64,000 nt of DNA from positions 54,936 to 118,935 of the forward strand of contig CAZGFG010000001.1 of NCBI GenBank assembly GCA_964524895.1. Direction: 5' to 3'. Position numbers and translations under genes: made by a program. The notes beneath the pieces are model-generated. The model saw nothing but the letters and a program-made list of their open reading frames with translations. It had not been told where the DNA came from and made no database searches. This document shows positions 1 through 64,000 of this stretch, one piece after another; the stretch's first letter is position 1, and every line of letters begins with the position of its first letter. The DNA is from an uncultured Gammaproteobacteria bacterium. GTDB taxonomy: Bacteria > Patescibacteriota > Microgenomatia > Daviesbacterales > UBA10151.

Positions 1-3000
1 GCTATATTCTCTGGGTTAAGATCTCTTTGTAAAAAAATTGGATCATTTAGAACACGTTTAACTTCTATGTTCCTGATAGTCAGCGAAGATTTTGCTCCTG
101 TAAGCTCATTCCTTGCAGGCAGTATAATCCTCAATTTGGCATTTTTTGTAACCGGATTAAGTGAAAGTGTTAAAAGATTCGGTATCCATTGATTAAATGC
201 GGTTGACTGAATATGAATACAACTATGCAAACTACAAAAGTCATCAGATGACTCATTCAATTCAGTATCTGAAGTAATTGCTACTGTAAATCCATTTACC
301 GAGTCGGATAGTACTTCAAACGAAATCTGATACGTACCACCTCCTCCAGCATGATCAATTGGCCAATCTATGTATGCTTCATTTCCTGAATCGATTAACT
401 TGATGACTCCGCGGTCTAGTATTTGGACATTTTTATTATCGGTAAAGCTTGCGACAGATAGTAAATTAGCTGATAGCAATTTGTTGTAACTTATTTCGTA
501 CTCACCTTTTTCTAACTCAAAATTATTTAATATCAGGACTTTGTCCTGAATTAAGATAGAGGAGGGAGAAACAGTTTTATTATTTAAACTCAAGTTCAAT
601 CCTTTTATCCAGTCCGGATAAATATTTTGGAAGCCCTGGTCAGCTATTAATACTTTATATTCCCCATCCAGTTTATTGGAAAAGACAGCAATATTTTTAC
701 TTAAAAGGGGGTCCTGTTCGGCTGGATAAAAGGCCGGTAGCAAATTGGCCTCTACCAGTTTAATCTTTAATTTTTCCGCAATTTTTATAGCCATTTCTTT
801 CTCTTTAATACTACCAGTTAAAGATTGATTATTAAGAAGTAACAAATGTATTTGAAACATCGTAATAAATTGATTTTTAAATTGCTCTATTGCATATAAA
901 TTTTTTACATCTTTTTTAAATAGATAACCTAAAAGACTTTCGTACTCTTTCAGTAAAACCAATCTTTGATTTTGTGTTTTAGGAGCAGGTTTATATATCT
1001 CTAATAATTTATCTGTTGTCTGTAAAAGCAAGGTAGTCGCTTGTTCGCTTTCAAAAATTCCAGTTTGGTACAAATAATTTTTTATATTGAGTAACTTGCC
1101 ATATATAGAGTCTGGAGGAAATTGATTTCTTAAGATATACCCTACTTGCGTTTCTAATTCGCTAGTAGAAATTTGTTTAAAATCCAATAATGCTCTTGGA
1201 AAAACTGTTATTTTTCTTATCTTCGAATGATCGATTTTGTCGATATCCTTTTCTAGCGGACTTAGGATGATGTCTTTATTACCAGTCAGATTCAACAAAT
1301 CTATACTGCTGGCAGCTCCGGGATAAATTATTTGGCCACTGTTTACCACCTCAATTTTCTGTCCCTGGTTTTCCGATAAACTATAGATCACCAATCTTCC
1401 AAAAGTAGCTTCTTTCTTTAAGAAGTCTAAATTATTCAATGTGTCTTCGATTAGTTGAGGGTTAACCAAGTTGGCATCAATCCCATAAGTGTCTTTATCT
1501 GTCCAAACTTCATCTTTATGCAAAACAATAAACCTTACATTTAAAATTTTTAGTAAATTCAATATCTGCTCACTTTCCAAGAAAGATGGATAAAAAATAT
1601 AAGCTAGATTCTTAAGAAATTTGTCTGCATCTTTTGATCCCAGATTTCTAGACAAAGAAGGTTGGTGTGTAAATAAGACATGATTCACATCAACACCATG
1701 GTAACCCCAATCCCATTGGTAAGTTACTACATCCCCACCGGAATAGGGTAAATGCAAAAGAGTGTCATCCTTACTTCCATGTTGTCCCAACCATTCATCA
1801 GCTTCTTTATAGTATTTAGGCACGGCCACTTGAAAGTTGTTTTCTTGGGTTCCAAACACCCTGCCAGTAAACATTGGCGAGTTATAGATAATAATAGCGA
1901 GTGACAACGCTCCCACCACCAACACCCAAGCTACGGCGGAACTTATATACCTGGAAGTTACTCTCACCAATGTTTGTAAACCAACCACAAACAAAATACT
2001 CCCAAAAAACGGCAAGATAATCCCTAATTTTTCGTAAGGATTTCTCACCACTCCCAGCAGGAAAAGGCTGGAGATACCCCAAATATAGGGAGCTGTGAAA
2101 GGACTGGCTGCCCCTTTGGCCAAAAGAACCGCTACCAGGTAATTAACGGCGCTGGGTAGCAGATTTTTACTCTTGAGAGAAATAATTAGTCCTGTAAGCA
2201 CCAGTGTCGACACAATGAGGGGAATCATCTGATAAGAAAAAGTCCGGTAAAGTTGTCCTAATTCTGCAGTAAATAAAAGATAATATGGGTTCACCCATTG
2301 AAGAGAATAAGGCAAGATAGTTTTACGACTGATATTTATTAAAGTTGTTAAATTTTCCTCGCTGCTATGTTGAGACGATAACAAAGCAGGGGCGGTGGTA
2401 AAAAGTGAATTAATCCACCAATAGTTTAATAATACCCAGAAGATTAATCCTATTACAAATCTCATTCCTACTTTAAATAAATAATTCTTACTCTGCCAAG
2501 GAAAAATAGCTTCGGAAACAGTAATCATCCCCAGCAGTAGCCACACGGTAATAATGGAGGCCAGGCTACCATACATATATAAGGCTGTAAAATTAAGCAG
2601 TAAAAACAAAATCAAAAGTTCGAGCTTTCCCAAAGAGATCCACTTCTTCCAAGATAAAGCCAAAAGCGGTAGAAAAGCCGCCAAAAAGATTCCGGTATAT
2701 AGAAATCGGTGCCAAACTTCCACCATCATATATGGATTAAACATATAGAAAAGGCCAGCTACTGTAGCAAGCCCCTTTTTATCCTTAAAAATTGTTAAAG
2801 AAAACATGTACATGCCAAACCCCATTAAAAAAAGCAGTAGAATAGAAATTAGGGCTTGGAGCAACATTGGAGATAAACCAAGGGTAGTTAGAAATGACAG
2901 AACTGCATATAAAGGATATGCAATAATAAAATGTGGCACGGGCATACCCGGTGCTACCGCATTCCACCAGATAAATTGTGAGATCTCTGCTAGTCGGTTC

Positions 3001-3146
3001 GTATTATATGTTATGAAGCCTACTTCTGCACCACCATATAGATTGCCAGTTCTGAACCAATTCATTACTAAATAAATGGATACAGCCAAAAATAAAAACA
3101 GTGGTATAAGGAAAGAAGATTTATAAAGAAATTGTAATCTAACCAT
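1..3146 (-). CDS. Large polytopic membrane protein, YfhO/GT-C-like putative glycosyltransferase; partial, 3' end runs off the window edge. Paralogue of 8039..11536 and 45281..47503.
   Basis: Hand translation of the reverse strand from the ATG at 3144..3146 gives MVRLQFLYKSSFLIPLFLFLAVSIYLVMNWFRTGNLYGGAEVGFITYN... and I checked about 400 nt without finding a stop. The ORF track reports no complete minus-strand ORF here, which fits an open frame that leaves the window. The N-terminus and an internal block (VPKYYKEADEWLGQHGSKDDTLLHLPYSGGDVVTYQWDWGYHGVDV) parallel the 1165 aa and 740 aa paralogues (VKVPNDYQQASRWL...GVTYNWEKGYAGVEL). Confidence 0.6.
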   Translation of the reverse strand, partial: MVRLQFLYKSSFLIPLFLFLAVSIYLVMNWFRTGNLYGGAEVGFITYNTNRLAEISQFIWWNAVAPGMPVPHFIIAYPLYAVLSFLTTLGLSPMLLQALISILLLFLMGFGMYMFSLTIFKDKKGLATVAGLFYMFNPYMMVEVWHRFLYTGIFLAAFLPLLALSWKKWISLGKLELLILFLLLNFTALYMYGSLASIITVWLLLGMITVSEAIFPWQSKNYLFKVGMRFVIGLIFWVLLNYWWINSLFTTAPALLSSQHSSEENLTTLINISRKTILPYSLQWVNPYYLLFTAELGQLYRTFSYQMIPLIVSTLVLTGLIISLKSKNLLPSAVNYLVAVLLAKGAASPFTAPYIWGISSLFLLGVVRNPYEKLGIILPFFGSILFVVGLQTLVRVTSRYISSAVAWVLVVGALSLAIIIYNSPMFTGRVFGTQENNFQVAVPKYYKEADEWLGQHGSKDDTLLHLPYSGGDVVTYQWDWGYHGVDVNHVLFTHQPSLSRNLGSKDADKFLKNLAYIFYPSFLESEQILNLLKILNVRFIVLHKDEVWTDKDTYGIDANLVNPQLIEDTLNNLDFLKKEATFGRLVIYSLSENQGQKIEVVNSGQIIYPGAASSIDLLNLTGNKDIILSPLEKDIDKIDHSKIRKITVFPRALLDFKQISTSELETQVGYILRNQFPPDSIYGKLLNIKNYLYQTGIFESEQATTLLLQTTDKLLEIYKPAPKTQNQRLVLLKEYESLLGYLFKKDVKNLYAIEQFKNQFITMFQIHLLLLNNQSLTGSIKEKEMAIKIAEKLKIKLVEANLLPAFYPAEQDPLLSKNIAVFSNKLDGEYKVLIADQGFQNIYPDWIKGLNLSLNNKTVSPSSILIQDKVLILNNFELEKGEYEISYNKLLSANLLSVASFTDNKNVQILDRGVIKLIDSGNEAYIDWPIDHAGGGGTYQISFEVLSDSVNGFTVAITSDTELNESSDDFCSLHSCIHIQSTAFNQWIPNLLTLSLNPVTKNAKLRIILPARNELTGAKSSLTIRNIEVKRVLNDPIFLQRDLNPENI

Positions 3147-3156
3147 TAAATTTATT

Positions 3157-5940
3157 TTACTTATGCCTTATTTTCAACCTGGGAAGAAATAATAAAATAA
3201 CAATTATGAGTAGACTGATTCCTGAAATGACTAACCCCCATTTAATCCATTTTTGAGGTGCAAATACCACTTCATATACACCATCTTTATCAATGTAAAA
3301 ACCGTTTAGCAAGCTGTATGTAGGTATCGAACTAATGCCGTTAATTTGCCAAAAGGGATGGTAAGCTTGAGAAAAAATTAGCATCACCGGGCTTGTAATC
3401 CCACGAACACTGGCCACATATTTAGTGGGATTTTCTTGGTAATAAGATACTGTCCCACCAGCATTTGCTACATTTCCCTCCTCATAGTTAATAATTCTAT
3501 TCGTTTCATACAGATGAGTTGCTTTGTTTAAATATGATCTCCAGGTATTTTTATCAATTGCTGCCACTGCGTTTATCACATTAATTTCTCCCTCGGTCTC
3601 TATAACTAAAGGCTGCAAAAAATCCATATTCCCAACCTCAAACCACTGGATGTTTGCTTTTTGATAATGGAATATCTGATCCGGTATTTGATTATTCCCT
3701 GTTAATTTAATATAGATAGTTTCAGGGTCAGCAATCTTGGTACTTATTTCCCCTATTTTTTGCCCATATTGGTAAAATTTTATACTACCACCTCTACTAC
3801 TTTGCATAGCTCGAACAAGTAAAACCCCCTTAGAGCCCTTTTGAATGTTAACAGTCAGTTTTTTGTTTCCTTCAGCTATTGCCCAACCTCCCCCAAGGTC
3901 AAAATCCTGGTTATCAATGCCGTATTTTGTTTGCAGAAAATCTCTCCACCACACTAAATCCGTAGTCTCTCTTTTCCACCAACCTGTTTCATTTGGGCTA
4001 TCTTGAAGAATTTTTGCCGGAAAGAAAATATCATTTTCATTAATAAAGCTTGCCGCAAGATCTTTCAAACTTTTGTTTCGAAGCAATATCTTAGCATTTG
4101 GAAATTCATCCAATTTCTTGCCTAAACCTATCTTTTCCTCCACGAAGACTAAAGCATTATCTGCTAGATTAAGTTCAATACTTCTAGTAAATTCATTGTA
4201 AACATCATCCGATCCTATTACCCACCATAAATTTGGAGCTATAAAAAATCTGTCTTGGTGTTTATTAACTTTAAACAGAGGAATTTGGGAATCATCAACT
4301 TTTGACAACCAGGGAAGTTGACTTAACTGACCCTGAAAATTGGCATAATACTCAATATTCTCCGACTTGAGGCTATCTCTTTTAATATCTAGAGGGGGAT
4401 AGCTGACATAGCCAATCCCTAAAACGTTAAATATCTCTCCCATAAATTTTGCTTCCCTAATAAAGTTTAATCTTTCATAAGTACCTACAGTACCCACAGC
4501 AAAAGGCCTTTTCTGCATTAGCCTTGTTCCCTCTAAAGCCGGATGTGTTGTATCCCAATAACCCAATGGGTTTTTAGTAGGAATCCAAAATACCCGCGAG
4601 AAGTTTTTATCCTGCGCCAATCTATTCTGAAGCCCATTATAAGCTTCACTACCTCTGGGGGTAGAGAAAGTTCCAGTCATAACCCCTAACCAAATCGGAC
4701 GAGCTAAAATAATAAAGTAGCTTGCAGTTAAAACTAATATATAGATTCTGAACCTGGATTTTTTTAGAGCGGATATAATCACCTCAACACTTACACCAAT
4801 TAATAAACTATAAGAAAGTACTGTGAGGAAATAAAATTTGGTGGAGTCCCGAAACAATGAAAAACCGGGAATGTTGTCAAATAGCCATGGATAAATCTTA
4901 GAAAAAGGATCCAGTGAGCCCTTGACCAAAAATAAAGAGAAGATTGCTACAATTAGCCAAAATCCCACCCACTTATTTTTCGACTTAAGTATAGGCGCCA
5001 AGAAGACCAGTATAGGTATACCTATAAACTCCCATTGCAAACCTGTAACACTCCCAAAAATATTCTTATACCAATGCGGAGACAGCAGCAATAATGCATG
5101 ACCAAGATTAGCAAAATTTTGTGACGAGTTTTTAGTCAAATATGAAAAAAGTTCATTCTCGACCGGAGCTTTCAACAATACAATTAGCCAATAAGAATTA
5201 AGCAGTAAAAAGAATGATGATATAACACTTCCTGCTTTTAACCACCTGAATAAGCTATTTTCCCTTAAAAAGACTACAGAATAGATAAAATAAGTTATTG
5301 TCAATAAAAACAATATATAAACAAATCTAATATCAAATACTCCCAAAACTGTTACACAGACTGCTGCAATTAACTGATCCACAAAACCTCTATTGATAGA
5401 CTTGACTATTAACAAAAAGCTAATTGGAAATATGGCAAATGCTAAGGCAATGGACAATTGTCCACCATCTATCAGTAGGAGTAGGTATGTATTGGTTAAG
5501 TAAAAAAGACTTGATATAAAGATTGCGGCATTAGAAAGCTTCAATTCATGACTTAATTTCCAAATGCCTGCCGTACTTAGGAAGAATACAGGTATTATCC
5601 ATAACACCCTCTCCAAAATTATAAATGGGAAACCTAAATTTGTCAGTAATCCCAAAATTAAATTAAAAGGCCAGGACCAAAGTGTAAAAACAGTATATTC
5701 ACCCATTCCCTCCACATCCCTTTCCATCCAAGTCTGCGGAATATTAAGTAAGGACTTTAGGAATGACTGCGGAACAAAAGGAAAGTCGCTAGCTACTTTG
5801 ATCTCGGGAATCCACCACTGCCAATAAACTAAAAGCCACAGTATTAATAAAATTAAAAAATACCTATTGCGCAGCATCAAGCTCCAGCTATAGTGCAGTA
5901 ACAACTTAAGTCTATCTTTCATGTCGATAGTATATTCCAA
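3157..5940 (-). CDS. 927 aa polytopic membrane protein with a large extracytoplasmic domain and a C-terminal TM anchor; YfhO-like GT-C putative glycosyltransferase.
   Basis: Long ORF with about 12 N-terminal hydrophobic segments, a block WSWPFNLILGLL resembling the YfhO 'PFNWLLVL' region, a ~450 aa hydrophilic domain, and a terminal hydrophobic helix (WGLVISGISLLIIVILLFL). The stop is 10 nt upstream of the next gene's start. Confidence 0.6.
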   Translation of the reverse strand: MEYTIDMKDRLKLLLHYSWSLMLRNRYFLILLILWLLVYWQWWIPEIKVASDFPFVPQSFLKSLLNIPQTWMERDVEGMGEYTVFTLWSWPFNLILGLLTNLGFPFIILERVLWIIPVFFLSTAGIWKLSHELKLSNAAIFISSLFYLTNTYLLLLIDGGQLSIALAFAIFPISFLLIVKSINRGFVDQLIAAVCVTVLGVFDIRFVYILFLLTITYFIYSVVFLRENSLFRWLKAGSVISSFFLLLNSYWLIVLLKAPVENELFSYLTKNSSQNFANLGHALLLLSPHWYKNIFGSVTGLQWEFIGIPILVFLAPILKSKNKWVGFWLIVAIFSLFLVKGSLDPFSKIYPWLFDNIPGFSLFRDSTKFYFLTVLSYSLLIGVSVEVIISALKKSRFRIYILVLTASYFIILARPIWLGVMTGTFSTPRGSEAYNGLQNRLAQDKNFSRVFWIPTKNPLGYWDTTHPALEGTRLMQKRPFAVGTVGTYERLNFIREAKFMGEIFNVLGIGYVSYPPLDIKRDSLKSENIEYYANFQGQLSQLPWLSKVDDSQIPLFKVNKHQDRFFIAPNLWWVIGSDDVYNEFTRSIELNLADNALVFVEEKIGLGKKLDEFPNAKILLRNKSLKDLAASFINENDIFFPAKILQDSPNETGWWKRETTDLVWWRDFLQTKYGIDNQDFDLGGGWAIAEGNKKLTVNIQKGSKGVLLVRAMQSSRGGSIKFYQYGQKIGEISTKIADPETIYIKLTGNNQIPDQIFHYQKANIQWFEVGNMDFLQPLVIETEGEINVINAVAAIDKNTWRSYLNKATHLYETNRIINYEEGNVANAGGTVSYYQENPTKYVASVRGITSPVMLIFSQAYHPFWQINGISSIPTYSLLNGFYIDKDGVYEVVFAPQKWIKWGLVISGISLLIIVILLFLPRLKIRHK

Positions 5941-6100
5941 TTAGATAAAATAATGTTCCTAGAACTGCTATCCCATAAGCTATTTTTAAAAAAAATAGGG
6001 CATAGCTTGGATGATTTAAAAAGAGACTTAGCCCGGACAAAGCTAGAATCAAAATGCTCAAAAAAAACAGTTTGTTGCAAGTAGAGATTAATCTTTTCAT
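5912..6100 (-). CDS. Small hydrophobic protein (62 aa, 2 predicted TM); uncertain.
   Basis: ORF with two hydrophobic helices. It overlaps the start of 3157..5940 by 29 nt. No homology recognised. Confidence 0.25.
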   Translation of the reverse strand: MKRLISTCNKLFFLSILILALSGLSLFLNHPSYALFFLKIAYGIAVLGTLFYLIGIYYRHER

Positions 6101-6119
6101 AGCATTACTTGAAATATTA

Positions 6120-6125
6120 TATAAT
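6120..6125 (+). promoter_or_regulatory. Candidate -10 hexamer TATAAT for the 6151 gene.
   Basis: Perfect TATAAT 25 nt upstream of the ATG, with a weak TTCATA 18 nt further upstream. The region is AT-rich, so a chance match is plausible. Confidence 0.2.
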
Positions 6126-6150
6126 TGAAACCATATAGTAAATCTTCAAA

Positions 6151-7656
6151 ATGAAGCATGTATCCCTTCTTTTCCTTTATGCTTATATTACGGTGTTGCT
6201 GTTTTATCAACCGGTGCTTTTTACATATTTTTCACAGGATGACTTTTTTCATTTCAAGGTTAGCCAAACAGATGGAAGCTTAACAGGCTTTCTAAACCTT
6301 TTCGGCGCTCATTCCTTTCAAGAAAGAGGTATCGCTTTTTACCGTCCCATTTCCAGAGAGTTCTTATACCACACTTTTTACAACCTCTTTGGTCTTAACC
6401 CTATTCCATTCCGCCTACTGCAACTTACACTCCTCGCTGTCAATATGACTCTAGTATATCTGTTAATGCAAAAAATCTTTAGTGCAAAAACTTTATCTAT
6501 ACTAACTGCTTTTTTCTTTGGTATTACAGCTAGCAATGTTGCTCCACTATTTTATCTAGCAGGAGGCGCACAGACTCTCATCGCCACTTCATTTATTCTG
6601 CTTTGTCTTATCTTGTACTTAGAATTTCTGAAATCTAAGATAAAAATATATTATTTTGCTTCATTTATCACATACATATTTGCCCTTGCTTCTCATGAAC
6701 TATCAGCAAGCCTACCAATTATTCTATTACTACTTAGTTTTTCCTTAGTTTCTAAGAAACAATATTTGCATGAAGCAGTCCGGTTATTACCCTTTTTCAT
6801 CATACTTTCCTTATATCTTTATATAGATATACACATCATCGGATTCTCAGATCAAGAAAAACAATACCAATTAAGCGTAGGGGTAAAGACATTTATGAAC
6901 TCACTTTCTTGGTACTTTGTCTGGGGACTTGGCATTCCAGAAATGTTAATAGATTTTGTTTTTCCGGGATTCAAATTAAACCCAGATTTAATGAAATACT
7001 GGGGGAACTATTTTAGGATTATCTTTTCTGCTTTTTTTATAGTACTAGCAACGATCGCTTTCTCACTTACTTATCTATTATGGACAAAGAAGGCATTACT
7101 GTTTGATAAAAAATTTCTATTTCTACTATTCTGGTTTCCAATCGCCATTTTTCCGGTAACCTTTCTACCATTGCACAAATCAAGCTACTATTTGGTTCCC
7201 GCTCTCCCCGCTCTGTGGGGAGGAGTTTGGTATCTAATTTTCAATACGTACCGATCAATTAAACTAAAACATCAAAGAGCGGCAAATCTCTTTTTTGTAA
7301 TCTCCTTTCTTAGTTTTCTAATATTGTCCTTTACATCTATTAAGCTAGGTGAAACAACTTATTGGGCAGCCACTAGAGGAAAACTAGCTGAAAAGTTAGT
7401 AAAGGAGGTTAAATTCGCTTATCCTATCCTTCCTAAAGGAGCTCTAATTTATTTTGTAAACGATCCCAGTTACCCTTATGTTGCCCAAGATTGGGGAGGG
7501 ACTTCAAAACAAGCAGCATTTGCTTTGAATGGTGAAGACGCATTAAAGCTCTTGTATAAAGATCCCACTTTAAAAGTTTACTATCAAGATTTAAATAACT
7601 TGCCTGATAATTCTCCGAAGGAAAAAGTATATACTTTAATAATCAGAATCTATTGA
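6151..7656 (+). CDS. GT-C superfamily membrane glycosyltransferase (ArnT/PMT-like, 501 aa).
   Basis: Polytopic N-terminal region with an acidic motif FSQDDFFHF right after the first TM, then a C-terminal soluble domain. This is the typical ArnT/PMT-type GT-C architecture. Confidence 0.6.
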   Translation: MKHVSLLFLYAYITVLLFYQPVLFTYFSQDDFFHFKVSQTDGSLTGFLNLFGAHSFQERGIAFYRPISREFLYHTFYNLFGLNPIPFRLLQLTLLAVNMTLVYLLMQKIFSAKTLSILTAFFFGITASNVAPLFYLAGGAQTLIATSFILLCLILYLEFLKSKIKIYYFASFITYIFALASHELSASLPIILLLLSFSLVSKKQYLHEAVRLLPFFIILSLYLYIDIHIIGFSDQEKQYQLSVGVKTFMNSLSWYFVWGLGIPEMLIDFVFPGFKLNPDLMKYWGNYFRIIFSAFFIVLATIAFSLTYLLWTKKALLFDKKFLFLLFWFPIAIFPVTFLPLHKSSYYLVPALPALWGGVWYLIFNTYRSIKLKHQRAANLFFVISFLSFLILSFTSIKLGETTYWAATRGKLAEKLVKEVKFAYPILPKGALIYFVNDPSYPYVAQDWGGTSKQAAFALNGEDALKLLYKDPTLKVYYQDLNNLPDNSPKEKVYTLIIRIY

Positions 7657-7734
7657 GCATTAAGATAAATAAAAACTGGTAGACTCGTGAGAAGCATGCA
7701 GAAAATTTATTATTAAACTTCGCCAATTATTACA

Positions 7735-8055
7735 TCAACTCGATAAATTTCTTTTAACTTGCTTGTATTCTATTAATACTTGCGCGTATCCAATGATTAA
7801 AAATAAAATTCCTACTCTCATGATAATTTCTGCAATAATATCAAAACTAAATACGGTCATAAAATATGCCAAAATAAAAGAGATAAAGGTTAAGAAAAAG
7901 GATGCTTTGCTTTGTAACTTAAGTTTCCAAACATAGAAACCCCAGCCTAATAAAATCCAACTGTATATGTATATATTGAGCATAGGAAGAAGAAAAAGCA
8001 GGGTGAGTATCAAAAGCCAAATAATGAGGGGTACAAATCTAGTTATCCTTAACAT
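7735..8055 (-). CDS. Small integral membrane protein (106 aa, 3–4 TM), immediately downstream of and overlapping the 1165 aa GT-C gene. A possible GtrA-like accessory.
   Basis: Hydrophobic ORF overlapping the stop of 8039..11536 by 17 nt, which suggests translational coupling. There is no motif-level identification. Confidence 0.4.
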   Translation of the reverse strand: MLRITRFVPLIIWLLILTLLFLLPMLNIYIYSWILLGWGFYVWKLKLQSKASFFLTFISFILAYFMTVFSFDIIAEIIMRVGILFLIIGYAQVLIEYKQVKRNLSS

Positions 8056-11000
8056 ATCTCCTCTTTAATCTCCAAATCACTATTAGTAAACCAGATGAAA
8101 ACGCAACTTGCGATATTATCTCAGTTGAAAATAGTAAATCTTGAGGGGCATATTTAATAATTATTTGATAATCGCCTAATTTATCAATTTTCCAGCCGTT
8201 AGCATATACATTTACTATAAAATGGTCTGCCTGTAGTTCATTCCCAGATGTTGTTAATATTTTCCACCCGGGATCAAAAAGCTCAGATAATACAAGTATA
8301 TAAGGTTCTTTAGCATCAGTTATGTTGATTATATATTGCATGTCGCCTATTTTCTTAAAATCCACTTTAGGGGTACTACTTATTTTTTCTAAATTAGATT
8401 TAACTAAAATGGGCTCATCTATTAGATCCCTAGTAACAGAAAGGTTTCTTATTATTACTTCAGTCGTTCTATCATAGGGCTCCCTAAAACTTTTATCTTT
8501 GCATCGATTTTTGTTCCTAGTATAAAATATTGTCTCACAATCATTCCAAGGATTGACTTTTAATATCAATCTTGCTGTATCCGCCGTATTATTTAACTTG
8601 AAAGAACTGATAAAGTGTTTCTCTCCATAATAGTAATTGTCCGATCCTAAATTAGCAGCAAATCCGTATTCTATTTTACCTAACTTTATTTTAGCGTTAT
8701 TCTCCTCCGCAAGTACTTCAACCCCCAACCCTTTTTTTATCCAGTAATCAAATGCAACCGTATATTCTGCATAAGGATCGTAATTATTTATCGGAAAAGC
8801 CCTACTCGCTTCCCCGTGTTGCACCGTAAGAGTAAACTCATCTTCTGCATTTACTAAATTTACTTCATCAGGCGTATTGAGGGAAATCTCGTGCATCCCA
8901 GAGTCAAAATACATTTTTCCTAATGTCTGACGGCCTAACCGCCCCGGCATCCTTTTAGCAGGAACAATCTTGCTGTCTACCTGTAAAATAATCCTGCCAT
9001 CATTATTCTTTTTATAGTATTTATCTAGATACTCATCACCCCAAAAAAGTTCATATTCTCCGGGGGTGATTATCTTAAACCTATAAGCTATCCTTTTTCT
9101 TACAGTAAATCCATCTTCTTCCCTAAATCCAAAGATAGGTTGAATATTCTCGGTACTTAGCTTAGAATCGAGTAATCGCTGTATATCTTTTAACTGTTCG
9201 ACAATAATCTCATTTTCCGGGAAATGGTTTATCAATTCACTCAATACAACTTCATGTTTTGCAAAGATACCATATAGTTTCTCCTGCTTTATTACTTGCT
9301 TATTATAGATCGTGTGCGAAAGCCTATATCCAGCAAAGATTGGAGTAATTCCATCTAACAAGCTTTTGTATCCTTGAATGGCTATCAGGACGCCTGACGC
9401 ATTATTCTGTCCAGACTCTAATTTTGCCTCAACTAACCTTTTACCTAACAACATGATGATAAAATCCAGTTTTTTTGATATATTAGTATTAGATTCCAAA
9501 TCCATCTTTTCTTTCAGGAGTATCAATCTGTAAAAGCTGCTTGATGGAGGAAATTTAACATGAGGGAAAATATCTTGCCCTCCCTCCGTACTCTGTGTCA
9601 GACTTTCTCCTAGAGAAAGCCTAGCTATAGGATGAATTACTTCTTGATTCACCTTTATATCATTTAGGGAAAGGTCTCCCCCAATCAACACGTCATTACC
9701 ACTTAGAAAAAACTGCGTGTCCGATATTTTAGGCTGAGGAGATACTGCAATGACATGATCGGACAAAGATATTCTCCTATCAACCCACTTTGTATTCTCC
9801 CAAAAAGCAAGTTCTCCAAATACTTCAATCATCTTAAATTGCCCACCTTTGTCTTTTAATCTGTTAAATATACTTTGCGGGTCACGTATCTCCCTGATAC
9901 GCCAATTAATATCATTCCTAAGCATTATATATTTAGCATTTAATATGTTCATTACTTCTGAAAAACTTTCCTTTTTTAAAAAATGTTCCTCTAAACCTCC
10001 TGAAATATCTTTATAAAAAGGGATGTTGGTCTGAAAAGAGACTGAGGTGATTGGGAGTAATTGATTCGAAAGCTCCACACCGGCATAACCTTTTTCCCAA
10101 TTATAAGTAACCCCTTCATCTCCTAAGGGAAATGCTAAAAGACGGAAATTACCTGTTTCGGAATTAAGCCACCTAGAAGCTTGTTGATAATCATTAGGCA
10201 CTTTGACTTGGTAACCTATACTGGGAATATTTGCAGGGTATTCCTCGGCCGTAAAGACTAAACCGGTCCAATAAGGTAACCCGAGTATGCCCAACCAAGC
10301 TATGATTACAAAATAAGCATACTTCCGCCATTTCTCAAAAATTTTCCCGTTTAAGATATACACCCCGTACGCAAACAACGGTGCCGCGGCGAGGGGAAGC
10401 AAAAAACCAAATTTCTCAAATGAATTTCGAAAAACCTGCAAAAATCCGAATTTTTCAAATGCCAAGTTGAATAGTTGTCCAAATGGGGGGTTATTCCCCA
10501 TTGAAAGCAAAGTTCCAAGGATAAACAAACCACTTAATAGCAAAACCGAGTTTTTCTTATTTCTAAAAAATAAAGGGATAAAAATTATTAGTGAAAACGC
10601 AAAAGATAAAAAAGCAACCGGCGGAAAAGTATACAACTTTACCCACTGCATACTATCAGGGCCAAAGAAAGAAGCATGCTGCAACTTCACAATATTTATC
10701 AAACTACCTAGTTTCTGACTAAGAATAGAAAATATTAGTTGGTTATTTTCAGGCGAAAAAGACGTTTGCCTCACCGTGGAAAAACTACTTGAATAAATAT
10801 AACTAAAGGTTTGACTAATCCACCAAAGATTTGTTAAAAACCAGAAAAATAACGACAACAATAGAAATTTAATAACAAACAGTCTAGACTTGAAGTCATT
10901 ATAAGCAAATATATAAAATACTGCCGTGTAAACTAAGACTAACCAAAGTAAAATAATAAAAGCTGCAGAAGAAAGTGCATAAGCAAAAACGGTTGACGAT

Positions 11001-11536
11001 AGGCCAATCATTAAAGCGTATAATAAACGTCTCGTTTGTAACCCTTTGATAAAAAACAGTAGGGAAAGCGGTAACAGCAGATAGAAAACAAAAAAATTAT
11101 TTAAAAACCTGTTCCAAACATTTACCATACTAAATGGGTTAAACCAGTAAAATAAAACTGCTAGGAAGATAAATTTATTACTTAATGAGGGAAAAAGATT
11201 TTTAGTTAAATAATAGATACTTAACCCAGAAACAACTAAAACAACCCAAAAAAAAGACGCCTGGAGAAGGAAACCAGGTATACCAAGGTTTTGTAACTGT
11301 GCCAAAAGCCAATACATAGGTTTAGCGGAAACACTTATGTTGGTGGGATACCCTAGAGCATAATGAGCCCATGCATTTTTATTAGATTCATAGGCAATTT
11401 GGAAATTATAAAAAGGGATTCCGGATTCTCCTATGGCAAGAATATTCCCATCTTTAAACCATACCAAGACCAAAAGTAGCGGAATTAGTAATATAAGTAC
11501 TAAAGGAATGTTGACCCTTTTCAAGAATGAATTCAT
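8039..11536 (-). CDS. 1165 aa polytopic membrane protein, YfhO/AftD-like GT-C putative glycosyltransferase with a large extracytoplasmic domain and C-terminal TM.
   Basis: N-terminal ~650 aa is multi-TM. It carries the conserved internal block PSIGYQVKVPNDYQQASRWL...GVTYNWEKGYAGVEL shared with 45281..47503 and 1..3146, then a long hydrophilic domain and a terminal TM (VAFSSGLLIVIW). Confidence 0.6.
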   Translation of the reverse strand: MNSFLKRVNIPLVLILLIPLLLVLVWFKDGNILAIGESGIPFYNFQIAYESNKNAWAHYALGYPTNISVSAKPMYWLLAQLQNLGIPGFLLQASFFWVVLVVSGLSIYYLTKNLFPSLSNKFIFLAVLFYWFNPFSMVNVWNRFLNNFFVFYLLLPLSLLFFIKGLQTRRLLYALMIGLSSTVFAYALSSAAFIILLWLVLVYTAVFYIFAYNDFKSRLFVIKFLLLSLFFWFLTNLWWISQTFSYIYSSSFSTVRQTSFSPENNQLIFSILSQKLGSLINIVKLQHASFFGPDSMQWVKLYTFPPVAFLSFAFSLIIFIPLFFRNKKNSVLLLSGLFILGTLLSMGNNPPFGQLFNLAFEKFGFLQVFRNSFEKFGFLLPLAAAPLFAYGVYILNGKIFEKWRKYAYFVIIAWLGILGLPYWTGLVFTAEEYPANIPSIGYQVKVPNDYQQASRWLNSETGNFRLLAFPLGDEGVTYNWEKGYAGVELSNQLLPITSVSFQTNIPFYKDISGGLEEHFLKKESFSEVMNILNAKYIMLRNDINWRIREIRDPQSIFNRLKDKGGQFKMIEVFGELAFWENTKWVDRRISLSDHVIAVSPQPKISDTQFFLSGNDVLIGGDLSLNDIKVNQEVIHPIARLSLGESLTQSTEGGQDIFPHVKFPPSSSFYRLILLKEKMDLESNTNISKKLDFIIMLLGKRLVEAKLESGQNNASGVLIAIQGYKSLLDGITPIFAGYRLSHTIYNKQVIKQEKLYGIFAKHEVVLSELINHFPENEIIVEQLKDIQRLLDSKLSTENIQPIFGFREEDGFTVRKRIAYRFKIITPGEYELFWGDEYLDKYYKKNNDGRIILQVDSKIVPAKRMPGRLGRQTLGKMYFDSGMHEISLNTPDEVNLVNAEDEFTLTVQHGEASRAFPINNYDPYAEYTVAFDYWIKKGLGVEVLAEENNAKIKLGKIEYGFAANLGSDNYYYGEKHFISSFKLNNTADTARLILKVNPWNDCETIFYTRNKNRCKDKSFREPYDRTTEVIIRNLSVTRDLIDEPILVKSNLEKISSTPKVDFKKIGDMQYIINITDAKEPYILVLSELFDPGWKILTTSGNELQADHFIVNVYANGWKIDKLGDYQIIIKYAPQDLLFSTEIISQVAFSSGLLIVIWRLKRRYVKDN

Positions 11537-11543
11537 ATATAAA

Positions 11544-12176
11544 TTAAATCTTTTTTACAGCAACTAGACAGGAACTCATGTTTGGTAAAAAATAAGTAAT
11601 AGGAGACATTAAATATGAAATAACTACAAAAAAATATTTTAAATTCCTGAACCTATATAATAATCCTCCGCTCCGATAGATGTACTTGCTACCCTGACCG
11701 TAAACCTCATAGCCTAACTCCTTCATTTCATTTATTTCCCACCCTGACTGATGTCTCTGAAGTTTATTGTCATCTCTTATCTCGAAAGGGTCATATTTTA
11801 CATAACCATTTGGAGTAGTGATAATTACTCTGGATCTTGCAATATTTTCCAGTTTCTTAATTAGTTTCAGAGCGTCTCTTTTACTTAAATGCTCGACCAC
11901 CTGCGAAGCTAAAACTACATCGAATGACTTATTATTGACCTTAAGATTCCTGAGATCAGAACCTAGCAACTTCTTATAAACACCTCTTTTAGCAGCTTTC
12001 TTTAGATAGGGCTGATATAAATCAATCCCTGTAACATTATATTTTTTATCTAAATTCATTTTTGCCATTAATGCCCCGTCACCACATCCAACATCTAGAA
12101 CAGTTTTTGCATTATGGAAATGCTGGCGAATAATCCAGGGTGATGTATATGGAATAAAGGCCAGGATATTTTTCAT
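11544..12176 (-). CDS. Class I SAM-dependent methyltransferase (210 aa, type 11/12-like).
   Basis: Motif I VLDVGCGDGALMA and motif post-II VVLASQVVEHL. It is a paralogue of 41845..42474 and 44652..45275, and its stop is 8 nt upstream of the giant GT-C gene. Confidence 0.8.
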   Translation of the reverse strand: MKNILAFIPYTSPWIIRQHFHNAKTVLDVGCGDGALMAKMNLDKKYNVTGIDLYQPYLKKAAKRGVYKKLLGSDLRNLKVNNKSFDVVLASQVVEHLSKRDALKLIKKLENIARSRVIITTPNGYVKYDPFEIRDDNKLQRHQSGWEINEMKELGYEVYGQGSKYIYRSGGLLYRFRNLKYFFVVISYLMSPITYFLPNMSSCLVAVKKI

Positions 12177-12186
12177 AAGATTAATT

Positions 12187-13890
12187 TTATCTACAGACTA
12201 CGACAAAATCACTTGACTCTTCTTCTTTATTTTTGAGTACCTGAAAATCTTCCGTGCTAAATAATAGCTTAGATTCTCCAGTAATTATTCTTTTTGGATA
12301 TTCCGGTAAGAAGTTCATTATTTTCCTGATAAATCTCTTTTTTGTAAGGAAGTTTGCCGTTTTCCATCTTAAACTTTTATGCACCAAAATTTCTTTTTGA
12401 GCTTTTTGCTTGTTCTTTAAAACTACACCATATAAATTTACCGTTTCGAAATATTTATCAAGTAGTTGCTCCAGTTCGTTCGGATAATACTCATACACAT
12501 GGTATGGATTAGATGGTCTACTCCCGTCAAAAGAACTATATGTCTTATTAGGAGTAGACAAAATCAGGAAGCCGCCTTTTTTAAGACTCTTTTTTGCAAT
12601 CGTAATTAGCTTTTCCGGTTGTTGCAAGTGCTCGATAACTTCAAAAGCCACAACAACATCATACTTTTCAGCCAACTCTAATTTTTCTACATCCGCTTCA
12701 AGAAAGTTGATATTACTGTGTGGATTATGTCTTCTCGCAAAGCTTATCGCAGAAGGATCAACATCACAGGCAGTAATAATTTTGACACCATTTTCCGCTA
12801 AGTAATTACTGCCATATCCAGTCCCACACCCGATCTCCAGTAATTTTTTCCCTCTACAAAAATCAAGGGCGAATTTATACTTTACCAAGTGTAAACCATC
12901 AATATCACTTAAGGATGGACGCTCTCCAGAAAAAATGGTCTTTTTTGAGAATAGGCATATTACTATTCCTGCAAAAACTCCTTGAACGAGCTTTAACCAA
13001 TCAGATAACCTACCATACCTTAAAGCGAGTCTTAGGTAATAGATAATAAATATCGGTAAGAACAAAAGAAAAATAAAAAAGTTTTTACTAAAATCTTTCA
13101 TAAACAGGATCCTATTTCTCCCTATCCAATAACCTCTTGATAAAAGTCTTAATGATTCTTTTTTTGGCTCATGTGGTATCTTATGGTAGGCAAAAGCTGT
13201 GGGAGTATAAAAAACCTTAAAACCCTCTGCCCTTGCACGAAAACAAAAATCAGTATCTTCATATGTTGCAAAGTATCTATCGTCAAACGCTTTAAGTCTA
13301 TTAATAACTGACCTTTTTACCAAGAGAACAGCGGGTGCTACCTGCACTTCTTCCGGAGTTTCATATTGTCCTACATCAGTACCCCCCCTAAATAAAACTT
13401 GCCCACTCCATAGGTTAATACCTGTACCAGCTGACCAAATTCTTCTCTTATCGCCAAAATAAAGAATCTTTGGAGTGATAATTCCTATCGATGGGTCTAT
13501 TTTTATCAATCTCACTAATTCTTTGAGCATATTTTTATCCGCAATCATATCATGATCAAAAAAAAGTAAACAGTCTGAGGTAGCTTTTGCTTGCCTTATT
13601 CCTTCATTCCTGCCGCCGGTTACACCAGTATTTGTTTCCATAGTAATCACTTTAGCTCGGGGGAAGAACTTTTTAACCCTATCTGTAGTTCCATCTGTTG
13701 AATGATTATCTATAATAATAATTTCACGAGGCTTTAAGGTCTGTTTCTGAATAGAATTAATGCAAATTCTTAAGGTCTGCCAACTATTATACGTCGGTAT
13801 GATTACTGAAACAGCTGTTGTATTAAATTTTTCCATTAGAGATTCTAAAACAATAAAAAGTATATTACTATCCAACTTCTTTATCTTCAA
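12187..13890 (-). CDS. Bifunctional GT2 glycosyltransferase (N-terminal) fused to a class I SAM methyltransferase (C-terminal), with a central TM segment.
   Basis: N-terminus has VSVIIPTYNSWQTL...IIIIDNHSTDGT and a DxD-like DHDM motif (GT-A fold). The middle has hydrophobic helices (FFIFLLFLPIFIIYYL). The C-terminus has LLEIGCGTGYGS and VVVAFEVIEHL. Confidence 0.8.
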   Translation of the reverse strand: MKIKKLDSNILFIVLESLMEKFNTTAVSVIIPTYNSWQTLRICINSIQKQTLKPREIIIIDNHSTDGTTDRVKKFFPRAKVITMETNTGVTGGRNEGIRQAKATSDCLLFFDHDMIADKNMLKELVRLIKIDPSIGIITPKILYFGDKRRIWSAGTGINLWSGQVLFRGGTDVGQYETPEEVQVAPAVLLVKRSVINRLKAFDDRYFATYEDTDFCFRARAEGFKVFYTPTAFAYHKIPHEPKKESLRLLSRGYWIGRNRILFMKDFSKNFFIFLLFLPIFIIYYLRLALRYGRLSDWLKLVQGVFAGIVICLFSKKTIFSGERPSLSDIDGLHLVKYKFALDFCRGKKLLEIGCGTGYGSNYLAENGVKIITACDVDPSAISFARRHNPHSNINFLEADVEKLELAEKYDVVVAFEVIEHLQQPEKLITIAKKSLKKGGFLILSTPNKTYSSFDGSRPSNPYHVYEYYPNELEQLLDKYFETVNLYGVVLKNKQKAQKEILVHKSLRWKTANFLTKKRFIRKIMNFLPEYPKRIITGESKLLFSTEDFQVLKNKEEESSDFVVVCR

Positions 13891-14834
13891 GAGCCAGGAG
13901 GTGAAAGTTTCTTAATCTTAATATTACTTTCATAGGAGTTTACTACTTCCTGCCAAGTTGCAAAAGAAATGCCCAACCTTTTTTGAGTAATATCTGTTCT
14001 AAGACCCCCAAATTGGGGATACCGTCTGGGATATTTATTAAGATAGGATTTAATACTTGTTGATGGAATGGCATGATGCACTCCGGAAAACCGTTCAATA
14101 AGATGTTCTGCCATCTTGTGAGGTGTGCAAATATCTGTTGTAGAGACATGATAAATACCGGGTAATTTGATTGTTAATAACTTAATTATAATCTTTACCA
14201 AAGTTGGTATATAACTTAATGTTAAATATTGATCATTAAACAAAGGATAGATTTTTTTGTCTAAATATAGTTGTAATATTTTTCCAATATAATCCAGTTT
14301 AGGTTCATTTCCTGGTCGGGTAATATTACAAATTCTTATTATGGATGTTTGTTTTATATTCTCTAAAACCGCTCTTTCAGCTTCTCTTTTAGTGAGACCA
14401 TACCAAGATAATAATCTATCACTATCCTTAAATTTAGCATTTTCCCCGTATGGACCTGGATTTTTTTTATGCCCGGAAAAAATGTAATCTGTAGAGATAT
14501 GAATTAAAAAGGATTTGTATTGCTTGCAGATTTTAGCCATATATTTTGTACCTTCAACATTAACCTTCCATACATTTCCGTTTTTGTTACATCTTTCTTT
14601 CTCCGCCAAAGATGCATCTCTAAAAGCTGCAAAGTGCACAACAACTTCCGGTCTATACTTCTCAAAACATCTTTTAATAGTGTCTACTCTAATGATATCC
14701 ATCTCACTTCGACAAGGATAAATAATGTCCTTATCTTTAAATCTTTCAGAATAGCACTTGAGAAAATAAGAGCCTATTAATCCGCTACCCCCGGTTATTA
14801 GAACCTTTTTTCTTGCTGTTGTCTTAAAGCTCAT
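13887..14834 (-). CDS. NAD(P)-dependent sugar epimerase/reductase, extended SDR, RmlD-like.
   Basis: N-terminal VLITGGSGLIGSYF Rossmann motif and a YGLTK (YxxxK) catalytic motif. 315 aa. ATGA overlap with the upstream gene. Confidence 0.7.
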   Translation of the reverse strand: MSFKTTARKKVLITGGSGLIGSYFLKCYSERFKDKDIIYPCRSEMDIIRVDTIKRCFEKYRPEVVVHFAAFRDASLAEKERCNKNGNVWKVNVEGTKYMAKICKQYKSFLIHISTDYIFSGHKKNPGPYGENAKFKDSDRLLSWYGLTKREAERAVLENIKQTSIIRICNITRPGNEPKLDYIGKILQLYLDKKIYPLFNDQYLTLSYIPTLVKIIIKLLTIKLPGIYHVSTTDICTPHKMAEHLIERFSGVHHAIPSTSIKSYLNKYPRRYPQFGGLRTDITQKRLGISFATWQEVVNSYESNIKIKKLSPPGS

Positions 14835-15574
14835 TATTTTTTAGGGGCGAATAACTCGCTTTTTATAAAACTTAGTTGATGTAGTTCATAAATCAAAAGC
14901 ATCTTAACAGTTTCCAATACAAATTTAATCCCTTTTTGTAAACTCATCGAGGAAGATTTTTCATTATATCTTGTAGAAATTGGTATCTCCCCTACCCTAA
15001 ATTTAAAGCTGACTGCTGATAAGGTCATTTGCTCATCAAATAAGAAATCATTGGAAAATTTTTCAAATGGTACTGTTTTCAACAATCTAGCCGAATATGC
15101 TCTAAATCCCGAGAAATGCTCCGTAAAGTTTACACCTAAGAGAATATTTTGTAGTAAACAAAAGAAGCGGTTAGTATAATATTTTAATTTAGGCATCCCC
15201 CCTTTCAAAGCCTCCTCTCTGGTCGAAATTCTGCTGCCAAACATAAAATCATACCTTTTTTCGATGATTGGCTTGATTAAATTTCCTAAATAATAAGCGC
15301 TGTACTGATAGTCAGGATGTAGCATAGCCACAACGTCCGGCTTTAACTTTAAAGCCTCTCTGTAACATGTTTTCTGGTTACCCCCATAACCTATATTTCT
15401 ACTATGCTTAACTACCTTAATATCCAGCTTAGAGGCGATTGCTAATGTTTTGTCAATACTCTTATCATCAACTAAGATAATATACTTCCTAAATCTTTTT
15501 GGAATGTCAGTATAAGTCTCCAACAATGTTTTCTCAGCGTTATATGCTGGCATTACAATAACAACTTTACTCAT
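14834..15574 (-). CDS. GT2 glycosyltransferase, DPM1/Ppm1-like polyprenol-phosphate sugar synthase (soluble, 246 aa).
   Basis: VVIVMPAYNAEKTL...ILVDDKSIDKT. Small GT-A protein without C-terminal TMs. It overlaps the downstream GT-C gene by 8 nt, the classic Ppm1–Pmt arrangement. Confidence 0.7.
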   Translation of the reverse strand: MSKVVIVMPAYNAEKTLLETYTDIPKRFRKYIILVDDKSIDKTLAIASKLDIKVVKHSRNIGYGGNQKTCYREALKLKPDVVAMLHPDYQYSAYYLGNLIKPIIEKRYDFMFGSRISTREEALKGGMPKLKYYTNRFFCLLQNILLGVNFTEHFSGFRAYSARLLKTVPFEKFSNDFLFDEQMTLSAVSFKFRVGEIPISTRYNEKSSSMSLQKGIKFVLETVKMLLIYELHQLSFIKSELFAPKK

Positions 15575-17498
15575 CTAGATTAAGCTGTTTAAGTACTTCT
15601 TTTCTTATATCTATAAGGTCTCTATCTACAAACCTCATTACATAAAAGTTACTTAGTTTATAAAAGTGTGGCTTCTTCTGACCACCAATAATATTTTGAT
15701 AAATTATACCCTTAACACCATCTTTTTCAGTTAACCCGTTCTTCAGAATTTGTAAGCAGCTTTGATGGGTATGTTCTGGACACTGTATGTTTGTTCTTAT
15801 CATATTTAAGTACGGCCGATTTATATTAATCTCGTTGTTTTTATTGAATTTAGTCCAAAACTCAAAACCCGCCAATATGGTGCTTTCGTCGAAATAACCA
15901 TGCTCTTTATCTGCTGATTCATCGAAATAAAATAGCGATTCTTCTGTATCGCTTAAATTTGGAACTATACTCCAGAATTTATTTCTCATTCTGGTTTGAT
16001 CTTCTGAACCTAATCCAGCATAACTTAATTCGTAATCAAAAAAGTCATAGGCAACCTTCCTATCGATAATAAAAAGAGGGAGTAAGAGAAGAAAAACTAA
16101 CCAAGCCACGTTTTTTGTAATATTAATTTTCTTTAAAAAGGCTGTTAGTAGAATTAGGAATCCTGCCATAAACATACTCATTCCTATTGAGGGAATGCTT
16201 AAATATCGATGCGGACCTACAAAAACTAACTGTAGATCAGAAGCCATCCAGGTAAAAAAGATAAACAGAGCAGAAAAAACTGGACCTATTATTAAAGGCA
16301 GAAGTAGATTATTTTTAGTCTTGAGCCATATTAAAAACAGATTCACACTTAAAGAAATCACATAAAAACCTATCATTGTTGGAACCACCATTAATATTGG
16401 ATCGAAATGGACTCGAATAGCAGTATCTATAAACTGCCAATTCTTTGTAACCAGAAATGTTATTAAACCAAATATAAAAACAGGAATAGTAGTGGTTAAT
16501 ATTAATTTAAACGGTTTACTGGGTATCAAGAATGCTAACAAGGTTGTTAAAAGTGTAAAAATAAAAATAGGGCCCATTAGCAGGAAAGAGAGGTAATTAC
16601 TAAAACTTTCAGTATTAATTTTTCCAAAATATTCCAAATTATCACCATATAGAAAAATACTCCCTAAAGATGTAAAGGGATATAATAATAGCTGCCAATT
16701 CCCTGATAAAATACTATCTATCCTTTTTGATAACTCCAGGAAAAACTGGGGTACAAAGTATCCAGAGTTAACATCCTCTTTAAACCAAACAGAATAAACC
16801 AGGATAAAAAATATCAATGGAAAGAACAAGGCAAAAACCCTGTTAACGGATATTTTGATAGACTCCTTCTTAAACTTGTAAACAAATACGTAGAGGATCT
16901 CTGTTACTGTTATAAGGGGAAGCAAGGGGTACATTCTCTCAGTACTTAAAAACAGAGTTACCAGCATGAGAACGCTGCCAGTAACTAACAGTTTCATACT
17001 ATTTTTTGTTGTTAAGAGTATGTAGTAGATAATTAAGAATAGGTTCATAAAAATAGTTGCCAGAAAATATCCACCAGTTGCCAGCATAAACATCGGACCT
17101 ATATGAGTATAGGAGGCTGTGTATATTACACTTGTTAGGATAGCCAGTAATCTATTTTTGAAAACATTTGCAATAAGTAAATAAAGGCTTACAGCAGCCA
17201 GCAACTTAAAAAAATGGGTTGCTATATGAAGTTTTGTAAAGTCTAGGCCAAAAATAGACGATAAAAATCCTACATAATATAGCTGATAAGTGTAAGCACC
17301 CATCAATTGAAAGGACTCAATGAAGTGATCGAGAGATAGTTCTCCAAGAGATTTAAATCTATATAGCATCATCCAATCTATATCTCGAAAACCATATCTT
17401 ATTTGTTCTCCAAAAATAATCCTGTCGACGATAAAAAGCACTGGAAACAAAAATAAGATAATTATTGAATCTGTCCTTGTAAAGGAAAGCTTGTTCAT
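15567..17498 (-). CDS. GT-C-like polytopic membrane glycosyltransferase, 643 aa. Member of a five-gene paralogous family in this window.
   Basis: Multi-TM protein sharing KNRLLAIL, NIPSIG and a C-terminal FY..R.. amphipathic tail with 31671..33590, 33617..35494, 35561..37438 and 40236..41876. Confidence 0.6.
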   Translation of the reverse strand: MNKLSFTRTDSIIILFLFPVLFIVDRIIFGEQIRYGFRDIDWMMLYRFKSLGELSLDHFIESFQLMGAYTYQLYYVGFLSSIFGLDFTKLHIATHFFKLLAAVSLYLLIANVFKNRLLAILTSVIYTASYTHIGPMFMLATGGYFLATIFMNLFLIIYYILLTTKNSMKLLVTGSVLMLVTLFLSTERMYPLLPLITVTEILYVFVYKFKKESIKISVNRVFALFFPLIFFILVYSVWFKEDVNSGYFVPQFFLELSKRIDSILSGNWQLLLYPFTSLGSIFLYGDNLEYFGKINTESFSNYLSFLLMGPIFIFTLLTTLLAFLIPSKPFKLILTTTIPVFIFGLITFLVTKNWQFIDTAIRVHFDPILMVVPTMIGFYVISLSVNLFLIWLKTKNNLLLPLIIGPVFSALFIFFTWMASDLQLVFVGPHRYLSIPSIGMSMFMAGFLILLTAFLKKINITKNVAWLVFLLLLPLFIIDRKVAYDFFDYELSYAGLGSEDQTRMRNKFWSIVPNLSDTEESLFYFDESADKEHGYFDESTILAGFEFWTKFNKNNEININRPYLNMIRTNIQCPEHTHQSCLQILKNGLTEKDGVKGIIYQNIIGGQKKPHFYKLSNFYVMRFVDRDLIDIRKEVLKQLNLDE

Positions 17499-17594
17499 AG
17501 CTTGTGTTCCATCTTATTAAACTAATATACCATAGCCTATCTTTTTAGTACTTATTCCGCACCCAAAGACTATATTGATTTCAAGTAGTAATTT

Positions 17595-18773
17595 TTATCT
17601 GATTGCATTTAGTAATGAATCAACCCGCTTGTCCCAGCTCCAATTTGAAAAGATCATTTCCTGTGCCTCTTTTCCTATTTTTCCTCTTCTATTATTATCT
17701 GATAACAGCTCCACGACTGTTTGAGCAAATTTTGATAAGTCACCTATTTTTACCTTCACCATTCCTCTCGGGTAGTACGATTTGAAAGATACCAGCTCAA
17801 ATCCTACAGCAGGAATACCAAAAGCCATTGCTTCAGCCGATGCCATACCGCCCGAATCATAGAAGGAGGGATGGACTACTAATTTACTTTGTCCAAAGAT
17901 TCTATATTTTTCTGTCCCATCAAATACATACCCGAACAAACGAATATTTCTCTCTAATCCTTGCTCCTTAATTTTTTTCCTAACTTCATCCATAAGAGGA
18001 CCATCCCCTATCATCGCAAGTTTTGCATTGGGCATTTGTTTTGTAACCATTTGCCAAATTCTAATTAGCTCAACTACACCTTTTTGTGGATGAAACCTTC
18101 CTTGAAACACCGCATCGTATATTTTAGGTAGTTTATTCATTTTCTTTATGTATCTGTTAACCTCGTCTAAGTTAACTGCCCCCAGGAGTACAAATATCCT
18201 ATTTTTTTTGTCTAAATGGAGAAATCGTTTTTTCTCTTCTTCGTTATTTATTAACACTAAATCAGCATATCTGGAAATCAAAGGCTTTATCGGAAGTTGC
18301 ATTAACCAATAATATAAAGCGGATAATCTATAAGTTTTTTCTCTCGAACCTTCGGCAAAACCAATGAAAGGATTCGGAGCTGTTTGAAACCAAGCTGCAA
18401 TCCATTTAATTTTAGGATATCGTATTTTTAAAACAATGGCTGGAAGCGAATCCATCCAAAACTCTGATGCAGAGTAAATAATAGAGTCTTTATCTAATTT
18501 AACAAAAAGTGAATACCATACAGCTTTGATAATCCTTGCAAGATAACAAATAAAGAAACCTAGCTTACACCATGACGCTACATTAAGAATTTTGAACTCA
18601 ACTCCCTCAGTTAGACTCTGACTTTTACATATCTCATAACCTTCTTTCCATACATAAATAGTTACTGGATTAGTTTGCCTTAATCTTTTGGCAAGTTCAA
18701 TAAATATTCGGTCTCCACCAGATAACCCTTTTCCTAATGCTGCATTTGCAAATATGTGGTAATTTGGTTTCAT
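17595..18773 (-). CDS. GT4 family glycosyltransferase (GT-B fold, retaining).
   Basis: C-terminal signature LVVHPSFYDSGGMASAEAMAFGIPAV (E-x7-E region). Confidence 0.8.
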   Translation of the reverse strand: MKPNYHIFANAALGKGLSGGDRIFIELAKRLRQTNPVTIYVWKEGYEICKSQSLTEGVEFKILNVASWCKLGFFICYLARIIKAVWYSLFVKLDKDSIIYSASEFWMDSLPAIVLKIRYPKIKWIAAWFQTAPNPFIGFAEGSREKTYRLSALYYWLMQLPIKPLISRYADLVLINNEEEKKRFLHLDKKNRIFVLLGAVNLDEVNRYIKKMNKLPKIYDAVFQGRFHPQKGVVELIRIWQMVTKQMPNAKLAMIGDGPLMDEVRKKIKEQGLERNIRLFGYVFDGTEKYRIFGQSKLVVHPSFYDSGGMASAEAMAFGIPAVGFELVSFKSYYPRGMVKVKIGDLSKFAQTVVELLSDNNRRGKIGKEAQEMIFSNWSWDKRVDSLLNAIR

Positions 18774-19664
18774 TTAAGTATTCCTTTTTCCTAATTTCTC
18801 TAAATGGCTTAAAAAGCATCGGAGTTCTGAAACTAGGCCTAATTCTTGAATTCTTCTCTTATTCATAAAAAATTGTTTGTCTCCTCTTTCTTCATTTTGT
18901 CTTTGAAGAATAGGATACTCAAAAGGGACCTCAATACTTAATACCTTGTATCCTTTTCTCAAGGCCTGAACAATAGGAAAGAAGTTGGCATTCGAAGAGT
19001 CTTCCGCATCAAACAGTTGATGGTGTTTTGATTTATCATTAAGAGTAAAATGATAACGTTTTACAAACAAAGAAAATATTTCCTCATTATTAACAAATAC
19101 ACTTGGTCCAAAAAACATGTCTAGAGAGTTATCATCCAGGGCGATTAATTTGTGCGCGATTAGCTCTTCATTATAGGTTCTGTTACCTTCAGTCTCGGAT
19201 GCATATTGAAAAGATGGGTATGTCTTTTTAAATAACTCCTCGTTTCGCTTGGGGATAACAATATCTGCCCTACCCTCAAGAATAGGCTCAATAATAAAAG
19301 ACATGCAGTTTTCAATAATCGAAGTTTTTTCTGGTTCGGTTAAAGCTATAACTTTAATGCCAGAAATCATGCGTACTCTTTTGAGAACTTGCCTTTTCCC
19401 AGGTGAAGCTTTTGAGAAACGTCTTTTTATTAAGATAGTACCGGGGATTTTTCTTACTTCTATGTGAAATGATTGCGGCGTTTGCCAATCCCCCACAACC
19501 ACTGTATATCCTTTTTCTCTTGCCTTTGAAATTGATTTAAGGGCTAAATCTCCTCTAATCTTATCAGTATCTTTAATGCTTCTTAATTTTCCTTCATACC
19601 AATTTGGGTAAGATGTAATCAGAACAATTGCTATTTCGGATAAGCCAAAATCAAGCTTTATCAT
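18774..19664 (-). CDS. Hypothetical protein (296 aa), first gene of the long minus-strand operon.
   Basis: Clean ORF. Its stop abuts the GT4 start. No motif recognised; no TM. Confidence 0.5.
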   Translation of the reverse strand: MIKLDFGLSEIAIVLITSYPNWYEGKLRSIKDTDKIRGDLALKSISKAREKGYTVVVGDWQTPQSFHIEVRKIPGTILIKRRFSKASPGKRQVLKRVRMISGIKVIALTEPEKTSIIENCMSFIIEPILEGRADIVIPKRNEELFKKTYPSFQYASETEGNRTYNEELIAHKLIALDDNSLDMFFGPSVFVNNEEIFSLFVKRYHFTLNDKSKHHQLFDAEDSSNANFFPIVQALRKGYKVLSIEVPFEYPILQRQNEERGDKQFFMNKRRIQELGLVSELRCFLSHLEKLGKRNT

Positions 19665-19799
19665 TTGTTGTAATTTTAACAGAAATGCTACTAGTCTTTC
19701 TTAATATTCTCTAAAATATAGCAGTGTTGGACTTTCTGGATTAACAGACTGGTGTAATAGTAGAGAATAATTGGGAATTTTTAACAACTCCATAAACTC

Positions 19800-19828
19800 T
19801 TGACTATTCTTAAATCTCAGTTTAGTAT
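19800..19828 (+). promoter_or_regulatory. Candidate sigma70-type promoter for rfbF (TTGACT-17 nt-TAGTAT).
   Basis: TTGACT at 19800..19805, a 17 nt spacer and TAGTAT at 19823..19828, 16 nt upstream of the ATG at 19845. It lies in the 180 bp divergent intergenic region. Confidence 0.3.
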
Positions 19829-19844
19829 CGAGAATTAATAAGAT

Positions 19845-20624
19845 ATGAAAACCATTATTCTTTGTGGTGGAATCGGATATAGACTTAAAGAAGAAACTGA
19901 ATTTAAACCTAAGCCAATGGTCCTAATAGGAAATAAGCCCATCCTTTGGCATATAATGAAAATCTATTCTCACTACGGTTACAACGAATTCATCATAGCT
20001 TTAGGTTATAAGGGTGAATATATAAAAGATTATTTTTTAAATCAAAAATATTTCTTGGATAATTTCACGCTTTACACTAAGAGTGGATATACAAAACTGC
20101 ATAAGAATAAGCGGGATAATACCAGAGATGATTTTAAGATTACTTTTGTAGATACAGGACAAGATACCTTACCTGGAGAAAGAATATTGAGAGTGAGGAA
20201 CTTTATACCCGAAAATGATGAGAACTTCATGGTTACTTATGGGGATGGAGTATCTGACATTAATATAAATGAATTGGTTAAATATCACAAAAAACACGGT
20301 AACATCGGAACTATAGCTGGAGTTCATCCTAGAAGCAAATATGGACTTTTAAAAATTGATAGGGCATGTATTGTACAAAAGTTTGTTGAAAAACCAGTAT
20401 TAACCGAGTGGACAAGCGGAGGATTTATGGTCTTTAAAAGAGAGTTTTTTTCTTATCTCCGCAAAGGTGAATTTGAACATTTAGCCTTAAAAAGATTGAT
20501 CAGGAAAAAACAACTTTCTGTATATGTTCATAACGGTTTTTGGCACTCAATGGATACATATCCCGATGTTGACAACTTAAATAGGCTCTGGTTGGAGAAT
20601 CCTAGGTGGAAAGTTTGGAAATAA
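19845..20624 (+). CDS. rfbF: Glucose-1-phosphate cytidylyltransferase (CDP-glucose pyrophosphorylase).
   Basis: MKTIILCGGIGYRLKEETEFKPKPMV.IGNKPILWHIMKIYSHYGYNEFIIALGYKG closely matches the RfbF/DdhA N-terminal consensus (GGxGTRL...KPKPMV.IGG.PILWHIMK.Y). 259 aa. Confidence 0.85.
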   Translation: MKTIILCGGIGYRLKEETEFKPKPMVLIGNKPILWHIMKIYSHYGYNEFIIALGYKGEYIKDYFLNQKYFLDNFTLYTKSGYTKLHKNKRDNTRDDFKITFVDTGQDTLPGERILRVRNFIPENDENFMVTYGDGVSDININELVKYHKKHGNIGTIAGVHPRSKYGLLKIDRACIVQKFVEKPVLTEWTSGGFMVFKREFFSYLRKGEFEHLALKRLIRKKQLSVYVHNGFWHSMDTYPDVDNLNRLWLENPRWKVWK

Positions 20625-21587
20625 ATGAACTTAAACGGGGTTAATGTACTTGTAACTGGTGGTTGTGGTTTCATCGGCGGTCACCTTGTAGAAGAGTTAA
20701 TTGAAAAAGGCGCCAAGGTAACGGTCGTTGATATTAACTTAAATCCACAGTCTACTTTTGCCCTAAACAAGTTAGAAAATAAATCTGAATTAAAGTTTCT
20801 TGATATCCGTGATAGGATTAATGTCTTGCGTCTTTTCAAGCAAGTTCAACCTTCTTATGTCTTCCATTTAGCAGCACAACCTTTAGTAGAGGAAGCTTAT
20901 CTTAGCCCTTTTGTAAATTTTGAAACCAATATTATGGGAACCGTTAATGTTTTGGATGGAGTAAGTTTTGCCAGGAGTGTTAAGGGAATAATTGTTGCTT
21001 CATCAGATAAAGCATACGGTAAGAGTAAAAAAGCATACCAAGAAGATTTTCCTTTAAAGGGAGATCATCCCTATGATGTATCCAAATCTTCACAAGATTT
21101 GATTGCTCAAAGCTATTTTAGAACCTACGATTTACCAGTAGTAATTACCAGGTTTGGAAATGTTTATGGACAAGGAGATTTTCATTTCAGCCGAATAATT
21201 CCCGGAATCTGTGAAGCAATTATTAAGAATAAGCCCCTTTTGGTAAGAAGTAATGGGAGATATATCAGAGATTACATTTATGTTAAAGATGTTGTTAACG
21301 GATATATATTCTTACTGAAGAATATTGATAGATTAAAGGGCAACGCTTTTAATTTTTCTTCTAAAGACGGCTTGTCAGTTATTAATCTTATCAAGCTAGT
21401 TGAAAAGATATTAAGAGTAAAAATACCTTATAAGATCCTAAATACTGCTCAAAACGAGATTCCTTATCAACATTTAGACGATAGAAAAATAAGAAGAATT
21501 CGTTGGAAACCAAATTATACAATCGAAAACACATTCCCTAAAGTACTTGCTTGGTATAACGAAAACGGTATTTTCCGATTAACCTAA
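20625..21587 (+). CDS. NAD-dependent sugar-nucleotide 4,6-dehydratase, probably CDP-glucose 4,6-dehydratase (RfbG/DdhB-like).
   Basis: VLVTGGCGFIGGHL Rossmann motif and catalytic SSDKAYGKS (S/T-D-K-x-Y). It is directly downstream of rfbF with a 0 nt gap. Confidence 0.6.
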   Translation: MNLNGVNVLVTGGCGFIGGHLVEELIEKGAKVTVVDINLNPQSTFALNKLENKSELKFLDIRDRINVLRLFKQVQPSYVFHLAAQPLVEEAYLSPFVNFETNIMGTVNVLDGVSFARSVKGIIVASSDKAYGKSKKAYQEDFPLKGDHPYDVSKSSQDLIAQSYFRTYDLPVVITRFGNVYGQGDFHFSRIIPGICEAIIKNKPLLVRSNGRYIRDYIYVKDVVNGYIFLLKNIDRLKGNAFNFSSKDGLSVINLIKLVEKILRVKIPYKILNTAQNEIPYQHLDDRKIRRIRWKPNYTIENTFPKVLAWYNENGIFRLT

Positions 21588-21589
21588 TA

Positions 21590-22819
21590 TTAATTTATAG
21601 AGAGTACGGGCATTTTATCTTTTACCTTCTTGTGGAGTTTCCTTTTTAGTCTTTTACTAATACTTTTATTTATTTCATTCCCTACCAATGCATCACTCAC
21701 TGATTCCGTAGAATTTACAGAAGGAATATCTTCTGTAGCAGCTAATCCTCTCTCATAGATATGCTTCTTTAAATTTTCATCGTAAGCATAAGGATTTTCT
21801 ATCATATCAATTAAAATTGGCTGATCTTTTTTGCAAGGTTTTATTAAAATTTCCCCCTCCATAAATTCTCGGCAGGATACATGTCCTTTTTGTAAAGGAA
21901 TCGCTAAATAGATATCATCAACGGTCAAATGGTGTCCTTTTTGTAGATTTCTTTTTGCATATACCCCACGCACTAAAGAATCCAAATATTGAGCTTCTCT
22001 AACTGTGATTACTCTCTTTGTATCTCCACCGCCCCCGCACATCTCTTTTGCCTTGTGAAAAGCCTTTAGCCAAGTATCTATCTGGCTAGGTAACGAGCAG
22101 TATTTAGATACAGGAACTCCGTCTTTATCAATATCAATGTGTCTCTCAAATGTTCTTGCCCCTTTTGCATAGGCAATTAACATAGAATACTCCCAGTTAT
22201 TATATTCATGGGTTGAAAAACCAATAGTATGACCTGGGTATCTATTTTTAAGAAAATCTATTTGATTAAGCTCCAGTTCACGGTCTTCAGAAGGATATAG
22301 AGATACACAATGATTAAGTGCTAAAGGGATATTCCTTTGCTCAAAAAATGTTACTAAATCATCAATATCTTTTAAAGAAGATCCTCCCGTTGAAGCAATG
22401 ATAGGTTTTCTGGCTTTTGCAATTGCTTCAATGAGAGGCCAATCGTTTACGTCCGAACTGGCAATCTTAATAATTGGTAGATTTAATTGGGCGCACAACT
22501 TTACCGATTCTTCGTCAAATGGTGTAGCCATTGGAATGCATGAACTTTTCCTGATTGCATCTACAAGAACCGCAAAGTCATTTTCTGACATTCTTGTGGC
22601 CAGTGTTTTTCCTATATATCTTATATCTGTTCTATGTCGGAAATCTTTGTGTATAAACCTATCCACATCTCTGAATTGGAGTTTTATGGCAGCTCGTACG
22701 TTATTAAATCGAACTATTTTGGCGTAATCACTGACTATCTGAAGACCTCTTTTTATATTCCCCCAGTGATTGTTTGCGAGTTCTAAAACAACCAGTTCTT
22801 CAAAAATATCTCTGTTCAT
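21590..22819 (-). CDS. NeuB-family synthase (sialic/pseudaminic/legionaminic acid synthase-like) with a lysine-rich C-terminal extension.
   Basis: Aligns block-wise with NeuB: [11 protein letters not shown] (ICEIGINHEG), AIKLQ (VVKHQ), MATPFD (ISTPFS), [40 protein letters not shown] and GFSTHE. 409 aa with a tail [14 protein letters not shown]. Confidence 0.7.
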
Positions 22820-22893
22820 ACTCCTAGAAATAAATCTTACATAATTCTAATCCCTACTCCTTAGCCTGTCAATATTATATACTATCGCAGCTT

Positions 22894-23979
22894 ATGAGTA
22901 TCAACAAAATTAATATTAATTCCAGTAGAAAAATCTACCGTGTCGAATTTAAAAATGACATCTATAGTACTCTTAATAGACTGACAAAAAAGTATGTTAC
23001 CCATTTTTTAATAGACAAAAACGTATATAATACACATCGGTCAATCCTGGATCATTCTACAACATCTGCCCATTCTACTTACATTTTTGAACCCTTGGAG
23101 AAGAAAAAAAACCTCAATGAAGTTTATAAATTTATTGATTTTCTACTTACAAACAAAATTCAAAAAGATCATAAGATAATTGTTGTAGGTGGCGCATTAG
23201 TCCAAGATATTGGCTCCTTTACATCGCACATTATACTTAGAGGCATAGATTGGATTTTTATTCCAACAACTCTATTAGCAATGGCTGATAGCTGTATAGG
23301 TTCAAAATCAGGAATTAATGTAAAGAGGCTTAAAAATCAAGTTGGATCTTTTCATCACCCCATTGATATATACATCTGCTTACCTTTTCTCAAAACTTTA
23401 CCTCAAAGTGAATTAGCTAATGGAATTGGGGAAATAATAAAGCATTTTTTTATCAAAGGAGAACCATTTTTTTCTGATATAGGAGATGAGCTGGATAAAA
23501 TGGGTAAAGATATACAAGTCACCCGAGAAATTATTTACAAAAGTCTACTGATAAAAAAAGATATTATAGAAAAAGACGAATATGAAGAAAAAGGAATTAG
23601 AAAGCTATTGAATTACGGACATACCTTTGGGCATGCCCTTGAAGGATATTCGAAAAATAGAATCTCTCACGGAGTAGCTGTCTTGAATGGAATGGATATG
23701 GCAAATTTTATCTCTTTCAAAAGAGGTCTCTTGCCGAGAAATGAATTTTTAAGATTTCATAAATTCGTAAAAAAATATATTCCTTACAAACAAATTCCGA
23801 TTAAAGATGTTAATCTGTATCTTGAATTTTTATCAAAAGATAAAAAAGCAGTTGGATCTAGTATATATGCGATATTGTGTAAAGGACTTGGAAATATCAT
23901 GATTGCTAAAATAGATCTGGATAAAAAGATTGTCAGAGATATAACAGAATACCGCGAATTCTACAGTCAAGGGAAATAA
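22894..23979 (+). CDS. 3-dehydroquinate synthase-like sugar-phosphate cyclase (DHQS superfamily).
   Basis: GGALVQDIGSF...IPTTLLAMADSCIGSKSGIN...GSFHHP, LKTLPQSELANGIGEIIKH, LLNYGHTFGHALE and HGVAVLNGM match the DHQS metal- and NAD-site blocks. 361 aa. Confidence 0.75.
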   Translation: MSINKININSSRKIYRVEFKNDIYSTLNRLTKKYVTHFLIDKNVYNTHRSILDHSTTSAHSTYIFEPLEKKKNLNEVYKFIDFLLTNKIQKDHKIIVVGGALVQDIGSFTSHIILRGIDWIFIPTTLLAMADSCIGSKSGINVKRLKNQVGSFHHPIDIYICLPFLKTLPQSELANGIGEIIKHFFIKGEPFFSDIGDELDKMGKDIQVTREIIYKSLLIKKDIIEKDEYEEKGIRKLLNYGHTFGHALEGYSKNRISHGVAVLNGMDMANFISFKRGLLPRNEFLRFHKFVKKYIPYKQIPIKDVNLYLEFLSKDKKAVGSSIYAILCKGLGNIMIAKIDLDKKIVRDITEYREFYSQGK

Positions 23980-23988
23980 GCAAAATAA

Positions 23989-25419
23989 ATGAGTTGTTTT
24001 ATCGGGATAGATTTAGGGGCAAGTTTTATCAAAGGCGCCCTCTTTGATATTGATAAATTAGAGATTTCCAATATTATTAAATTCTCTTCTCCTCAACCAA
24101 AGATTTACTCAAAAGAACCACCATTTTTAAGATTTGAAACTAACCCAAGTTCTTACGAAAAAATAGTTAAGCTTCTGATTAATAGATATTTGAAACAGGC
24201 TGATGATATTAGGGGGATTGTTTTCTCAACCCAAATGCACGGAATGGTGCTTATAGATTCAAAGTTAGCCCCAATAACTACATTCATTGGATGGCAAGAT
24301 GAAAGATTGCTGGAAAAATCTCCTATTAAGTCTAAAACCTGGGCCGACTTATTAAATTCTCGGATCAAAGGTATTGATTCTTCATCAACTGGAATAAAAT
24401 TAAAATCAGGACTTATGGGAAGTACGCTCTTTTGGCTAAAAGAAAACCAGGCATTAAAAAAATACAAGAATGTCAAAGCTTTGTTTTTAGGCGATTATAT
24501 AGCTGCGAGATTATCAAAAGGGGAAGCTTTTGTTGATGCCACTAATGCATGTGGCTCTGGCATCTTCGATGTTGAAAACGGCAAATGGCATATGGGTCTT
24601 CTTAAAAAAATAGGTATTGATACCTCGTATTTACCCACCATTGTCCCTACTGGTAGCATAATAGGGTACATGAAAATACTCAACAGAAAGATTCCAGTTT
24701 ATGCGTCAGTTGGTGATTTACAATCAGCTGTTTTAGGGAGCTTTGCGGGAATTACTAACAAAGAAGATATTTGCATTAATATTGGAACTGGGTCTCAGGT
24801 TTCATATGTATCTAAAAAATTTGATAATGGAAACTATGATATCAGATCCTATTTTGATAATACATACCTTTATACAATCACCAACATCCCAGCCGGCAGA
24901 GCACTTAATGTACTCGTAAAATTTATAGAAGAAATTGGGCATGAAATATTTGGTACCAAAAAACAGGTAGATCTTTGGGCGAAAATAGGTCAATTATTAG
25001 AAAATAAAAATAGACATAGCCAGTTAAAAGCTGATCTTGCATTTTTCAAGAATAACTTCACTGGACTAACAACTGGTAGTTTTACAAATATAACAGAAGA
25101 TAATTGGACTCTGGTAAATATGTTTGTATCAGCTTTTGAGTGTATGGCTGCAAACTATAAAATTGCCTATGATCGACTGCGAAAAAATAATCTTAAGGGC
25201 AGAATAATTTTTTCTGGCGGTCTTGCGAGGAAGTTCCCACTGTTAAGAATTATAACAAAAGAAAAGCTCAAAAAAGGATCGCGTCTGGCACCTTATGATG
25301 AAGAAGCACTTACGGGTCTTTTTATTATTTCTCTTTTTATCGCCAAAAAAACTAGGAACATCAAGGAAGCTACTTTACATTGTAAAAATCACAATATCAC
25401 ATATAAGAAGCCTGCATGA
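23989..25419 (+). CDS. FGGY-family carbohydrate kinase (ASKHA fold).
   Basis: N-terminal IGIDLGASFIKGALFD phosphate-1 motif and IGWQDER (W.D.R FGGY signature). 476 aa. Confidence 0.7.
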   Translation: MSCFIGIDLGASFIKGALFDIDKLEISNIIKFSSPQPKIYSKEPPFLRFETNPSSYEKIVKLLINRYLKQADDIRGIVFSTQMHGMVLIDSKLAPITTFIGWQDERLLEKSPIKSKTWADLLNSRIKGIDSSSTGIKLKSGLMGSTLFWLKENQALKKYKNVKALFLGDYIAARLSKGEAFVDATNACGSGIFDVENGKWHMGLLKKIGIDTSYLPTIVPTGSIIGYMKILNRKIPVYASVGDLQSAVLGSFAGITNKEDICINIGTGSQVSYVSKKFDNGNYDIRSYFDNTYLYTITNIPAGRALNVLVKFIEEIGHEIFGTKKQVDLWAKIGQLLENKNRHSQLKADLAFFKNNFTGLTTGSFTNITEDNWTLVNMFVSAFECMAANYKIAYDRLRKNNLKGRIIFSGGLARKFPLLRIITKEKLKKGSRLAPYDEEALTGLFIISLFIAKKTRNIKEATLHCKNHNITYKKPA

Positions 25420-26075
25420 ACCGAAGAAAAAACCTAAACAATATTAATACTGTACTTTTTGATGTCGATGGAACCCTCTTAAATACAACTGAATTTATCT
25501 TTCAGTCATATGAAAATACCTTCAGGAAGTTCAATCTGCCTCGCATAAGCAGAGGAGAAATAGCCAATCTGATGGGGAAACCCCTTGAAGAGTGCTACAA
25601 ATACCTGGCACCATCTTTCCCGCTAAAGATCCTTTGCAAAACACACCTGACTTTTCAACTGGAAAATCTACAGTTAATAGCACCTTATGTGAATACTAAA
25701 TCTACTCTGCAAAATCTCAAAAAAAACCATATTAGAATCGGAGCTGTTACTACAAGATCAAACCTAACTTCAATAAAATCATTACAAATTACTGGAATTC
25801 ATAGTTTTTTTGATGTTGTAATCTCCGGAGATGATGTTAAGTACCATAAACCTCATTCTGAACCACTTCTCAAGGCTTTAGGAATCCTCAAGGCGGAAAA
25901 GGGAAAAGCTGTAATGGTAGGAGATACGGAGAGTGATATTTTGGCAGGGAAAAACGCAGGAGTACTCACAATAGGGGTAACATATGGCTTCCATAAAGAG
26001 AAAATAGTTGACGCAAATCCAGATTTTACCCTAAATGATGTTTCAGAGATTTTACAGTTGCTTAGCAGAACCTAG
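25416..26075 (+). CDS. HAD-superfamily phosphatase.
   Basis: Motif I LFDVDGTLL, motif III K..., motif IV MVGDTESD. 219 aa. ATGA overlap with the kinase. Confidence 0.8.
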   Translation: MNRRKNLNNINTVLFDVDGTLLNTTEFIFQSYENTFRKFNLPRISRGEIANLMGKPLEECYKYLAPSFPLKILCKTHLTFQLENLQLIAPYVNTKSTLQNLKKNHIRIGAVTTRSNLTSIKSLQITGIHSFFDVVISGDDVKYHKPHSEPLLKALGILKAEKGKAVMVGDTESDILAGKNAGVLTIGVTYGFHKEKIVDANPDFTLNDVSEILQLLSRT

Positions 26076-26130
26076 GGATCTAAACAATTAGTTGACATCG
26101 TAATAAACTTGTCTATTATATGCTGGTAGT

Positions 26131-27960
26131 ATGGCGAATATGGTAAAAATTGGCGATTACTTAATGGATTTTCTATACCATCAAGGTTTAAGCGACCTTT
26201 TTGTTATCTCTGGAGGAGGTAACATTCATTTAATTGATTCCCTTGGAAGAAGTAAATTAAACTATATCTGTAATCACCACGAACAAGCTTGTGCTACAGC
26301 AGCTGAAGGATATTCTAGGGTTACGGGAAATTTTGGTGCTTGTCTCGTGACAACTGGCCCTGGCGGAACTAATGCCGTCACAGGAGTCTTGGGAGCTTGG
26401 CTTGACTCCATCCCTATGCTTGTTATTTCAGGACAAGTCAGGCGAAACCTCATCGAAACTGGAGCAAAATCTGGCGTCAGACAGATGGGAGTCCAGGAAA
26501 TAAATATCATAGATATCGTAAAAAATATAACAAAATACGCCGTTACTGTTATGGATCCACTAACAATTAGATATCACCTAGAAAAAGCTTTATATCTAGC
26601 AAAGCTGGGAAGACCAGGCCCTGTATGGTTAGATATTCCCTTGGATGTCCAGGGATCTTTGATTAAGGTAGGGAAACTTAGATCATTTAAGCCGTCAGAA
26701 ATCGTTCCACCTTTCGAAACAGAGGAAACGAAACTCAGAAAGCTAGTTTCTCAAGCTATCAACAAAATAGAACAATCAAGGCGTCCGGTACTCTATGTAG
26801 GTAACGGAATAAGACTTGCTCATGCAGAACAAGAATTATCAGAACTGGCAGATATTTTAAAAATCCCAATCTTCACCAGCTATGTAGGTTACGACCTTAT
26901 ACCGTCTTCTCATCCTTATTTTTTTGGCAGATCTCATTACTTAGGTCAAAGAGCGGCAAATTTTATTGTACAAAATAGTGATCTTTTTCTCTCGATTGGT
27001 GCACGACTTGATCTTCTTACGACTGGGTACACATATAAGGCTTTTGCCAGGCAGGCTTATAAAATAATGGTTGATATAGATAAAAACGAGATAGAAAAAC
27101 CAATTTTGGGTATTGATCTTCCTATAAACTACGATGCAAAAACATTTATTGAAGAGATGAAAAAACAGCTGAAGCAGGGTTTTAAAAGACCGGATATTTA
27201 TGAATGGTTAAGCTACGGGAAAAAGCTTATTAAGAAATACCCAAATATCTCTCCGAAATTTTGGCAAGAGAAAAAATATGTAAATCCATATTGTTTTATT
27301 GAAACGATAGGAAAGATGCTCCGACCAAATGAGATAATAGTTGTATCCGACGGAATGGGACCATTAAATTGCATGTATCAGGCATTTTATGTAAAAAAAG
27401 GGCAACGAATTATTTTAAATCTGGGCAGTGCACAAATGGGGTATGGATTACCTGCTGCAGTTGGGGCGTCTTTTGCCACGAGGAAGAAAAAAAGGATAAT
27501 CTGTTTTGAAGGTGATGGGAGCATCCAACTTAATATTCAAGAACTCCAAACAATAAAGCATCACAATTTACCAATTAAAATCTTTGTTTATAGTAACGAC
27601 GGCTATCAGTCAATTAGAAATACCCAGGATGGTCTTTTTGAAGGCAGATACTTTGCTTCCAATGCTGCAAGCGGAGTGAGTTGCCCCGATTTTCTAAAAG
27701 TAGGAAAAGCATATGGTATTAAAACCGTTAGAATTAACAATCATCAAGAAATGGAAGAAAAGATAAAATATGTACTTTCCTATGAAGGTCCCATGTTGTG
27801 TGACATAAATACTGTACGCAACCTACATTTAACCCCAAGGGTTCAAACGAAAAAAAGACCAGACGGAAGTTTATATTCCCCACCATTAGAAGAAATGTGG
27901 CCGCCTCTTTCTGATGAAGAACAAAAGGAAAATATGCTCATTCCTGATTGGGAGGAATAA
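26131..27960 (+). CDS. Thiamine-diphosphate enzyme of the acetolactate-synthase-like family, possibly a YerE-like sugar C-branching enzyme.
   Basis: N-terminal Pyr domain VTTGPGGTNAVTGVLGAWLDSIPMLVISGQV, a middle FAD-like domain, and C-terminal ThDP motif GDGS...SNDGY. 609 aa. Confidence 0.8.
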   Translation: MANMVKIGDYLMDFLYHQGLSDLFVISGGGNIHLIDSLGRSKLNYICNHHEQACATAAEGYSRVTGNFGACLVTTGPGGTNAVTGVLGAWLDSIPMLVISGQVRRNLIETGAKSGVRQMGVQEINIIDIVKNITKYAVTVMDPLTIRYHLEKALYLAKLGRPGPVWLDIPLDVQGSLIKVGKLRSFKPSEIVPPFETEETKLRKLVSQAINKIEQSRRPVLYVGNGIRLAHAEQELSELADILKIPIFTSYVGYDLIPSSHPYFFGRSHYLGQRAANFIVQNSDLFLSIGARLDLLTTGYTYKAFARQAYKIMVDIDKNEIEKPILGIDLPINYDAKTFIEEMKKQLKQGFKRPDIYEWLSYGKKLIKKYPNISPKFWQEKKYVNPYCFIETIGKMLRPNEIIVVSDGMGPLNCMYQAFYVKKGQRIILNLGSAQMGYGLPAAVGASFATRKKKRIICFEGDGSIQLNIQELQTIKHHNLPIKIFVYSNDGYQSIRNTQDGLFEGRYFASNAASGVSCPDFLKVGKAYGIKTVRINNHQEMEEKIKYVLSYEGPMLCDINTVRNLHLTPRVQTKKRPDGSLYSPPLEEMWPPLSDEEQKENMLIPDWEE

Positions 27961-28826
27961 TGAAGATACTTTTAACAGGATCCACCGGATATATAGGCAG
28001 AAACCTTACCGAAAATTTAAGCAATAAATACACCATCTTTTCACTTTCTCATAAACAGCTTGATTTGTTAAATTCTGAAGAAGTTGATAAATTTTTTAGA
28101 AAACAATGGTTCGATGTCGTAATTCATTGTGCAGTTACTGGAGGCAGTAGAATCGAAGAAGGTTTTGAAAATTCACTTTACCAAAATCTAAAAATTTTCT
28201 TTAATATCCTTAGAAATATCAACCATTTTGGGAGGATGATCAATTGTGGTTCGGGAGCAGAATACGATAAGAGTCGTTCTTTAAAAAAAGTTAAAGAAAA
28301 ACATTTTGACAAGAGGATACCGGAGGACGAGTATGGTTTTTTTAAGTATATATGCTCAAAATATATTGAGCGATCAAATAATATTACCAACCTGCGTGTC
28401 TTTGGTCTTTTTGGAAAATATGAGGATTACAGATACCGATTTATTTCTAATGCTATTTGTAGAAATATTTTTAATCTTCCGATTATCCTAAATAAAAATG
28501 TATATTTTGACTATCTATACATTGACGATTTTATTAATATAGTAGATTATTTTATTAACCATAAAGGCAAGTACACATCTTATAACGTGGGTCGTGGTAA
28601 ATCAATTAGTATTTTAAGTATTGCAAGGCAAATAAACCAAATAGCAAAAAGGAAATCTAAAATTATTATAAGAAATAAAGGACTAAATCATGAATATACG
28701 TGCAATAATTTAAGACTAATAAAAGAGTTGAGAAGATTTGAATTTACTAATTTTGACATAGCACTTCACAAGCTTTACACTTGGTACCAAGAAAATAAGG
28801 AGTTAATAAATATAAAATATCTATGA
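27948..28826 (+). CDS. NAD-dependent epimerase/reductase (short extended SDR, 292 aa), RfbS/RfbJ-size.
   Basis: ILLTGSTGYIGRNL Rossmann motif and a size typical of CDP-paratose/abequose synthases. It overlaps the upstream gene. Confidence 0.65.
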   Translation: MGGIMKILLTGSTGYIGRNLTENLSNKYTIFSLSHKQLDLLNSEEVDKFFRKQWFDVVIHCAVTGGSRIEEGFENSLYQNLKIFFNILRNINHFGRMINCGSGAEYDKSRSLKKVKEKHFDKRIPEDEYGFFKYICSKYIERSNNITNLRVFGLFGKYEDYRYRFISNAICRNIFNLPIILNKNVYFDYLYIDDFINIVDYFINHKGKYTSYNVGRGKSISILSIARQINQIAKRKSKIIIRNKGLNHEYTCNNLRLIKELRRFEFTNFDIALHKLYTWYQENKELINIKYL

Positions 28827-29485
28827 AAAAAACAGTTCTCCTTACCGGAGCTTCTCGAGGAATAGGCCAAGCTATAGCAGACCAATTAAAAAATAGATTT
28901 AAGCTTCTCTCTCCTGCCAGGGAAGAGCTTGATTTAAGTAATGATGCTTCAATAGAAAACTTTATAGAAAAAAATAAGGATTTAAAAGTAGATGTTATTA
29001 TAAATAATGCAGGGGTAAACTTTCCTCAATGGGTAGAAGAAATAACGGACAAAAATATCCGCGAAACATTCCAAGTAAATTTAATTGCACCTATAAAGCT
29101 CATCCAAGGTTTTGTTCATAATATGAAGCGAAATAAATGGGGAAGAATTGTCAATATTAGCTCTGCTTTTGGGGTAGTTGCAAGAGGTAAACAAGTGTTA
29201 TATGTTTCGACAAAACATGGAATTAACGGTGCGACAAAAGCTTTAGCTTTGGAGCTTGCTCCTTATAATATCCTTGTAAATTCTGTATGCCCTGGATTTA
29301 CCAGAACGGATTTAGTATTAAGAAACCCTTCAGAAAAAATTAAAGTTATTGAGCAAGATATTCCACTTGGCAGACTCGCTTATCCAAGCGAAATAGCCAA
29401 TCTTGTAGAATTTTTGATTTCCGATAAAAATACTTATATTACCGGTTCCTACATTGTTATAGATGGAGGGTTTACTTGTAAGTAA
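28823..29485 (+). CDS. Classical short-chain dehydrogenase/reductase (SDR).
   Basis: TGASRGIG cofactor motif, NNAG, and catalytic S...YVSTK (YxxxK). Confidence 0.8.
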   Translation: MKKTVLLTGASRGIGQAIADQLKNRFKLLSPAREELDLSNDASIENFIEKNKDLKVDVIINNAGVNFPQWVEEITDKNIRETFQVNLIAPIKLIQGFVHNMKRNKWGRIVNISSAFGVVARGKQVLYVSTKHGINGATKALALELAPYNILVNSVCPGFTRTDLVLRNPSEKIKVIEQDIPLGRLAYPSEIANLVEFLISDKNTYITGSYIVIDGGFTCK

Positions 29486-30452
29486 ACCTGCCGAATTAGG
29501 AATGATCATGAAAAGAAAAAAAGTATCAATCGGTGTTATTTGTTTTAACGAAGAGGATAATGTTATTCCTGCTCATAACGAGCTTGCGAGAGTTACCAAT
29601 AAAAATCAAAGATATACCTATGAATTTATTTTTGTTGATAATGGTAGTACAGATAATACTAGAAAACAGATTAAAAAAATCTCTGAAAAAGATCATAGAG
29701 TTGTCGGTGTTTTTTTATCACGTAACTTCGGTCCTGAATCTTCGGGACAAGCAGCCATAGATTTTGCCTCCGGAGATGCATTTGTTATGTACGAAGGAGA
29801 TTTGCAGGACCCTCCAGACGTTATCTTGGATTTCATCAAGCAGTGGGAGAAAGGCTTTGAAGCGGTAGTTGGTATTCGAGAAAAAATAGATGATATTCTT
29901 CCAATGACAATAACCAGAAAGCTATACTATAAGGTATTTAAGACAATTTCTAATATCGATATCCCTGTAAATGCCGGAAGTTTTTGTTTATTAGACAAAA
30001 AGGTAGTAGAGGCAATGAAAGAACTACCCGAGAAATACAGATTCTTCAGGGGTTTAAGAGCTTGGGTAGGATTTAAAACTTCCTATATCACTTACGAACG
30101 TAGAAGAAGACAAAAGGGAAAAAGCTCTTATAATTTTTTTAGATATTTACATCTTGCTGAACGAAGTTTCTTTGGCTTCTCTTATTTACCATTAGATATT
30201 ATTGTCTATTTTAGTCTTCTTTTAGTGTCTCTCTCAATCATCTGGTTAGCATTATTATTGTCCTCATTCCTTCTATTCGGGCAAACTATAAAGGAATCTA
30301 CGTTGATTTTGTTTTCAGTTATCCTCTTTGGTGGAATTCAACTGCTTGCTTCAAGCATAATCGGAAAATATATACAAGTTATAACGGAGGAAACAAAAGC
30401 ACGTCCTGTATACATAGTAGAAAGGGTCTTAAGGAATGAAAAAAATAGATGA
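29463..30452 (+). CDS. ArnC/GtrB-like GT2 polyprenyl-phosphate sugar transferase with two C-terminal TM helices. The true start is probably the internal ATG at 29502 or 29508 (MIMKRKK).
   Basis: VSIGVICFNEED...FVDNGSTDNT, YEGDLQDPPDVI (ArnC: DADLQNPPEEI), and the C-terminus GKYIQVITEETKARPVYIVERV (ArnC: [22 protein letters not shown]). Confidence 0.75.
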   Translation: MEGLLVSKPAELGMIMKRKKVSIGVICFNEEDNVIPAHNELARVTNKNQRYTYEFIFVDNGSTDNTRKQIKKISEKDHRVVGVFLSRNFGPESSGQAAIDFASGDAFVMYEGDLQDPPDVILDFIKQWEKGFEAVVGIREKIDDILPMTITRKLYYKVFKTISNIDIPVNAGSFCLLDKKVVEAMKELPEKYRFFRGLRAWVGFKTSYITYERRRRQKGKSSYNFFRYLHLAERSFFGFSYLPLDIIVYFSLLLVSLSIIWLALLLSSFLLFGQTIKESTLILFSVILFGGIQLLASSIIGKYIQVITEETKARPVYIVERVLRNEKNR

Positions 30453-31656
30453 TCTCCGGGTAACATACGCTCAAGCTGTTCACGATGAAGTAGAGGAAAA
30501 AAGAGTTTTAAGGGTTTTACGTGAACATAGAACAATCATGGGGAAAGAGGTTTCTGAATTTGAAAGAAGAGTAGCAAAGAAATTCGGCAAAAAATATGGG
30601 GTTATGGTAAATTCCGGTTCTTCTGCCCTTACTATTGCCATCGAGTTAATGAACTTACCAGCAGGTAGTGAAGTAATTACACCTCTTCTTACTTTCTCTA
30701 CTACAGTGGCTTCCCTTCTCAGAGACGGACTAGTCCCTGTTTTCACCGATGTTGATCTTAGAAAATACACAATCGATATTTCTCAAGTTGAAAACCTTAT
30801 TACTAAAGAAACCAAGGCTTTGATGATTCCACTTCTTTTAGGAAATGTTCCTGATATAGTAAAACTTTCTCTGATTGCAAAAAAATATAATTTATTCCTT
30901 ATAGAAGATTCTTGCGATACCCTGGGAGCAACTATAAATAGAAAACCAACCGGTCGATTTTCTGATATTAGTGTAACAAGTTTTTACGGATCACATATTA
31001 TTACTGCAGGAGGCGGAGGAGGAATGTTGATGACAGATAGAGCTGCCTTCTATGATAAAGCAAGGGTGCTTCGGGGTTGGGGAAGAAGCTCGTCCCGCCT
31101 GAATGAATCCGAAGATTTTAATAAGCGTTTTAGCCAAAAACTTGATGGTATCCTCTATGATGCCAAATTTATATTTGACACAATTGGCTATAATTTTATG
31201 CCTTTGGAAATAGGGGCAGCATTTGGAAATGCCCAACTTGATAAATTAAATATATTTAAGAAAATTAGAACACGCAATTTTGAACATCTATATAATTTTT
31301 TCAAAAATTACGAAAATTTTTTCATACTTCCTCTGCAAGAAACAAACATTAAAACTCAATGGCTAGCTTTTCCCTTGGTTATTAAAACCCAGGCTCCTTT
31401 TTCCAGATTTCACCTGGTTAAATATTTAGAGGAGAGAAATATTCAGACTCGTCCTATTTTTACAGGTAATATTCTAAAACACCCTGGTTTTCATTCTATA
31501 CCTCACAAGAGATCAAAAGAAGGCTACCATGTTACGGACGAAATCATGAAGCAAGGATTTGTCATAGGTTGCCATCACGGCCTAACTCTAAAGCACTTAC
31601 AAAAAATTAAAGATGTCTTCAATAACTTCTTAAACAAGTATAATAGCTGGCGGTAA
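30436..31656 (+). CDS. DegT/DnrJ/EryC1-family PLP/PMP enzyme with the catalytic lysine replaced by histidine; predicted sugar-nucleotide 3-dehydrase (E1/ColD type) rather than an aminotransferase.
   Basis: Family blocks are present (VMVNSGSSAL, IEDSCDTLGA). At the Schiff-base position the sequence is TSFYGSHIITAGGGGG, i.e. H where aminotransferases have K (SFH..K....GEGG). This matches the SFY..HHIT.GEGG pattern I recall for E1/ColD. Confidence 0.7.
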   Translation: MKKIDDLRVTYAQAVHDEVEEKRVLRVLREHRTIMGKEVSEFERRVAKKFGKKYGVMVNSGSSALTIAIELMNLPAGSEVITPLLTFSTTVASLLRDGLVPVFTDVDLRKYTIDISQVENLITKETKALMIPLLLGNVPDIVKLSLIAKKYNLFLIEDSCDTLGATINRKPTGRFSDISVTSFYGSHIITAGGGGGMLMTDRAAFYDKARVLRGWGRSSSRLNESEDFNKRFSQKLDGILYDAKFIFDTIGYNFMPLEIGAAFGNAQLDKLNIFKKIRTRNFEHLYNFFKNYENFFILPLQETNIKTQWLAFPLVIKTQAPFSRFHLVKYLEERNIQTRPIFTGNILKHPGFHSIPHKRSKEGYHVTDEIMKQGFVIGCHHGLTLKHLQKIKDVFNNFLNKYNSWR

Positions 31657-31670
31657 ACTATCTCTATGGA

Positions 31671-33590
31671 TTAGTTACTAAATACTAATCTTTTTTTGAC
31701 TTCATCTGTGATATTTATTACTTTAGGTCCTTCAACTGCAAATGCATATAAATTCTCTAAACTAATAAATTTTCCATCTAAAGAATAGCCTTCACCATTA
31801 CGGATGCACCTCATTTCTTTATTCCCCTCATTCCTATATAGAAACTCCTTTGATCCATTCTGGACAGTAGCCATCTTTTGTAGTTCTAAAAAATCCCATG
31901 TTAAGGCAATACATGCATTAGTAGTATTGTTTGTTATATAACTCATTTCTATAGGCAACCAATATGTTAAGTTTCTCCAATCAAAAATATCCTCCCACTG
32001 ATTGGGAGCTTCTACTTCTTCTGTTTTAAACTTTATATAAATCAATAAATTACCATTCATTTTATCTTTTGAAATATAACTTAATGTTTGAGCCTTCATG
32101 GATTCTTGAATTTGTAACTCCCTACCGGAACTCTTTTTTCCATAAAAAAGCTGAGCGATTTCCGCTTGACTGATACTAAAAATCTGAAATATAACCACTA
32201 GTATTAGAAGTAATGCTAACAGTCTATTTATTCGCTTATTTCTTTGGTAAAGTAAAGTCAATATACTTGCTATAAAAAGATAGGAACCTATGGTTGAAAT
32301 AACAAAATACCTGTGTATACCTTCTTGATACATATAGTAATCCCTTGTAAAAAACCACTGCCCCAGGATAAACAGTAACGCGAAAAAGGGAGACAGAAGT
32401 GCAAAAAGTAGGAGAGTATTTTTCTTACCAGTTAAATACCATTCAATTCCGCAACTTATTGAAATAGAGATAATAAAGGCTGCTAAAATCCCAGAGTATA
32501 ATCCAGCATTAAAGGATGGCCCTGCATACCCAATGACAAGATGTTCAGGTATTCCAAAATGATGAGTATATAAAACAAAAATAATAACATCAAATATTAA
32601 ATTTATTAACATTGATATAGAAAAAAATCTGAATGGTTTATTAGATATAATAAAAGATAAAATAAGAGAAACTGCCCCAAAGATAATAAATGGTTTATAA
32701 ATTAAAGAGGAGATATAAGCAGACAGATTGGATATATTGATTGGTACAAGGATATTAAGAGATGCAGCCGGTAAAAATGTATAGCCTAGTCCCCATAATG
32801 GATTTAAAAGGAAGTACCAATTTCCGTTGGTAATTTTTTTAATAAAATCAGGCCAGCCTGCAGGACTATATGCATCTCCTCCAACATTTCCTAAACTATT
32901 CAAAGTAATAGTAATAATTGGCAAAAAGATCGCACTTAATCTTAAAACTGAAACAATAAAATTACACTTCTTATCTTTGATCAGAATAAATAACTCAACA
33001 AATAAAATAATTATAAATATAGGAAAGATGCGAATAGGAGATGCTAAATACCCAAACGTAACAATTAAAGATAGAAGCGATACGGTAATGATGGTTGGTT
33101 TTTTTACACAATAGTAATATACAATTAGAAACAGGAGCATTAATGCTACTCCCAAATATTCATTACCTACTACATAAAGGTATAGCGCTCCAGTAGATGG
33201 ATAGCTGAGGCCATATAGAAAAGTTCCCAAAAAGGAAAATAGCCTATTCTTAGTTAGAAGCAGAATGAGAGGATAGAGCAGCAAAGTGGCAACTATTTTA
33301 AAGAAAATGTTTGTATAAAGATACATTGTATAGTTTTTCCCATACAAACTATCTAAAAAACCTAAATAGAAGTCGTGTGTTGCGTTATGAATACCTACCT
33401 TTTTCCATGTACCTATGGGATCTGAGAACATTTGGTCTTTGCTAAATCTGATCTGATAAAAACCACCATAATCCTCATTGGTTAATCCTTGACCTACAAT
33501 TGGTTTCAATAAAATAAATTGGAAAAAAATAATTATTAGAACTAAAGCAGGAAATATAATAGGTCCTGAAAATATCTTAGTTAGCTGCAT
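31671..33590 (-). CDS. GT-C-like polytopic membrane glycosyltransferase paralogue (639 aa).
   Basis: Multi-TM protein with the family-conserved C-terminal tail (LYAFAVEGPKVINITDEVKKRL). It is first of three tandem paralogues. Confidence 0.6.
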   Translation of the reverse strand: MQLTKIFSGPIIFPALVLIIIFFQFILLKPIVGQGLTNEDYGGFYQIRFSKDQMFSDPIGTWKKVGIHNATHDFYLGFLDSLYGKNYTMYLYTNIFFKIVATLLLYPLILLLTKNRLFSFLGTFLYGLSYPSTGALYLYVVGNEYLGVALMLLFLIVYYYCVKKPTIITVSLLSLIVTFGYLASPIRIFPIFIIILFVELFILIKDKKCNFIVSVLRLSAIFLPIITITLNSLGNVGGDAYSPAGWPDFIKKITNGNWYFLLNPLWGLGYTFLPAASLNILVPINISNLSAYISSLIYKPFIIFGAVSLILSFIISNKPFRFFSISMLINLIFDVIIFVLYTHHFGIPEHLVIGYAGPSFNAGLYSGILAAFIISISISCGIEWYLTGKKNTLLLFALLSPFFALLFILGQWFFTRDYYMYQEGIHRYFVISTIGSYLFIASILTLLYQRNKRINRLLALLLILVVIFQIFSISQAEIAQLFYGKKSSGRELQIQESMKAQTLSYISKDKMNGNLLIYIKFKTEEVEAPNQWEDIFDWRNLTYWLPIEMSYITNNTTNACIALTWDFLELQKMATVQNGSKEFLYRNEGNKEMRCIRNGEGYSLDGKFISLENLYAFAVEGPKVINITDEVKKRLVFSN

Positions 33591-33616
33591 AGTTTTGTAA
33601 TAGTATATCCTATTTT

Positions 33617-35494
33617 TTACTGATTCAAAAGGTTAGCTTGATTAGAATATAGTTCTTGTAATATCTCTTTGGTATTTGGGACTAAGTTTCGACCCTTAAA
33701 TCTAAAGGCGTGAAAGTTTTCTTTCTTAAAAACATTTTCTCCACATTTAGTACTGACTATGGTTTCTCCATCTCCTAAGATAGCAACAAACCTTTCTAAT
33801 TCTTCTTTGCCTAAAATTTCAATATTACACAGCTGAAATCGTTTTTCTTTGGGGATATTCTCCTTTAAGTCAAACCAACTGGCTAACCTCCATATAATTA
33901 CTTGCTCATAATAAGCACCATTTTCGTTCTCCTCTGCCTGCCCAAAATAGATAAGTGGTAGGTTCTCTTTATTGTAATTTCTTGAAGTATTTATCTCTCT
34001 CCAGAATTGATTCCATACTCTTTGTTGATCTGTAGCTCTTAATCCGTGAAACAGCCAGTATGAAAAATATTCATCGATAGTACTGGAACTGATTTTAAAA
34101 TAAAATCCTATGAAAATAGCTACTAAAAGAAGGGGGATGGTTAAATTTACATCTATGTCTAATTTGATTCTTTCGAAAATAAGCACCAAAAGTATAGCGA
34201 TAACTATACTGGTTCCTATTGAGGGGATATTTAAATATGCATGCACACCCATAAAAATAGAGTTGAAGTCTGCAAAAACCCAGGTTAAAAAAATAAATAT
34301 AAACGATGAAGTTATGGCGATAAACGCTAGCGGCAAAAGATTGTTCTTTACGTTAGATTCTTTCCATTCCCAAAGGAATACTAGATTTAGAGAAACCATC
34401 ATAAGTCCAATTAATGCAGGGGTCATAAAAACTCCCGGGTCTACAGGAGCTCTGGTCATTTTGTCTAGATAAAGCCAGTTGTGAGCCAATAAATACGCAG
34501 CAAGACCTAGAATTATATTTAGTCCAAAACAGCGTATAAAAAACTTGAATGGTTTTTTGGAGATTAGTGCAGCTAAAAAACCATCGAATAAACTATATAA
34601 AAATAGTGGTCCTAAGAGAAAGTAAGAAAAAAAGGAGTAGAAGTCTTCGTAATTTGGTACTCCAAAAATTATCCAGAACTCCCTTGGTATATAGGTGCTT
34701 CCTAAGGACGCAAAAGGAGATAAGAAAAGTTGATAGTTTCCCTTACTCAGTATATCAAGTAAGGCAATTGGATATAGTAAAGACACAATTATCGATCTAG
34801 GTGAAAAAAGAAATAACAACAATAAAGGAGAATACAATATTAGTAACCTGGTGGTCGAAATTTTAAATTGATTTTTAAATTCGTTTCGAAACAAATTAAC
34901 CAGTTCAATTAAGGGAAGAATAATCATTAACGGAAAAAGCCGGGTAGGATCTATAACAATCGTTACCAACATCCATATCGAAAGGATAAGTATGGTTGTT
35001 AATCTGGATATATTCTTTTTAACTACATATATATATGTAGTTAAAAACAAATTCATTGATGCAATAGCTATAAAGTCTTCTCCTCTGGAAGCGTTATCTA
35101 GACTTCCAAAGGGAGAATAGTGGATAGAGAAAAACAATGTTGATAGAAATGCCAATAATCTACTCTTGGAAATGGTAAGGACTAAGGGATATAGGCTAAT
35201 AGATGCAATAATTTTTAAAAATTGATTAGTTACGGAATATAAAGAATAATTTAAGCCGAAAAAGTTATATAAGACCCCTATATAATAGGAATGAGGAAAC
35301 CAATGCGGCCCTAATTCTTTCCATGCAGAAAAAAAATCAAGAATAGGATTTTGAATATATGCTCGATATGCTGAGAGAAATAACCAATCATCAGTAAAAA
35401 AACCAAACTCTAAATGCTTTAATCCGAGGAGAAATTGTGTTATTGATGCAATAAAAGCAAGAATGCAAATAACCCTGAAGTCTTTTTTATTCAT
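33617..35494 (-). CDS. GT-C-like polytopic membrane glycosyltransferase paralogue (625 aa).
   Basis: FFTDDWLF motif after TM1, KSRLLAFL, NIPSIG and a C-terminal FHAFRFKGRNL tail. Confidence 0.6.
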   Translation of the reverse strand: MNKKDFRVICILAFIASITQFLLGLKHLEFGFFTDDWLFLSAYRAYIQNPILDFFSAWKELGPHWFPHSYYIGVLYNFFGLNYSLYSVTNQFLKIIASISLYPLVLTISKSRLLAFLSTLFFSIHYSPFGSLDNASRGEDFIAIASMNLFLTTYIYVVKKNISRLTTILILSIWMLVTIVIDPTRLFPLMIILPLIELVNLFRNEFKNQFKISTTRLLILYSPLLLLFLFSPRSIIVSLLYPIALLDILSKGNYQLFLSPFASLGSTYIPREFWIIFGVPNYEDFYSFFSYFLLGPLFLYSLFDGFLAALISKKPFKFFIRCFGLNIILGLAAYLLAHNWLYLDKMTRAPVDPGVFMTPALIGLMMVSLNLVFLWEWKESNVKNNLLPLAFIAITSSFIFIFLTWVFADFNSIFMGVHAYLNIPSIGTSIVIAILLVLIFERIKLDIDVNLTIPLLLVAIFIGFYFKISSSTIDEYFSYWLFHGLRATDQQRVWNQFWREINTSRNYNKENLPLIYFGQAEENENGAYYEQVIIWRLASWFDLKENIPKEKRFQLCNIEILGKEELERFVAILGDGETIVSTKCGENVFKKENFHAFRFKGRNLVPNTKEILQELYSNQANLLNQ

Positions 35495-35560
35495 TTCTCT
35501 TAATACTGGTTTTTAAGGAAAGGTAAAAACCAAGATTTGTAAGGTTTTATCATATAAGTA

Positions 35561-37438
35561 TTACTCATCTGCTTCAAGCTCTCTCAAAATTCGATCTTTA
35601 ATGTCTATTGGCTCTTTGTTTTTTAATCTAAAAGCATAAAAATCCTTTAAAGAATAGAAATGTGGCTTATAACAATAATCATAGAGGTAAAATCCTTTCT
35701 CCCCCTTTTTTGTCATGAATATCTCTTTTAACTGTTCCGGACGATTAATTATAAAAACAGGAAGACTACAGCTTCCTGGCTTATAGCTACCTTTAAAAAA
35801 CATCCAGTCAGAAAATCTGCCAAGGGTACTCATTTCATAGAACCTTCCGTTGAGATAGTCATCACTTGTATCAAAATAAAATAAGGTGGGGGTTGAGTTA
35901 TCAAAGCCTCCTAGTTTACTCCACACTCTGTCTCTCATCATCTCATGCTCCTTAGCGTCCATGCTATAACTGGTGATATCCCAGTTAGATTGAATTATTC
36001 TCTTATCCATATTGTAAATAGGTATCAGTAAAAGAAAGGTTAACAAAGCAATATTCTTACCTAAAACCCCAAAAACACTGATCTTTTTATACAGCAGTAC
36101 TAGAGTTCCTGCTATAAAGATGCTGCTTCCAATTGAGGGGATATTTAGATACGTATGAACTCCTTTAAACAAGACAGACCAATCCTTGAACATCCATGTA
36201 AAAAATATGAAATTACTAGAAAATAAACATCCTACCCATAAGGCTTGGTATAAATGATTATTTTTTCCAGAATCGTTCCATTCTCGCCAGATAAAGAAAG
36301 ATAACGACAGAATATAAATTGCTATGAAAACCGGGTAAAGTTCTATGTAGTCATAATGAACTTGAAGAGTTGATTGAAGTGTTTCTTGATGTTTAACTAA
36401 AACAAAAGCTATTAATTGGAAAAATATATTCGTTGACAAAATTCCGAAAAAGAAATTATATAGTCTTTTTTTAGGAACTGATAGAATAAAAACATAGAAA
36501 AGGGTTACTATTCCAAATATTGGTAAAGTATTGGTAAGCAGGTAACCGATATAATCAAAAATATTTTTAAGTTGAGGTGTGCCAAAAAATTTCCCATAGT
36601 CAGTTAAGAGAAAGATACTGCCCAATGACCCTAAAGGATAAAGTAATAATTGCCAGTTTCCTCTTAATATTTTATCGATGATCGCTGGAGCATTCAAGGT
36701 AAAACTAATTACTGATGAGGGAGAGACAAGAGTCAACACTAGATAAGGGAAAAAAAGAATCGTTAGTTTTTTAGATGTTTCCCAGGACACCTCTTTTGAT
36801 CTCCTTATAATAACTAAGTAGATCTCAATAAATAAAATGAAGGCTAGGAGGGGATATATTCTAATAGGGGAGAAGAGCATACTCATTAACAAAAGGATCA
36901 TTTGAAAAAAAAGCCACTTTCCCCCCCTTATTACTCCAATATGAAACAAGTAATAGGTAATTAAAAAGATACACATAAAAATTACAGCAATAAAATCACT
37001 CCCCCTTACAACCAACTCCAATGTCCCCACAGGAGAATAAGCCATTGCATATAAAACAACGGTAATAAAGGCTAGCAGCCGATTTTTAAAAACAATTAGC
37101 ACTAAAGGATAAACCATTAAAGCAGCCAGTCCCTTGAGGATCTGATTTATAACTTGGTACATTTGAAAATTAAAACCTAAGAACTGATGCAAAAAACTTA
37201 TGTATAGCGTCTGATAGGTGGTATATATACCCTGCTCCTTCCAAACTAATAAAAGCCCCATAAGTTTAAAGTGAGCAAGCGGCCACCAATCATCAGGAGT
37301 AAAACCATAGTTAAGTTGGGGTCTTAAAAGAACATATTGTAAGCCTGTTACTATAATTGTTAATAGGAAAAAAACCAATAAGTTCTTCTTATTCTTGATA
37401 AGAAAGTTTTTCAATGACTTAGTGGGAATATTGGTCAT
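35561..37438 (-). CDS. GT-C-like polytopic membrane glycosyltransferase paralogue (625 aa).
   Basis: FTPDDWWPL motif, KNRLLAFI, NIPSIG and a C-terminal FYAFRLKNKEPIDIKDRILRELE tail. Confidence 0.6.
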   Translation of the reverse strand: MTNIPTKSLKNFLIKNKKNLLVFFLLTIIVTGLQYVLLRPQLNYGFTPDDWWPLAHFKLMGLLLVWKEQGIYTTYQTLYISFLHQFLGFNFQMYQVINQILKGLAALMVYPLVLIVFKNRLLAFITVVLYAMAYSPVGTLELVVRGSDFIAVIFMCIFLITYYLFHIGVIRGGKWLFFQMILLLMSMLFSPIRIYPLLAFILFIEIYLVIIRRSKEVSWETSKKLTILFFPYLVLTLVSPSSVISFTLNAPAIIDKILRGNWQLLLYPLGSLGSIFLLTDYGKFFGTPQLKNIFDYIGYLLTNTLPIFGIVTLFYVFILSVPKKRLYNFFFGILSTNIFFQLIAFVLVKHQETLQSTLQVHYDYIELYPVFIAIYILSLSFFIWREWNDSGKNNHLYQALWVGCLFSSNFIFFTWMFKDWSVLFKGVHTYLNIPSIGSSIFIAGTLVLLYKKISVFGVLGKNIALLTFLLLIPIYNMDKRIIQSNWDITSYSMDAKEHEMMRDRVWSKLGGFDNSTPTLFYFDTSDDYLNGRFYEMSTLGRFSDWMFFKGSYKPGSCSLPVFIINRPEQLKEIFMTKKGEKGFYLYDYCYKPHFYSLKDFYAFRLKNKEPIDIKDRILRELEADE

Positions 37439-37444
37439 AACAAT

Positions 37445-38836
37445 CTAACAGCTATTGATATTATTAAAACGGCTATCTCTATCATAGTTACATTTAACAC
37501 GAGTAAACTCCCATACCCTATTATCAATTGCTTCCCGAATTACAAGATCTGGCTTGTATTGCTCAACTAATGATTGATCCAACTTAAACGATAGGTCATT
37601 ACGAATTATATTATCAAAACTAAGTCTGAAGAAATAATCCAGACCAATAGGTTCTGGATGTATACTTTGAATCATAAGATAGCTAATAATCCTGTCTTGA
37701 GTAACTTTATTGGGAATTTTTTCCCTGATAATTGATACTATATCTTCAAAATAATATTTAGGCAGCCAATATCCAGGATTTGGATCGATAAGTTTATCTG
37801 ATCCAGGCTCTGCAAACAATTGATAGGCCAAAGGGGCCATTTCAGGAAATGTATTAATAAGACATTTTACGCACACTCTTCTATCTATGTTTAAATATGA
37901 GTCTCCATATTCTAATATAGCCCCTAATTTAGGATGTTTATTAACAGAGTTATCTCTTATCTTAAATTTGACTCCGATTTCAGGCCGGCCAGGATTTTCG
38001 GGATAATTTAACCCGCCATCTCCCAACCACATCTCGTATTTTTCCAATGAGATATTAAAATCTTCTTCCGTGTATGTTTTTATTTTTTTAACCTTTGCTA
38101 ATCTAGTCATAATTTCTTTATAGGCCAGAAATGCACCATAGTTGGTCCAATGAGAGTCGGTTTTAAAGAATAAGGGGTATGATTTTTCGCTTTGGAGGAA
38201 GGCATCTGTTACATCAATAATCTCTAAAGATGTTTTTTCCTTCATATAATTAACAAACTGGTTGTGTCTTGCTATTGAAATCCGATCATCGAATTTTAGA
38301 GTATGGTTATAAACCACTCTCCTATCGGGAACGATCACAAGAAAATAAGGGATATTTTGTCTATCAAGGGATGCTTTTTCTCTCTCAAAAATTTCTTTAA
38401 AGCTATTTAGTTCATCTTGAGTATAAAAAATTCTTTGATAGATCCTTTTATAATCTTGTCCAGGCGCAAGTGCACCAAATATCATCCCTTGGTCATTAAA
38501 ATGAGTTTTAAAAACCTTGTTGGTCTTTAATAAATCTAGCTTTAAAACAAGATACTTCTTCAGAAAGATGTTTCTCAATCCAAAATTATCCAAGAAATAA
38601 GCATTTAACTCATTAATTACTGTATGCTCATAAAGATTAATCAAATGCGCGTTAAGACTGGTTTTAACCTCAGAAAGATTTTTAGGGTAATTAGAATTAA
38701 TCACGGGCAATTTTGCAGTTTCTCTCCTTTCTACCAGATCGTCAGCTGAAGTAACCCCTAGAAATTGACCAACGTAAATTGTTGTTATAACTAAAAAATA
38801 GCTAATCAAAAGAAAATAATTAAAAATGCTTTTCAT
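37445..38836 (-). CDS. AlgJ/AlgX/DltD-like periplasmic O-acyltransferase partner protein (DHHW/SGNH-like), N-terminally anchored.
   Basis: N-terminal TM or signal, then FFKTDSHWTNYGAF (the D-x-H-W motif of the AlgJ/AlgX family). It sits 3 nt downstream of the MBOAT gene. Confidence 0.6.
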   Translation of the reverse strand: MKSIFNYFLLISYFLVITTIYVGQFLGVTSADDLVERRETAKLPVINSNYPKNLSEVKTSLNAHLINLYEHTVINELNAYFLDNFGLRNIFLKKYLVLKLDLLKTNKVFKTHFNDQGMIFGALAPGQDYKRIYQRIFYTQDELNSFKEIFEREKASLDRQNIPYFLVIVPDRRVVYNHTLKFDDRISIARHNQFVNYMKEKTSLEIIDVTDAFLQSEKSYPLFFKTDSHWTNYGAFLAYKEIMTRLAKVKKIKTYTEEDFNISLEKYEMWLGDGGLNYPENPGRPEIGVKFKIRDNSVNKHPKLGAILEYGDSYLNIDRRVCVKCLINTFPEMAPLAYQLFAEPGSDKLIDPNPGYWLPKYYFEDIVSIIREKIPNKVTQDRIISYLMIQSIHPEPIGLDYFFRLSFDNIIRNDLSFKLDQSLVEQYKPDLVIREAIDNRVWEFTRVKCNYDRDSRFNNINSC

Positions 38837-38839
38837 GCT

Positions 38840-40249
38840 TTAGAAACGGAAATAGATGAATGATTGATATGTTTCTGCTGATATAAAGATAAGCGAAAGC
38901 AGAAATAAGAAAGTAAAGGCCAACAAGCGAAATACTTCACTTGGTATCACTGATATTTTTGTTCTCTTGATATATGTTAAAAACATGGAGAAAATTGGAG
39001 TTGCAAAGAAGAGTCCTAAAATTAGAGCTAAAATTATATCATTTCTGACAAAATAATCGGTCGAATAGTAAATCAAATCTTGGTTAAGATTATTAAACAT
39101 CAATTTAATAAAACCCGCTGACTCTGTTAGACTCTCACTTCTAAAAAATACCCAGCTTATTAATAACACCAAAAGGGTATAAACATGCTTGACTAATTTA
39201 GGCATCCAGTTAATGAAAAATCCTCCTTTTAGTCTTTCTAAAACAAGAAATATTCCATGGAATAAACCCCAAGCTATAAAGGTCCAGTTTGCACCATGCC
39301 ATAGTCCTGTTAAAGCAAATACTAAGATAATATTTCTAAAGGTTACAATCTCGCCTTTTCTATTACCCCCCAATGGTATATAGACATAATCTTTAAACCA
39401 ATTATACAATGTCATATGCCATCTTCTCCAAAAGTCTATAATACTTGTTGCTGTATATGGATAGTTGAAGTTTTCCGGGAACTTAAAGCCGAAGATCATC
39501 CCTAGGCCAATTGCCATGTCAGTATAACCCGAGAAGTCATAATATATTTGTAGTGCAAAACAAATTACTGCAATCCAAATTTGCTCTATGGATACATGTG
39601 CAGGACCGATACTGAAAACTTCATCTGCTACCGGGGCTAGAGTGTTTGCAATAATTACCTTTTTAGATAATCCGATCATAAATCTATATAATCCTTGTGA
39701 GACCATCTGCCAGTCAATTGCTCTTTTTATAAGCTTTTTTGCCACTTGGTGGTATCTGATAATAGGACCAGCAATTAGATGTGGAAAGAGAGTAAAATAA
39801 AGGACCAATCTTGCCAAATTTTTTTCCGGCTTATTAACCCCTTTAAATACGTCTATATTGTATGAAATTGCATGGAAAGTAAAAAAAGATATTGCTAAAG
39901 GTAAATAGATATTAAAAGTTTTGTTATCTATCCCTACAATATTTAAATTGCCAAATATAAAATTGGTATATTTAAAGTAAGCTAAAACTCCTAAATTTAA
40001 GATTATTGCTAAGATCAAAGATGCCCGTTTCGAATCTTTCTTCTCCTGCATCGAAATTGCAAGAGAAGTAAAAAAATTTAGTATAATCCAAAGATATATT
40101 AACAGAACATATAACCCCTCGCCCCAAAAATAAAACAAACCACTAGCTATAATTAATAAAATATTCCTCTTATCTTCCCGTAGAAAAAAATACAGAACAA
40201 GTACCAGTGGGAAAAAGTATAACAAAAAAACCGGACTAGTAAAATTCAT
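38840..40249 (-). CDS. MBOAT-family membrane-bound O-acyltransferase (AlgI/DltB-like).
   Basis: Polytopic protein with IDFWRRWHMTLYNWFKDYVYIPLGGNRKG (the MBOAT WRRWH / catalytic His region) and a downstream conserved H (GLWHGANW). Confidence 0.85.
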   Translation of the reverse strand: MNFTSPVFLLYFFPLVLVLYFFLREDKRNILLIIASGLFYFWGEGLYVLLIYLWIILNFFTSLAISMQEKKDSKRASLILAIILNLGVLAYFKYTNFIFGNLNIVGIDNKTFNIYLPLAISFFTFHAISYNIDVFKGVNKPEKNLARLVLYFTLFPHLIAGPIIRYHQVAKKLIKRAIDWQMVSQGLYRFMIGLSKKVIIANTLAPVADEVFSIGPAHVSIEQIWIAVICFALQIYYDFSGYTDMAIGLGMIFGFKFPENFNYPYTATSIIDFWRRWHMTLYNWFKDYVYIPLGGNRKGEIVTFRNIILVFALTGLWHGANWTFIAWGLFHGIFLVLERLKGGFFINWMPKLVKHVYTLLVLLISWVFFRSESLTESAGFIKLMFNNLNQDLIYYSTDYFVRNDIILALILGLFFATPIFSMFLTYIKRTKISVIPSEVFRLLAFTFLFLLSLIFISAETYQSFIYFRF

Positions 40250-41876
40250 TTTTAACTCTATTTATCTTAATCTTGGCCAGCTCCTCTCGTACCATCTCTG
40301 TTATTTCAACCAGCCGATTTTTTCCTTCTAGCTTGAAGGCATACACATTTTCAATTGGAATTGGTGCTTGAGGGAAATCAAATGGCGCCAATGAACTGCC
40401 ATCTGTTACGGCCGATACGACTTGTTCCCAACCATCCAGAGGAACTGGCATCTTAGAAAAATCATCTAAATTATAAGCTAACGCCATATGTACAGGAAAA
40501 CCGAATGTCAGTGCTCCATAAAGAATTTGTCTATTCTCCCCTGTGAAATAAAAGACCTGCGCTTCTCCACTCTTCCCAATTTCCGAGATTAAAGGAAGTT
40601 GTTCCCAAACTTTTTCTGTAATTTCAACACCATGCAAATTGTCTACTTGATACTGTAAGTAGTTTCTTGAAGAATAAATGTTTAATATAAGAAACAGCGA
40701 AACGAAAAGAACACCTAATATCGTAAATTTTCTTTTTATTCTACTTATAAGAATCGCTATAAAAATGGTTAGTCCGGATGCTGAGACTATTAGATAACGA
40801 TGAAAAAAGGGTAGTAAAGTTAATGGATCTTTAAGCCAAGCGAAAATAAATGCACATATTAACCAGCAAAAAGCTAAAAAGAATCCAGTCGAAATTAGAT
40901 AGTTGCTACGATTTTTATAGATCAGCCTTAAGGCAAAAAGGATAAAGAATATCCCTACCCAAAGCATTATTCTTTGATCAACCATCTGATAGTCAAGAGG
41001 TATTAACATATTACCGATAATAATAAGCGGGTACAGAATAAAATCTGTACTTCCTTTATTCAGCAAGGCTCCAGACGAAGCTAATCCCCCTTTCCATACT
41101 CCGGTTAGCTGATCTATCGGACCAAAAAGGGAATATCCCGAACGCCCACCAAATTCGGAGACTATCTGACCAAATATGACTAGAATAATAAATAAACTTA
41201 TAAAACCACTCAACCGGATTATTAACAACTTTAGATTTTTTAACTGAAAAAATCTAAAGAAAAAGAATAATTCCATTAATAGGACAAGGGGTACTGCACC
41301 AGTCATTCTGACTGAGGCAGTAAACATCGCCAGAACCAAAAACAATAGGCTAATCACATAAAAACGCGGGTTGTAGTCTTTTTCATGAGCCTTCACAAAA
41401 TAAAGGAGGAAAAAATTGAATAAAGCTATGGCAATATAAACTGGCATATTAAAAACCCAATTAGTAGCATCAAGACCTACGGCAGTTACAGAAAAAAATA
41501 AAACAGCCAATACAGCAGAAACTTTATTCTTAGTTAAATAATAAACAAGCGGATAAAAAGATAGAGCTGCAATCAACCTTAGAATATAAGCTGTAATATA
41601 GTAGTAAAGAGATTTAAAACCCACTATCTCTGCTATCAAACCCATTATTAACTCAAACGAGCCGTACCTGGTTAAAAAATACGTTAAGTAGTTTAAAGCT
41701 CCATGGGAAACAGGACCAATGGTATAGAAATATCTCCATAACGCTAGCCAATCATCTCCATAAAGTCCTAATTGAAAGCTTGGATAAAGTGCAAATAAAC
41801 TGAAGGGCACCAGAATTAGAAAAATGAAAATTAGATTCTTTCCTTTAGTCATTATTTTTAAAATCTTTAACAGCAA
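40236..41876 (-). CDS. GT-C-like polytopic membrane glycosyltransferase paralogue (546 aa).
   Basis: LYGDDWLALW motif after TM1, the family NIP... region and a C-terminal VYAFKLEGKNRLVEITEMVREEL tail. It overlaps the upstream methyltransferase by 32 nt. Confidence 0.6.
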   Translation of the reverse strand: MLLKILKIMTKGKNLIFIFLILVPFSLFALYPSFQLGLYGDDWLALWRYFYTIGPVSHGALNYLTYFLTRYGSFELIMGLIAEIVGFKSLYYYITAYILRLIAALSFYPLVYYLTKNKVSAVLAVLFFSVTAVGLDATNWVFNMPVYIAIALFNFFLLYFVKAHEKDYNPRFYVISLLFLVLAMFTASVRMTGAVPLVLLMELFFFFRFFQLKNLKLLIIRLSGFISLFIILVIFGQIVSEFGGRSGYSLFGPIDQLTGVWKGGLASSGALLNKGSTDFILYPLIIIGNMLIPLDYQMVDQRIMLWVGIFFILFALRLIYKNRSNYLISTGFFLAFCWLICAFIFAWLKDPLTLLPFFHRYLIVSASGLTIFIAILISRIKRKFTILGVLFVSLFLILNIYSSRNYLQYQVDNLHGVEITEKVWEQLPLISEIGKSGEAQVFYFTGENRQILYGALTFGFPVHMALAYNLDDFSKMPVPLDGWEQVVSAVTDGSSLAPFDFPQAPIPIENVYAFKLEGKNRLVEITEMVREELAKIKINRVKNEFY

Positions 41877-42474
41877 TCAATCCACCGCTTATTTCAGGGA
41901 AAAAATAACTAAAAGGGGTAAAAAGGTAATAAAGCGCCTGTTTTAATTTAATAAAACGGTCCCCCCAAAGCAATGGGATTTTTACTCCGATTCCATAAAC
42001 CCTATACCCACGTGACCTGAAATCTTTAATAGTCCAGAGTGACTTATGTTCATCCTCTTCTTCACCTTCTATGGTTTTGAAAAACATATTCGGGGTGGAG
42101 ATAATAGCCCTTCCGCGGCAAACTCTATCTATCCCTTTTAACAACTTCAATCCATCACTTCTGTTTAGATGTTCAATAACCTCTATACATAAAATAAGAT
42201 CGACGCTTTTATTTTTTAAGGGAATAGTCGGTAATCTGTGTTTAATAATACGGTCATAGGTATTATGCTCCATACAAGATTTTATATATTTTTCGTTTAT
42301 CTCTATTCCTAATAATTTAGTGTCCTTTAAGTCTCTACTTCCATGTAGAAGACAACCGTTTAATCCTCTACCACAACCAACATCTAAAACTGTTTTATTA
42401 GCTATAATAGGGGTAAAATATGATATAAACGGGTGATAAAAAAATGGGTGTGTCCCAGACGGTATGTTATTCAT
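41845..42474 (-). CDS. Class I SAM-dependent methyltransferase (209 aa), paralogue of 11544..12176.
   Basis: VLDVGCGRGLNG, VDLILCIEVIEHLNRSDGLKLL, ISTPN. Confidence 0.8.
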   Translation of the reverse strand: MNNIPSGTHPFFYHPFISYFTPIIANKTVLDVGCGRGLNGCLLHGSRDLKDTKLLGIEINEKYIKSCMEHNTYDRIIKHRLPTIPLKNKSVDLILCIEVIEHLNRSDGLKLLKGIDRVCRGRAIISTPNMFFKTIEGEEEDEHKSLWTIKDFRSRGYRVYGIGVKIPLLWGDRFIKLKQALYYLFTPFSYFFPEISGGLIAVKDFKNND

Positions 42475-42492
42475 AAGTTATAGTTTTAGAAA

Positions 42493-43500
42493 TTAATTTA
42501 GTTTTTTTCTCCAATTCTCTGGTAAAAGTTGGCTATCAATTTCAATTTCAGTATAAATAGGATTTTGTACCCCTTGTGATTTTACATATTCCCATGTTTT
42601 TTTTAAACCCTCATTAATAGAGGTTCTATCTTTATATCCTAAATATTTTTTTGCTAAACTATGGCTTGAAATAGCAATCTTTACCTCTTGGGGTCTATTT
42701 TTAATGTATTTTGGCTTTATTTTGAGACCAGAAATATTTTGTACTATGTCAGAAAGTTCATTAATAGAATGATCTTTATCTGATCCGATATTAAATATCA
42801 TGCCATTGGCGTTTAAAAATCCACATTTTATAATTGCATCGACTACATCACTAATGTAGGAAAAGCATCTTCGCTGTCTCCCATCCCCATAAATAAAATA
42901 AGGTTCGCCCTTAAGAAGAGCACTCATAAAAATAGTAACTACATTTCGATAGGGGTCTGACATATTTTGACCAGGTCCATACACATTATGAGGTCTAGTA
43001 ATTACATATTCAAAATTATGGACACTGCTTAATATCTTAAGCGATTGCTCTACAGCAAGTTTCCCCACTCCATATATATCTTCTGGTTCAGGTCTATCTG
43101 ACTCTTTAAAAGGTGCCCGAATAGATCCATAAACAGCAATGCTAGATGTAAATACGAATCTCTTCATACCATTATTTAAAGCAGGAACAAGAGTATTTAT
43201 GAAGGTATTATATGTTCTAGTAGAAATATCTATTGGTGAGAATTGGGCCTTATTCTCAGCAGCATTTGCTGCTAAATGGTAAATAATCTCCGGCTTTATA
43301 ACCTTGATTATTTCTTCTGCTTTTTTTCTATCTCTCAAATCACAAAGATAAAATTTAGAGTTAGGGTTTAGATTTTTTTTACTACCACCTGATAAATCGT
43401 CTATATTAAAGACATTATGACCTTCACTTATTAATTTATTTATTAAATGACTTCCAATGAATCCCGCTCCCCCAGTCACTAGAATGTTTCTTTTTTTCAT
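42493..43500 (-). CDS. NAD-dependent epimerase/dehydratase (UDP-sugar 4-epimerase/decarboxylase-like extended SDR).
   Basis: ILVTGGAGFIGSHL and YGVGKLAVE (YxxxK). 335 aa. First gene of the ~12 kb minus operon. Confidence 0.8.
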   Translation of the reverse strand: MKKRNILVTGGAGFIGSHLINKLISEGHNVFNIDDLSGGSKKNLNPNSKFYLCDLRDRKKAEEIIKVIKPEIIYHLAANAAENKAQFSPIDISTRTYNTFINTLVPALNNGMKRFVFTSSIAVYGSIRAPFKESDRPEPEDIYGVGKLAVEQSLKILSSVHNFEYVITRPHNVYGPGQNMSDPYRNVVTIFMSALLKGEPYFIYGDGRQRRCFSYISDVVDAIIKCGFLNANGMIFNIGSDKDHSINELSDIVQNISGLKIKPKYIKNRPQEVKIAISSHSLAKKYLGYKDRTSINEGLKKTWEYVKSQGVQNPIYTEIEIDSQLLPENWRKKLN

Positions 43501-43628
43501 ATTTATGTATTAATTAACCACAGCTATCTTATTCAGAAACTAACCTTTTTTCAATATTTAAAATCTCCACTATATTTTCATCTATATATGATATTACTAT
43601 TATATATGTTAAACTTTTTTAAACTTTT

Positions 43629-44651
43629 ATGAGGTGGCCTTTAGTCTCAGTGGTAATGTCGAATTACAACGGAGTAACGTTGAATCTATTAAATGATTCT
43701 CTCCCTCCAATTCTAAAAAACTCTTATCCAAACTTAGAGGTAATTTTAGTAGATAATGCCTCAACTGACAACAGCGTAGATTATATAAAAAATAAATTTG
43801 GTAAGAATCCCCGTCTAAAGATTATTCAAAATCATATTAATATGTACAGTATAGGACTGAATTTAGGAGTAAAGAACTCCTCCGGCAAATATGTAGCTTT
43901 TTTCAACAATGATGTTGTCGTAGAGGATGATTATTTTCAAAAAATAATTACTTTTTTAGAAAAAAATTCTGATATTGCATTAGCTCAAGGGAAATTAGTG
44001 TCATATTATAATAAAAAAATAATTGATAGCGCAGGGGAAACAATGGATTACTTCGGGAATCCTATAACTATAGGGTCAGGTCAGAATGCAAAGGAGAGTT
44101 ACAACCAAATTATGGAAATATTATCTGTTAGTGGCTCGTGCTCAATTTTACGAAAGTCTGTAATTTCCAAGGTTGGATATTTTGACGATGACTATGGTAT
44201 TGGATATGAAGATATGGATCTGTCCTTAAGAGCATGGCTTAGGGGGTATCGGGTAGTTTATTCCCCTGATGCTATAGCTTTTCATAAAAGGGCTGCTACA
44301 GACCTCTCCCCAATGGTTAGAGCAATCGTTAGGTGGCATTTCAACAAAAATAGGCTAGCTACAATGATTAAAAATTATCCCCTTACCGATCTTATTACCT
44401 GTCTACCTGTTACAATAATTATTTATATTTTTGCAGGATTATGGGAAATATTATTGAAAAAGAATTATCAAGTAGGAATAACTCGATTCTCTGCAATTAT
44501 ATGGGCCATTGATCACCTACCTAATATAATTAGAAAAAGGGGCTTAGCCAGAAACGGAATTAACAATAGCAATTTTGAAATAATTCGTAAACTTTTGTTT
44601 AAAAAGATATTATTCCAAAGCTTTTTGTCTTTTCTTAAAATCAAAAATTAA
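43629..44651 (+). CDS. GT2 glycosyltransferase with a C-terminal membrane segment.
   Basis: VSVVMSNYNG...EVILVDNASTDNS and YEDMDL. Hydrophobic C-terminal region (LPVTIIIYIFAGLW). Confidence 0.75.
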   Translation: MRWPLVSVVMSNYNGVTLNLLNDSLPPILKNSYPNLEVILVDNASTDNSVDYIKNKFGKNPRLKIIQNHINMYSIGLNLGVKNSSGKYVAFFNNDVVVEDDYFQKIITFLEKNSDIALAQGKLVSYYNKKIIDSAGETMDYFGNPITIGSGQNAKESYNQIMEILSVSGSCSILRKSVISKVGYFDDDYGIGYEDMDLSLRAWLRGYRVVYSPDAIAFHKRAATDLSPMVRAIVRWHFNKNRLATMIKNYPLTDLITCLPVTIIIYIFAGLWEILLKKNYQVGITRFSAIIWAIDHLPNIIRKRGLARNGINNSNFEIIRKLLFKKILFQSFLSFLKIKN

Positions 44652-45275
44652 ATGAATTTCCTACCATTTTCCTATAATTGGGTGGTGCAAAGAAACCTTA
44701 ATAAAGCAAACGTTAAAACTGTCTTAGACCTTGGCTGCGGAACAGGCACAACTGGTATTAGATTTAATCAAAATAACCAGTACCTTTTGACGGGTGTAGA
44801 CATATTTGCACCATATCTTGAAGAATGCTTAAGGACTGGAAAATACGCTAAAGTGAAAAGTGGAGATTTTAAAAAAAAATTAAAGTTTAAAAGTAAAGGG
44901 TTTGATGCAGTGGTATGCTTGGAAACGATTGAGCATTTATCTAAAAAAGATGGACTAAAGCTAATCGGAGAGGCTGAAAGGACTGCAAAAAAGGTGGTGA
45001 TCTTTACCTGCCCAATGGGGAAAGCTATCCAAGAAAGTTATGATGAAAACAAGTATCAGAAACACTTATCATCCTGGTTTCCTGGAGAATTTACAAAAAG
45101 AGGATATAAGGTCAATGGGATCGGTTTAAAATCCGTTTACGGAAAACACACCCACGTTAACCATACTATAAAACCTTACACAGCTCCATTATATTTTCTG
45201 TCTTTTTTAGCTAATCCTATAACAAACATTTTCCCAAATATATCTTGTCAGATGGTAGCCATTAAGTTACTCTAA
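44652..45275 (+). CDS. Class I SAM-dependent methyltransferase (207 aa), paralogue of 11544..12176.
   Basis: VLDLGCGTGTTG, FDAVVCLETIEHLSKKDGLKLI. It starts 1 nt after the GT2 stop and ends 5 nt before the giant GT-C gene. Confidence 0.8.
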   Translation: MNFLPFSYNWVVQRNLNKANVKTVLDLGCGTGTTGIRFNQNNQYLLTGVDIFAPYLEECLRTGKYAKVKSGDFKKKLKFKSKGFDAVVCLETIEHLSKKDGLKLIGEAERTAKKVVIFTCPMGKAIQESYDENKYQKHLSSWFPGEFTKRGYKVNGIGLKSVYGKHTHVNHTIKPYTAPLYFLSFLANPITNIFPNISCQMVAIKLL

Positions 45276-45280
45276 ACTTA

Positions 45281-47503
45281 ATGAGAACCCTTCTTGTCAC
45301 CTCTATCCTTGCTTTAATTCTAGTTTGTAGCTGGTTTAAGGATGGTGATTTGATGGGATACGCAGAAGGGGCTCTTCCCTTCTATAAAATTTCCCGTTAT
45401 TTAGATCAAACTTCATATGCATGGACTGCGCATCCGGGCCTGGGAAATATAAGCTTAATTACTACTGCCTCTAAGCCCACATATCAATTACTGACCCTAA
45501 TTCAGGATTCAGGTATAGCTGGGTACCAGATTCAAGCAGCGGTTTTTTGGTTTCTTTTAGTAAGTGCTGGGGTAGGAATTTATCTATTTACTAAAGAATT
45601 TTTTCCTGAATTACCTGAAAAATATTTATTTCTGGCAATATTATTTTATTGGTTTAATCCGATCTCTTTGGTCAATATTTGGAATAGATTCTTGCTTAAC
45701 TATATTTTCTTTTTTGGAGCACTCCCCTTGCTATGCTTTCTATTTATCAAGGGTTTACGAGCAAAAAGTTATTTTTGGGGCTTACTGCTGATAACTACTA
45801 TTGGAATTTATTCTTATATCTTTTCTTATCTGGCTTTTAGCTTGCTTATCTGGATTGCTTTTGGAATTTTTACTCTTTTCTTCATTCTGCTTGAGAAGGA
45901 ATCAAGGGTATGGCTTTTTTATCTAAAATATGTAATTTTGGTATTTGTTCTTTTTGTTTTATCTAATTCTTGGTGGATTAGCCAGCTATTAACATTCCAA
46001 TCCTCATTTGGATTTGATAAATCCTTTCAGGAACTATTTAACACTGCAAGTAATTTAGGGGTCTTGGATGCTATAAGTCAAAAGTTGGGGAATTTAACTC
46101 ATATATTTAGAATGTCTCATGCCTACTTTTTTACCCAACCCTCTATGGAGTGGGTCAAACTCTTCAATTATCCACTTTTGGTTGCTGTAGAATATTTTAT
46201 CTTTGGGATTATTTTTTATTCTTTTATTAAAAATTACCAGGAAAAATCTTTTTTCTTATTAGGAAGCATCTTGTTCTTGGTTATTTTTCTAGTAAAAGGA
46301 AGTAATCCTCCTTTTGGAGAAGTTTATAGTTTATTATTCCAGAATCTTTCCTTTTTACAGGTCTTTCGAAATCCTTTTGAGAAATTTGGGTATCTCCAAT
46401 CCATGTTAGAAGCATCATTATTTGCAATAAGTCTTTATTATTTGCAGAAAAAAAAGTTTCCCCTAAGAAGACAGTATTTGTATTTATTCTTCTTTTTTTT
46501 TATAACATTTATCTGGGGATTCCCCTTTTTTACAAACCTGGTATTTACCAATACAGAGGCTCCCTCGAACATTTACTCTATCGGTTATAAAGTCAAAGTC
46601 CCTCCGTATTATTCAGAAGCAAGTGATTGGTTGCAACATCAGGGTAGTAATTTTCGCTTAATTGGCTTCCCTATTACTGAGGAAGGGGTTACATATAATT
46701 GGGAGAAGGGCTACTCTGGAGTAGAATTATCCAGTACTCTTTTCTCAACCCCAGGAGTCTTTTTTAACACTGCTGTACCTATGCATCATGATCTAGTCCC
46801 TAAATTACAACCTCTTTTATTTGAAGAAGAGAGTTTCTATAGAATAGCAAATATTATTAATGCCCGATATTACTTAGTGAGAGACGACGTAAATTATCAA
46901 ATACGGGCTCTTAAAAACCCTGAAGGAATAAAAAGAAGGTTTGCATATTTAGAAGAACAAGGAGAAGTAAAGAAGGTAGCAAGCTTTGGAAAGTTAACTA
47001 TCTGGGAAAACTTAAACTGGTTTGATACTACTTTTTATCCTGTTTTAGAGGTGGTGGCAGTCTCATCAAAATTTGATAAGAATATTCTGTCTAAAGTCGA
47101 TCCTTCAAAAGGGAGGGTCTTATTGAACAAAGAGATGAATCTGTCAAAAGAAAATACCTCTAATATCAAACTACAATACAAAAAAATTAATCCTGCTAAA
47201 TACGCTCTCCATATCTCAACTGATAAACCGTTTATTTTAATCTTCTCTGAGCTTTTTAATGGAAACTGGCAAGCAATTTATCCTGATAAAAAAATAGTCG
47301 ATAATCATCTGATTGCTAACTATTTTGCCAATGCATGGATGATTGATAGGGTAGGAGAATACGATATCGAAATTCTCTTCAAACCTCAGGTTCTTTTTGA
47401 AACTGGTCAAAAATTATCACTTATAACACATAGTATAGTTATTTTATTATTAGGGTATCTCTACTTAAGAACGAGAGGTTATGTAAAAAACCAAAATGAT
47501 TAA
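45281..47503 (+). CDS. 740 aa polytopic membrane protein, YfhO/AftD-like GT-C putative glycosyltransferase; paralogue of 8039..11536.
   Basis: Its N-terminus (CSWFKDGDLMGYAEGALPFY) parallels VWFKDGNILAIGESGIPFY, and the YSIGYKVKVPPYYSEASDWL...GVTYNWEKGYSGVEL block is shared. It has a C-terminal TM (ITHSIVILLLGYLYL). Confidence 0.6.
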   Translation: MRTLLVTSILALILVCSWFKDGDLMGYAEGALPFYKISRYLDQTSYAWTAHPGLGNISLITTASKPTYQLLTLIQDSGIAGYQIQAAVFWFLLVSAGVGIYLFTKEFFPELPEKYLFLAILFYWFNPISLVNIWNRFLLNYIFFFGALPLLCFLFIKGLRAKSYFWGLLLITTIGIYSYIFSYLAFSLLIWIAFGIFTLFFILLEKESRVWLFYLKYVILVFVLFVLSNSWWISQLLTFQSSFGFDKSFQELFNTASNLGVLDAISQKLGNLTHIFRMSHAYFFTQPSMEWVKLFNYPLLVAVEYFIFGIIFYSFIKNYQEKSFFLLGSILFLVIFLVKGSNPPFGEVYSLLFQNLSFLQVFRNPFEKFGYLQSMLEASLFAISLYYLQKKKFPLRRQYLYLFFFFFITFIWGFPFFTNLVFTNTEAPSNIYSIGYKVKVPPYYSEASDWLQHQGSNFRLIGFPITEEGVTYNWEKGYSGVELSSTLFSTPGVFFNTAVPMHHDLVPKLQPLLFEEESFYRIANIINARYYLVRDDVNYQIRALKNPEGIKRRFAYLEEQGEVKKVASFGKLTIWENLNWFDTTFYPVLEVVAVSSKFDKNILSKVDPSKGRVLLNKEMNLSKENTSNIKLQYKKINPAKYALHISTDKPFILIFSELFNGNWQAIYPDKKIVDNHLIANYFANAWMIDRVGEYDIEILFKPQVLFETGQKLSLITHSIVILLLGYLYLRTRGYVKNQND

Positions 47504-47732
47504 TTATTGGCTTATTTTTATAATTTGGGTATTATTCTTGATATTCAAAAAAAGAGAGTTTGCCTATTATTTAAATATTTCTTTTTATCTATTTTGTATT
47601 GGCGCCGTTTTAAAAGTGTTAACAATTGACACTCCTTCAGAAATATTCATGAGATTGAGCTTACTCTCGATACTGACAAGTTTAGGATTTATCATTTGGA
47701 AAAATATCAAATTGAGCTTTCTTAGAAACTAA
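47496..47732 (+). CDS. Small integral membrane protein (78 aa, 2 TM); uncertain.
   Basis: Hydrophobic ORF overlapping the upstream giant GT-C stop by 8 nt, in the same relative position as 7735..8055. However, its 3' end overlaps the convergent carbamoyltransferase gene by 51 nt. Confidence 0.3.
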   Translation: MINYWLIFIIWVLFLIFKKREFAYYLNISFYLFCIGAVLKVLTIDTPSEIFMRLSLLSILTSLGFIIWKNIKLSFLRN

Positions 47733-49487
47733 ATAAGGTCCCAGTGCAAGATATTTAAGCCCAGAGTTTTTAAAAACAAAGAGGGCGTCATCAGGAGTAT
47801 ACACAATTGGGAAACCGTGTAAATTAAATGAAGTATTTAGAACAGCTCCTATCCCAGTAAGAGATTTAAACTCCTTTATAATTTTATAGTAACTAGGATT
47901 CCAATCCTGGTAAACAATTTGCGGTCGAAGCGTATGATCATATTGATGGGTTGCAGCTTTTAATTTATCTTTTCCTAGTTCTGTTGCATCAAAAGTAACA
48001 ATCATATATGGCGCCTCTATCTTTTTTTCGTTTACAACATACTTATCTTTATCTTCTTCCAAAATGGAAGGAGCGAAGGGCATCCAAAAATCGCGACTTT
48101 TTATCTGTTCATTAATCTGGGAAATAACTTCTAGTTGAGAAGGATGAGCAAGTATCGATCTATTCCCTAGTGCCCTTGCTCCAAACTCCATCCGGCCATT
48201 AAACCGTGCCACAACCTGACCTTCGGCCAAAAGTTGGACTATATTTTTTTCTATATCTTTTGGTTTTGAACATATATAGGAATTATATTCCGATTTTTTT
48301 AAAGCCTTTTCAATTTCTTTATTGGTAAACTCTCCGCCTAAATATAAATCTTTTATATTATCCACTGTGTTTTTATTTGATTTAGTCAAATATCCCCAGT
48401 AAGCTGCGCCAATAGCACTGGATTCATCAGACGCAGAAGGAGTTACGTAAAATTCCTTAACCTCCGGAAGTTCTAGAATTTTCTGATTTGCTTTCACATT
48501 CATAAAAACACCACCGGCGCAAACGACATTGGTAATACCCGTTTTTTTAATCCCCATTTTTATCCACCTACATAAAACATCTTCTGTAAGAAATTGAAGG
48601 GCACCGGCAATGTTATCAAATCTTTCATAGGCGTATACTGTAGGCAGAAGTCGATAGAACATATGAGAATGAATAATCGTTCCAAAAGAGAGGTCATCAT
48701 TAATCCAGATGGTATCTTTTATTTTTTTGAATACAGACCGATAGTTCTTAGGGCTTGCATAAGGTGCAAGCCCCATTACTTTATATTCATGTTCACCTAG
48801 TTTCATCCCTAAATAGGCAGTTGTTTGGGTATAAAGATCACCAATTGAAGTACCGGATGGTGATTGGGAAATTCTTTTAATTTTTCCGTTTTTTGCAACA
48901 CTTACTGTTGCACATACATTATCTCCCATTGAATCTAGTGTAAAAATAAGAGTGGGTAAGGACTTGTTAATATTTGCTCCGTAAAAAGCCGAATAAATGT
49001 GTGCATCATGATGCTCAGCCTTTAAAATTTTCTCCTTAGGAAATCCTAAATTCTTTTTTATATCTTCCTGTAGATTTTTCTCCAAAATAGGATCAACAGT
49101 AAACTTATAAAACATACTCAGTAATTGGTCTAACAAATATTTTGAATAAGGAAATAAAGTAAGGATCTGTTCTTTTATAAACCACAAAACAGAAATCGCT
49201 TTTTGTTTTATATCAAGGTCTTGATTCTTAACAATTTTCCCCTTCTCTCCTTGAAAAGTAGTGTATCCGGTGTGAATCTTGGGATCTTGATAATTTAACA
49301 CTAAATAATCAACATCTCCCAATTTCAAATTCGATATTCGTAGGCATTCTTTTATAGCAAGATAAGGAATTCCCGCTTGGTTCTTAACCCTTGTTAAGCG
49401 CTCTTCAGAAATACAAGCAAGAACCTTTCCATCTTTCAAAAGACATGCTGTAGCAGTATGGGAAGTATTTACTCCTATGACAATCAT
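47682..49487 (-). CDS. NodU/CmcH-family carbamoyltransferase (O-carbamoyltransferase).
   Basis: N-terminal Kae1/YgjD-like start MIVIGVNTSHTATACLLKDGKVLACISEERLTRVKNQAGIP (family consensus ...DSAAALV.DG......EERFTR.KH..GFP). 601 aa. Paralogue of 53312..55051. Confidence 0.8.
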   Translation of the reverse strand: MIVIGVNTSHTATACLLKDGKVLACISEERLTRVKNQAGIPYLAIKECLRISNLKLGDVDYLVLNYQDPKIHTGYTTFQGEKGKIVKNQDLDIKQKAISVLWFIKEQILTLFPYSKYLLDQLLSMFYKFTVDPILEKNLQEDIKKNLGFPKEKILKAEHHDAHIYSAFYGANINKSLPTLIFTLDSMGDNVCATVSVAKNGKIKRISQSPSGTSIGDLYTQTTAYLGMKLGEHEYKVMGLAPYASPKNYRSVFKKIKDTIWINDDLSFGTIIHSHMFYRLLPTVYAYERFDNIAGALQFLTEDVLCRWIKMGIKKTGITNVVCAGGVFMNVKANQKILELPEVKEFYVTPSASDESSAIGAAYWGYLTKSNKNTVDNIKDLYLGGEFTNKEIEKALKKSEYNSYICSKPKDIEKNIVQLLAEGQVVARFNGRMEFGARALGNRSILAHPSQLEVISQINEQIKSRDFWMPFAPSILEEDKDKYVVNEKKIEAPYMIVTFDATELGKDKLKAATHQYDHTLRPQIVYQDWNPSYYKIIKEFKSLTGIGAVLNTSFNLHGFPIVYTPDDALFVFKNSGLKYLALGPYLVSKKAQFDIFPNDKS

Positions 49488-49589
49488 GTTTGCAAAAAGG
49501 CAGATATACTTTAGATGAAGGTTAATAATAAATCAAGTTTTGTATAAAAAAACATTTATCTTCTTAAGATAAGTGTTAAAATACCCTTC

Positions 49590-50216
49590 ATGTCAAGTCT
49601 ATTCAACACACTCAAGCGCTCTCCCATTTATGATCTACTTCTACCTATATTTCAGATATTAGAGGTCAAGAAATGGCAAGACAGAAAGATGAACCCTCCA
49701 ACACCACAACTTATAAAACATTCCGTAGTAAGAGAGTATCTATGTAAGTATAGGGTACAGACACTGATTGAGACAGGGACGTATTTGGGAGTTATGATTG
49801 ATGCTCTTAAAAGAAATTGTAATGAGATCTATACTATAGAATTAGATAAGAGGTTATATGAACGAGCCAAAAAAAAGTTTAAGAAATATTCCCATATCAC
49901 AGTACTTCAAGGAGATAGCACCAAAGTTCTACCTCGGATATTAAAAAAGATTAACAACCGCACTCTTTTTTGGTTAGATGCCCATTTTTCTAAAGGAATT
50001 ACGGCGAGAGGGGAAAAGGAAACACCTGTTATGGAGGAACTTAAAGCTGTTCTCAATCACCGAATTAAAAATCATGTCATTTTAATTGATGATGCAGATG
50101 TATTTAATGGTAAAAATGATTATCCAACTATTAATACCGTCAGAAGACTTATTAATGCAAAAAATACTAAGTTAAAGTTAAGAATTAAAAACAACATTAT
50201 CAGAATTACGCCTTGA
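49590..50216 (+). CDS. Putative class I methyltransferase-fold protein (TylF/CmcI-like O-methyltransferase fold), 208 aa.
   Basis: LIETGTYLGVMIDAL (glycine-rich SAM loop-like) and FWLDAHF. The assignment is tentative. Confidence 0.4.
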   Translation: MSSLFNTLKRSPIYDLLLPIFQILEVKKWQDRKMNPPTPQLIKHSVVREYLCKYRVQTLIETGTYLGVMIDALKRNCNEIYTIELDKRLYERAKKKFKKYSHITVLQGDSTKVLPRILKKINNRTLFWLDAHFSKGITARGEKETPVMEELKAVLNHRIKNHVILIDDADVFNGKNDYPTINTVRRLINAKNTKLKLRIKNNIIRITP

Positions 50217-51606
50217 TATAATTAGAAGTTCTATGATTTTTTAATTTAACATTAACCTTTTTGTTTATATTTTCAGCGCCATTTGTCTCTCTTATATGTA
50301 TCCCCAAAGGAAGATATTTAATATTTACAGGTAAATCATCAGCTTTAAATATTCGCCAAGGATCGATAACAGTTATTTTCTCATTCTCCGAAAATTTCAC
50401 GTTTTTAAATTCTGGCCAATTCATCGCAAAAAGTAATAAATTGGAGTTTTTGATGCACTGATTAATGTCTTTCGCATAGATAATTTTATCTCCAAAAACT
50501 TGTTTGATATTTTTTAGTGAAATTGGATCATATACTATAATTTTTATCTGTTCTTTAATTAATTTTTCCAGAACCTTTATACCCGGCGATTCCTCTATTA
50601 CATCAGTATTGGGCTTATAAGATAAACCTAGTACACCTACAGTCTCTCCTTTTGATATATTCTGAAACACAAATTGAGCTAATCTCTGGTTTTGTTTTAC
50701 ATTTATCTTGTGAGTTGTTAGTGCTAGTTTCGCAACCACCTTGTTCTTATTAGCAATATAAGTTAAGGCATTATTATCTCTGGGAAAACAGGGACCCCCA
50801 TAACTCGGACCCCCCTTTAGATATCTCTCCCCTACTCTTGAATCTAAACCTATTGCTGATGTTACAACATCTACATTTCCTCCAGGTAATTTCTCACATA
50901 TCTCTGCTAACATATTGGCATAGGAAATTTTGGTTGTTATAAAGGTATTTAATGAGATTTTAGTAAGTTCGGCATTAACAAAGTTCATTCTGATAACTGG
51001 AGCTTGATTATCTAAATATTTTTTATAAAACTCCTCTAATATATCTCCTGATCTTGCGTCAGATTCTCCTATTAGAACAAAGTTAGGGTTAAGAAGATCC
51101 TTAATCACGCTTCCCAGAGCAATGAACTCAGGATTATAGCATAACCCAAACTCATGCCCACAATTAAATTCATTCCCACATACCTTTTTAGATAATTTCT
51201 CAATTAATTGCTTAAGTTTGTCTGTTGAACCTGGTAAAACAGTACTTACTATTACTATTAAATGGTAAGCGTTTTTATATTTTAACCCTTCGCAGATTCT
51301 TTTTAAAGCTAACTTAATATATTTCAGTGAGAAATTGCCATTCTTTAGACTCGGAGTAGCAGTGACAATAAAAGTAATATCTGTTTTTAATACCGCCTCA
51401 TAAACATCTGTCGTTGCAGATATTCTCTCTTTATTTTTTTTCAAAAACTCCTCCAGATCAGGCTCATAAATATATACCTCACCTTTATTTACCTTTTCCA
51501 CATTCCGACTGTTGATATCGACGCCTATAACCTCAAATCCCTTAGAAGCGATACTTACCGCAAGAGGGAGACCTAGTTTTCCTAAACCGACAACTGAAAC
51601 CTTCAT
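50206..51606 (-). CDS. Nucleotide-sugar 6-dehydrogenase (UDP-glucose / UDP-N-acetyl-hexosamine dehydrogenase family).
   Basis: N-terminal VSVVGLGKLGLPLA NAD-binding motif and catalytic Cys region GGPCFPRDN. 466 aa. Confidence 0.8.
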   Translation of the reverse strand: MKVSVVGLGKLGLPLAVSIASKGFEVIGVDINSRNVEKVNKGEVYIYEPDLEEFLKKNKERISATTDVYEAVLKTDITFIVTATPSLKNGNFSLKYIKLALKRICEGLKYKNAYHLIVIVSTVLPGSTDKLKQLIEKLSKKVCGNEFNCGHEFGLCYNPEFIALGSVIKDLLNPNFVLIGESDARSGDILEEFYKKYLDNQAPVIRMNFVNAELTKISLNTFITTKISYANMLAEICEKLPGGNVDVVTSAIGLDSRVGERYLKGGPSYGGPCFPRDNNALTYIANKNKVVAKLALTTHKINVKQNQRLAQFVFQNISKGETVGVLGLSYKPNTDVIEESPGIKVLEKLIKEQIKIIVYDPISLKNIKQVFGDKIIYAKDINQCIKNSNLLLFAMNWPEFKNVKFSENEKITVIDPWRIFKADDLPVNIKYLPLGIHIRETNGAENINKKVNVKLKNHRTSNYIKA

Positions 51607-51648
51607 ATCTTTGCTATATTAAAAGTACGAAATTATTTTCAATATTAG

Positions 51649-53304
51649 TTAAGCGCTAAATTTATGGGCAATGGGAATTCTTCTGCCTATTCCGAATGCT
51701 TTCTTAGTAACTTTAACACCAGGAGCTGCTTGTCTTCTTTTGTATTCATTCCGATTAATCAAATCTAGGATACGCCTAACCACTCCTTCAGGGTATTTAT
51801 TTATCAACTCTCTTTTTGTTTTCATCTCTTCCACAATTTCATCAACCAAAGGTGATATTATACTGTAAGATGCTCCCAATGATTGCTCGTCGGATTGATT
51901 ATCCCTTAACTCTGCGCTAGGAATTTTTTTAATTATATTTTCAGGAATTATTTTTTTCCCAAGACTATTAATAAATTCTGCAAGTCTGTATACTCTCAAT
52001 TTAGAAATATCAGATAGAGGGGCAATTGCTCCACACATATCACCATAAAGAGTTGAGTATCCTAACGCAGTCTCTGTTTTATTGGCGGTACTTATTACTA
52101 AACCATTAAATTTATTTGCATGGGCCATGAGTATCATTCCTCTTATTCTAGCCTGGATATTCTCTTCAGTACTGTTAAATGGTAGATCACTGAACTGTTT
52201 CTTGAGAGAGTTTAAGAAAGTATCATAAATGTCATTAATTGGAATTATTTCTAGTTTAATTCCTAGATTTTTTGTCAATGCTTTTGAATCTTCTAGGCTA
52301 CTTGAGCTCGAAAAAGAAGATGGCATAAATATGCCTGTAACGTTTTTCACCCCTAACGCTTTGACAACGATAGTTGCAACGACAGCTGAATCTATGCCCC
52401 CTGAGATACCAATAAATGCTTTTACGAACCCTGCTTTTTCAAAATAGCTTTTTATAGAAAAAATTAAAGCCTTATAGATTCCAACTATCTTATTATCAGA
52501 TGTTAATTTTATTTCTGCGTTATCTTTATGAAACAGTTTATTGGAATTTACATAAATTAAATCCTCTTCAAATTGTTTACCTAAAGCTATTAATTTTCCA
52601 AAGTTATCAAAAACCATACTTTGACCATCAAATACTAACTGCCCATCGTATCCATCTTGGACACCAACGGTATTAGCGTAGATAAAAGGAACTTTGTGAT
52701 TTAAACTAGTTCTTCTTACTAACTTTTCTCTATCAAATATCTTGTCGACATAGAAAGGTGAACCGGATATATTAATTAATATTTTGGCTCCACGATCAAT
52801 CAAATCCTCAGAAACTTTTAAGGGGTAATTATCATCCCAAAGATCTTCACAAATTTGCACCCCTAATCTAATTCCTTGAAAATCGATCACCTTTCTACCC
52901 CTTCCCTGGGAGAAATATCTGTTCTCAAAAAATACATCATAGTCTGGTAATAATGTCTTATCTTGAATTGCCAATAACTTTTGATTATATATAATAGCTG
53001 CAGAGTTATATCTTATTGGAGTGTTGTCTGGCCCTATCTTATTTTTGTCACAATCAATGAACCCAACTATAACAAATATGTTTTTTGTAAATTTGATAAT
53101 CTCTCGTAAGGCTTTTAAATTATCGTCAATATATTTGGAATGTATCATTAAATCGAGCGACATATAACCCGGAATGGAAAGCTCTGGGAAAACGACTATT
53201 GTTGTTTTATTCTTTTTAGCAATATTTATGTATTTGATAATTTTTTTCGTATTTCCCTCTATGTCTCCAGGTTCAGTAGCAATTTGAGCTATAGCTAATT
53301 TCAT
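51649..53304 (-). CDS. nadE: Glutamine-dependent NAD+ synthetase family protein (N-terminal CN-hydrolase/glutaminase domain plus C-terminal PP-loop ATP pyrophosphatase).
   Basis: FPELSIPGY (Glu), QICEDLW (Cys) and a conserved Lys region form the nitrilase triad. The C-terminal GISGGIDSAVVATI is the PP-loop SGGxDS. 551 aa. Confidence 0.7.
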   Translation of the reverse strand: MKLAIAQIATEPGDIEGNTKKIIKYINIAKKNKTTIVVFPELSIPGYMSLDLMIHSKYIDDNLKALREIIKFTKNIFVIVGFIDCDKNKIGPDNTPIRYNSAAIIYNQKLLAIQDKTLLPDYDVFFENRYFSQGRGRKVIDFQGIRLGVQICEDLWDDNYPLKVSEDLIDRGAKILINISGSPFYVDKIFDREKLVRRTSLNHKVPFIYANTVGVQDGYDGQLVFDGQSMVFDNFGKLIALGKQFEEDLIYVNSNKLFHKDNAEIKLTSDNKIVGIYKALIFSIKSYFEKAGFVKAFIGISGGIDSAVVATIVVKALGVKNVTGIFMPSSFSSSSSLEDSKALTKNLGIKLEIIPINDIYDTFLNSLKKQFSDLPFNSTEENIQARIRGMILMAHANKFNGLVISTANKTETALGYSTLYGDMCGAIAPLSDISKLRVYRLAEFINSLGKKIIPENIIKKIPSAELRDNQSDEQSLGASYSIISPLVDEIVEEMKTKRELINKYPEGVVRRILDLINRNEYKRRQAAPGVKVTKKAFGIGRRIPIAHKFSA

Positions 53305-53311
53305 ATTTAGT

Positions 53312-55051
53312 TTATACCATTAAGTCTAAACTTGAATCTTCTGGGTTACCTATCAAGTAGTTACCAATTGCTAAATAATCCAAATTTCCTACCAAAAAAG
53401 CTCTTAACGCGTCGTCGGGCGTACACACAATCGGCTCTTCATGAATGTTAAAACTCGTGTTTATAAGGGTAGGTAATTTAGTAATTTTATAATATTCTTT
53501 TAAGATTTTATAATAGCTGGAATTATCCTCTTTTGCCACCAATTGAGGCCTTGCTGTGTTATCCACATGAACAACTGCAGGTGATTTTAATTTCATCTCC
53601 TTAGAGCAGTTGAAGGTGATGGTCATAAATTTGGCAGCATATTTAGCACCTTTTAAATTTAAAAAATATCTATGAGAAAATTCATATAAAGTTACTGGTG
53701 CAAAAGGCATAAATTCAGTTCGTTTTAATTTAGCATTTAAAGTTTGATTAATTTTTGGGTCAGTTGCCTGACTAAGAATGCTCCTGTTTCCCAAAGCCCT
53801 AGGACCATACTCCATTCTTCCGTTAAACCTTGCTACAATTTTTCCCTCTGTGAGTAGTTTTGCAATCGCTTTTTCGATAGCCTTATAAAATTTATACTTT
53901 ACCCCGTATTTTTTAAGCGTTGTTAGTATTTGCTTATTTGAATATGAGGGGCCAAAATAAATATTCTCTAATCTTTTAAACTTCATTTTGTTCTGAACTC
54001 CTATATGCAAACCACCCCCTATTGCTAATCCATCGTCCCCCATCGCTGGATGAATGAAAATTTGTTTAATTTGCGGTAGCTCATAGATTTTTTGGTTCAA
54101 TTTAACATTGGCCATTACCCCTCCAGCTAAGGCAATTCTCTCTATTTTGTGTTCTGCCAACACTTGTTTAATTATCTTCAGAACACAATCTTCTAATCTT
54201 TGCTGAAAAGCAGCTGCGATATCTTCCTGTTTATATTTTTCATATTCCTTAGGTCTCTTTTTGTAATATAAGCAATAAGATGTTATTTTAATTATTTTTT
54301 CATAATCCACCCGGAGCTCTAATCCATCGACCCAAAGAAGTGATTCAACTAGCTTATATACTTTTTGGGGATCACCATAAGCAGACAATCCCGTGATTTT
54401 ACCTTCGTGACGTAAGGGTTTAAACCCGAGTATGTAAGTCGATATGGAATAAAATATCCCAGCGGAATTAGGTAAGCTACATTCAGTTATTTTTTGCCAG
54501 TTGTTATCTCTAACTACATAAAGAGACATTGCTTTTAATCTTCCTCCACCTTCAAAACATCCTACTAAACAGCTATCCCATCCAGAGGTGTAGTATGCAG
54601 AATAAAGATGTGCATTATGATGAGAAACAAAAACATATTCTCCTCTAAACCCTTTAAGAAATAACTTGAGTCTTACCAGCGGAAGAATATCCTTATACAA
54701 GTAGGCTGGAATAAAGAAAAGCGATATAAATATTGATTTTAAAACAAAAAGAGGATTTTTTAAGACAAATAAATTTCTCCCTTTAGTAAGAAAAAACTCC
54801 ATAGTAAAAAGCTTAATGATCTCAACAAAGGAGTCGGGGAATGGTTTCTCTCCGATAACCACTACTTTGTCGATTTTTTTAGGAGAAATTTTTGTAAACT
54901 CTAGGCAATTTTCTAATGCTTTATCTGGAAAACCTTTATCCATTTTTTTTCGAGAAAAACGCTCGTTTGATGAAGCGTATAGAATTTTCCCATCTTGTAT
55001 TAATGCAACTGAGGCGTCATGACTATGAAATTGAATTGATAGTATCGTCAT
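53312..55051 (-). CDS. NodU/CmcH-family carbamoyltransferase, second copy.
   Basis: MTILSIQFHSHDASVALIQDGKILYASSNERFSRKKMDKGFP. 579 aa. Shares blocks with 47682..49487 (ARFNGRMEFGARALGNRSIL / ARFNGRMEYGPRALGNRSIL). Confidence 0.8.
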   Translation of the reverse strand: MTILSIQFHSHDASVALIQDGKILYASSNERFSRKKMDKGFPDKALENCLEFTKISPKKIDKVVVIGEKPFPDSFVEIIKLFTMEFFLTKGRNLFVLKNPLFVLKSIFISLFFIPAYLYKDILPLVRLKLFLKGFRGEYVFVSHHNAHLYSAYYTSGWDSCLVGCFEGGGRLKAMSLYVVRDNNWQKITECSLPNSAGIFYSISTYILGFKPLRHEGKITGLSAYGDPQKVYKLVESLLWVDGLELRVDYEKIIKITSYCLYYKKRPKEYEKYKQEDIAAAFQQRLEDCVLKIIKQVLAEHKIERIALAGGVMANVKLNQKIYELPQIKQIFIHPAMGDDGLAIGGGLHIGVQNKMKFKRLENIYFGPSYSNKQILTTLKKYGVKYKFYKAIEKAIAKLLTEGKIVARFNGRMEYGPRALGNRSILSQATDPKINQTLNAKLKRTEFMPFAPVTLYEFSHRYFLNLKGAKYAAKFMTITFNCSKEMKLKSPAVVHVDNTARPQLVAKEDNSSYYKILKEYYKITKLPTLINTSFNIHEEPIVCTPDDALRAFLVGNLDYLAIGNYLIGNPEDSSLDLMV

Positions 55052-55172
55052 ATTTTTAAGTGATTTTGGTTTTTATTCAATTGAATGATAATCAGTACTT
55101 ATATAAATATCAACTGATATTTCGCTTTTCTCTTTATAATTACATTGCATCGCACTAATTAACTTAATACGC

Positions 55173-55178
55173 TATAAT
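55173..55178 (+). promoter_or_regulatory. Candidate -10 hexamer TATAAT upstream of 55193.
   Basis: Perfect TATAAT 14 nt upstream of the ATG in a 141 bp divergent intergenic region. No convincing -35. Confidence 0.2.
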
Positions 55179-55192
55179 CTTACAAATAAATT

Positions 55193-56365
55193 ATGAAGCT
55201 TTATAAGGATAAAACAAAAATATTAATGTTAACTCATTATGCATTTCGAGCGGAAGATGGTGAGGATACTGATCAACGTATCCTTCGATACCTAAAAGAG
55301 CGGGTTAGAAAAGTAGTTTTAATTACCCACCCATTTCCAGATTTTAATTATCGAACTTCCTATTGTACTATTTACGAAAATGGGAATCAGGTAAAGCAAA
55401 TAAAGGTGGCCATTGTGAAAGGACTTTCTGCTCTACAATACCTTCACCACGTCTTACTAATTTACTATTACCTCGTAAGGGTAGGTCTCTCGTATGACCT
55501 TTGTATCGCCCTAGAAAATATGTCATTTATGGTAATTTTACCTTTTCGTCTATTGGGTACTGTCAAAAGATTGGTTTACTACTCAATTGATTTTATGCCT
55601 CAAAGGTTTCCTAACCCTTTTATAAACTGGCTATATCACTTTATAGATAAACTGGCATGTAGACTTTCAGATATTAATTGGGTAATGGTTAAGGAGCAAA
55701 TAAACGAACGCAGAAAATATGGGGCGATCACAATTAAAAGTTCTGCATTTACAATTGTTCCAATCGGATATGAGACAAAAAATATTGATATAAAACCTTT
55801 AAATAAGATTGACTTTCATAATATTGTATACGCAGGTGGTTTCAGGGAATCAATGGGCCCACAACTAGTTATCAAAGCTATGCCTCACTTGATAACAAAA
55901 ATCCCAGATATTCGGTTAACTATTATCGGGTTAGGAAAAGATTTAAAAAAATTAAAATCATTAATAAAAGAATTAAAAGTTAGTCAACAGGTTGATTTTA
56001 AAGGGTTTATACCTGGTTTCAGGGATTTAACTCATGAGATATCTTTAAAAAGCATAGCTCTTGCTCCTTATGCACCTATACCGGGAAGTTATAGTTATTA
56101 TTCTGATCCAAGCAAGATAAAACTTTATATCTGCTGCGGGGTTCCAGTCATTACAACGAAAGTAACTACTATTTCAAATTTAATCTCAAAAACTCACTCT
56201 GGTATTATAATTGATTATTCAGAAAAGGCTCTGTATAAAGCAGTATTATTTTTACTTGCTTCTAAAAAAAGATTCCTTAATTATAAAAATGCCGCTATAG
56301 ATCTTTCCCACAAATTTGATATTAACCACATTATGGACAATGCTATTCAAAAAATCCCATTTTAA
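55193..56365 (+). CDS. Putative GT-B-fold glycosyltransferase (GT4-like), 390 aa.
   Basis: C-terminal pattern KIKLYICCGVPVITTKVTTISNLISKTHSGIIID resembles the GT4 donor-binding region. The N-terminal half is less diagnostic. Confidence 0.5.
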   Translation: MKLYKDKTKILMLTHYAFRAEDGEDTDQRILRYLKERVRKVVLITHPFPDFNYRTSYCTIYENGNQVKQIKVAIVKGLSALQYLHHVLLIYYYLVRVGLSYDLCIALENMSFMVILPFRLLGTVKRLVYYSIDFMPQRFPNPFINWLYHFIDKLACRLSDINWVMVKEQINERRKYGAITIKSSAFTIVPIGYETKNIDIKPLNKIDFHNIVYAGGFRESMGPQLVIKAMPHLITKIPDIRLTIIGLGKDLKKLKSLIKELKVSQQVDFKGFIPGFRDLTHEISLKSIALAPYAPIPGSYSYYSDPSKIKLYICCGVPVITTKVTTISNLISKTHSGIIIDYSEKALYKAVLFLLASKKRFLNYKNAAIDLSHKFDINHIMDNAIQKIPF

Positions 56366-56460
56366 GCCGACATCTTATAGCTCTTGACTACTATTACTAC
56401 TGCATCTAGAATCGAATAACTAAAACCAAGCTTATAGGTGTATTAAAAAGAATCTTAAAA

Positions 56461-57417
56461 ATGAGTAGAGGGAAAATGGAAGATAAATATTTAGTAACAG
56501 GGGCAACAGGTTTTGTGGGTTCATATATAGTCAGAAAGCTCGTAATGCAAGGGAAAAATGTTCATATATTAACAAAAGAAAAAAAACTAAACTGGCGATT
56601 ATCCGACCTTTCCTCAAAAATCCATGTACATGAAGCAGATCTTCTGGATAAAAAATTACTAGTTTTAGTAAAAAAAATTAAGCCTATTTATATATTTCAT
56701 TTTGCTGCCTCTGGATCTTTACCCAATGAAGAAGATATGGGTAACCTTATAGATGTAAACTTAAAGGGGACAATTAATCTCATAAGCGCTGTTAAACAAA
56801 ATAAATTTAAGCTGTTTATAAATACAGGAAGCTCCTCAGAATATGGAGTTAAAAAGGGATCGATGAAAGAAACAGATCTTCCTTTTCCGATTAACGACTA
56901 TGGTATAACGAAAACTGCTTCTACTCTTTATACTCATAAGGAGGCTATACGGAATAATTTACCCCTTATTACTTTTAGACTCTTCTCTGTTTATGGGCCT
57001 TATGAGCAGAAGACTCGCTTGATTCCAACTGTGATTCTATCAGCTCTAGCAAATAATCCTATTAATGTTTCTAGTCCTACTCATGTTAGAGACTTTGTAT
57101 ATATTGACGATGTTGCTGATGCTTACTTGTCAGCATGCAATGCAAGAATTATTCCGGGTGAAATTTTCAATATTGGGACAGGAAAACAACATAGTGTAGG
57201 AGAAGTTGTAAAAAGCATTCTTCAATTTTCCCAAAGTAAGTCAAGGGTAGCATGGGGTACGGTGAGAAAACAAAGCAGACAGATAGAGTCTGCAGACTGG
57301 CGGGCCGATACAAGAAAATCAGAAAAAATACTTGAATGGCAAGCTAAATATTCATTACATCAAGGTTTAAAGGAATCTTTGGTCTGGTTTAAAGAAAACG
57401 GTTTTCTATATGAATAA
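56461..57417 (+). CDS. NAD-dependent epimerase/dehydratase (extended SDR).
   Basis: YLVTGATGFVGSYI Rossmann motif and YGITKTASTL (YxxxK). 318 aa. Confidence 0.8.
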   Translation: MSRGKMEDKYLVTGATGFVGSYIVRKLVMQGKNVHILTKEKKLNWRLSDLSSKIHVHEADLLDKKLLVLVKKIKPIYIFHFAASGSLPNEEDMGNLIDVNLKGTINLISAVKQNKFKLFINTGSSSEYGVKKGSMKETDLPFPINDYGITKTASTLYTHKEAIRNNLPLITFRLFSVYGPYEQKTRLIPTVILSALANNPINVSSPTHVRDFVYIDDVADAYLSACNARIIPGEIFNIGTGKQHSVGEVVKSILQFSQSKSRVAWGTVRKQSRQIESADWRADTRKSEKILEWQAKYSLHQGLKESLVWFKENGFLYE

Positions 57418-58219
57418 AAACCTTTTACAACAACACGCTAAAAATATAAGACGGAATATAATAAAAATGGCATACAATGCACAGAGTGCTCATACTGGAG
57501 GATCCTTATCTTGCGTTGATCTTTTAACAGTTTTATATTTTTCTATTCTGAGGGTTACACCGCGTGCACCTCTAAATCCAAAGCAGGATAGATTTATATT
57601 CAGCAAAGCACACGATTGCAAGGCCTTATATGCAGTACTTGCTGAGAGAGGTTACTTTGATAAAAAGAAGCTTTTAACCTGTGAGTTAGACAGAGGTCTG
57701 CCTGGTCATTCAACAAGAAATGTAGTGCCTGGAGTAGAAAGCTCTGCCGGTTCGCTTGGACATGGCTTATCCCTTGCAGTTGGTATAGCCTATGCGAAAA
57801 AAATCGACCAAAATCCATATCGGGTATTTGCAATGCTTTCAGACGGAGAATGTGATGAAGGATCGACTTGGGAAGCGATACTCTTTGCTGGACACCACAA
57901 ATTGGATAATTTAATTGCTATCGTAGACTACAATAAATTACAAGCTTTTGGAAGAATTAGTGAAATTCTTACACTAGAACCTTTTATTGATAAATGGAAA
58001 GCATTTGGTTGGGAAGTAAAAGAGGTCAATGGACACAACCTTCAGAAGATCGAACAGGTCTTCAGAAAAATTCCCTTTAAAACAAATAGACCCTCTGTTC
58101 TAGTTGCACATACAATTAAAGGATACTTCGGGATAAAAAAGCATATCGATCAGGTTTCGTCTCAATATAAGCCACCAACGGAAGAAGAGTACAAACAAGC
58201 ACTGAACGATCTATCATGA
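57410..58219 (+). CDS. Transketolase, N-terminal (ThDP-binding) subunit of a split transketolase.
   Basis: GGSLSCVDLLTVLY, SKAHDCKALYAVLAERG, GSLGHGLSLAVGIAYA and GDGECDEGSTWEA are the transketolase N-terminal domain blocks. 269 aa. It overlaps the epimerase by 8 nt. Confidence 0.85.
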   Translation: MNKNLLQQHAKNIRRNIIKMAYNAQSAHTGGSLSCVDLLTVLYFSILRVTPRAPLNPKQDRFIFSKAHDCKALYAVLAERGYFDKKKLLTCELDRGLPGHSTRNVVPGVESSAGSLGHGLSLAVGIAYAKKIDQNPYRVFAMLSDGECDEGSTWEAILFAGHHKLDNLIAIVDYNKLQAFGRISEILTLEPFIDKWKAFGWEVKEVNGHNLQKIEQVFRKIPFKTNRPSVLVAHTIKGYFGIKKHIDQVSSQYKPPTEEEYKQALNDLS

Positions 58220-59130
58220 GAATTGCTTTCGTAAACACTCTATATAAGATAGCCAGTAAAAATCAGAAAATAATACTGATAACCGGAGATTTGGGTTTTT
58301 CTGTTTTTGAAGATTATACTTATAAACTTCCAAAACAGTATCTAAACGCAGGGGTTGCAGAACAGAATATGACTGGAATCGCCGCCGGGATGGCTATGGA
58401 AGGGAAAACTCCCTTTATATACTCTATCGTTCCTTTTGTAACAATGAGGAATTTTGAACAGATAAGAAATGATGTTTGTTTCCAAGGGTTAAATGTAAAA
58501 ATCGTAGGGGTAGGAAGTGGTTATTCATATGGGATCAATAGCTATACACACTACGGATTGGAGGATGTGGGCATCCTAAGAACCTTACCGGGGATTACAA
58601 TACTTTCTCCAGGTGATCCTATTGAAACCGAGCTCGCTACAATTGCTGCCAGTAAGATGAAGGGACCTGTATATTTGCGTTTAGGAAAAGCTGGTGAACC
58701 AAAAGTTCATAAAAAATATCCCAAGTTTGAGATCGGTAAAGGAATCGTTTTAAGAGACGGAAAAAATATAGCTCTGATTACTTCAGGTACCATGCTTCCT
58801 ATAGCTGCTCAAGTTGCGGATATGTTAAAAGACAAATTATCAGTTAAGCTTATAAGCATGCATACTATTAAACCTTTAGACATAGCCTTGATTAAGAAAA
58901 TATCAAATCAAGTAAAAGCAATCTTTACTCTTGAGGAACACACGATTGTTGGAGGGTTAGGATCTGCCATAGCTGAAGTTCTCTCAGAACAAGGCAAAGG
59001 GATAATTTTCAAGAGATTTGCCTCTCCTGACCGCTTTAATAAAATTGTTGGCAACCAGCAGTTTATGCGTGCACAAACCGGCCTCTCAACAGACCATATT
59101 GTAAAAGAGATTAAAGAAATAATGAAGTAA
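58216..59130 (+). CDS. Transketolase, C-terminal (pyrimidine-binding plus C-terminal domain) subunit.
   Basis: GDLGFSVFEDY...GVAEQNMTGIAAGMAMEGKTPF..., 304 aa, ATGA-overlapped with the N-terminal subunit. Confidence 0.85.
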   Translation: MRIAFVNTLYKIASKNQKIILITGDLGFSVFEDYTYKLPKQYLNAGVAEQNMTGIAAGMAMEGKTPFIYSIVPFVTMRNFEQIRNDVCFQGLNVKIVGVGSGYSYGINSYTHYGLEDVGILRTLPGITILSPGDPIETELATIAASKMKGPVYLRLGKAGEPKVHKKYPKFEIGKGIVLRDGKNIALITSGTMLPIAAQVADMLKDKLSVKLISMHTIKPLDIALIKKISNQVKAIFTLEEHTIVGGLGSAIAEVLSEQGKGIIFKRFASPDRFNKIVGNQQFMRAQTGLSTDHIVKEIKEIMK

Positions 59131-59131
59131 C

Positions 59132-59938
59132 TTACCTCTTATTTCTTAACTTAGAAAGTTTTTTTCTTCCTATAAACATAACAGCTGGACTAAAAAAGTA
59201 TGTTTCAAATCCTCTCTCCCCAAATAAAATTCTCAGTGTTGGATTGATTATATACTCCAAATAACAAACTATCTTTAATACAAAATACCTTATATTTTTT
59301 TTCTCCATGGGAAATCTAAACTTAAACGTTCCGTAATTTTTACAAAAAAGCGTTTGAATTTTGGATACATTACATACTTTTTCTAAAGCATCTTCATTCA
59401 TCAAATCCAGATTATGAAGTGGTATGAGATCAGGTCTTAAAATTTTTGCTTTTAATAAATTAAACCCTCTAAAGCGCGGAATTTGAATAATCATATAACC
59501 ACCAGGTTTTAATATGTCATAATGAATCTTAACAGCCTTCTCAGGAGGAATTATATGCTCAGCAAATCCATAGGAAAATACGACATCAAAGCAGTCTTTA
59601 TATTTTTTAAGAAACTGTTTATCGAAGGCGTCTTTGATTATCGTTTTAACCCCATTTTTGGAAGCTTCTTTTGCTGCCTCTTTGGAATACTCTACTCCGT
59701 AAGGTCGACAACCTAACATCTTGGCAAATTTTTTAAGTAGTTTTCCGTCACCGCTACCAATTTCACAGATTCTTGCTTTTTTATTTGAAAACCTGGGTAT
59801 GTATTTTTGTATTAAAACGTCACATAAAAAGATATCGTAAGAGCTAAAAATACCGACTTTTGGCCTTATATGAATTTTACGTTCTCCTGAATAATAGTCC
59901 TCCCAGACAGATTGTTTATATTTATTAGAAACCTTCAT
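59132..59938 (-). CDS. Class I SAM-dependent methyltransferase (268 aa).
   Basis: Motif I ICEIGSGDGKLL, motif II DVVFSYGFAEHI, and LKPGGYMII. Confidence 0.75.
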   Translation of the reverse strand: MKVSNKYKQSVWEDYYSGERKIHIRPKVGIFSSYDIFLCDVLIQKYIPRFSNKKARICEIGSGDGKLLKKFAKMLGCRPYGVEYSKEAAKEASKNGVKTIIKDAFDKQFLKKYKDCFDVVFSYGFAEHIIPPEKAVKIHYDILKPGGYMIIQIPRFRGFNLLKAKILRPDLIPLHNLDLMNEDALEKVCNVSKIQTLFCKNYGTFKFRFPMEKKNIRYFVLKIVCYLEYIINPTLRILFGERGFETYFFSPAVMFIGRKKLSKLRNKR

Positions 59939-59950
59939 ATTAGAATTTAG

Positions 59951-60985
59951 CTAAACTCCTAATTTATCAAGCTCTTGGAAATAATTGTATTTTTTAACAG
60001 TCATTAATGTTTTCTCTCTTGTGCGAGAGATAATTATATCTCTCGCCTTTTTTATTACAAATCTAGGAAGGAATCCAGATAAACCAAAGATCAAAAAAAA
60101 TGGGTTACTAAGTAGAGAGGTATCTATCTTGACCATCCTTTTTAAAACTTCAGCATAATTTTTGTTATTTGAGAAAAATTTTATATTCGGTAAGAGAATT
60201 ATTATCCTTCGAACTAACTCCTTCTTGTATATATCATATTCCCGATCCGTAAAGATATTTCTAACTATGTCTATTTGTTCTTCCAAAAAAAAGGTACCAT
60301 AGTTTTTGATACTAAAGTAGGTCGGTATGTCACGAAGGCTCAAGTGTGCAACTATAAATAGATTAGGTATATAAACTATACCATGTTTTTTGATAACATC
60401 AAAGACGAGGGGAATATAGGAATGTCCCATGTGATTCACGATCCTACTTGTATCTATAAGGGAATTTTTAAGAACAAGACCTGTAGGAAATCCTAATCCA
60501 AAATTAAAGATCTTAAGCAATATGTCCTTTACTTTTTCTGGTTTTAAAATTACTTGTCTGTTACTTAAAGACGTTATTCGATAAGGAAATCTAGGTGAGG
60601 TATCATAAGCTATAGATCCGATTCTCCCAATCCCTACTTTTTTCTCCTTCATTACCTTTAATATTTCTAAAAGTGTGCGATCTCCTAAAATAAAGTCGTC
60701 ATCAGCTAAAATAAAAATATACTTCCCTGATGAATACTCTAAACATTTTTTAAGATTTAGTGCATAACCTAAATTCTGCTTATTCTTATAATATTTTATT
60801 CTCTTATCTTTGAAACATTTAACAACCTCTTCCGTATCATCTGTTGAACCATTATCGCTTATAATCACCTCTAATAAAATATTTTTCTGTCTTAAGGCAG
60901 AGTGCAGGGACAGTTTGAGGTAATTACTTCTATTAAAGGTTGGGATAACAATCGAAAAATCTATTTTTTTGGAAGATAGGATCAT
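59951..60985 (-). CDS. GT2 glycosyltransferase (GT-A fold).
   Basis: FSIVIPTFNRSNYL...EVIISDNGSTDDT and DDD. Confidence 0.8.
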   Translation of the reverse strand: MILSSKKIDFSIVIPTFNRSNYLKLSLHSALRQKNILLEVIISDNGSTDDTEEVVKCFKDKRIKYYKNKQNLGYALNLKKCLEYSSGKYIFILADDDFILGDRTLLEILKVMKEKKVGIGRIGSIAYDTSPRFPYRITSLSNRQVILKPEKVKDILLKIFNFGLGFPTGLVLKNSLIDTSRIVNHMGHSYIPLVFDVIKKHGIVYIPNLFIVAHLSLRDIPTYFSIKNYGTFFLEEQIDIVRNIFTDREYDIYKKELVRRIIILLPNIKFFSNNKNYAEVLKRMVKIDTSLLSNPFFLIFGLSGFLPRFVIKKARDIIISRTREKTLMTVKKYNYFQELDKLGV

Positions 60986-61063
60986 ATGGGATAATTAATT
61001 CGGAATTATATCATATAGTAATAACCTTCTATGATAGAATGTACAAATTAATTTAATACAACT

Positions 61064-62164
61064 ATGCAAAAGAAAATATATTTCTTTATTGGTACTACAG
61101 CCGAGCTTATAAAAGTTGCTCCCGTTATAAAAGAACTTAAGGAAAGAAGGGTCGATTTTAAGGTAATCTCCTCTAATCAAAATGTTTTGTATTTTGAAGA
61201 ACTCAAACCCTTATTGGGAAAACAAACAGCTTACTACAAGAGCGTTCTCAAACCATTCAGTTTGCCTTCTAATAACGAATATTTCAGGTTTATATTCTGG
61301 GCCATTAAGACTTTAGGAAACTTTATTTTATATTTCAAAAAAGAACTTAAAGAAATCAGTAAAAATAATGTTTACTTAATAGTTCACGGAGATACGGTCT
61401 CTTCTTTAATTGGAGCTATTATCGCCAGATTACAGGGGATTAAACTTGTTCACATTGAAGCTGGATTAAGATCTTTTAATTTTTTTGAACCTTTCCCAGA
61501 AGAAATAAATAGATTTATAATCTCTCATCTGGCAGATGTTCATTTTTGCCCAAATACCTGGTCTGTGAAAAATTTAAACAAGGTCAAAGGTGTAAAGATC
61601 GATACTAAAAACAATACTTCAATAGAATCACTACAAGAAAGCTTGAGATACTCAAAGAAAATAAGATATGTCAACAAAAAATACTTCCTGCTAATACTAC
61701 ATCGACAGGAGCATGTTATGTACAAAAAACAAGAAGCGATCAAATATCTGAATTTCCTACTTGAGTGTGCTAGAGATGATTTAGTTTGTATTTTGGTTCT
61801 TCATAAACTAACCGAAAAGTTACTAAAAGTAGGGCATCTTAAAAATAGAGTAAGTAGAAATAAGAATGTTATTATAGTTCCAAGATTACCTTATATTAAA
61901 TTTACAAATCTGATGAGAGAAGCAGAATTTGTAGCTACAGATGGTGGTAGCAACCAAGAAGAATGCCATTATCTAGGAAAACCATGCTTAATACTCAGGA
62001 ATACATCTGAAAGAATAGAGGGAATAGGTGAAAATGCTGTGTTGTGTAAAGGAAATGAGAATATTTTAAAGGATTTTGTAGAAAACTATAGAAAGTATAA
62101 TAGAAAACCGGTAAGATTTGTGACAAGACCTTCTAAAATAATTGTTGATCACTTAATTAAATAG
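61064..62164 (+). CDS. UDP-N-acetylglucosamine 2-epimerase (WecB/NeuC family).
   Basis: IVHGDTVSSL, HIEAGLRSFN (H.EAGLR[ST]) and PEEINR motifs. 366 aa. Confidence 0.8.
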   Translation: MQKKIYFFIGTTAELIKVAPVIKELKERRVDFKVISSNQNVLYFEELKPLLGKQTAYYKSVLKPFSLPSNNEYFRFIFWAIKTLGNFILYFKKELKEISKNNVYLIVHGDTVSSLIGAIIARLQGIKLVHIEAGLRSFNFFEPFPEEINRFIISHLADVHFCPNTWSVKNLNKVKGVKIDTKNNTSIESLQESLRYSKKIRYVNKKYFLLILHRQEHVMYKKQEAIKYLNFLLECARDDLVCILVLHKLTEKLLKVGHLKNRVSRNKNVIIVPRLPYIKFTNLMREAEFVATDGGSNQEECHYLGKPCLILRNTSERIEGIGENAVLCKGNENILKDFVENYRKYNRKPVRFVTRPSKIIVDHLIK

Positions 62165-62165
62165 C

Positions 62166-62993
62166 GTGAGATATTTATGCTTCAGATTTGATGTAGACAC
62201 TCATAAGTGCCTTAGGGATGGCGTACCAAATCTATTGAAACTATCAAACCGTCACCAAGTTAAATTCACTTTCTTTATCAATGTAGGTAAGACAGTAGAT
62301 AGACTACATTTCTTTCAGATTGAAGGTCGGCCACTAAAAGATAACATTAAGTTACTGTCCCCTCTTAAAAAATTAGGAGTTAAGGATTATATGTTAATAT
62401 CCTTTTTAAATCCTCTCATTGGTAAGAGTTATCCAGAAAAGATACGAATGATATATAGATATGGACATGAGATAGGATTACACGGAGGGAGGAATCATCA
62501 GGCCTGGTCTAATGAGGCAAAAACTTGGTCCTCTAAAAAGATAAGAGGAGAGTTAATATGGGGGATGAAAGTTTTAAAGGGAATTGATGATATTGATATA
62601 AAGGGATTTGCATCACCGGGTTGGAGTGGATCGGCAAAGATAAATCGTATTCTGCAAAAACTTGGTTTTTTATATGTTTCAGACAGTCATACGGATAAAG
62701 CATTAGAAAAAATCATACAAAAGGGTGGGCTCAGAGATATCCCTACCAACATTGCAGGTGAGCCAGGTGGAGTAGGTTATATTGAATACTGTAGGGCCTC
62801 CAATATGAATGACTCAAAAATTCTTGCTGATCTTAAGGAAAAAATAAATCAGCGAAAAAAATTATCAGTCGTTTACGATCATCCTTTTTATGCTGGGACC
62901 AAGGAGTTGGATTTAATAAATAAGATGATTAAACTTGCAAAAAGTATGAATGTGAGAATTTTGATGCTTAAGGATGTTTTAAATAAAATATGA
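62166..62993 (+). CDS. ArnD-like polysaccharide deacetylase-fold enzyme (CE4-like; 4-deoxy-4-formamido-sugar-phosphopolyprenol deformylase homologue).
   Basis: [35 protein letters not shown] parallels E. coli ArnD [49 protein letters not shown] parallels HEVGLHAWDHHAW, and GFASPGW parallels AAAGW. Confidence 0.7.
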   Translation: [275 protein letters not shown]

Positions 62994-63733
62994 GAACTTT
63001 ATGCATCTTCCGAAATTCATATGAGGCAAGGTATATTTCAAATATGTTAGACAAGACAAGTTTAGTTAATACTATCGTTATAGAAAAAGGGGTTAAAGCA
63101 AAAGGGGAAAAGCTAAAAAGGTTCTTTGAAAAGACCAATATTTTCCGTATTCCTCTTTTATTAATAGATATATTAGCCATCTATATTTATTCAAAGGTAA
63201 CAACGCTAGAGATGAGAAAAAAGTTGGGAGAATATGAATATCCTCTAGATAAAATAAAACTTACTGTTGATGATGCTAATGACAAAGTTTGTTTTGATTT
63301 CATTAAGAGACAGAAGCCACAAATAATCTTCATTTATGGTACCTCTATTCTAAAAAAAGAGTTCCTGGATAGGATTAAAGCGCCTATCCTAAATATCCAT
63401 AGCGGGATTCTCCCAAAATATCGGAATGTTCATTCCGATTTCTGGGCATTCCTAAATAAAGACTTTGATAACATCGGAGTTTCTATAATTTATCTAGATT
63501 CGGGTATTGATAGCGGTGATTTAGCTGTACAAAGAAGAATAAAATATTCAAAAAGTGATGGGTTAATTGATATAAAGATTAAAATCTTAACCTTGATACC
63601 AACTCTAGTTAAATTTACGCTAGGAAAAATAAGCGAGGGAAAACTACCTAGAAAAAAGCAAAATGAATTAAAAAAGGGAGTCTTTTATACCCCTCAATTA
63701 ACTGACCTTATTAAACTATATGTTCATGATTAA
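62990..63733 (+). CDS. Formyltransferase-family protein (sugar N-formyltransferase, ArnA-N/Fmt-like).
   Basis: LNIHSGILPKYRNVHSDFWAFLN parallels the ArnA formyltransferase region [23 protein letters not shown] and the Fmt 'HxSLLPxxRG' motif. It is ATGA-overlapped with the ArnD-like gene. Confidence 0.65.
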   Translation: MRTLCIFRNSYEARYISNMLDKTSLVNTIVIEKGVKAKGEKLKRFFEKTNIFRIPLLLIDILAIYIYSKVTTLEMRKKLGEYEYPLDKIKLTVDDANDKVCFDFIKRQKPQIIFIYGTSILKKEFLDRIKAPILNIHSGILPKYRNVHSDFWAFLNKDFDNIGVSIIYLDSGIDSGDLAVQRRIKYSKSDGLIDIKIKILTLIPTLVKFTLGKISEGKLPRKKQNELKKGVFYTPQLTDLIKLYVHD

Positions 63734-63783
63734 GTCTTTTATTTTTGTTGTTGGTAACCTTCGAATAGGATATACTTTAGCCT

Positions 63784-64000
63784 ATGGGTTCCTACAATTT
63801 TAAAATTACTAAAAAGAACGACTTTTATGAAATAGCAGACGCCGGCAGGAACATTTTAATTCTTGCTAAAAATTATTTATTTGGAGAAAACATAGAATGG
63901 GAGAAAGAAATAAAAATTTGCAACTATAATTCTGAGCCGATTAATAATTTAATTATTGGAGATAATGTTTTTATGGGACACAATACAACTATTATGGTCC
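63784..64000 (+). CDS. Partial (5' end only) putative hexapeptide-repeat acetyltransferase.
   Basis: ORF open to the window edge. The C-terminal visible residues IIGDNVFMGHNTTIMV look like the start of a left-handed beta-helix (IGxNVxIG). Confidence 0.35.
   Translation, partial: MGSYNFKITKKNDFYEIADAGRNILILAKNYLFGENIEWEKEIKICNYNSEPINNLIIGDNVFMGHNTTIMV

Follow-up and report, generated by a model that had tools for sequence, protein, structure and literature searches.

A deacylase-formyltransferase gene pair built from Arn-type parts: possible N-acyl editing of a surface-glycan amino sugar in a likely CPR bacterium

Introduction

At the end of a stretch of 64,000 nucleotides (hereafter the window) a 2-epimerase gene is followed by genes for an ArnD-like deacylase and a formyltransferase. 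A sequence-only reading of this locus proposed that an amino sugar is transiently N-formylated, transferred to a polyprenyl-phosphate carrier, deformylated and delivered by a GT-C glycosyltransferase, as in the Arn (Pmr) modification of lipid A, to an acceptor other than lipid A. Do these genes act in the Arn order, or are Arn-type parts used here in a different one? A lipid A acceptor is unlikely because the DNA most likely comes from a CPR bacterium of the Microgenomates/Daviesbacteria type, a placement suggested by the best matches of NadE, which is encoded inside the glycan island. This placement conflicts with the label 'uncultured Gammaproteobacteria' of L005, the nearest of the genome loci.

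Results and Discussion

Organization of the operon

All three open reading frames were confirmed on the + strand: a non-hydrolysing, WecB/MnaA-like UDP-N-acetylhexosamine 2-epimerase as operon gene 1 (61064..62164, 366 aa), a predicted ArnD-family (NodB-fold) metal-dependent N-deacylase with a GTG start (62166..62993, 275 aa) and an N10-formyl-THF-type formyltransferase of a dedicated subfamily (62990..63733, 247 aa). The TAG stop of the epimerase gene ends at 62164, leaving a gap of 1 nt to the GTG at 62166, and the deacylase stop and formyltransferase start are coupled by a common ATGA (62990-62993). Scanning the operon for promoters and terminators gave a number of sites not above that in shuffled sequence.

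The operon runs past the window end, which truncates it in the 5' end of a + strand gene for a hexapeptide-repeat acyltransferase (63785..64000, 72 codons of 289 aa). The window-end sequence MGSYNFKITKKN... corresponds to a 289-aa ORF of the loci L001 and L067 with Hexapep, WcaF and LpxD-like matches. By sequence comparison the L067 contig is 100% identical to window positions 52990-64000, and beyond the window it continues with the acyltransferase, a thiolase, a 3-hydroxyacyl-CoA dehydrogenase, a WecE transaminase, a GT2 and an AftD-type GT-C. Divergent from the operon, on the - strand, lies a soluble GT2 glycosyltransferase gene (59951..60985; PF00535, 1.3e-27), whose position is kept in L001 and L067; its product has no TM segment and gave only a generic GT2 match to ArnC/GtrB-type HMMs. 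A class I SAM methyltransferase is also encoded on the - strand (59132..59938), and methyltransferases recur adjoining the deacylase-formyltransferase pair in L005, L007 and L019.

The epimerase scored above the cutoff of PF02350 (3.4e-48; 164.7 bits, cutoff 30.6) and under the equivalog cutoff of TIGR00236 (WecB; 181.1 bits, cutoff 210.15). Full-length matches to 5ENZ and 4NEQ (1e-33 to 1e-34) and the motifs HGDT, EAGLRS and HRQE were found, and judged by sequence the protein is a UDP-GlcNAc 2-epimerase family member of uncertain exact substrate.

The ArnD-like deacylase

The resemblance of the second gene product to ArnD, as originally noticed, is far above chance. NF011923 (ArnD) was its best NCBIfam family (1.7e-25, 89.9 bits; next family 3e-6), in a match spanning protein residues 6-273 and model positions 5-267 of 294; BLASTP gave 26% identity to E. 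coli ArnD over 200 aa (3e-17) and hhalign a probability of 99.0%. The score lies under the equivalog cutoff of 382 bits, and the protein represents a distinct ArnD-family subfamily, not an ArnD orthologue. ArnD, its sole characterised relative, is a deformylase.

The AF2 model (pLDDT 92.4) and the sequence contain all elements of the ArnD type: the NodB fold, R-x-D-V-D-T (as RFDVDT, replacing TFDDG), H-E-x-G-L-H...H (as HEIGLH) and the C-terminal catalytic His. R7, D9, D11, H106, H111, D172 and H233 are common with E. coli ArnD and at least 95% conserved among 91 family members, so far as catalytic residues can be assigned from conservation and the secondary description given in PMC10967932. 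From these residues the ArnD-like enzymes look active. When we asked whether formyltransferase-linked members resemble true ArnD more than unlinked ones, the top column difference was 0.65, a value confounded by an over-represented marine clade, and the window residue differs from the majority.

The grouping with ArnD over generic CE4 enzymes, on which the sequence-only reading had staked itself, decides against an ordinary CE4 deacetylase of polysaccharide or peptidoglycan, beside which the formyltransferase would lie without meaning. Such an enzyme would agree with the PF01522 match (43.2 bits, cutoff 23.1), a DUF2334 match and the source annotations 'polysaccharide deacetylase family' or 'PgdA/CDA1'. 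However, sequence, profile and structure all put the protein nearer to ArnD than to any CE4 enzyme, and its motifs are the ArnD-type variants; neither a signal peptide nor a TM segment is predicted, while extracytoplasmic CE4 enzymes need export; and its gene is obligately coupled, often by overlap, to one for a cytoplasmic folate-dependent enzyme. We consider the generic CE4 reading highly improbable, and it was rejected on the motifs, the missing export signal and the formyltransferase coupling.

The formyltransferase

The overlapping downstream gene had been matched to ArnA's N-terminal domain. It encodes a real formyltransferase (PF00551, 44 bits, above the cutoff of 26), to which Fmt and PseJ are related at least as closely as ArnA is. 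The protein aligns with ArnA residues 60-198 (7e-12), but its 49.3 bits against NF005998 (ArnA) are below the equivalog cutoff of 777, Fmt (51 bits), PseJ and WbkC score equal to or above ArnA, and its 247 aa form one domain without the bifunctional architecture of ArnA. PseJ was the best PDB sequence match (4.5e-10), and PseJ, WbkC, VioF and FdtF were among the closest structures. The fold is genuine, and the Asn-His-Asp triad is present and invariant across the subfamily, which makes this enzyme, too, look active.

Fold and catalytic triad are common with PseJ, WbkC, VioF, FdtF and WlaRD, whose NDP-sugar substrates receive their amine from a DegT-type transaminase encoded close by; the operon enzyme, in contrast, has an obligate link to a deacylase, and its N-terminal half carries a basic/hydrophobic helix. 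The conserved insert (~residues 35-79) consists of a Lys/Arg-rich segment and a long hydrophobic helix, has no counterpart in soluble relatives and may hold the formyltransferase at the membrane. FolD is encoded directly upstream of the pair in two loci (L071 and L072) of one organism only.

Gene neighbourhoods and the order of action

The pair recurs in many phyla, and to place it in context we compared 63 loci from genomes and 44 from metagenomes. The formyltransferase subfamily stands directly downstream of an ArnD-like gene in every case (19/19 genome loci and 42/42 testable metagenome loci), whereas 44 of the 63 genome loci (70%) have an ArnD-like gene without it. In an NJ tree the members linked to a formyltransferase fall into 6 or more separate groups, with sister lineages lacking the gene. 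Co-occurrence and tree distribution together show a one-way dependence, of the formyltransferase on the deacylase. The commonest partner of the ArnD-like family is a 2-epimerase, present in 41-46/63 genome loci and 28/44 metagenome loci. DegT aminotransferases are scarce: within 10 kb they were found in 4/63 genome loci (3 of the 19 with formyltransferase) and 1/44 metagenome loci, counts to be read with the possibility that aminotransferases are encoded elsewhere in these genomes and that many metagenome contigs are short.

The order originally proposed (formylation, transfer, deformylation) does not fit these data, as most pair loci have no aminotransferase and do have a UDP-GlcNAc 2-epimerase. 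Applied to the window, a true Arn order would mean that WecE forms dTDP-4-amino-4,6-dideoxygalactose, formylation pulls the transamination forward, a 349-aa membrane GT2 puts the formamido sugar on polyprenyl phosphate, where the ArnD-like enzyme takes the formyl group off again, and the AftD-type GT-C hands the resulting cationic amino sugar over to a surface polymer. In favour of this order, no characterised enzyme is closer to the deacylase in sequence or fold than ArnD, the E. coli genes for ArnD and the formyl-THF formyltransferase ArnA are likewise neighbours and overlap, and ArnT-family and ArnC-like genes occur in marine cassettes. The window clade (window/L067, L001 and L002) keeps the ArnD-like gene, formyltransferase, WecE orthologue (63% identity, L001 vs L002), GT2x349 and GT-C_AftD together. 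A transaminase, membrane GT2 and GT-C beside the pair are what the Arn order needs.

On the other hand, no aminotransferase is found nearby in 16/19 pair genome loci and 43/44 metagenome loci, so that the only amine source encoded there is the deacylase. The ArnD-like family is mostly free of formyltransferase, and its default substrate can therefore not be a formamide. In the window clade itself the WecE product is already served by the adjoining acyltransferase and acyl-CoA supply, and the same-clade L005 has a different DegT (35% identity) with a GNAT. We regard the Arn order as rather unlikely. De-N-acetylation followed by N-formylation is more parsimonious, because aminotransferases are scarce, the 2-epimerase is common and the formyltransferase depends on the deacylase; the amine is thus more probably made by the deacylase first and formylated after, the reverse of the transient formylation of Arn.

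The reported lack of an ArnB-type aminotransferase turned out to reflect where the window ends: the same genome encodes a WecE-type transaminase 4.4 kb further on (L067), though it is not ArnB. This DegT protein of L001/L067 scores 599 bits to WecE (cutoff 375) and only 193 bits to ArnB. Each DegT protein of the window clade has an N-acyltransferase to itself, of the Hexapep type in the window and L067, GNAT-like in L002 and a GNAT in L005, and the downstream WecE is best assigned as a dTDP-Fuc4N enzyme with such a partner. ArnB, the ArnA C-domain and ArnE/F are absent from the window and L067.

An exchange of N-acetyl for N-formyl could instead take place wholly on the nucleotide sugar, with UDP-ManNAc or UDP-GlcNAc deacetylated and formylated before use by an ArnC-like GT2, which like ArnC may need a formamido donor, or by an ordinary glycosyltransferase. 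To our knowledge every characterised sugar N-formyltransferase acts on nucleotide sugars and none on lipid-linked ones, so the swap could be at the UDP-sugar level; the structural nearness of PseJ, WbkC, VioF and FdtF and the missing TM segments in both deacylase and formyltransferase agree with this. ArnC accepts the formylated donor only (PMC12690121), and the ArnD-like/GT4/epimerase clade of Flavobacterium and Chthoniobacterales is largely without ArnC-type GT2s. Against this, the substrate of ArnD is itself a lipid-linked sugar (PMC8495848), the formyltransferase subfamily has its conserved hydrophobic helix, and the pair is strongly associated with genes for polyprenyl-P GT2, flippase-like and GT-C proteins. 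Taken together, this makes a swap on the nucleotide sugar improbable.

The association with membrane glycosylation supports the Arn-like lipid-carrier logic. In marine relatives we found cassettes in the order PMT_2 GT-C, ArnC-like GT2, ArnD-like, formyltransferase, epimerase and flippase-like protein. ArnC/GtrB-type GT2s are present in 30/63 loci by strict clustering and at most 42/63 by HMM, an upper bound since the GT2c HMM cross-matches generic GT2s. PMT_2, YfhO, GtrII, AftD-type and pilin-linked TPR-type GT-C families adjoin the pair in related loci, many of which also encode LPG_synthase_TM flippase-like proteins. The slot after the deacylase is variable, with a sulfotransferase in some loci, which is what one would expect if diversification acts on the freed amine or its sugar.

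Near the operon, GT2x349 (349 aa) has a C-terminal TM segment, and its family profile gave only generic GT2 N-terminal matches in the PDB, without specific GtrB/ArnC/DPMS similarity. The AftD-type protein (L067 16650-18614; PF11847 GT-C_AftD, 41.2 bits, above the cutoff of 26) lies just outside the window. Of the 'many GT-C' transferases first noted, 9 large polytopic proteins are present, and a Pfam GT-C model was passed only by this AftD-type one. No flippase (GtrA-like, LPG_synthase_TM or small multi-TM ORF) was found in the operon or L067.

The candidate ArnC (29463..30452, +) does belong to the membrane GT2s of the ArnC/GtrB class, with 2 or 3 C-terminal TM segments, but is much nearer GtrB/PgfS (GtrB 5EKP, 1.3e-62, vs ArnC, 2.4e-27; GtrB/PgfS 215-219 bits, PgfS 219, vs ArnC 99-116 bits). 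Its 116 bits to NF007986 (ArnC) are below the equivalog cutoff of 529. We annotate it as a GtrB/PgfS-type polyprenyl-phosphate hexosyltransferase, and it is part of a separate module 31 kb upstream of the operon. The DegT homologue with His for Lys (30436..31656, +) is likewise present, as an RfbH/E1-type PMP-dependent CDP-hexulose 3-dehydrase (NF011936 RfbH, 7e-95, 318 bits) and not a degenerate aminotransferase; it scores 101 bits to ArnB (NF008658, cutoff 631). G1P cytidylyltransferase-like and CDP-glucose 4,6-dehydratase-like genes lie at 19845-21587. Ugd-like and UDP-sugar decarboxylase-like SDRs do occur, and in all related loci they are unlinked to the pair.

Proposed pathway

We tentatively favour, with slightly less than even confidence, that the operon performs N-acyl editing of a surface-glycan amino sugar with Arn-type parts in the opposite order. 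The data above establish what the genes are, their folds and catalytic residues, the order in which they lie and how often they co-occur; we infer the substrates, order of action, lipid-linked state and identities of sugar and acceptor as follows. The 2-epimerase would turn UDP-GlcNAc into UDP-ManNAc, or act on a related 2-acetamido sugar, which a membrane GT2 would load onto polyprenyl phosphate. The ArnD-family enzyme would then remove the N-acetyl group at the cytoplasmic face, and the coupled formyltransferase would re-acylate the freed amine with a formyl group from N10-formyl-THF. The lipid-linked 2-formamido sugar would be flipped, and a GT-C, here the AftD-type protein, would pass it to a cell-surface acceptor. 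In a separate branch WecE, the hexapeptide acyltransferase, thiolase and 3-hydroxyacyl-CoA dehydrogenase may yield an N-acylated dTDP-4-amino-4,6-dideoxyhexose, the acyl group being probably 3-hydroxybutyrate. We know of no natural glycan in which 2-formamido-mannose has been reported.

Comparison with known systems

With the Arn pathway of E. coli and Salmonella this scheme has in common the adjoining genes, the ArnC/GtrB-class GT2, PMT_2 (ArnT-family) GT-C and flippase-like protein of related loci, and a plausible deacylation on the cytoplasmic face before flipping. It differs in the gene order (deacylase before formyltransferase), in a UDP-GlcNAc 2-epimerase replacing ArnB, the ArnA C-terminal decarboxylase domain and a Ugd linkage, and in formylation that is probably final. 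The ArnD-like family is also found in organisms without lipid A, among Gram-positives, CPR bacteria and DPANN archaea, and the lipid-carrier logic is clearly not tied to lipid A.

In the Francisella FlmF2/NaxD/FlmK and Bordetella LgmA/B/C systems an ArnC-like GT2 makes polyprenyl-P-HexNAc, which loses its N-acetyl group on the carrier before it is flipped and a GT-C transfers the sugar. Their deacetylases, so far as is known, are of the YdjC family, not the NodB/ArnD type. The same logic is what we infer for formyltransferase-free ArnD-like family members, although in those systems the acceptor is lipid A and there is no formyltransferase, sulfotransferase or 2-epimerase partner; they have been named as 'similar lipid A modification pathways' requiring deacetylation (PMC8495848). 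In three-component glycosylation (GtrA/B/*, CsbB-GtcA-YfhO, GacI-L) a membrane GT2, a flippase and a GT-C use a polyprenyl-phosphate monosaccharide donor (PMC11127046, PMC7389260), and YfhO, GtrII and PMT_2 GT-Cs neighbour ArnD-like genes in relatives. There the sugar is moved unmodified, whereas here it would be acted on between loading and transfer by a deacylase, in many cases together with an N-modifying enzyme. NodB/NodA and NDST (heparan sulfate N-deacetylase/N-sulfotransferase) differ in acting on oligo- or polysaccharides, in their partners and in having no lipid-carrier/GT-C context. Our literature search found no prior description of these ArnD-like families, of deacetylase plus formyltransferase routes to formamido sugars or of CPR GT-C systems.

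Conclusions

It is possible, though doubtful, that ArnD-family deacylases are the hub of a widespread, previously unrecognised N-acyl editing on the lipid carrier in three-component glycosylation. A polyprenyl-phosphate HexNAc would lose its N-acetyl group at the cytoplasmic face, the gene that follows the deacylase would determine whether the amine stays free (cationic), is N-formylated or, possibly, is N-sulfated, and a GT-C would deliver the sugar to type IV pilins in Gammaproteobacteria or to envelope polymers of CPR and DPANN organisms without lipid A. If so, the polymyxin-resistance Arn toolkit (ArnC, ArnD, ArnT and the ArnA formyltransferase) would be one offshoot of a broader system for tailoring N-substituents, set apart from Arn by de-N-acetylation as amine source and a reversed role of formylation, and the membrane-associated formyltransferase, working on a lipid-linked sugar, would be without known precedent.

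The family offers candidate enzymes for the formation, in bacterial glycans, of 2-formamido sugars and possibly also of N-sulfated hexosamines, and a candidate route of pilin glycosylation in marine Gammaproteobacteria; about 215 clusters (50% identity) now labelled 'polysaccharide deacetylase' or 'PurN/Fmt' could be renamed. CPR envelopes are almost uncharacterised, and our analysis points to a glycan with many decorations (formyl, 3-hydroxybutyryl, carbamoyl, methyl and O-acetyl groups), which may be built mostly outside the cytoplasm by many GT-C enzymes.

An ArnD-like deacylase and a formyltransferase in one operon

Three tightly packed ORFs, all present as the sequence-only reading had described them, encode a 2-epimerase (61064-62164, 366 aa), an ArnD-like deacylase (62166-62993, 275 aa, GTG start) and a formyltransferase (62990-63733, 247 aa). 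The TAG of the epimerase gene ends at 62164 and the deacylase GTG begins at 62166, while the ATGA at 62990-62993 is common to the deacylase and formyltransferase genes. The epimerase is a full-length homologue of the non-hydrolysing UDP-GlcNAc 2-epimerase.

The deacylase passes PF01522, and NF011923 (ArnD) was by far its top curated family (1.7e-25, nearly full length; runner-up family 3e-6), with a score of 90 bits that lies far under the equivalog cutoff of 382. E. coli ArnD, taken from the arn locus, aligned by BLASTP with 26% identity across 200 aa (3e-17), and an alignment of 33 family members matched ArnD in hhalign with a probability of 99%. In the PDB the top match was Salmonella ArnD (8T0J), with 3RXZ and 3QBU next. 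The residues in common with ArnD (R7, D9, D11, H106, H111, D172 and H233, E. coli numbering) show at least 95% conservation across 91 family members; the motif RFDVDT, which spans R7, D9 and D11, stands where TFDDG is canonical in CE4 enzymes. Grouping with generic CE4 enzymes, named in the sequence-only reading as evidence against its proposal, was thus not seen, since family scores, BLASTP, hhalign, PDB matches and conserved positions all place the deacylase with ArnD. Judged from sequence, it is a separate subfamily alongside ArnD.

The formyltransferase passes PF00551. In a pairwise alignment to ArnA its Asn135-x-His137 and subsequent Asp fall opposite the catalytic motif, and N135, H137 and D174 are invariant within the subfamily. 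The match to the ArnA N-terminal domain proposed earlier holds insofar as this is, by its sequence, a true formyltransferase, but it is not specifically ArnA-like, as PseJ was the best match (4.5e-10) ahead of ArnA (6e-7). Within residues 35-79 the subfamily conserves a segment rich in Lys and Arg together with a long hydrophobic helix, which to our knowledge are absent from soluble relatives. In one organism (L071, 2623-3435, on a contig of 31% G+C, and L072) FolD lies immediately upstream of the deacylase-formyltransferase pair in the same direction, which would fit N10-formyl-THF being supplied locally. There is also a second formyltransferase-like subfamily, more distant (loci L114-L149, HMM score about 90-150), which never had an ArnD-like neighbour and often adjoins a GT4.

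Distribution and neighbours of the family

Word-indexed homologues of the ArnD-like family number more than 278, and the family forms 215 clusters (50% identity, E <= 1e-30). Scanning species-representative genomes gave 62 loci, with hosts in Gammaproteobacteria, Gemmatimonadota, Actinomycetota, Bdellovibrionales, Lachnospiraceae, Chthoniobacterales, Flavobacterium, Sumerlaeota, Woesebacteria and DPANN archaea; clearly, lipid A is not what ties the family together. Together with L002, a relative in the window clade, 63 loci entered neighbour clustering and HMM counts. A 2-epimerase was a neighbour in 41/63 (clustering) to 46/63 (HMM), an ArnC/GtrB-type GT2 in 30/63 (strict) to 42/63 (by an HMM that cross-hits other GT2s), and a GT4 in 29/63. 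The formyltransferase was found in 19/63, always directly downstream, followed by a sulfotransferase (15/63), an LPG_synthase_TM flippase-like protein (11/63), YfhO (9/63), a TPR-containing polytopic protein by type IV pilin and PilB/PilC-like genes (9/63), and DegT (4/63). The sulfotransferase, LPG_synthase_TM, YfhO and GtrII assignments were confirmed with Pfam. Cultivable carriers of the ArnD-like gene include Flavobacterium suaedae, Reinekea marinisedimentorum, Arhodomonas aquaeolei and Salinisphaera sp. PC39; in the last three the modified product would be a pilin glycan, with HexN and O- or N-sulfate as the expected features, whereas N-formyl would be expected only where the formyltransferase is encoded.

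In a neighbour-joining tree E. coli ArnD fell outside the family on a long branch, and the members linked to a formyltransferase were dispersed, with unlinked sisters. Searching metagenomes with the formyltransferase alignment returned 44 loci with true subfamily members; an ArnD-like gene lies immediately upstream in 42 of these, and in the remaining two the contig reaches less than 130 nt upstream. Complete genomes with the pair include OZ244894.1 and CAWKGE010000013.1. The dependence is one-way: the formyltransferase depends on the deacylase, and the deacylase mostly occurs without the formyltransferase. An epimerase was present in 28/44 and DegT in 1/44, on the same contig as L002. The longer marine loci have a cassette in common, consisting of a PMT_2 GT-C, an ArnC-like GT2, the ArnD-like gene, the formyltransferase, an epimerase and LPG_synthase_TM. 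A compact example with PMT_2, GT2, ArnD-like, formyltransferase and epimerase genes is L077 6497-11900; in L080 (4379-6151) the gene immediately behind the epimerase encodes an LPG_synthase_TM domain fused to a class I methyltransferase.

Nine loci from marine or halophilic Gammaproteobacteria (L039, L044-L046, L049 and L059-L062; e.g. L059/L060 around 10001-10830) have the ArnD-like gene within type IV pilus loci, in the order pilB/pilC, pilA (FTLIELMIVIAII motif), a TPR-containing polytopic protein of 613-675 aa (possibly TfpW-like), ArnC-type GT2, ArnD-like gene, LPG_synthase_TM, sulfotransferase and 2-epimerase. Such an arrangement points to glycosylation of pilin with a hexosamine that has lost its N-acetyl group and may be sulfated. 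At L008, L014, L027, L052 and L057 a Sulfotransfer_1/3 protein directly follows the ArnD-like gene, in the slot that the formyltransferase takes elsewhere, a pairing similar in logic to the eukaryotic N-deacetylase/N-sulfotransferase (sulfate on N or O).

The surrounding glycan island

The whole window (G+C ~33%) is one very large glycan-biosynthesis island of GT2s, GT4s, SDRs and methyltransferases, with two carbamoyltransferases, an MBOAT/AlgX pair, the Ugd-like dehydrogenase reported earlier and nine large polytopic membrane proteins. The best named relatives of its NadE are from Daviesbacteria and Microgenomates (56-66% identity), which points to a CPR bacterium; some doubt attaches to this placement, because this gene sits in the island and the closest genome locus is labelled Gammaproteobacteria.

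The GT2 at 29463-30452, previously matched to ArnC, is closer to GtrB/PgfS and lies 31 kb from the operon. It overlaps the window's DegT homologue (30436-31656), which does carry His for Lys as described but is RfbH-like (318 bits) rather than a transaminase lookalike; this replacement is normal in the RfbH dehydrase family. Together with glucose-1-phosphate cytidylyltransferase-like and CDP-glucose 4,6-dehydratase-like genes (19845-21587), it indicates a putative CDP-3,6-dideoxyhexose branch. An unusual sub-cluster adjoins these genes (21590-27960: NeuB-like synthase, 3-dehydroquinate-synthase-like protein, FGGY kinase, HAD phosphatase, 609-aa TPP enzyme); its product may be a keto-sugar, either branched or higher-carbon.

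Between two carbamoyltransferases of the NodU/CmcH type lies a glutamine-dependent NAD-synthase-like protein (the three at 47682-49487, 51649-53304 and 53312-55051), which may be an amidotransferase acting on a sugar or uronate instead of a housekeeping NadE. By Pfam family, the MBOAT and AlgX-like SGNH proteins (37445-40249) resemble an extracytoplasmic O-acetylation system. A split transketolase (57410-59130; N-terminal and pyrimidine/C-terminal subunits) amid glycosyltransferase genes is kept in L001 and L018. The nine polytopic proteins (500-1165 aa) are encoded at 3157-5940, 6151-7656, 8039-11536, 15567-17498, 31671-37438 (three of ~625-639 aa, opposite strand, after the RfbH-like gene), 40236-41876 and 45281-47503. 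None had a significant Pfam match; 45281-47503 weakly matched GT-C_AftD (17 bits) and 3157-5940 an in-house YfhO HMM. Possible identities are divergent GT-C enzymes or polymerases.

Continuation of the operon and order of reactions

The final 216 bases of the window begin a 289-aa hexapeptide acyltransferase, which continues in L067, a contig 100% identical to 52990-64000 that runs 9.7 kb further (L001, a relative, has 91% identity); the operon is thus truncated by the window edge. Downstream follow an acetyl-CoA acetyltransferase (552 bits, cutoff 375) and a 3-hydroxyacyl-CoA dehydrogenase, both transcribed from the opposite strand, then an orthologue of WecE (599 bits, cutoff 375; PDB 4PIW, 2.4e-136), a GT2 of 349 aa carrying a C-terminal TM segment, a GT-C_AftD protein of 654 aa (41 bits, cutoff 26), a GT4 and an SDR. 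The aminotransferase thought to be missing therefore sits just past the window end, and is a predicted dTDP-Fuc4N transaminase, not ArnB.

An Arn-like architecture is borne out, and relatives show it more strongly than the sequence-only reading could reveal. The proposed order of formylation, transfer and deformylation fared less well. In Arn an aminotransferase makes the amine, which is then formylated, whereas most pair loci encode no aminotransferase yet have a 2-acetamido-sugar epimerase. WecE could supply the amine for the Arn order here, but every DegT in the window clade is accompanied by its own N-acyltransferase, and we regard this order as unlikely. The thiolase and dehydrogenase of the window genome, like the thiolase and ketoreductase of L002, suggest a source of 3-hydroxybutyryl-CoA for N-acylating the WecE product. 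Given these observations and the dependence of the formyltransferase on the deacylase, the parsimonious order is deacetylation and then formylation. We tentatively predict that a HexNAc, probably ManNAc, is de-N-acetylated and then N-formylated, both steps most likely on polyprenyl phosphate and preceding flipping and GT-C transfer; the same swap of N-acetyl for N-formyl on the UDP-sugar seems improbable.

Our literature search found no description of the ArnD-like family or its cassette. Three-component glycosylation and carrier-level deacylation of the Arn/Flm/Lgm type are known parts; the dedicated formyltransferase subfamily is new, and so, probably, is the predicted order of reactions.
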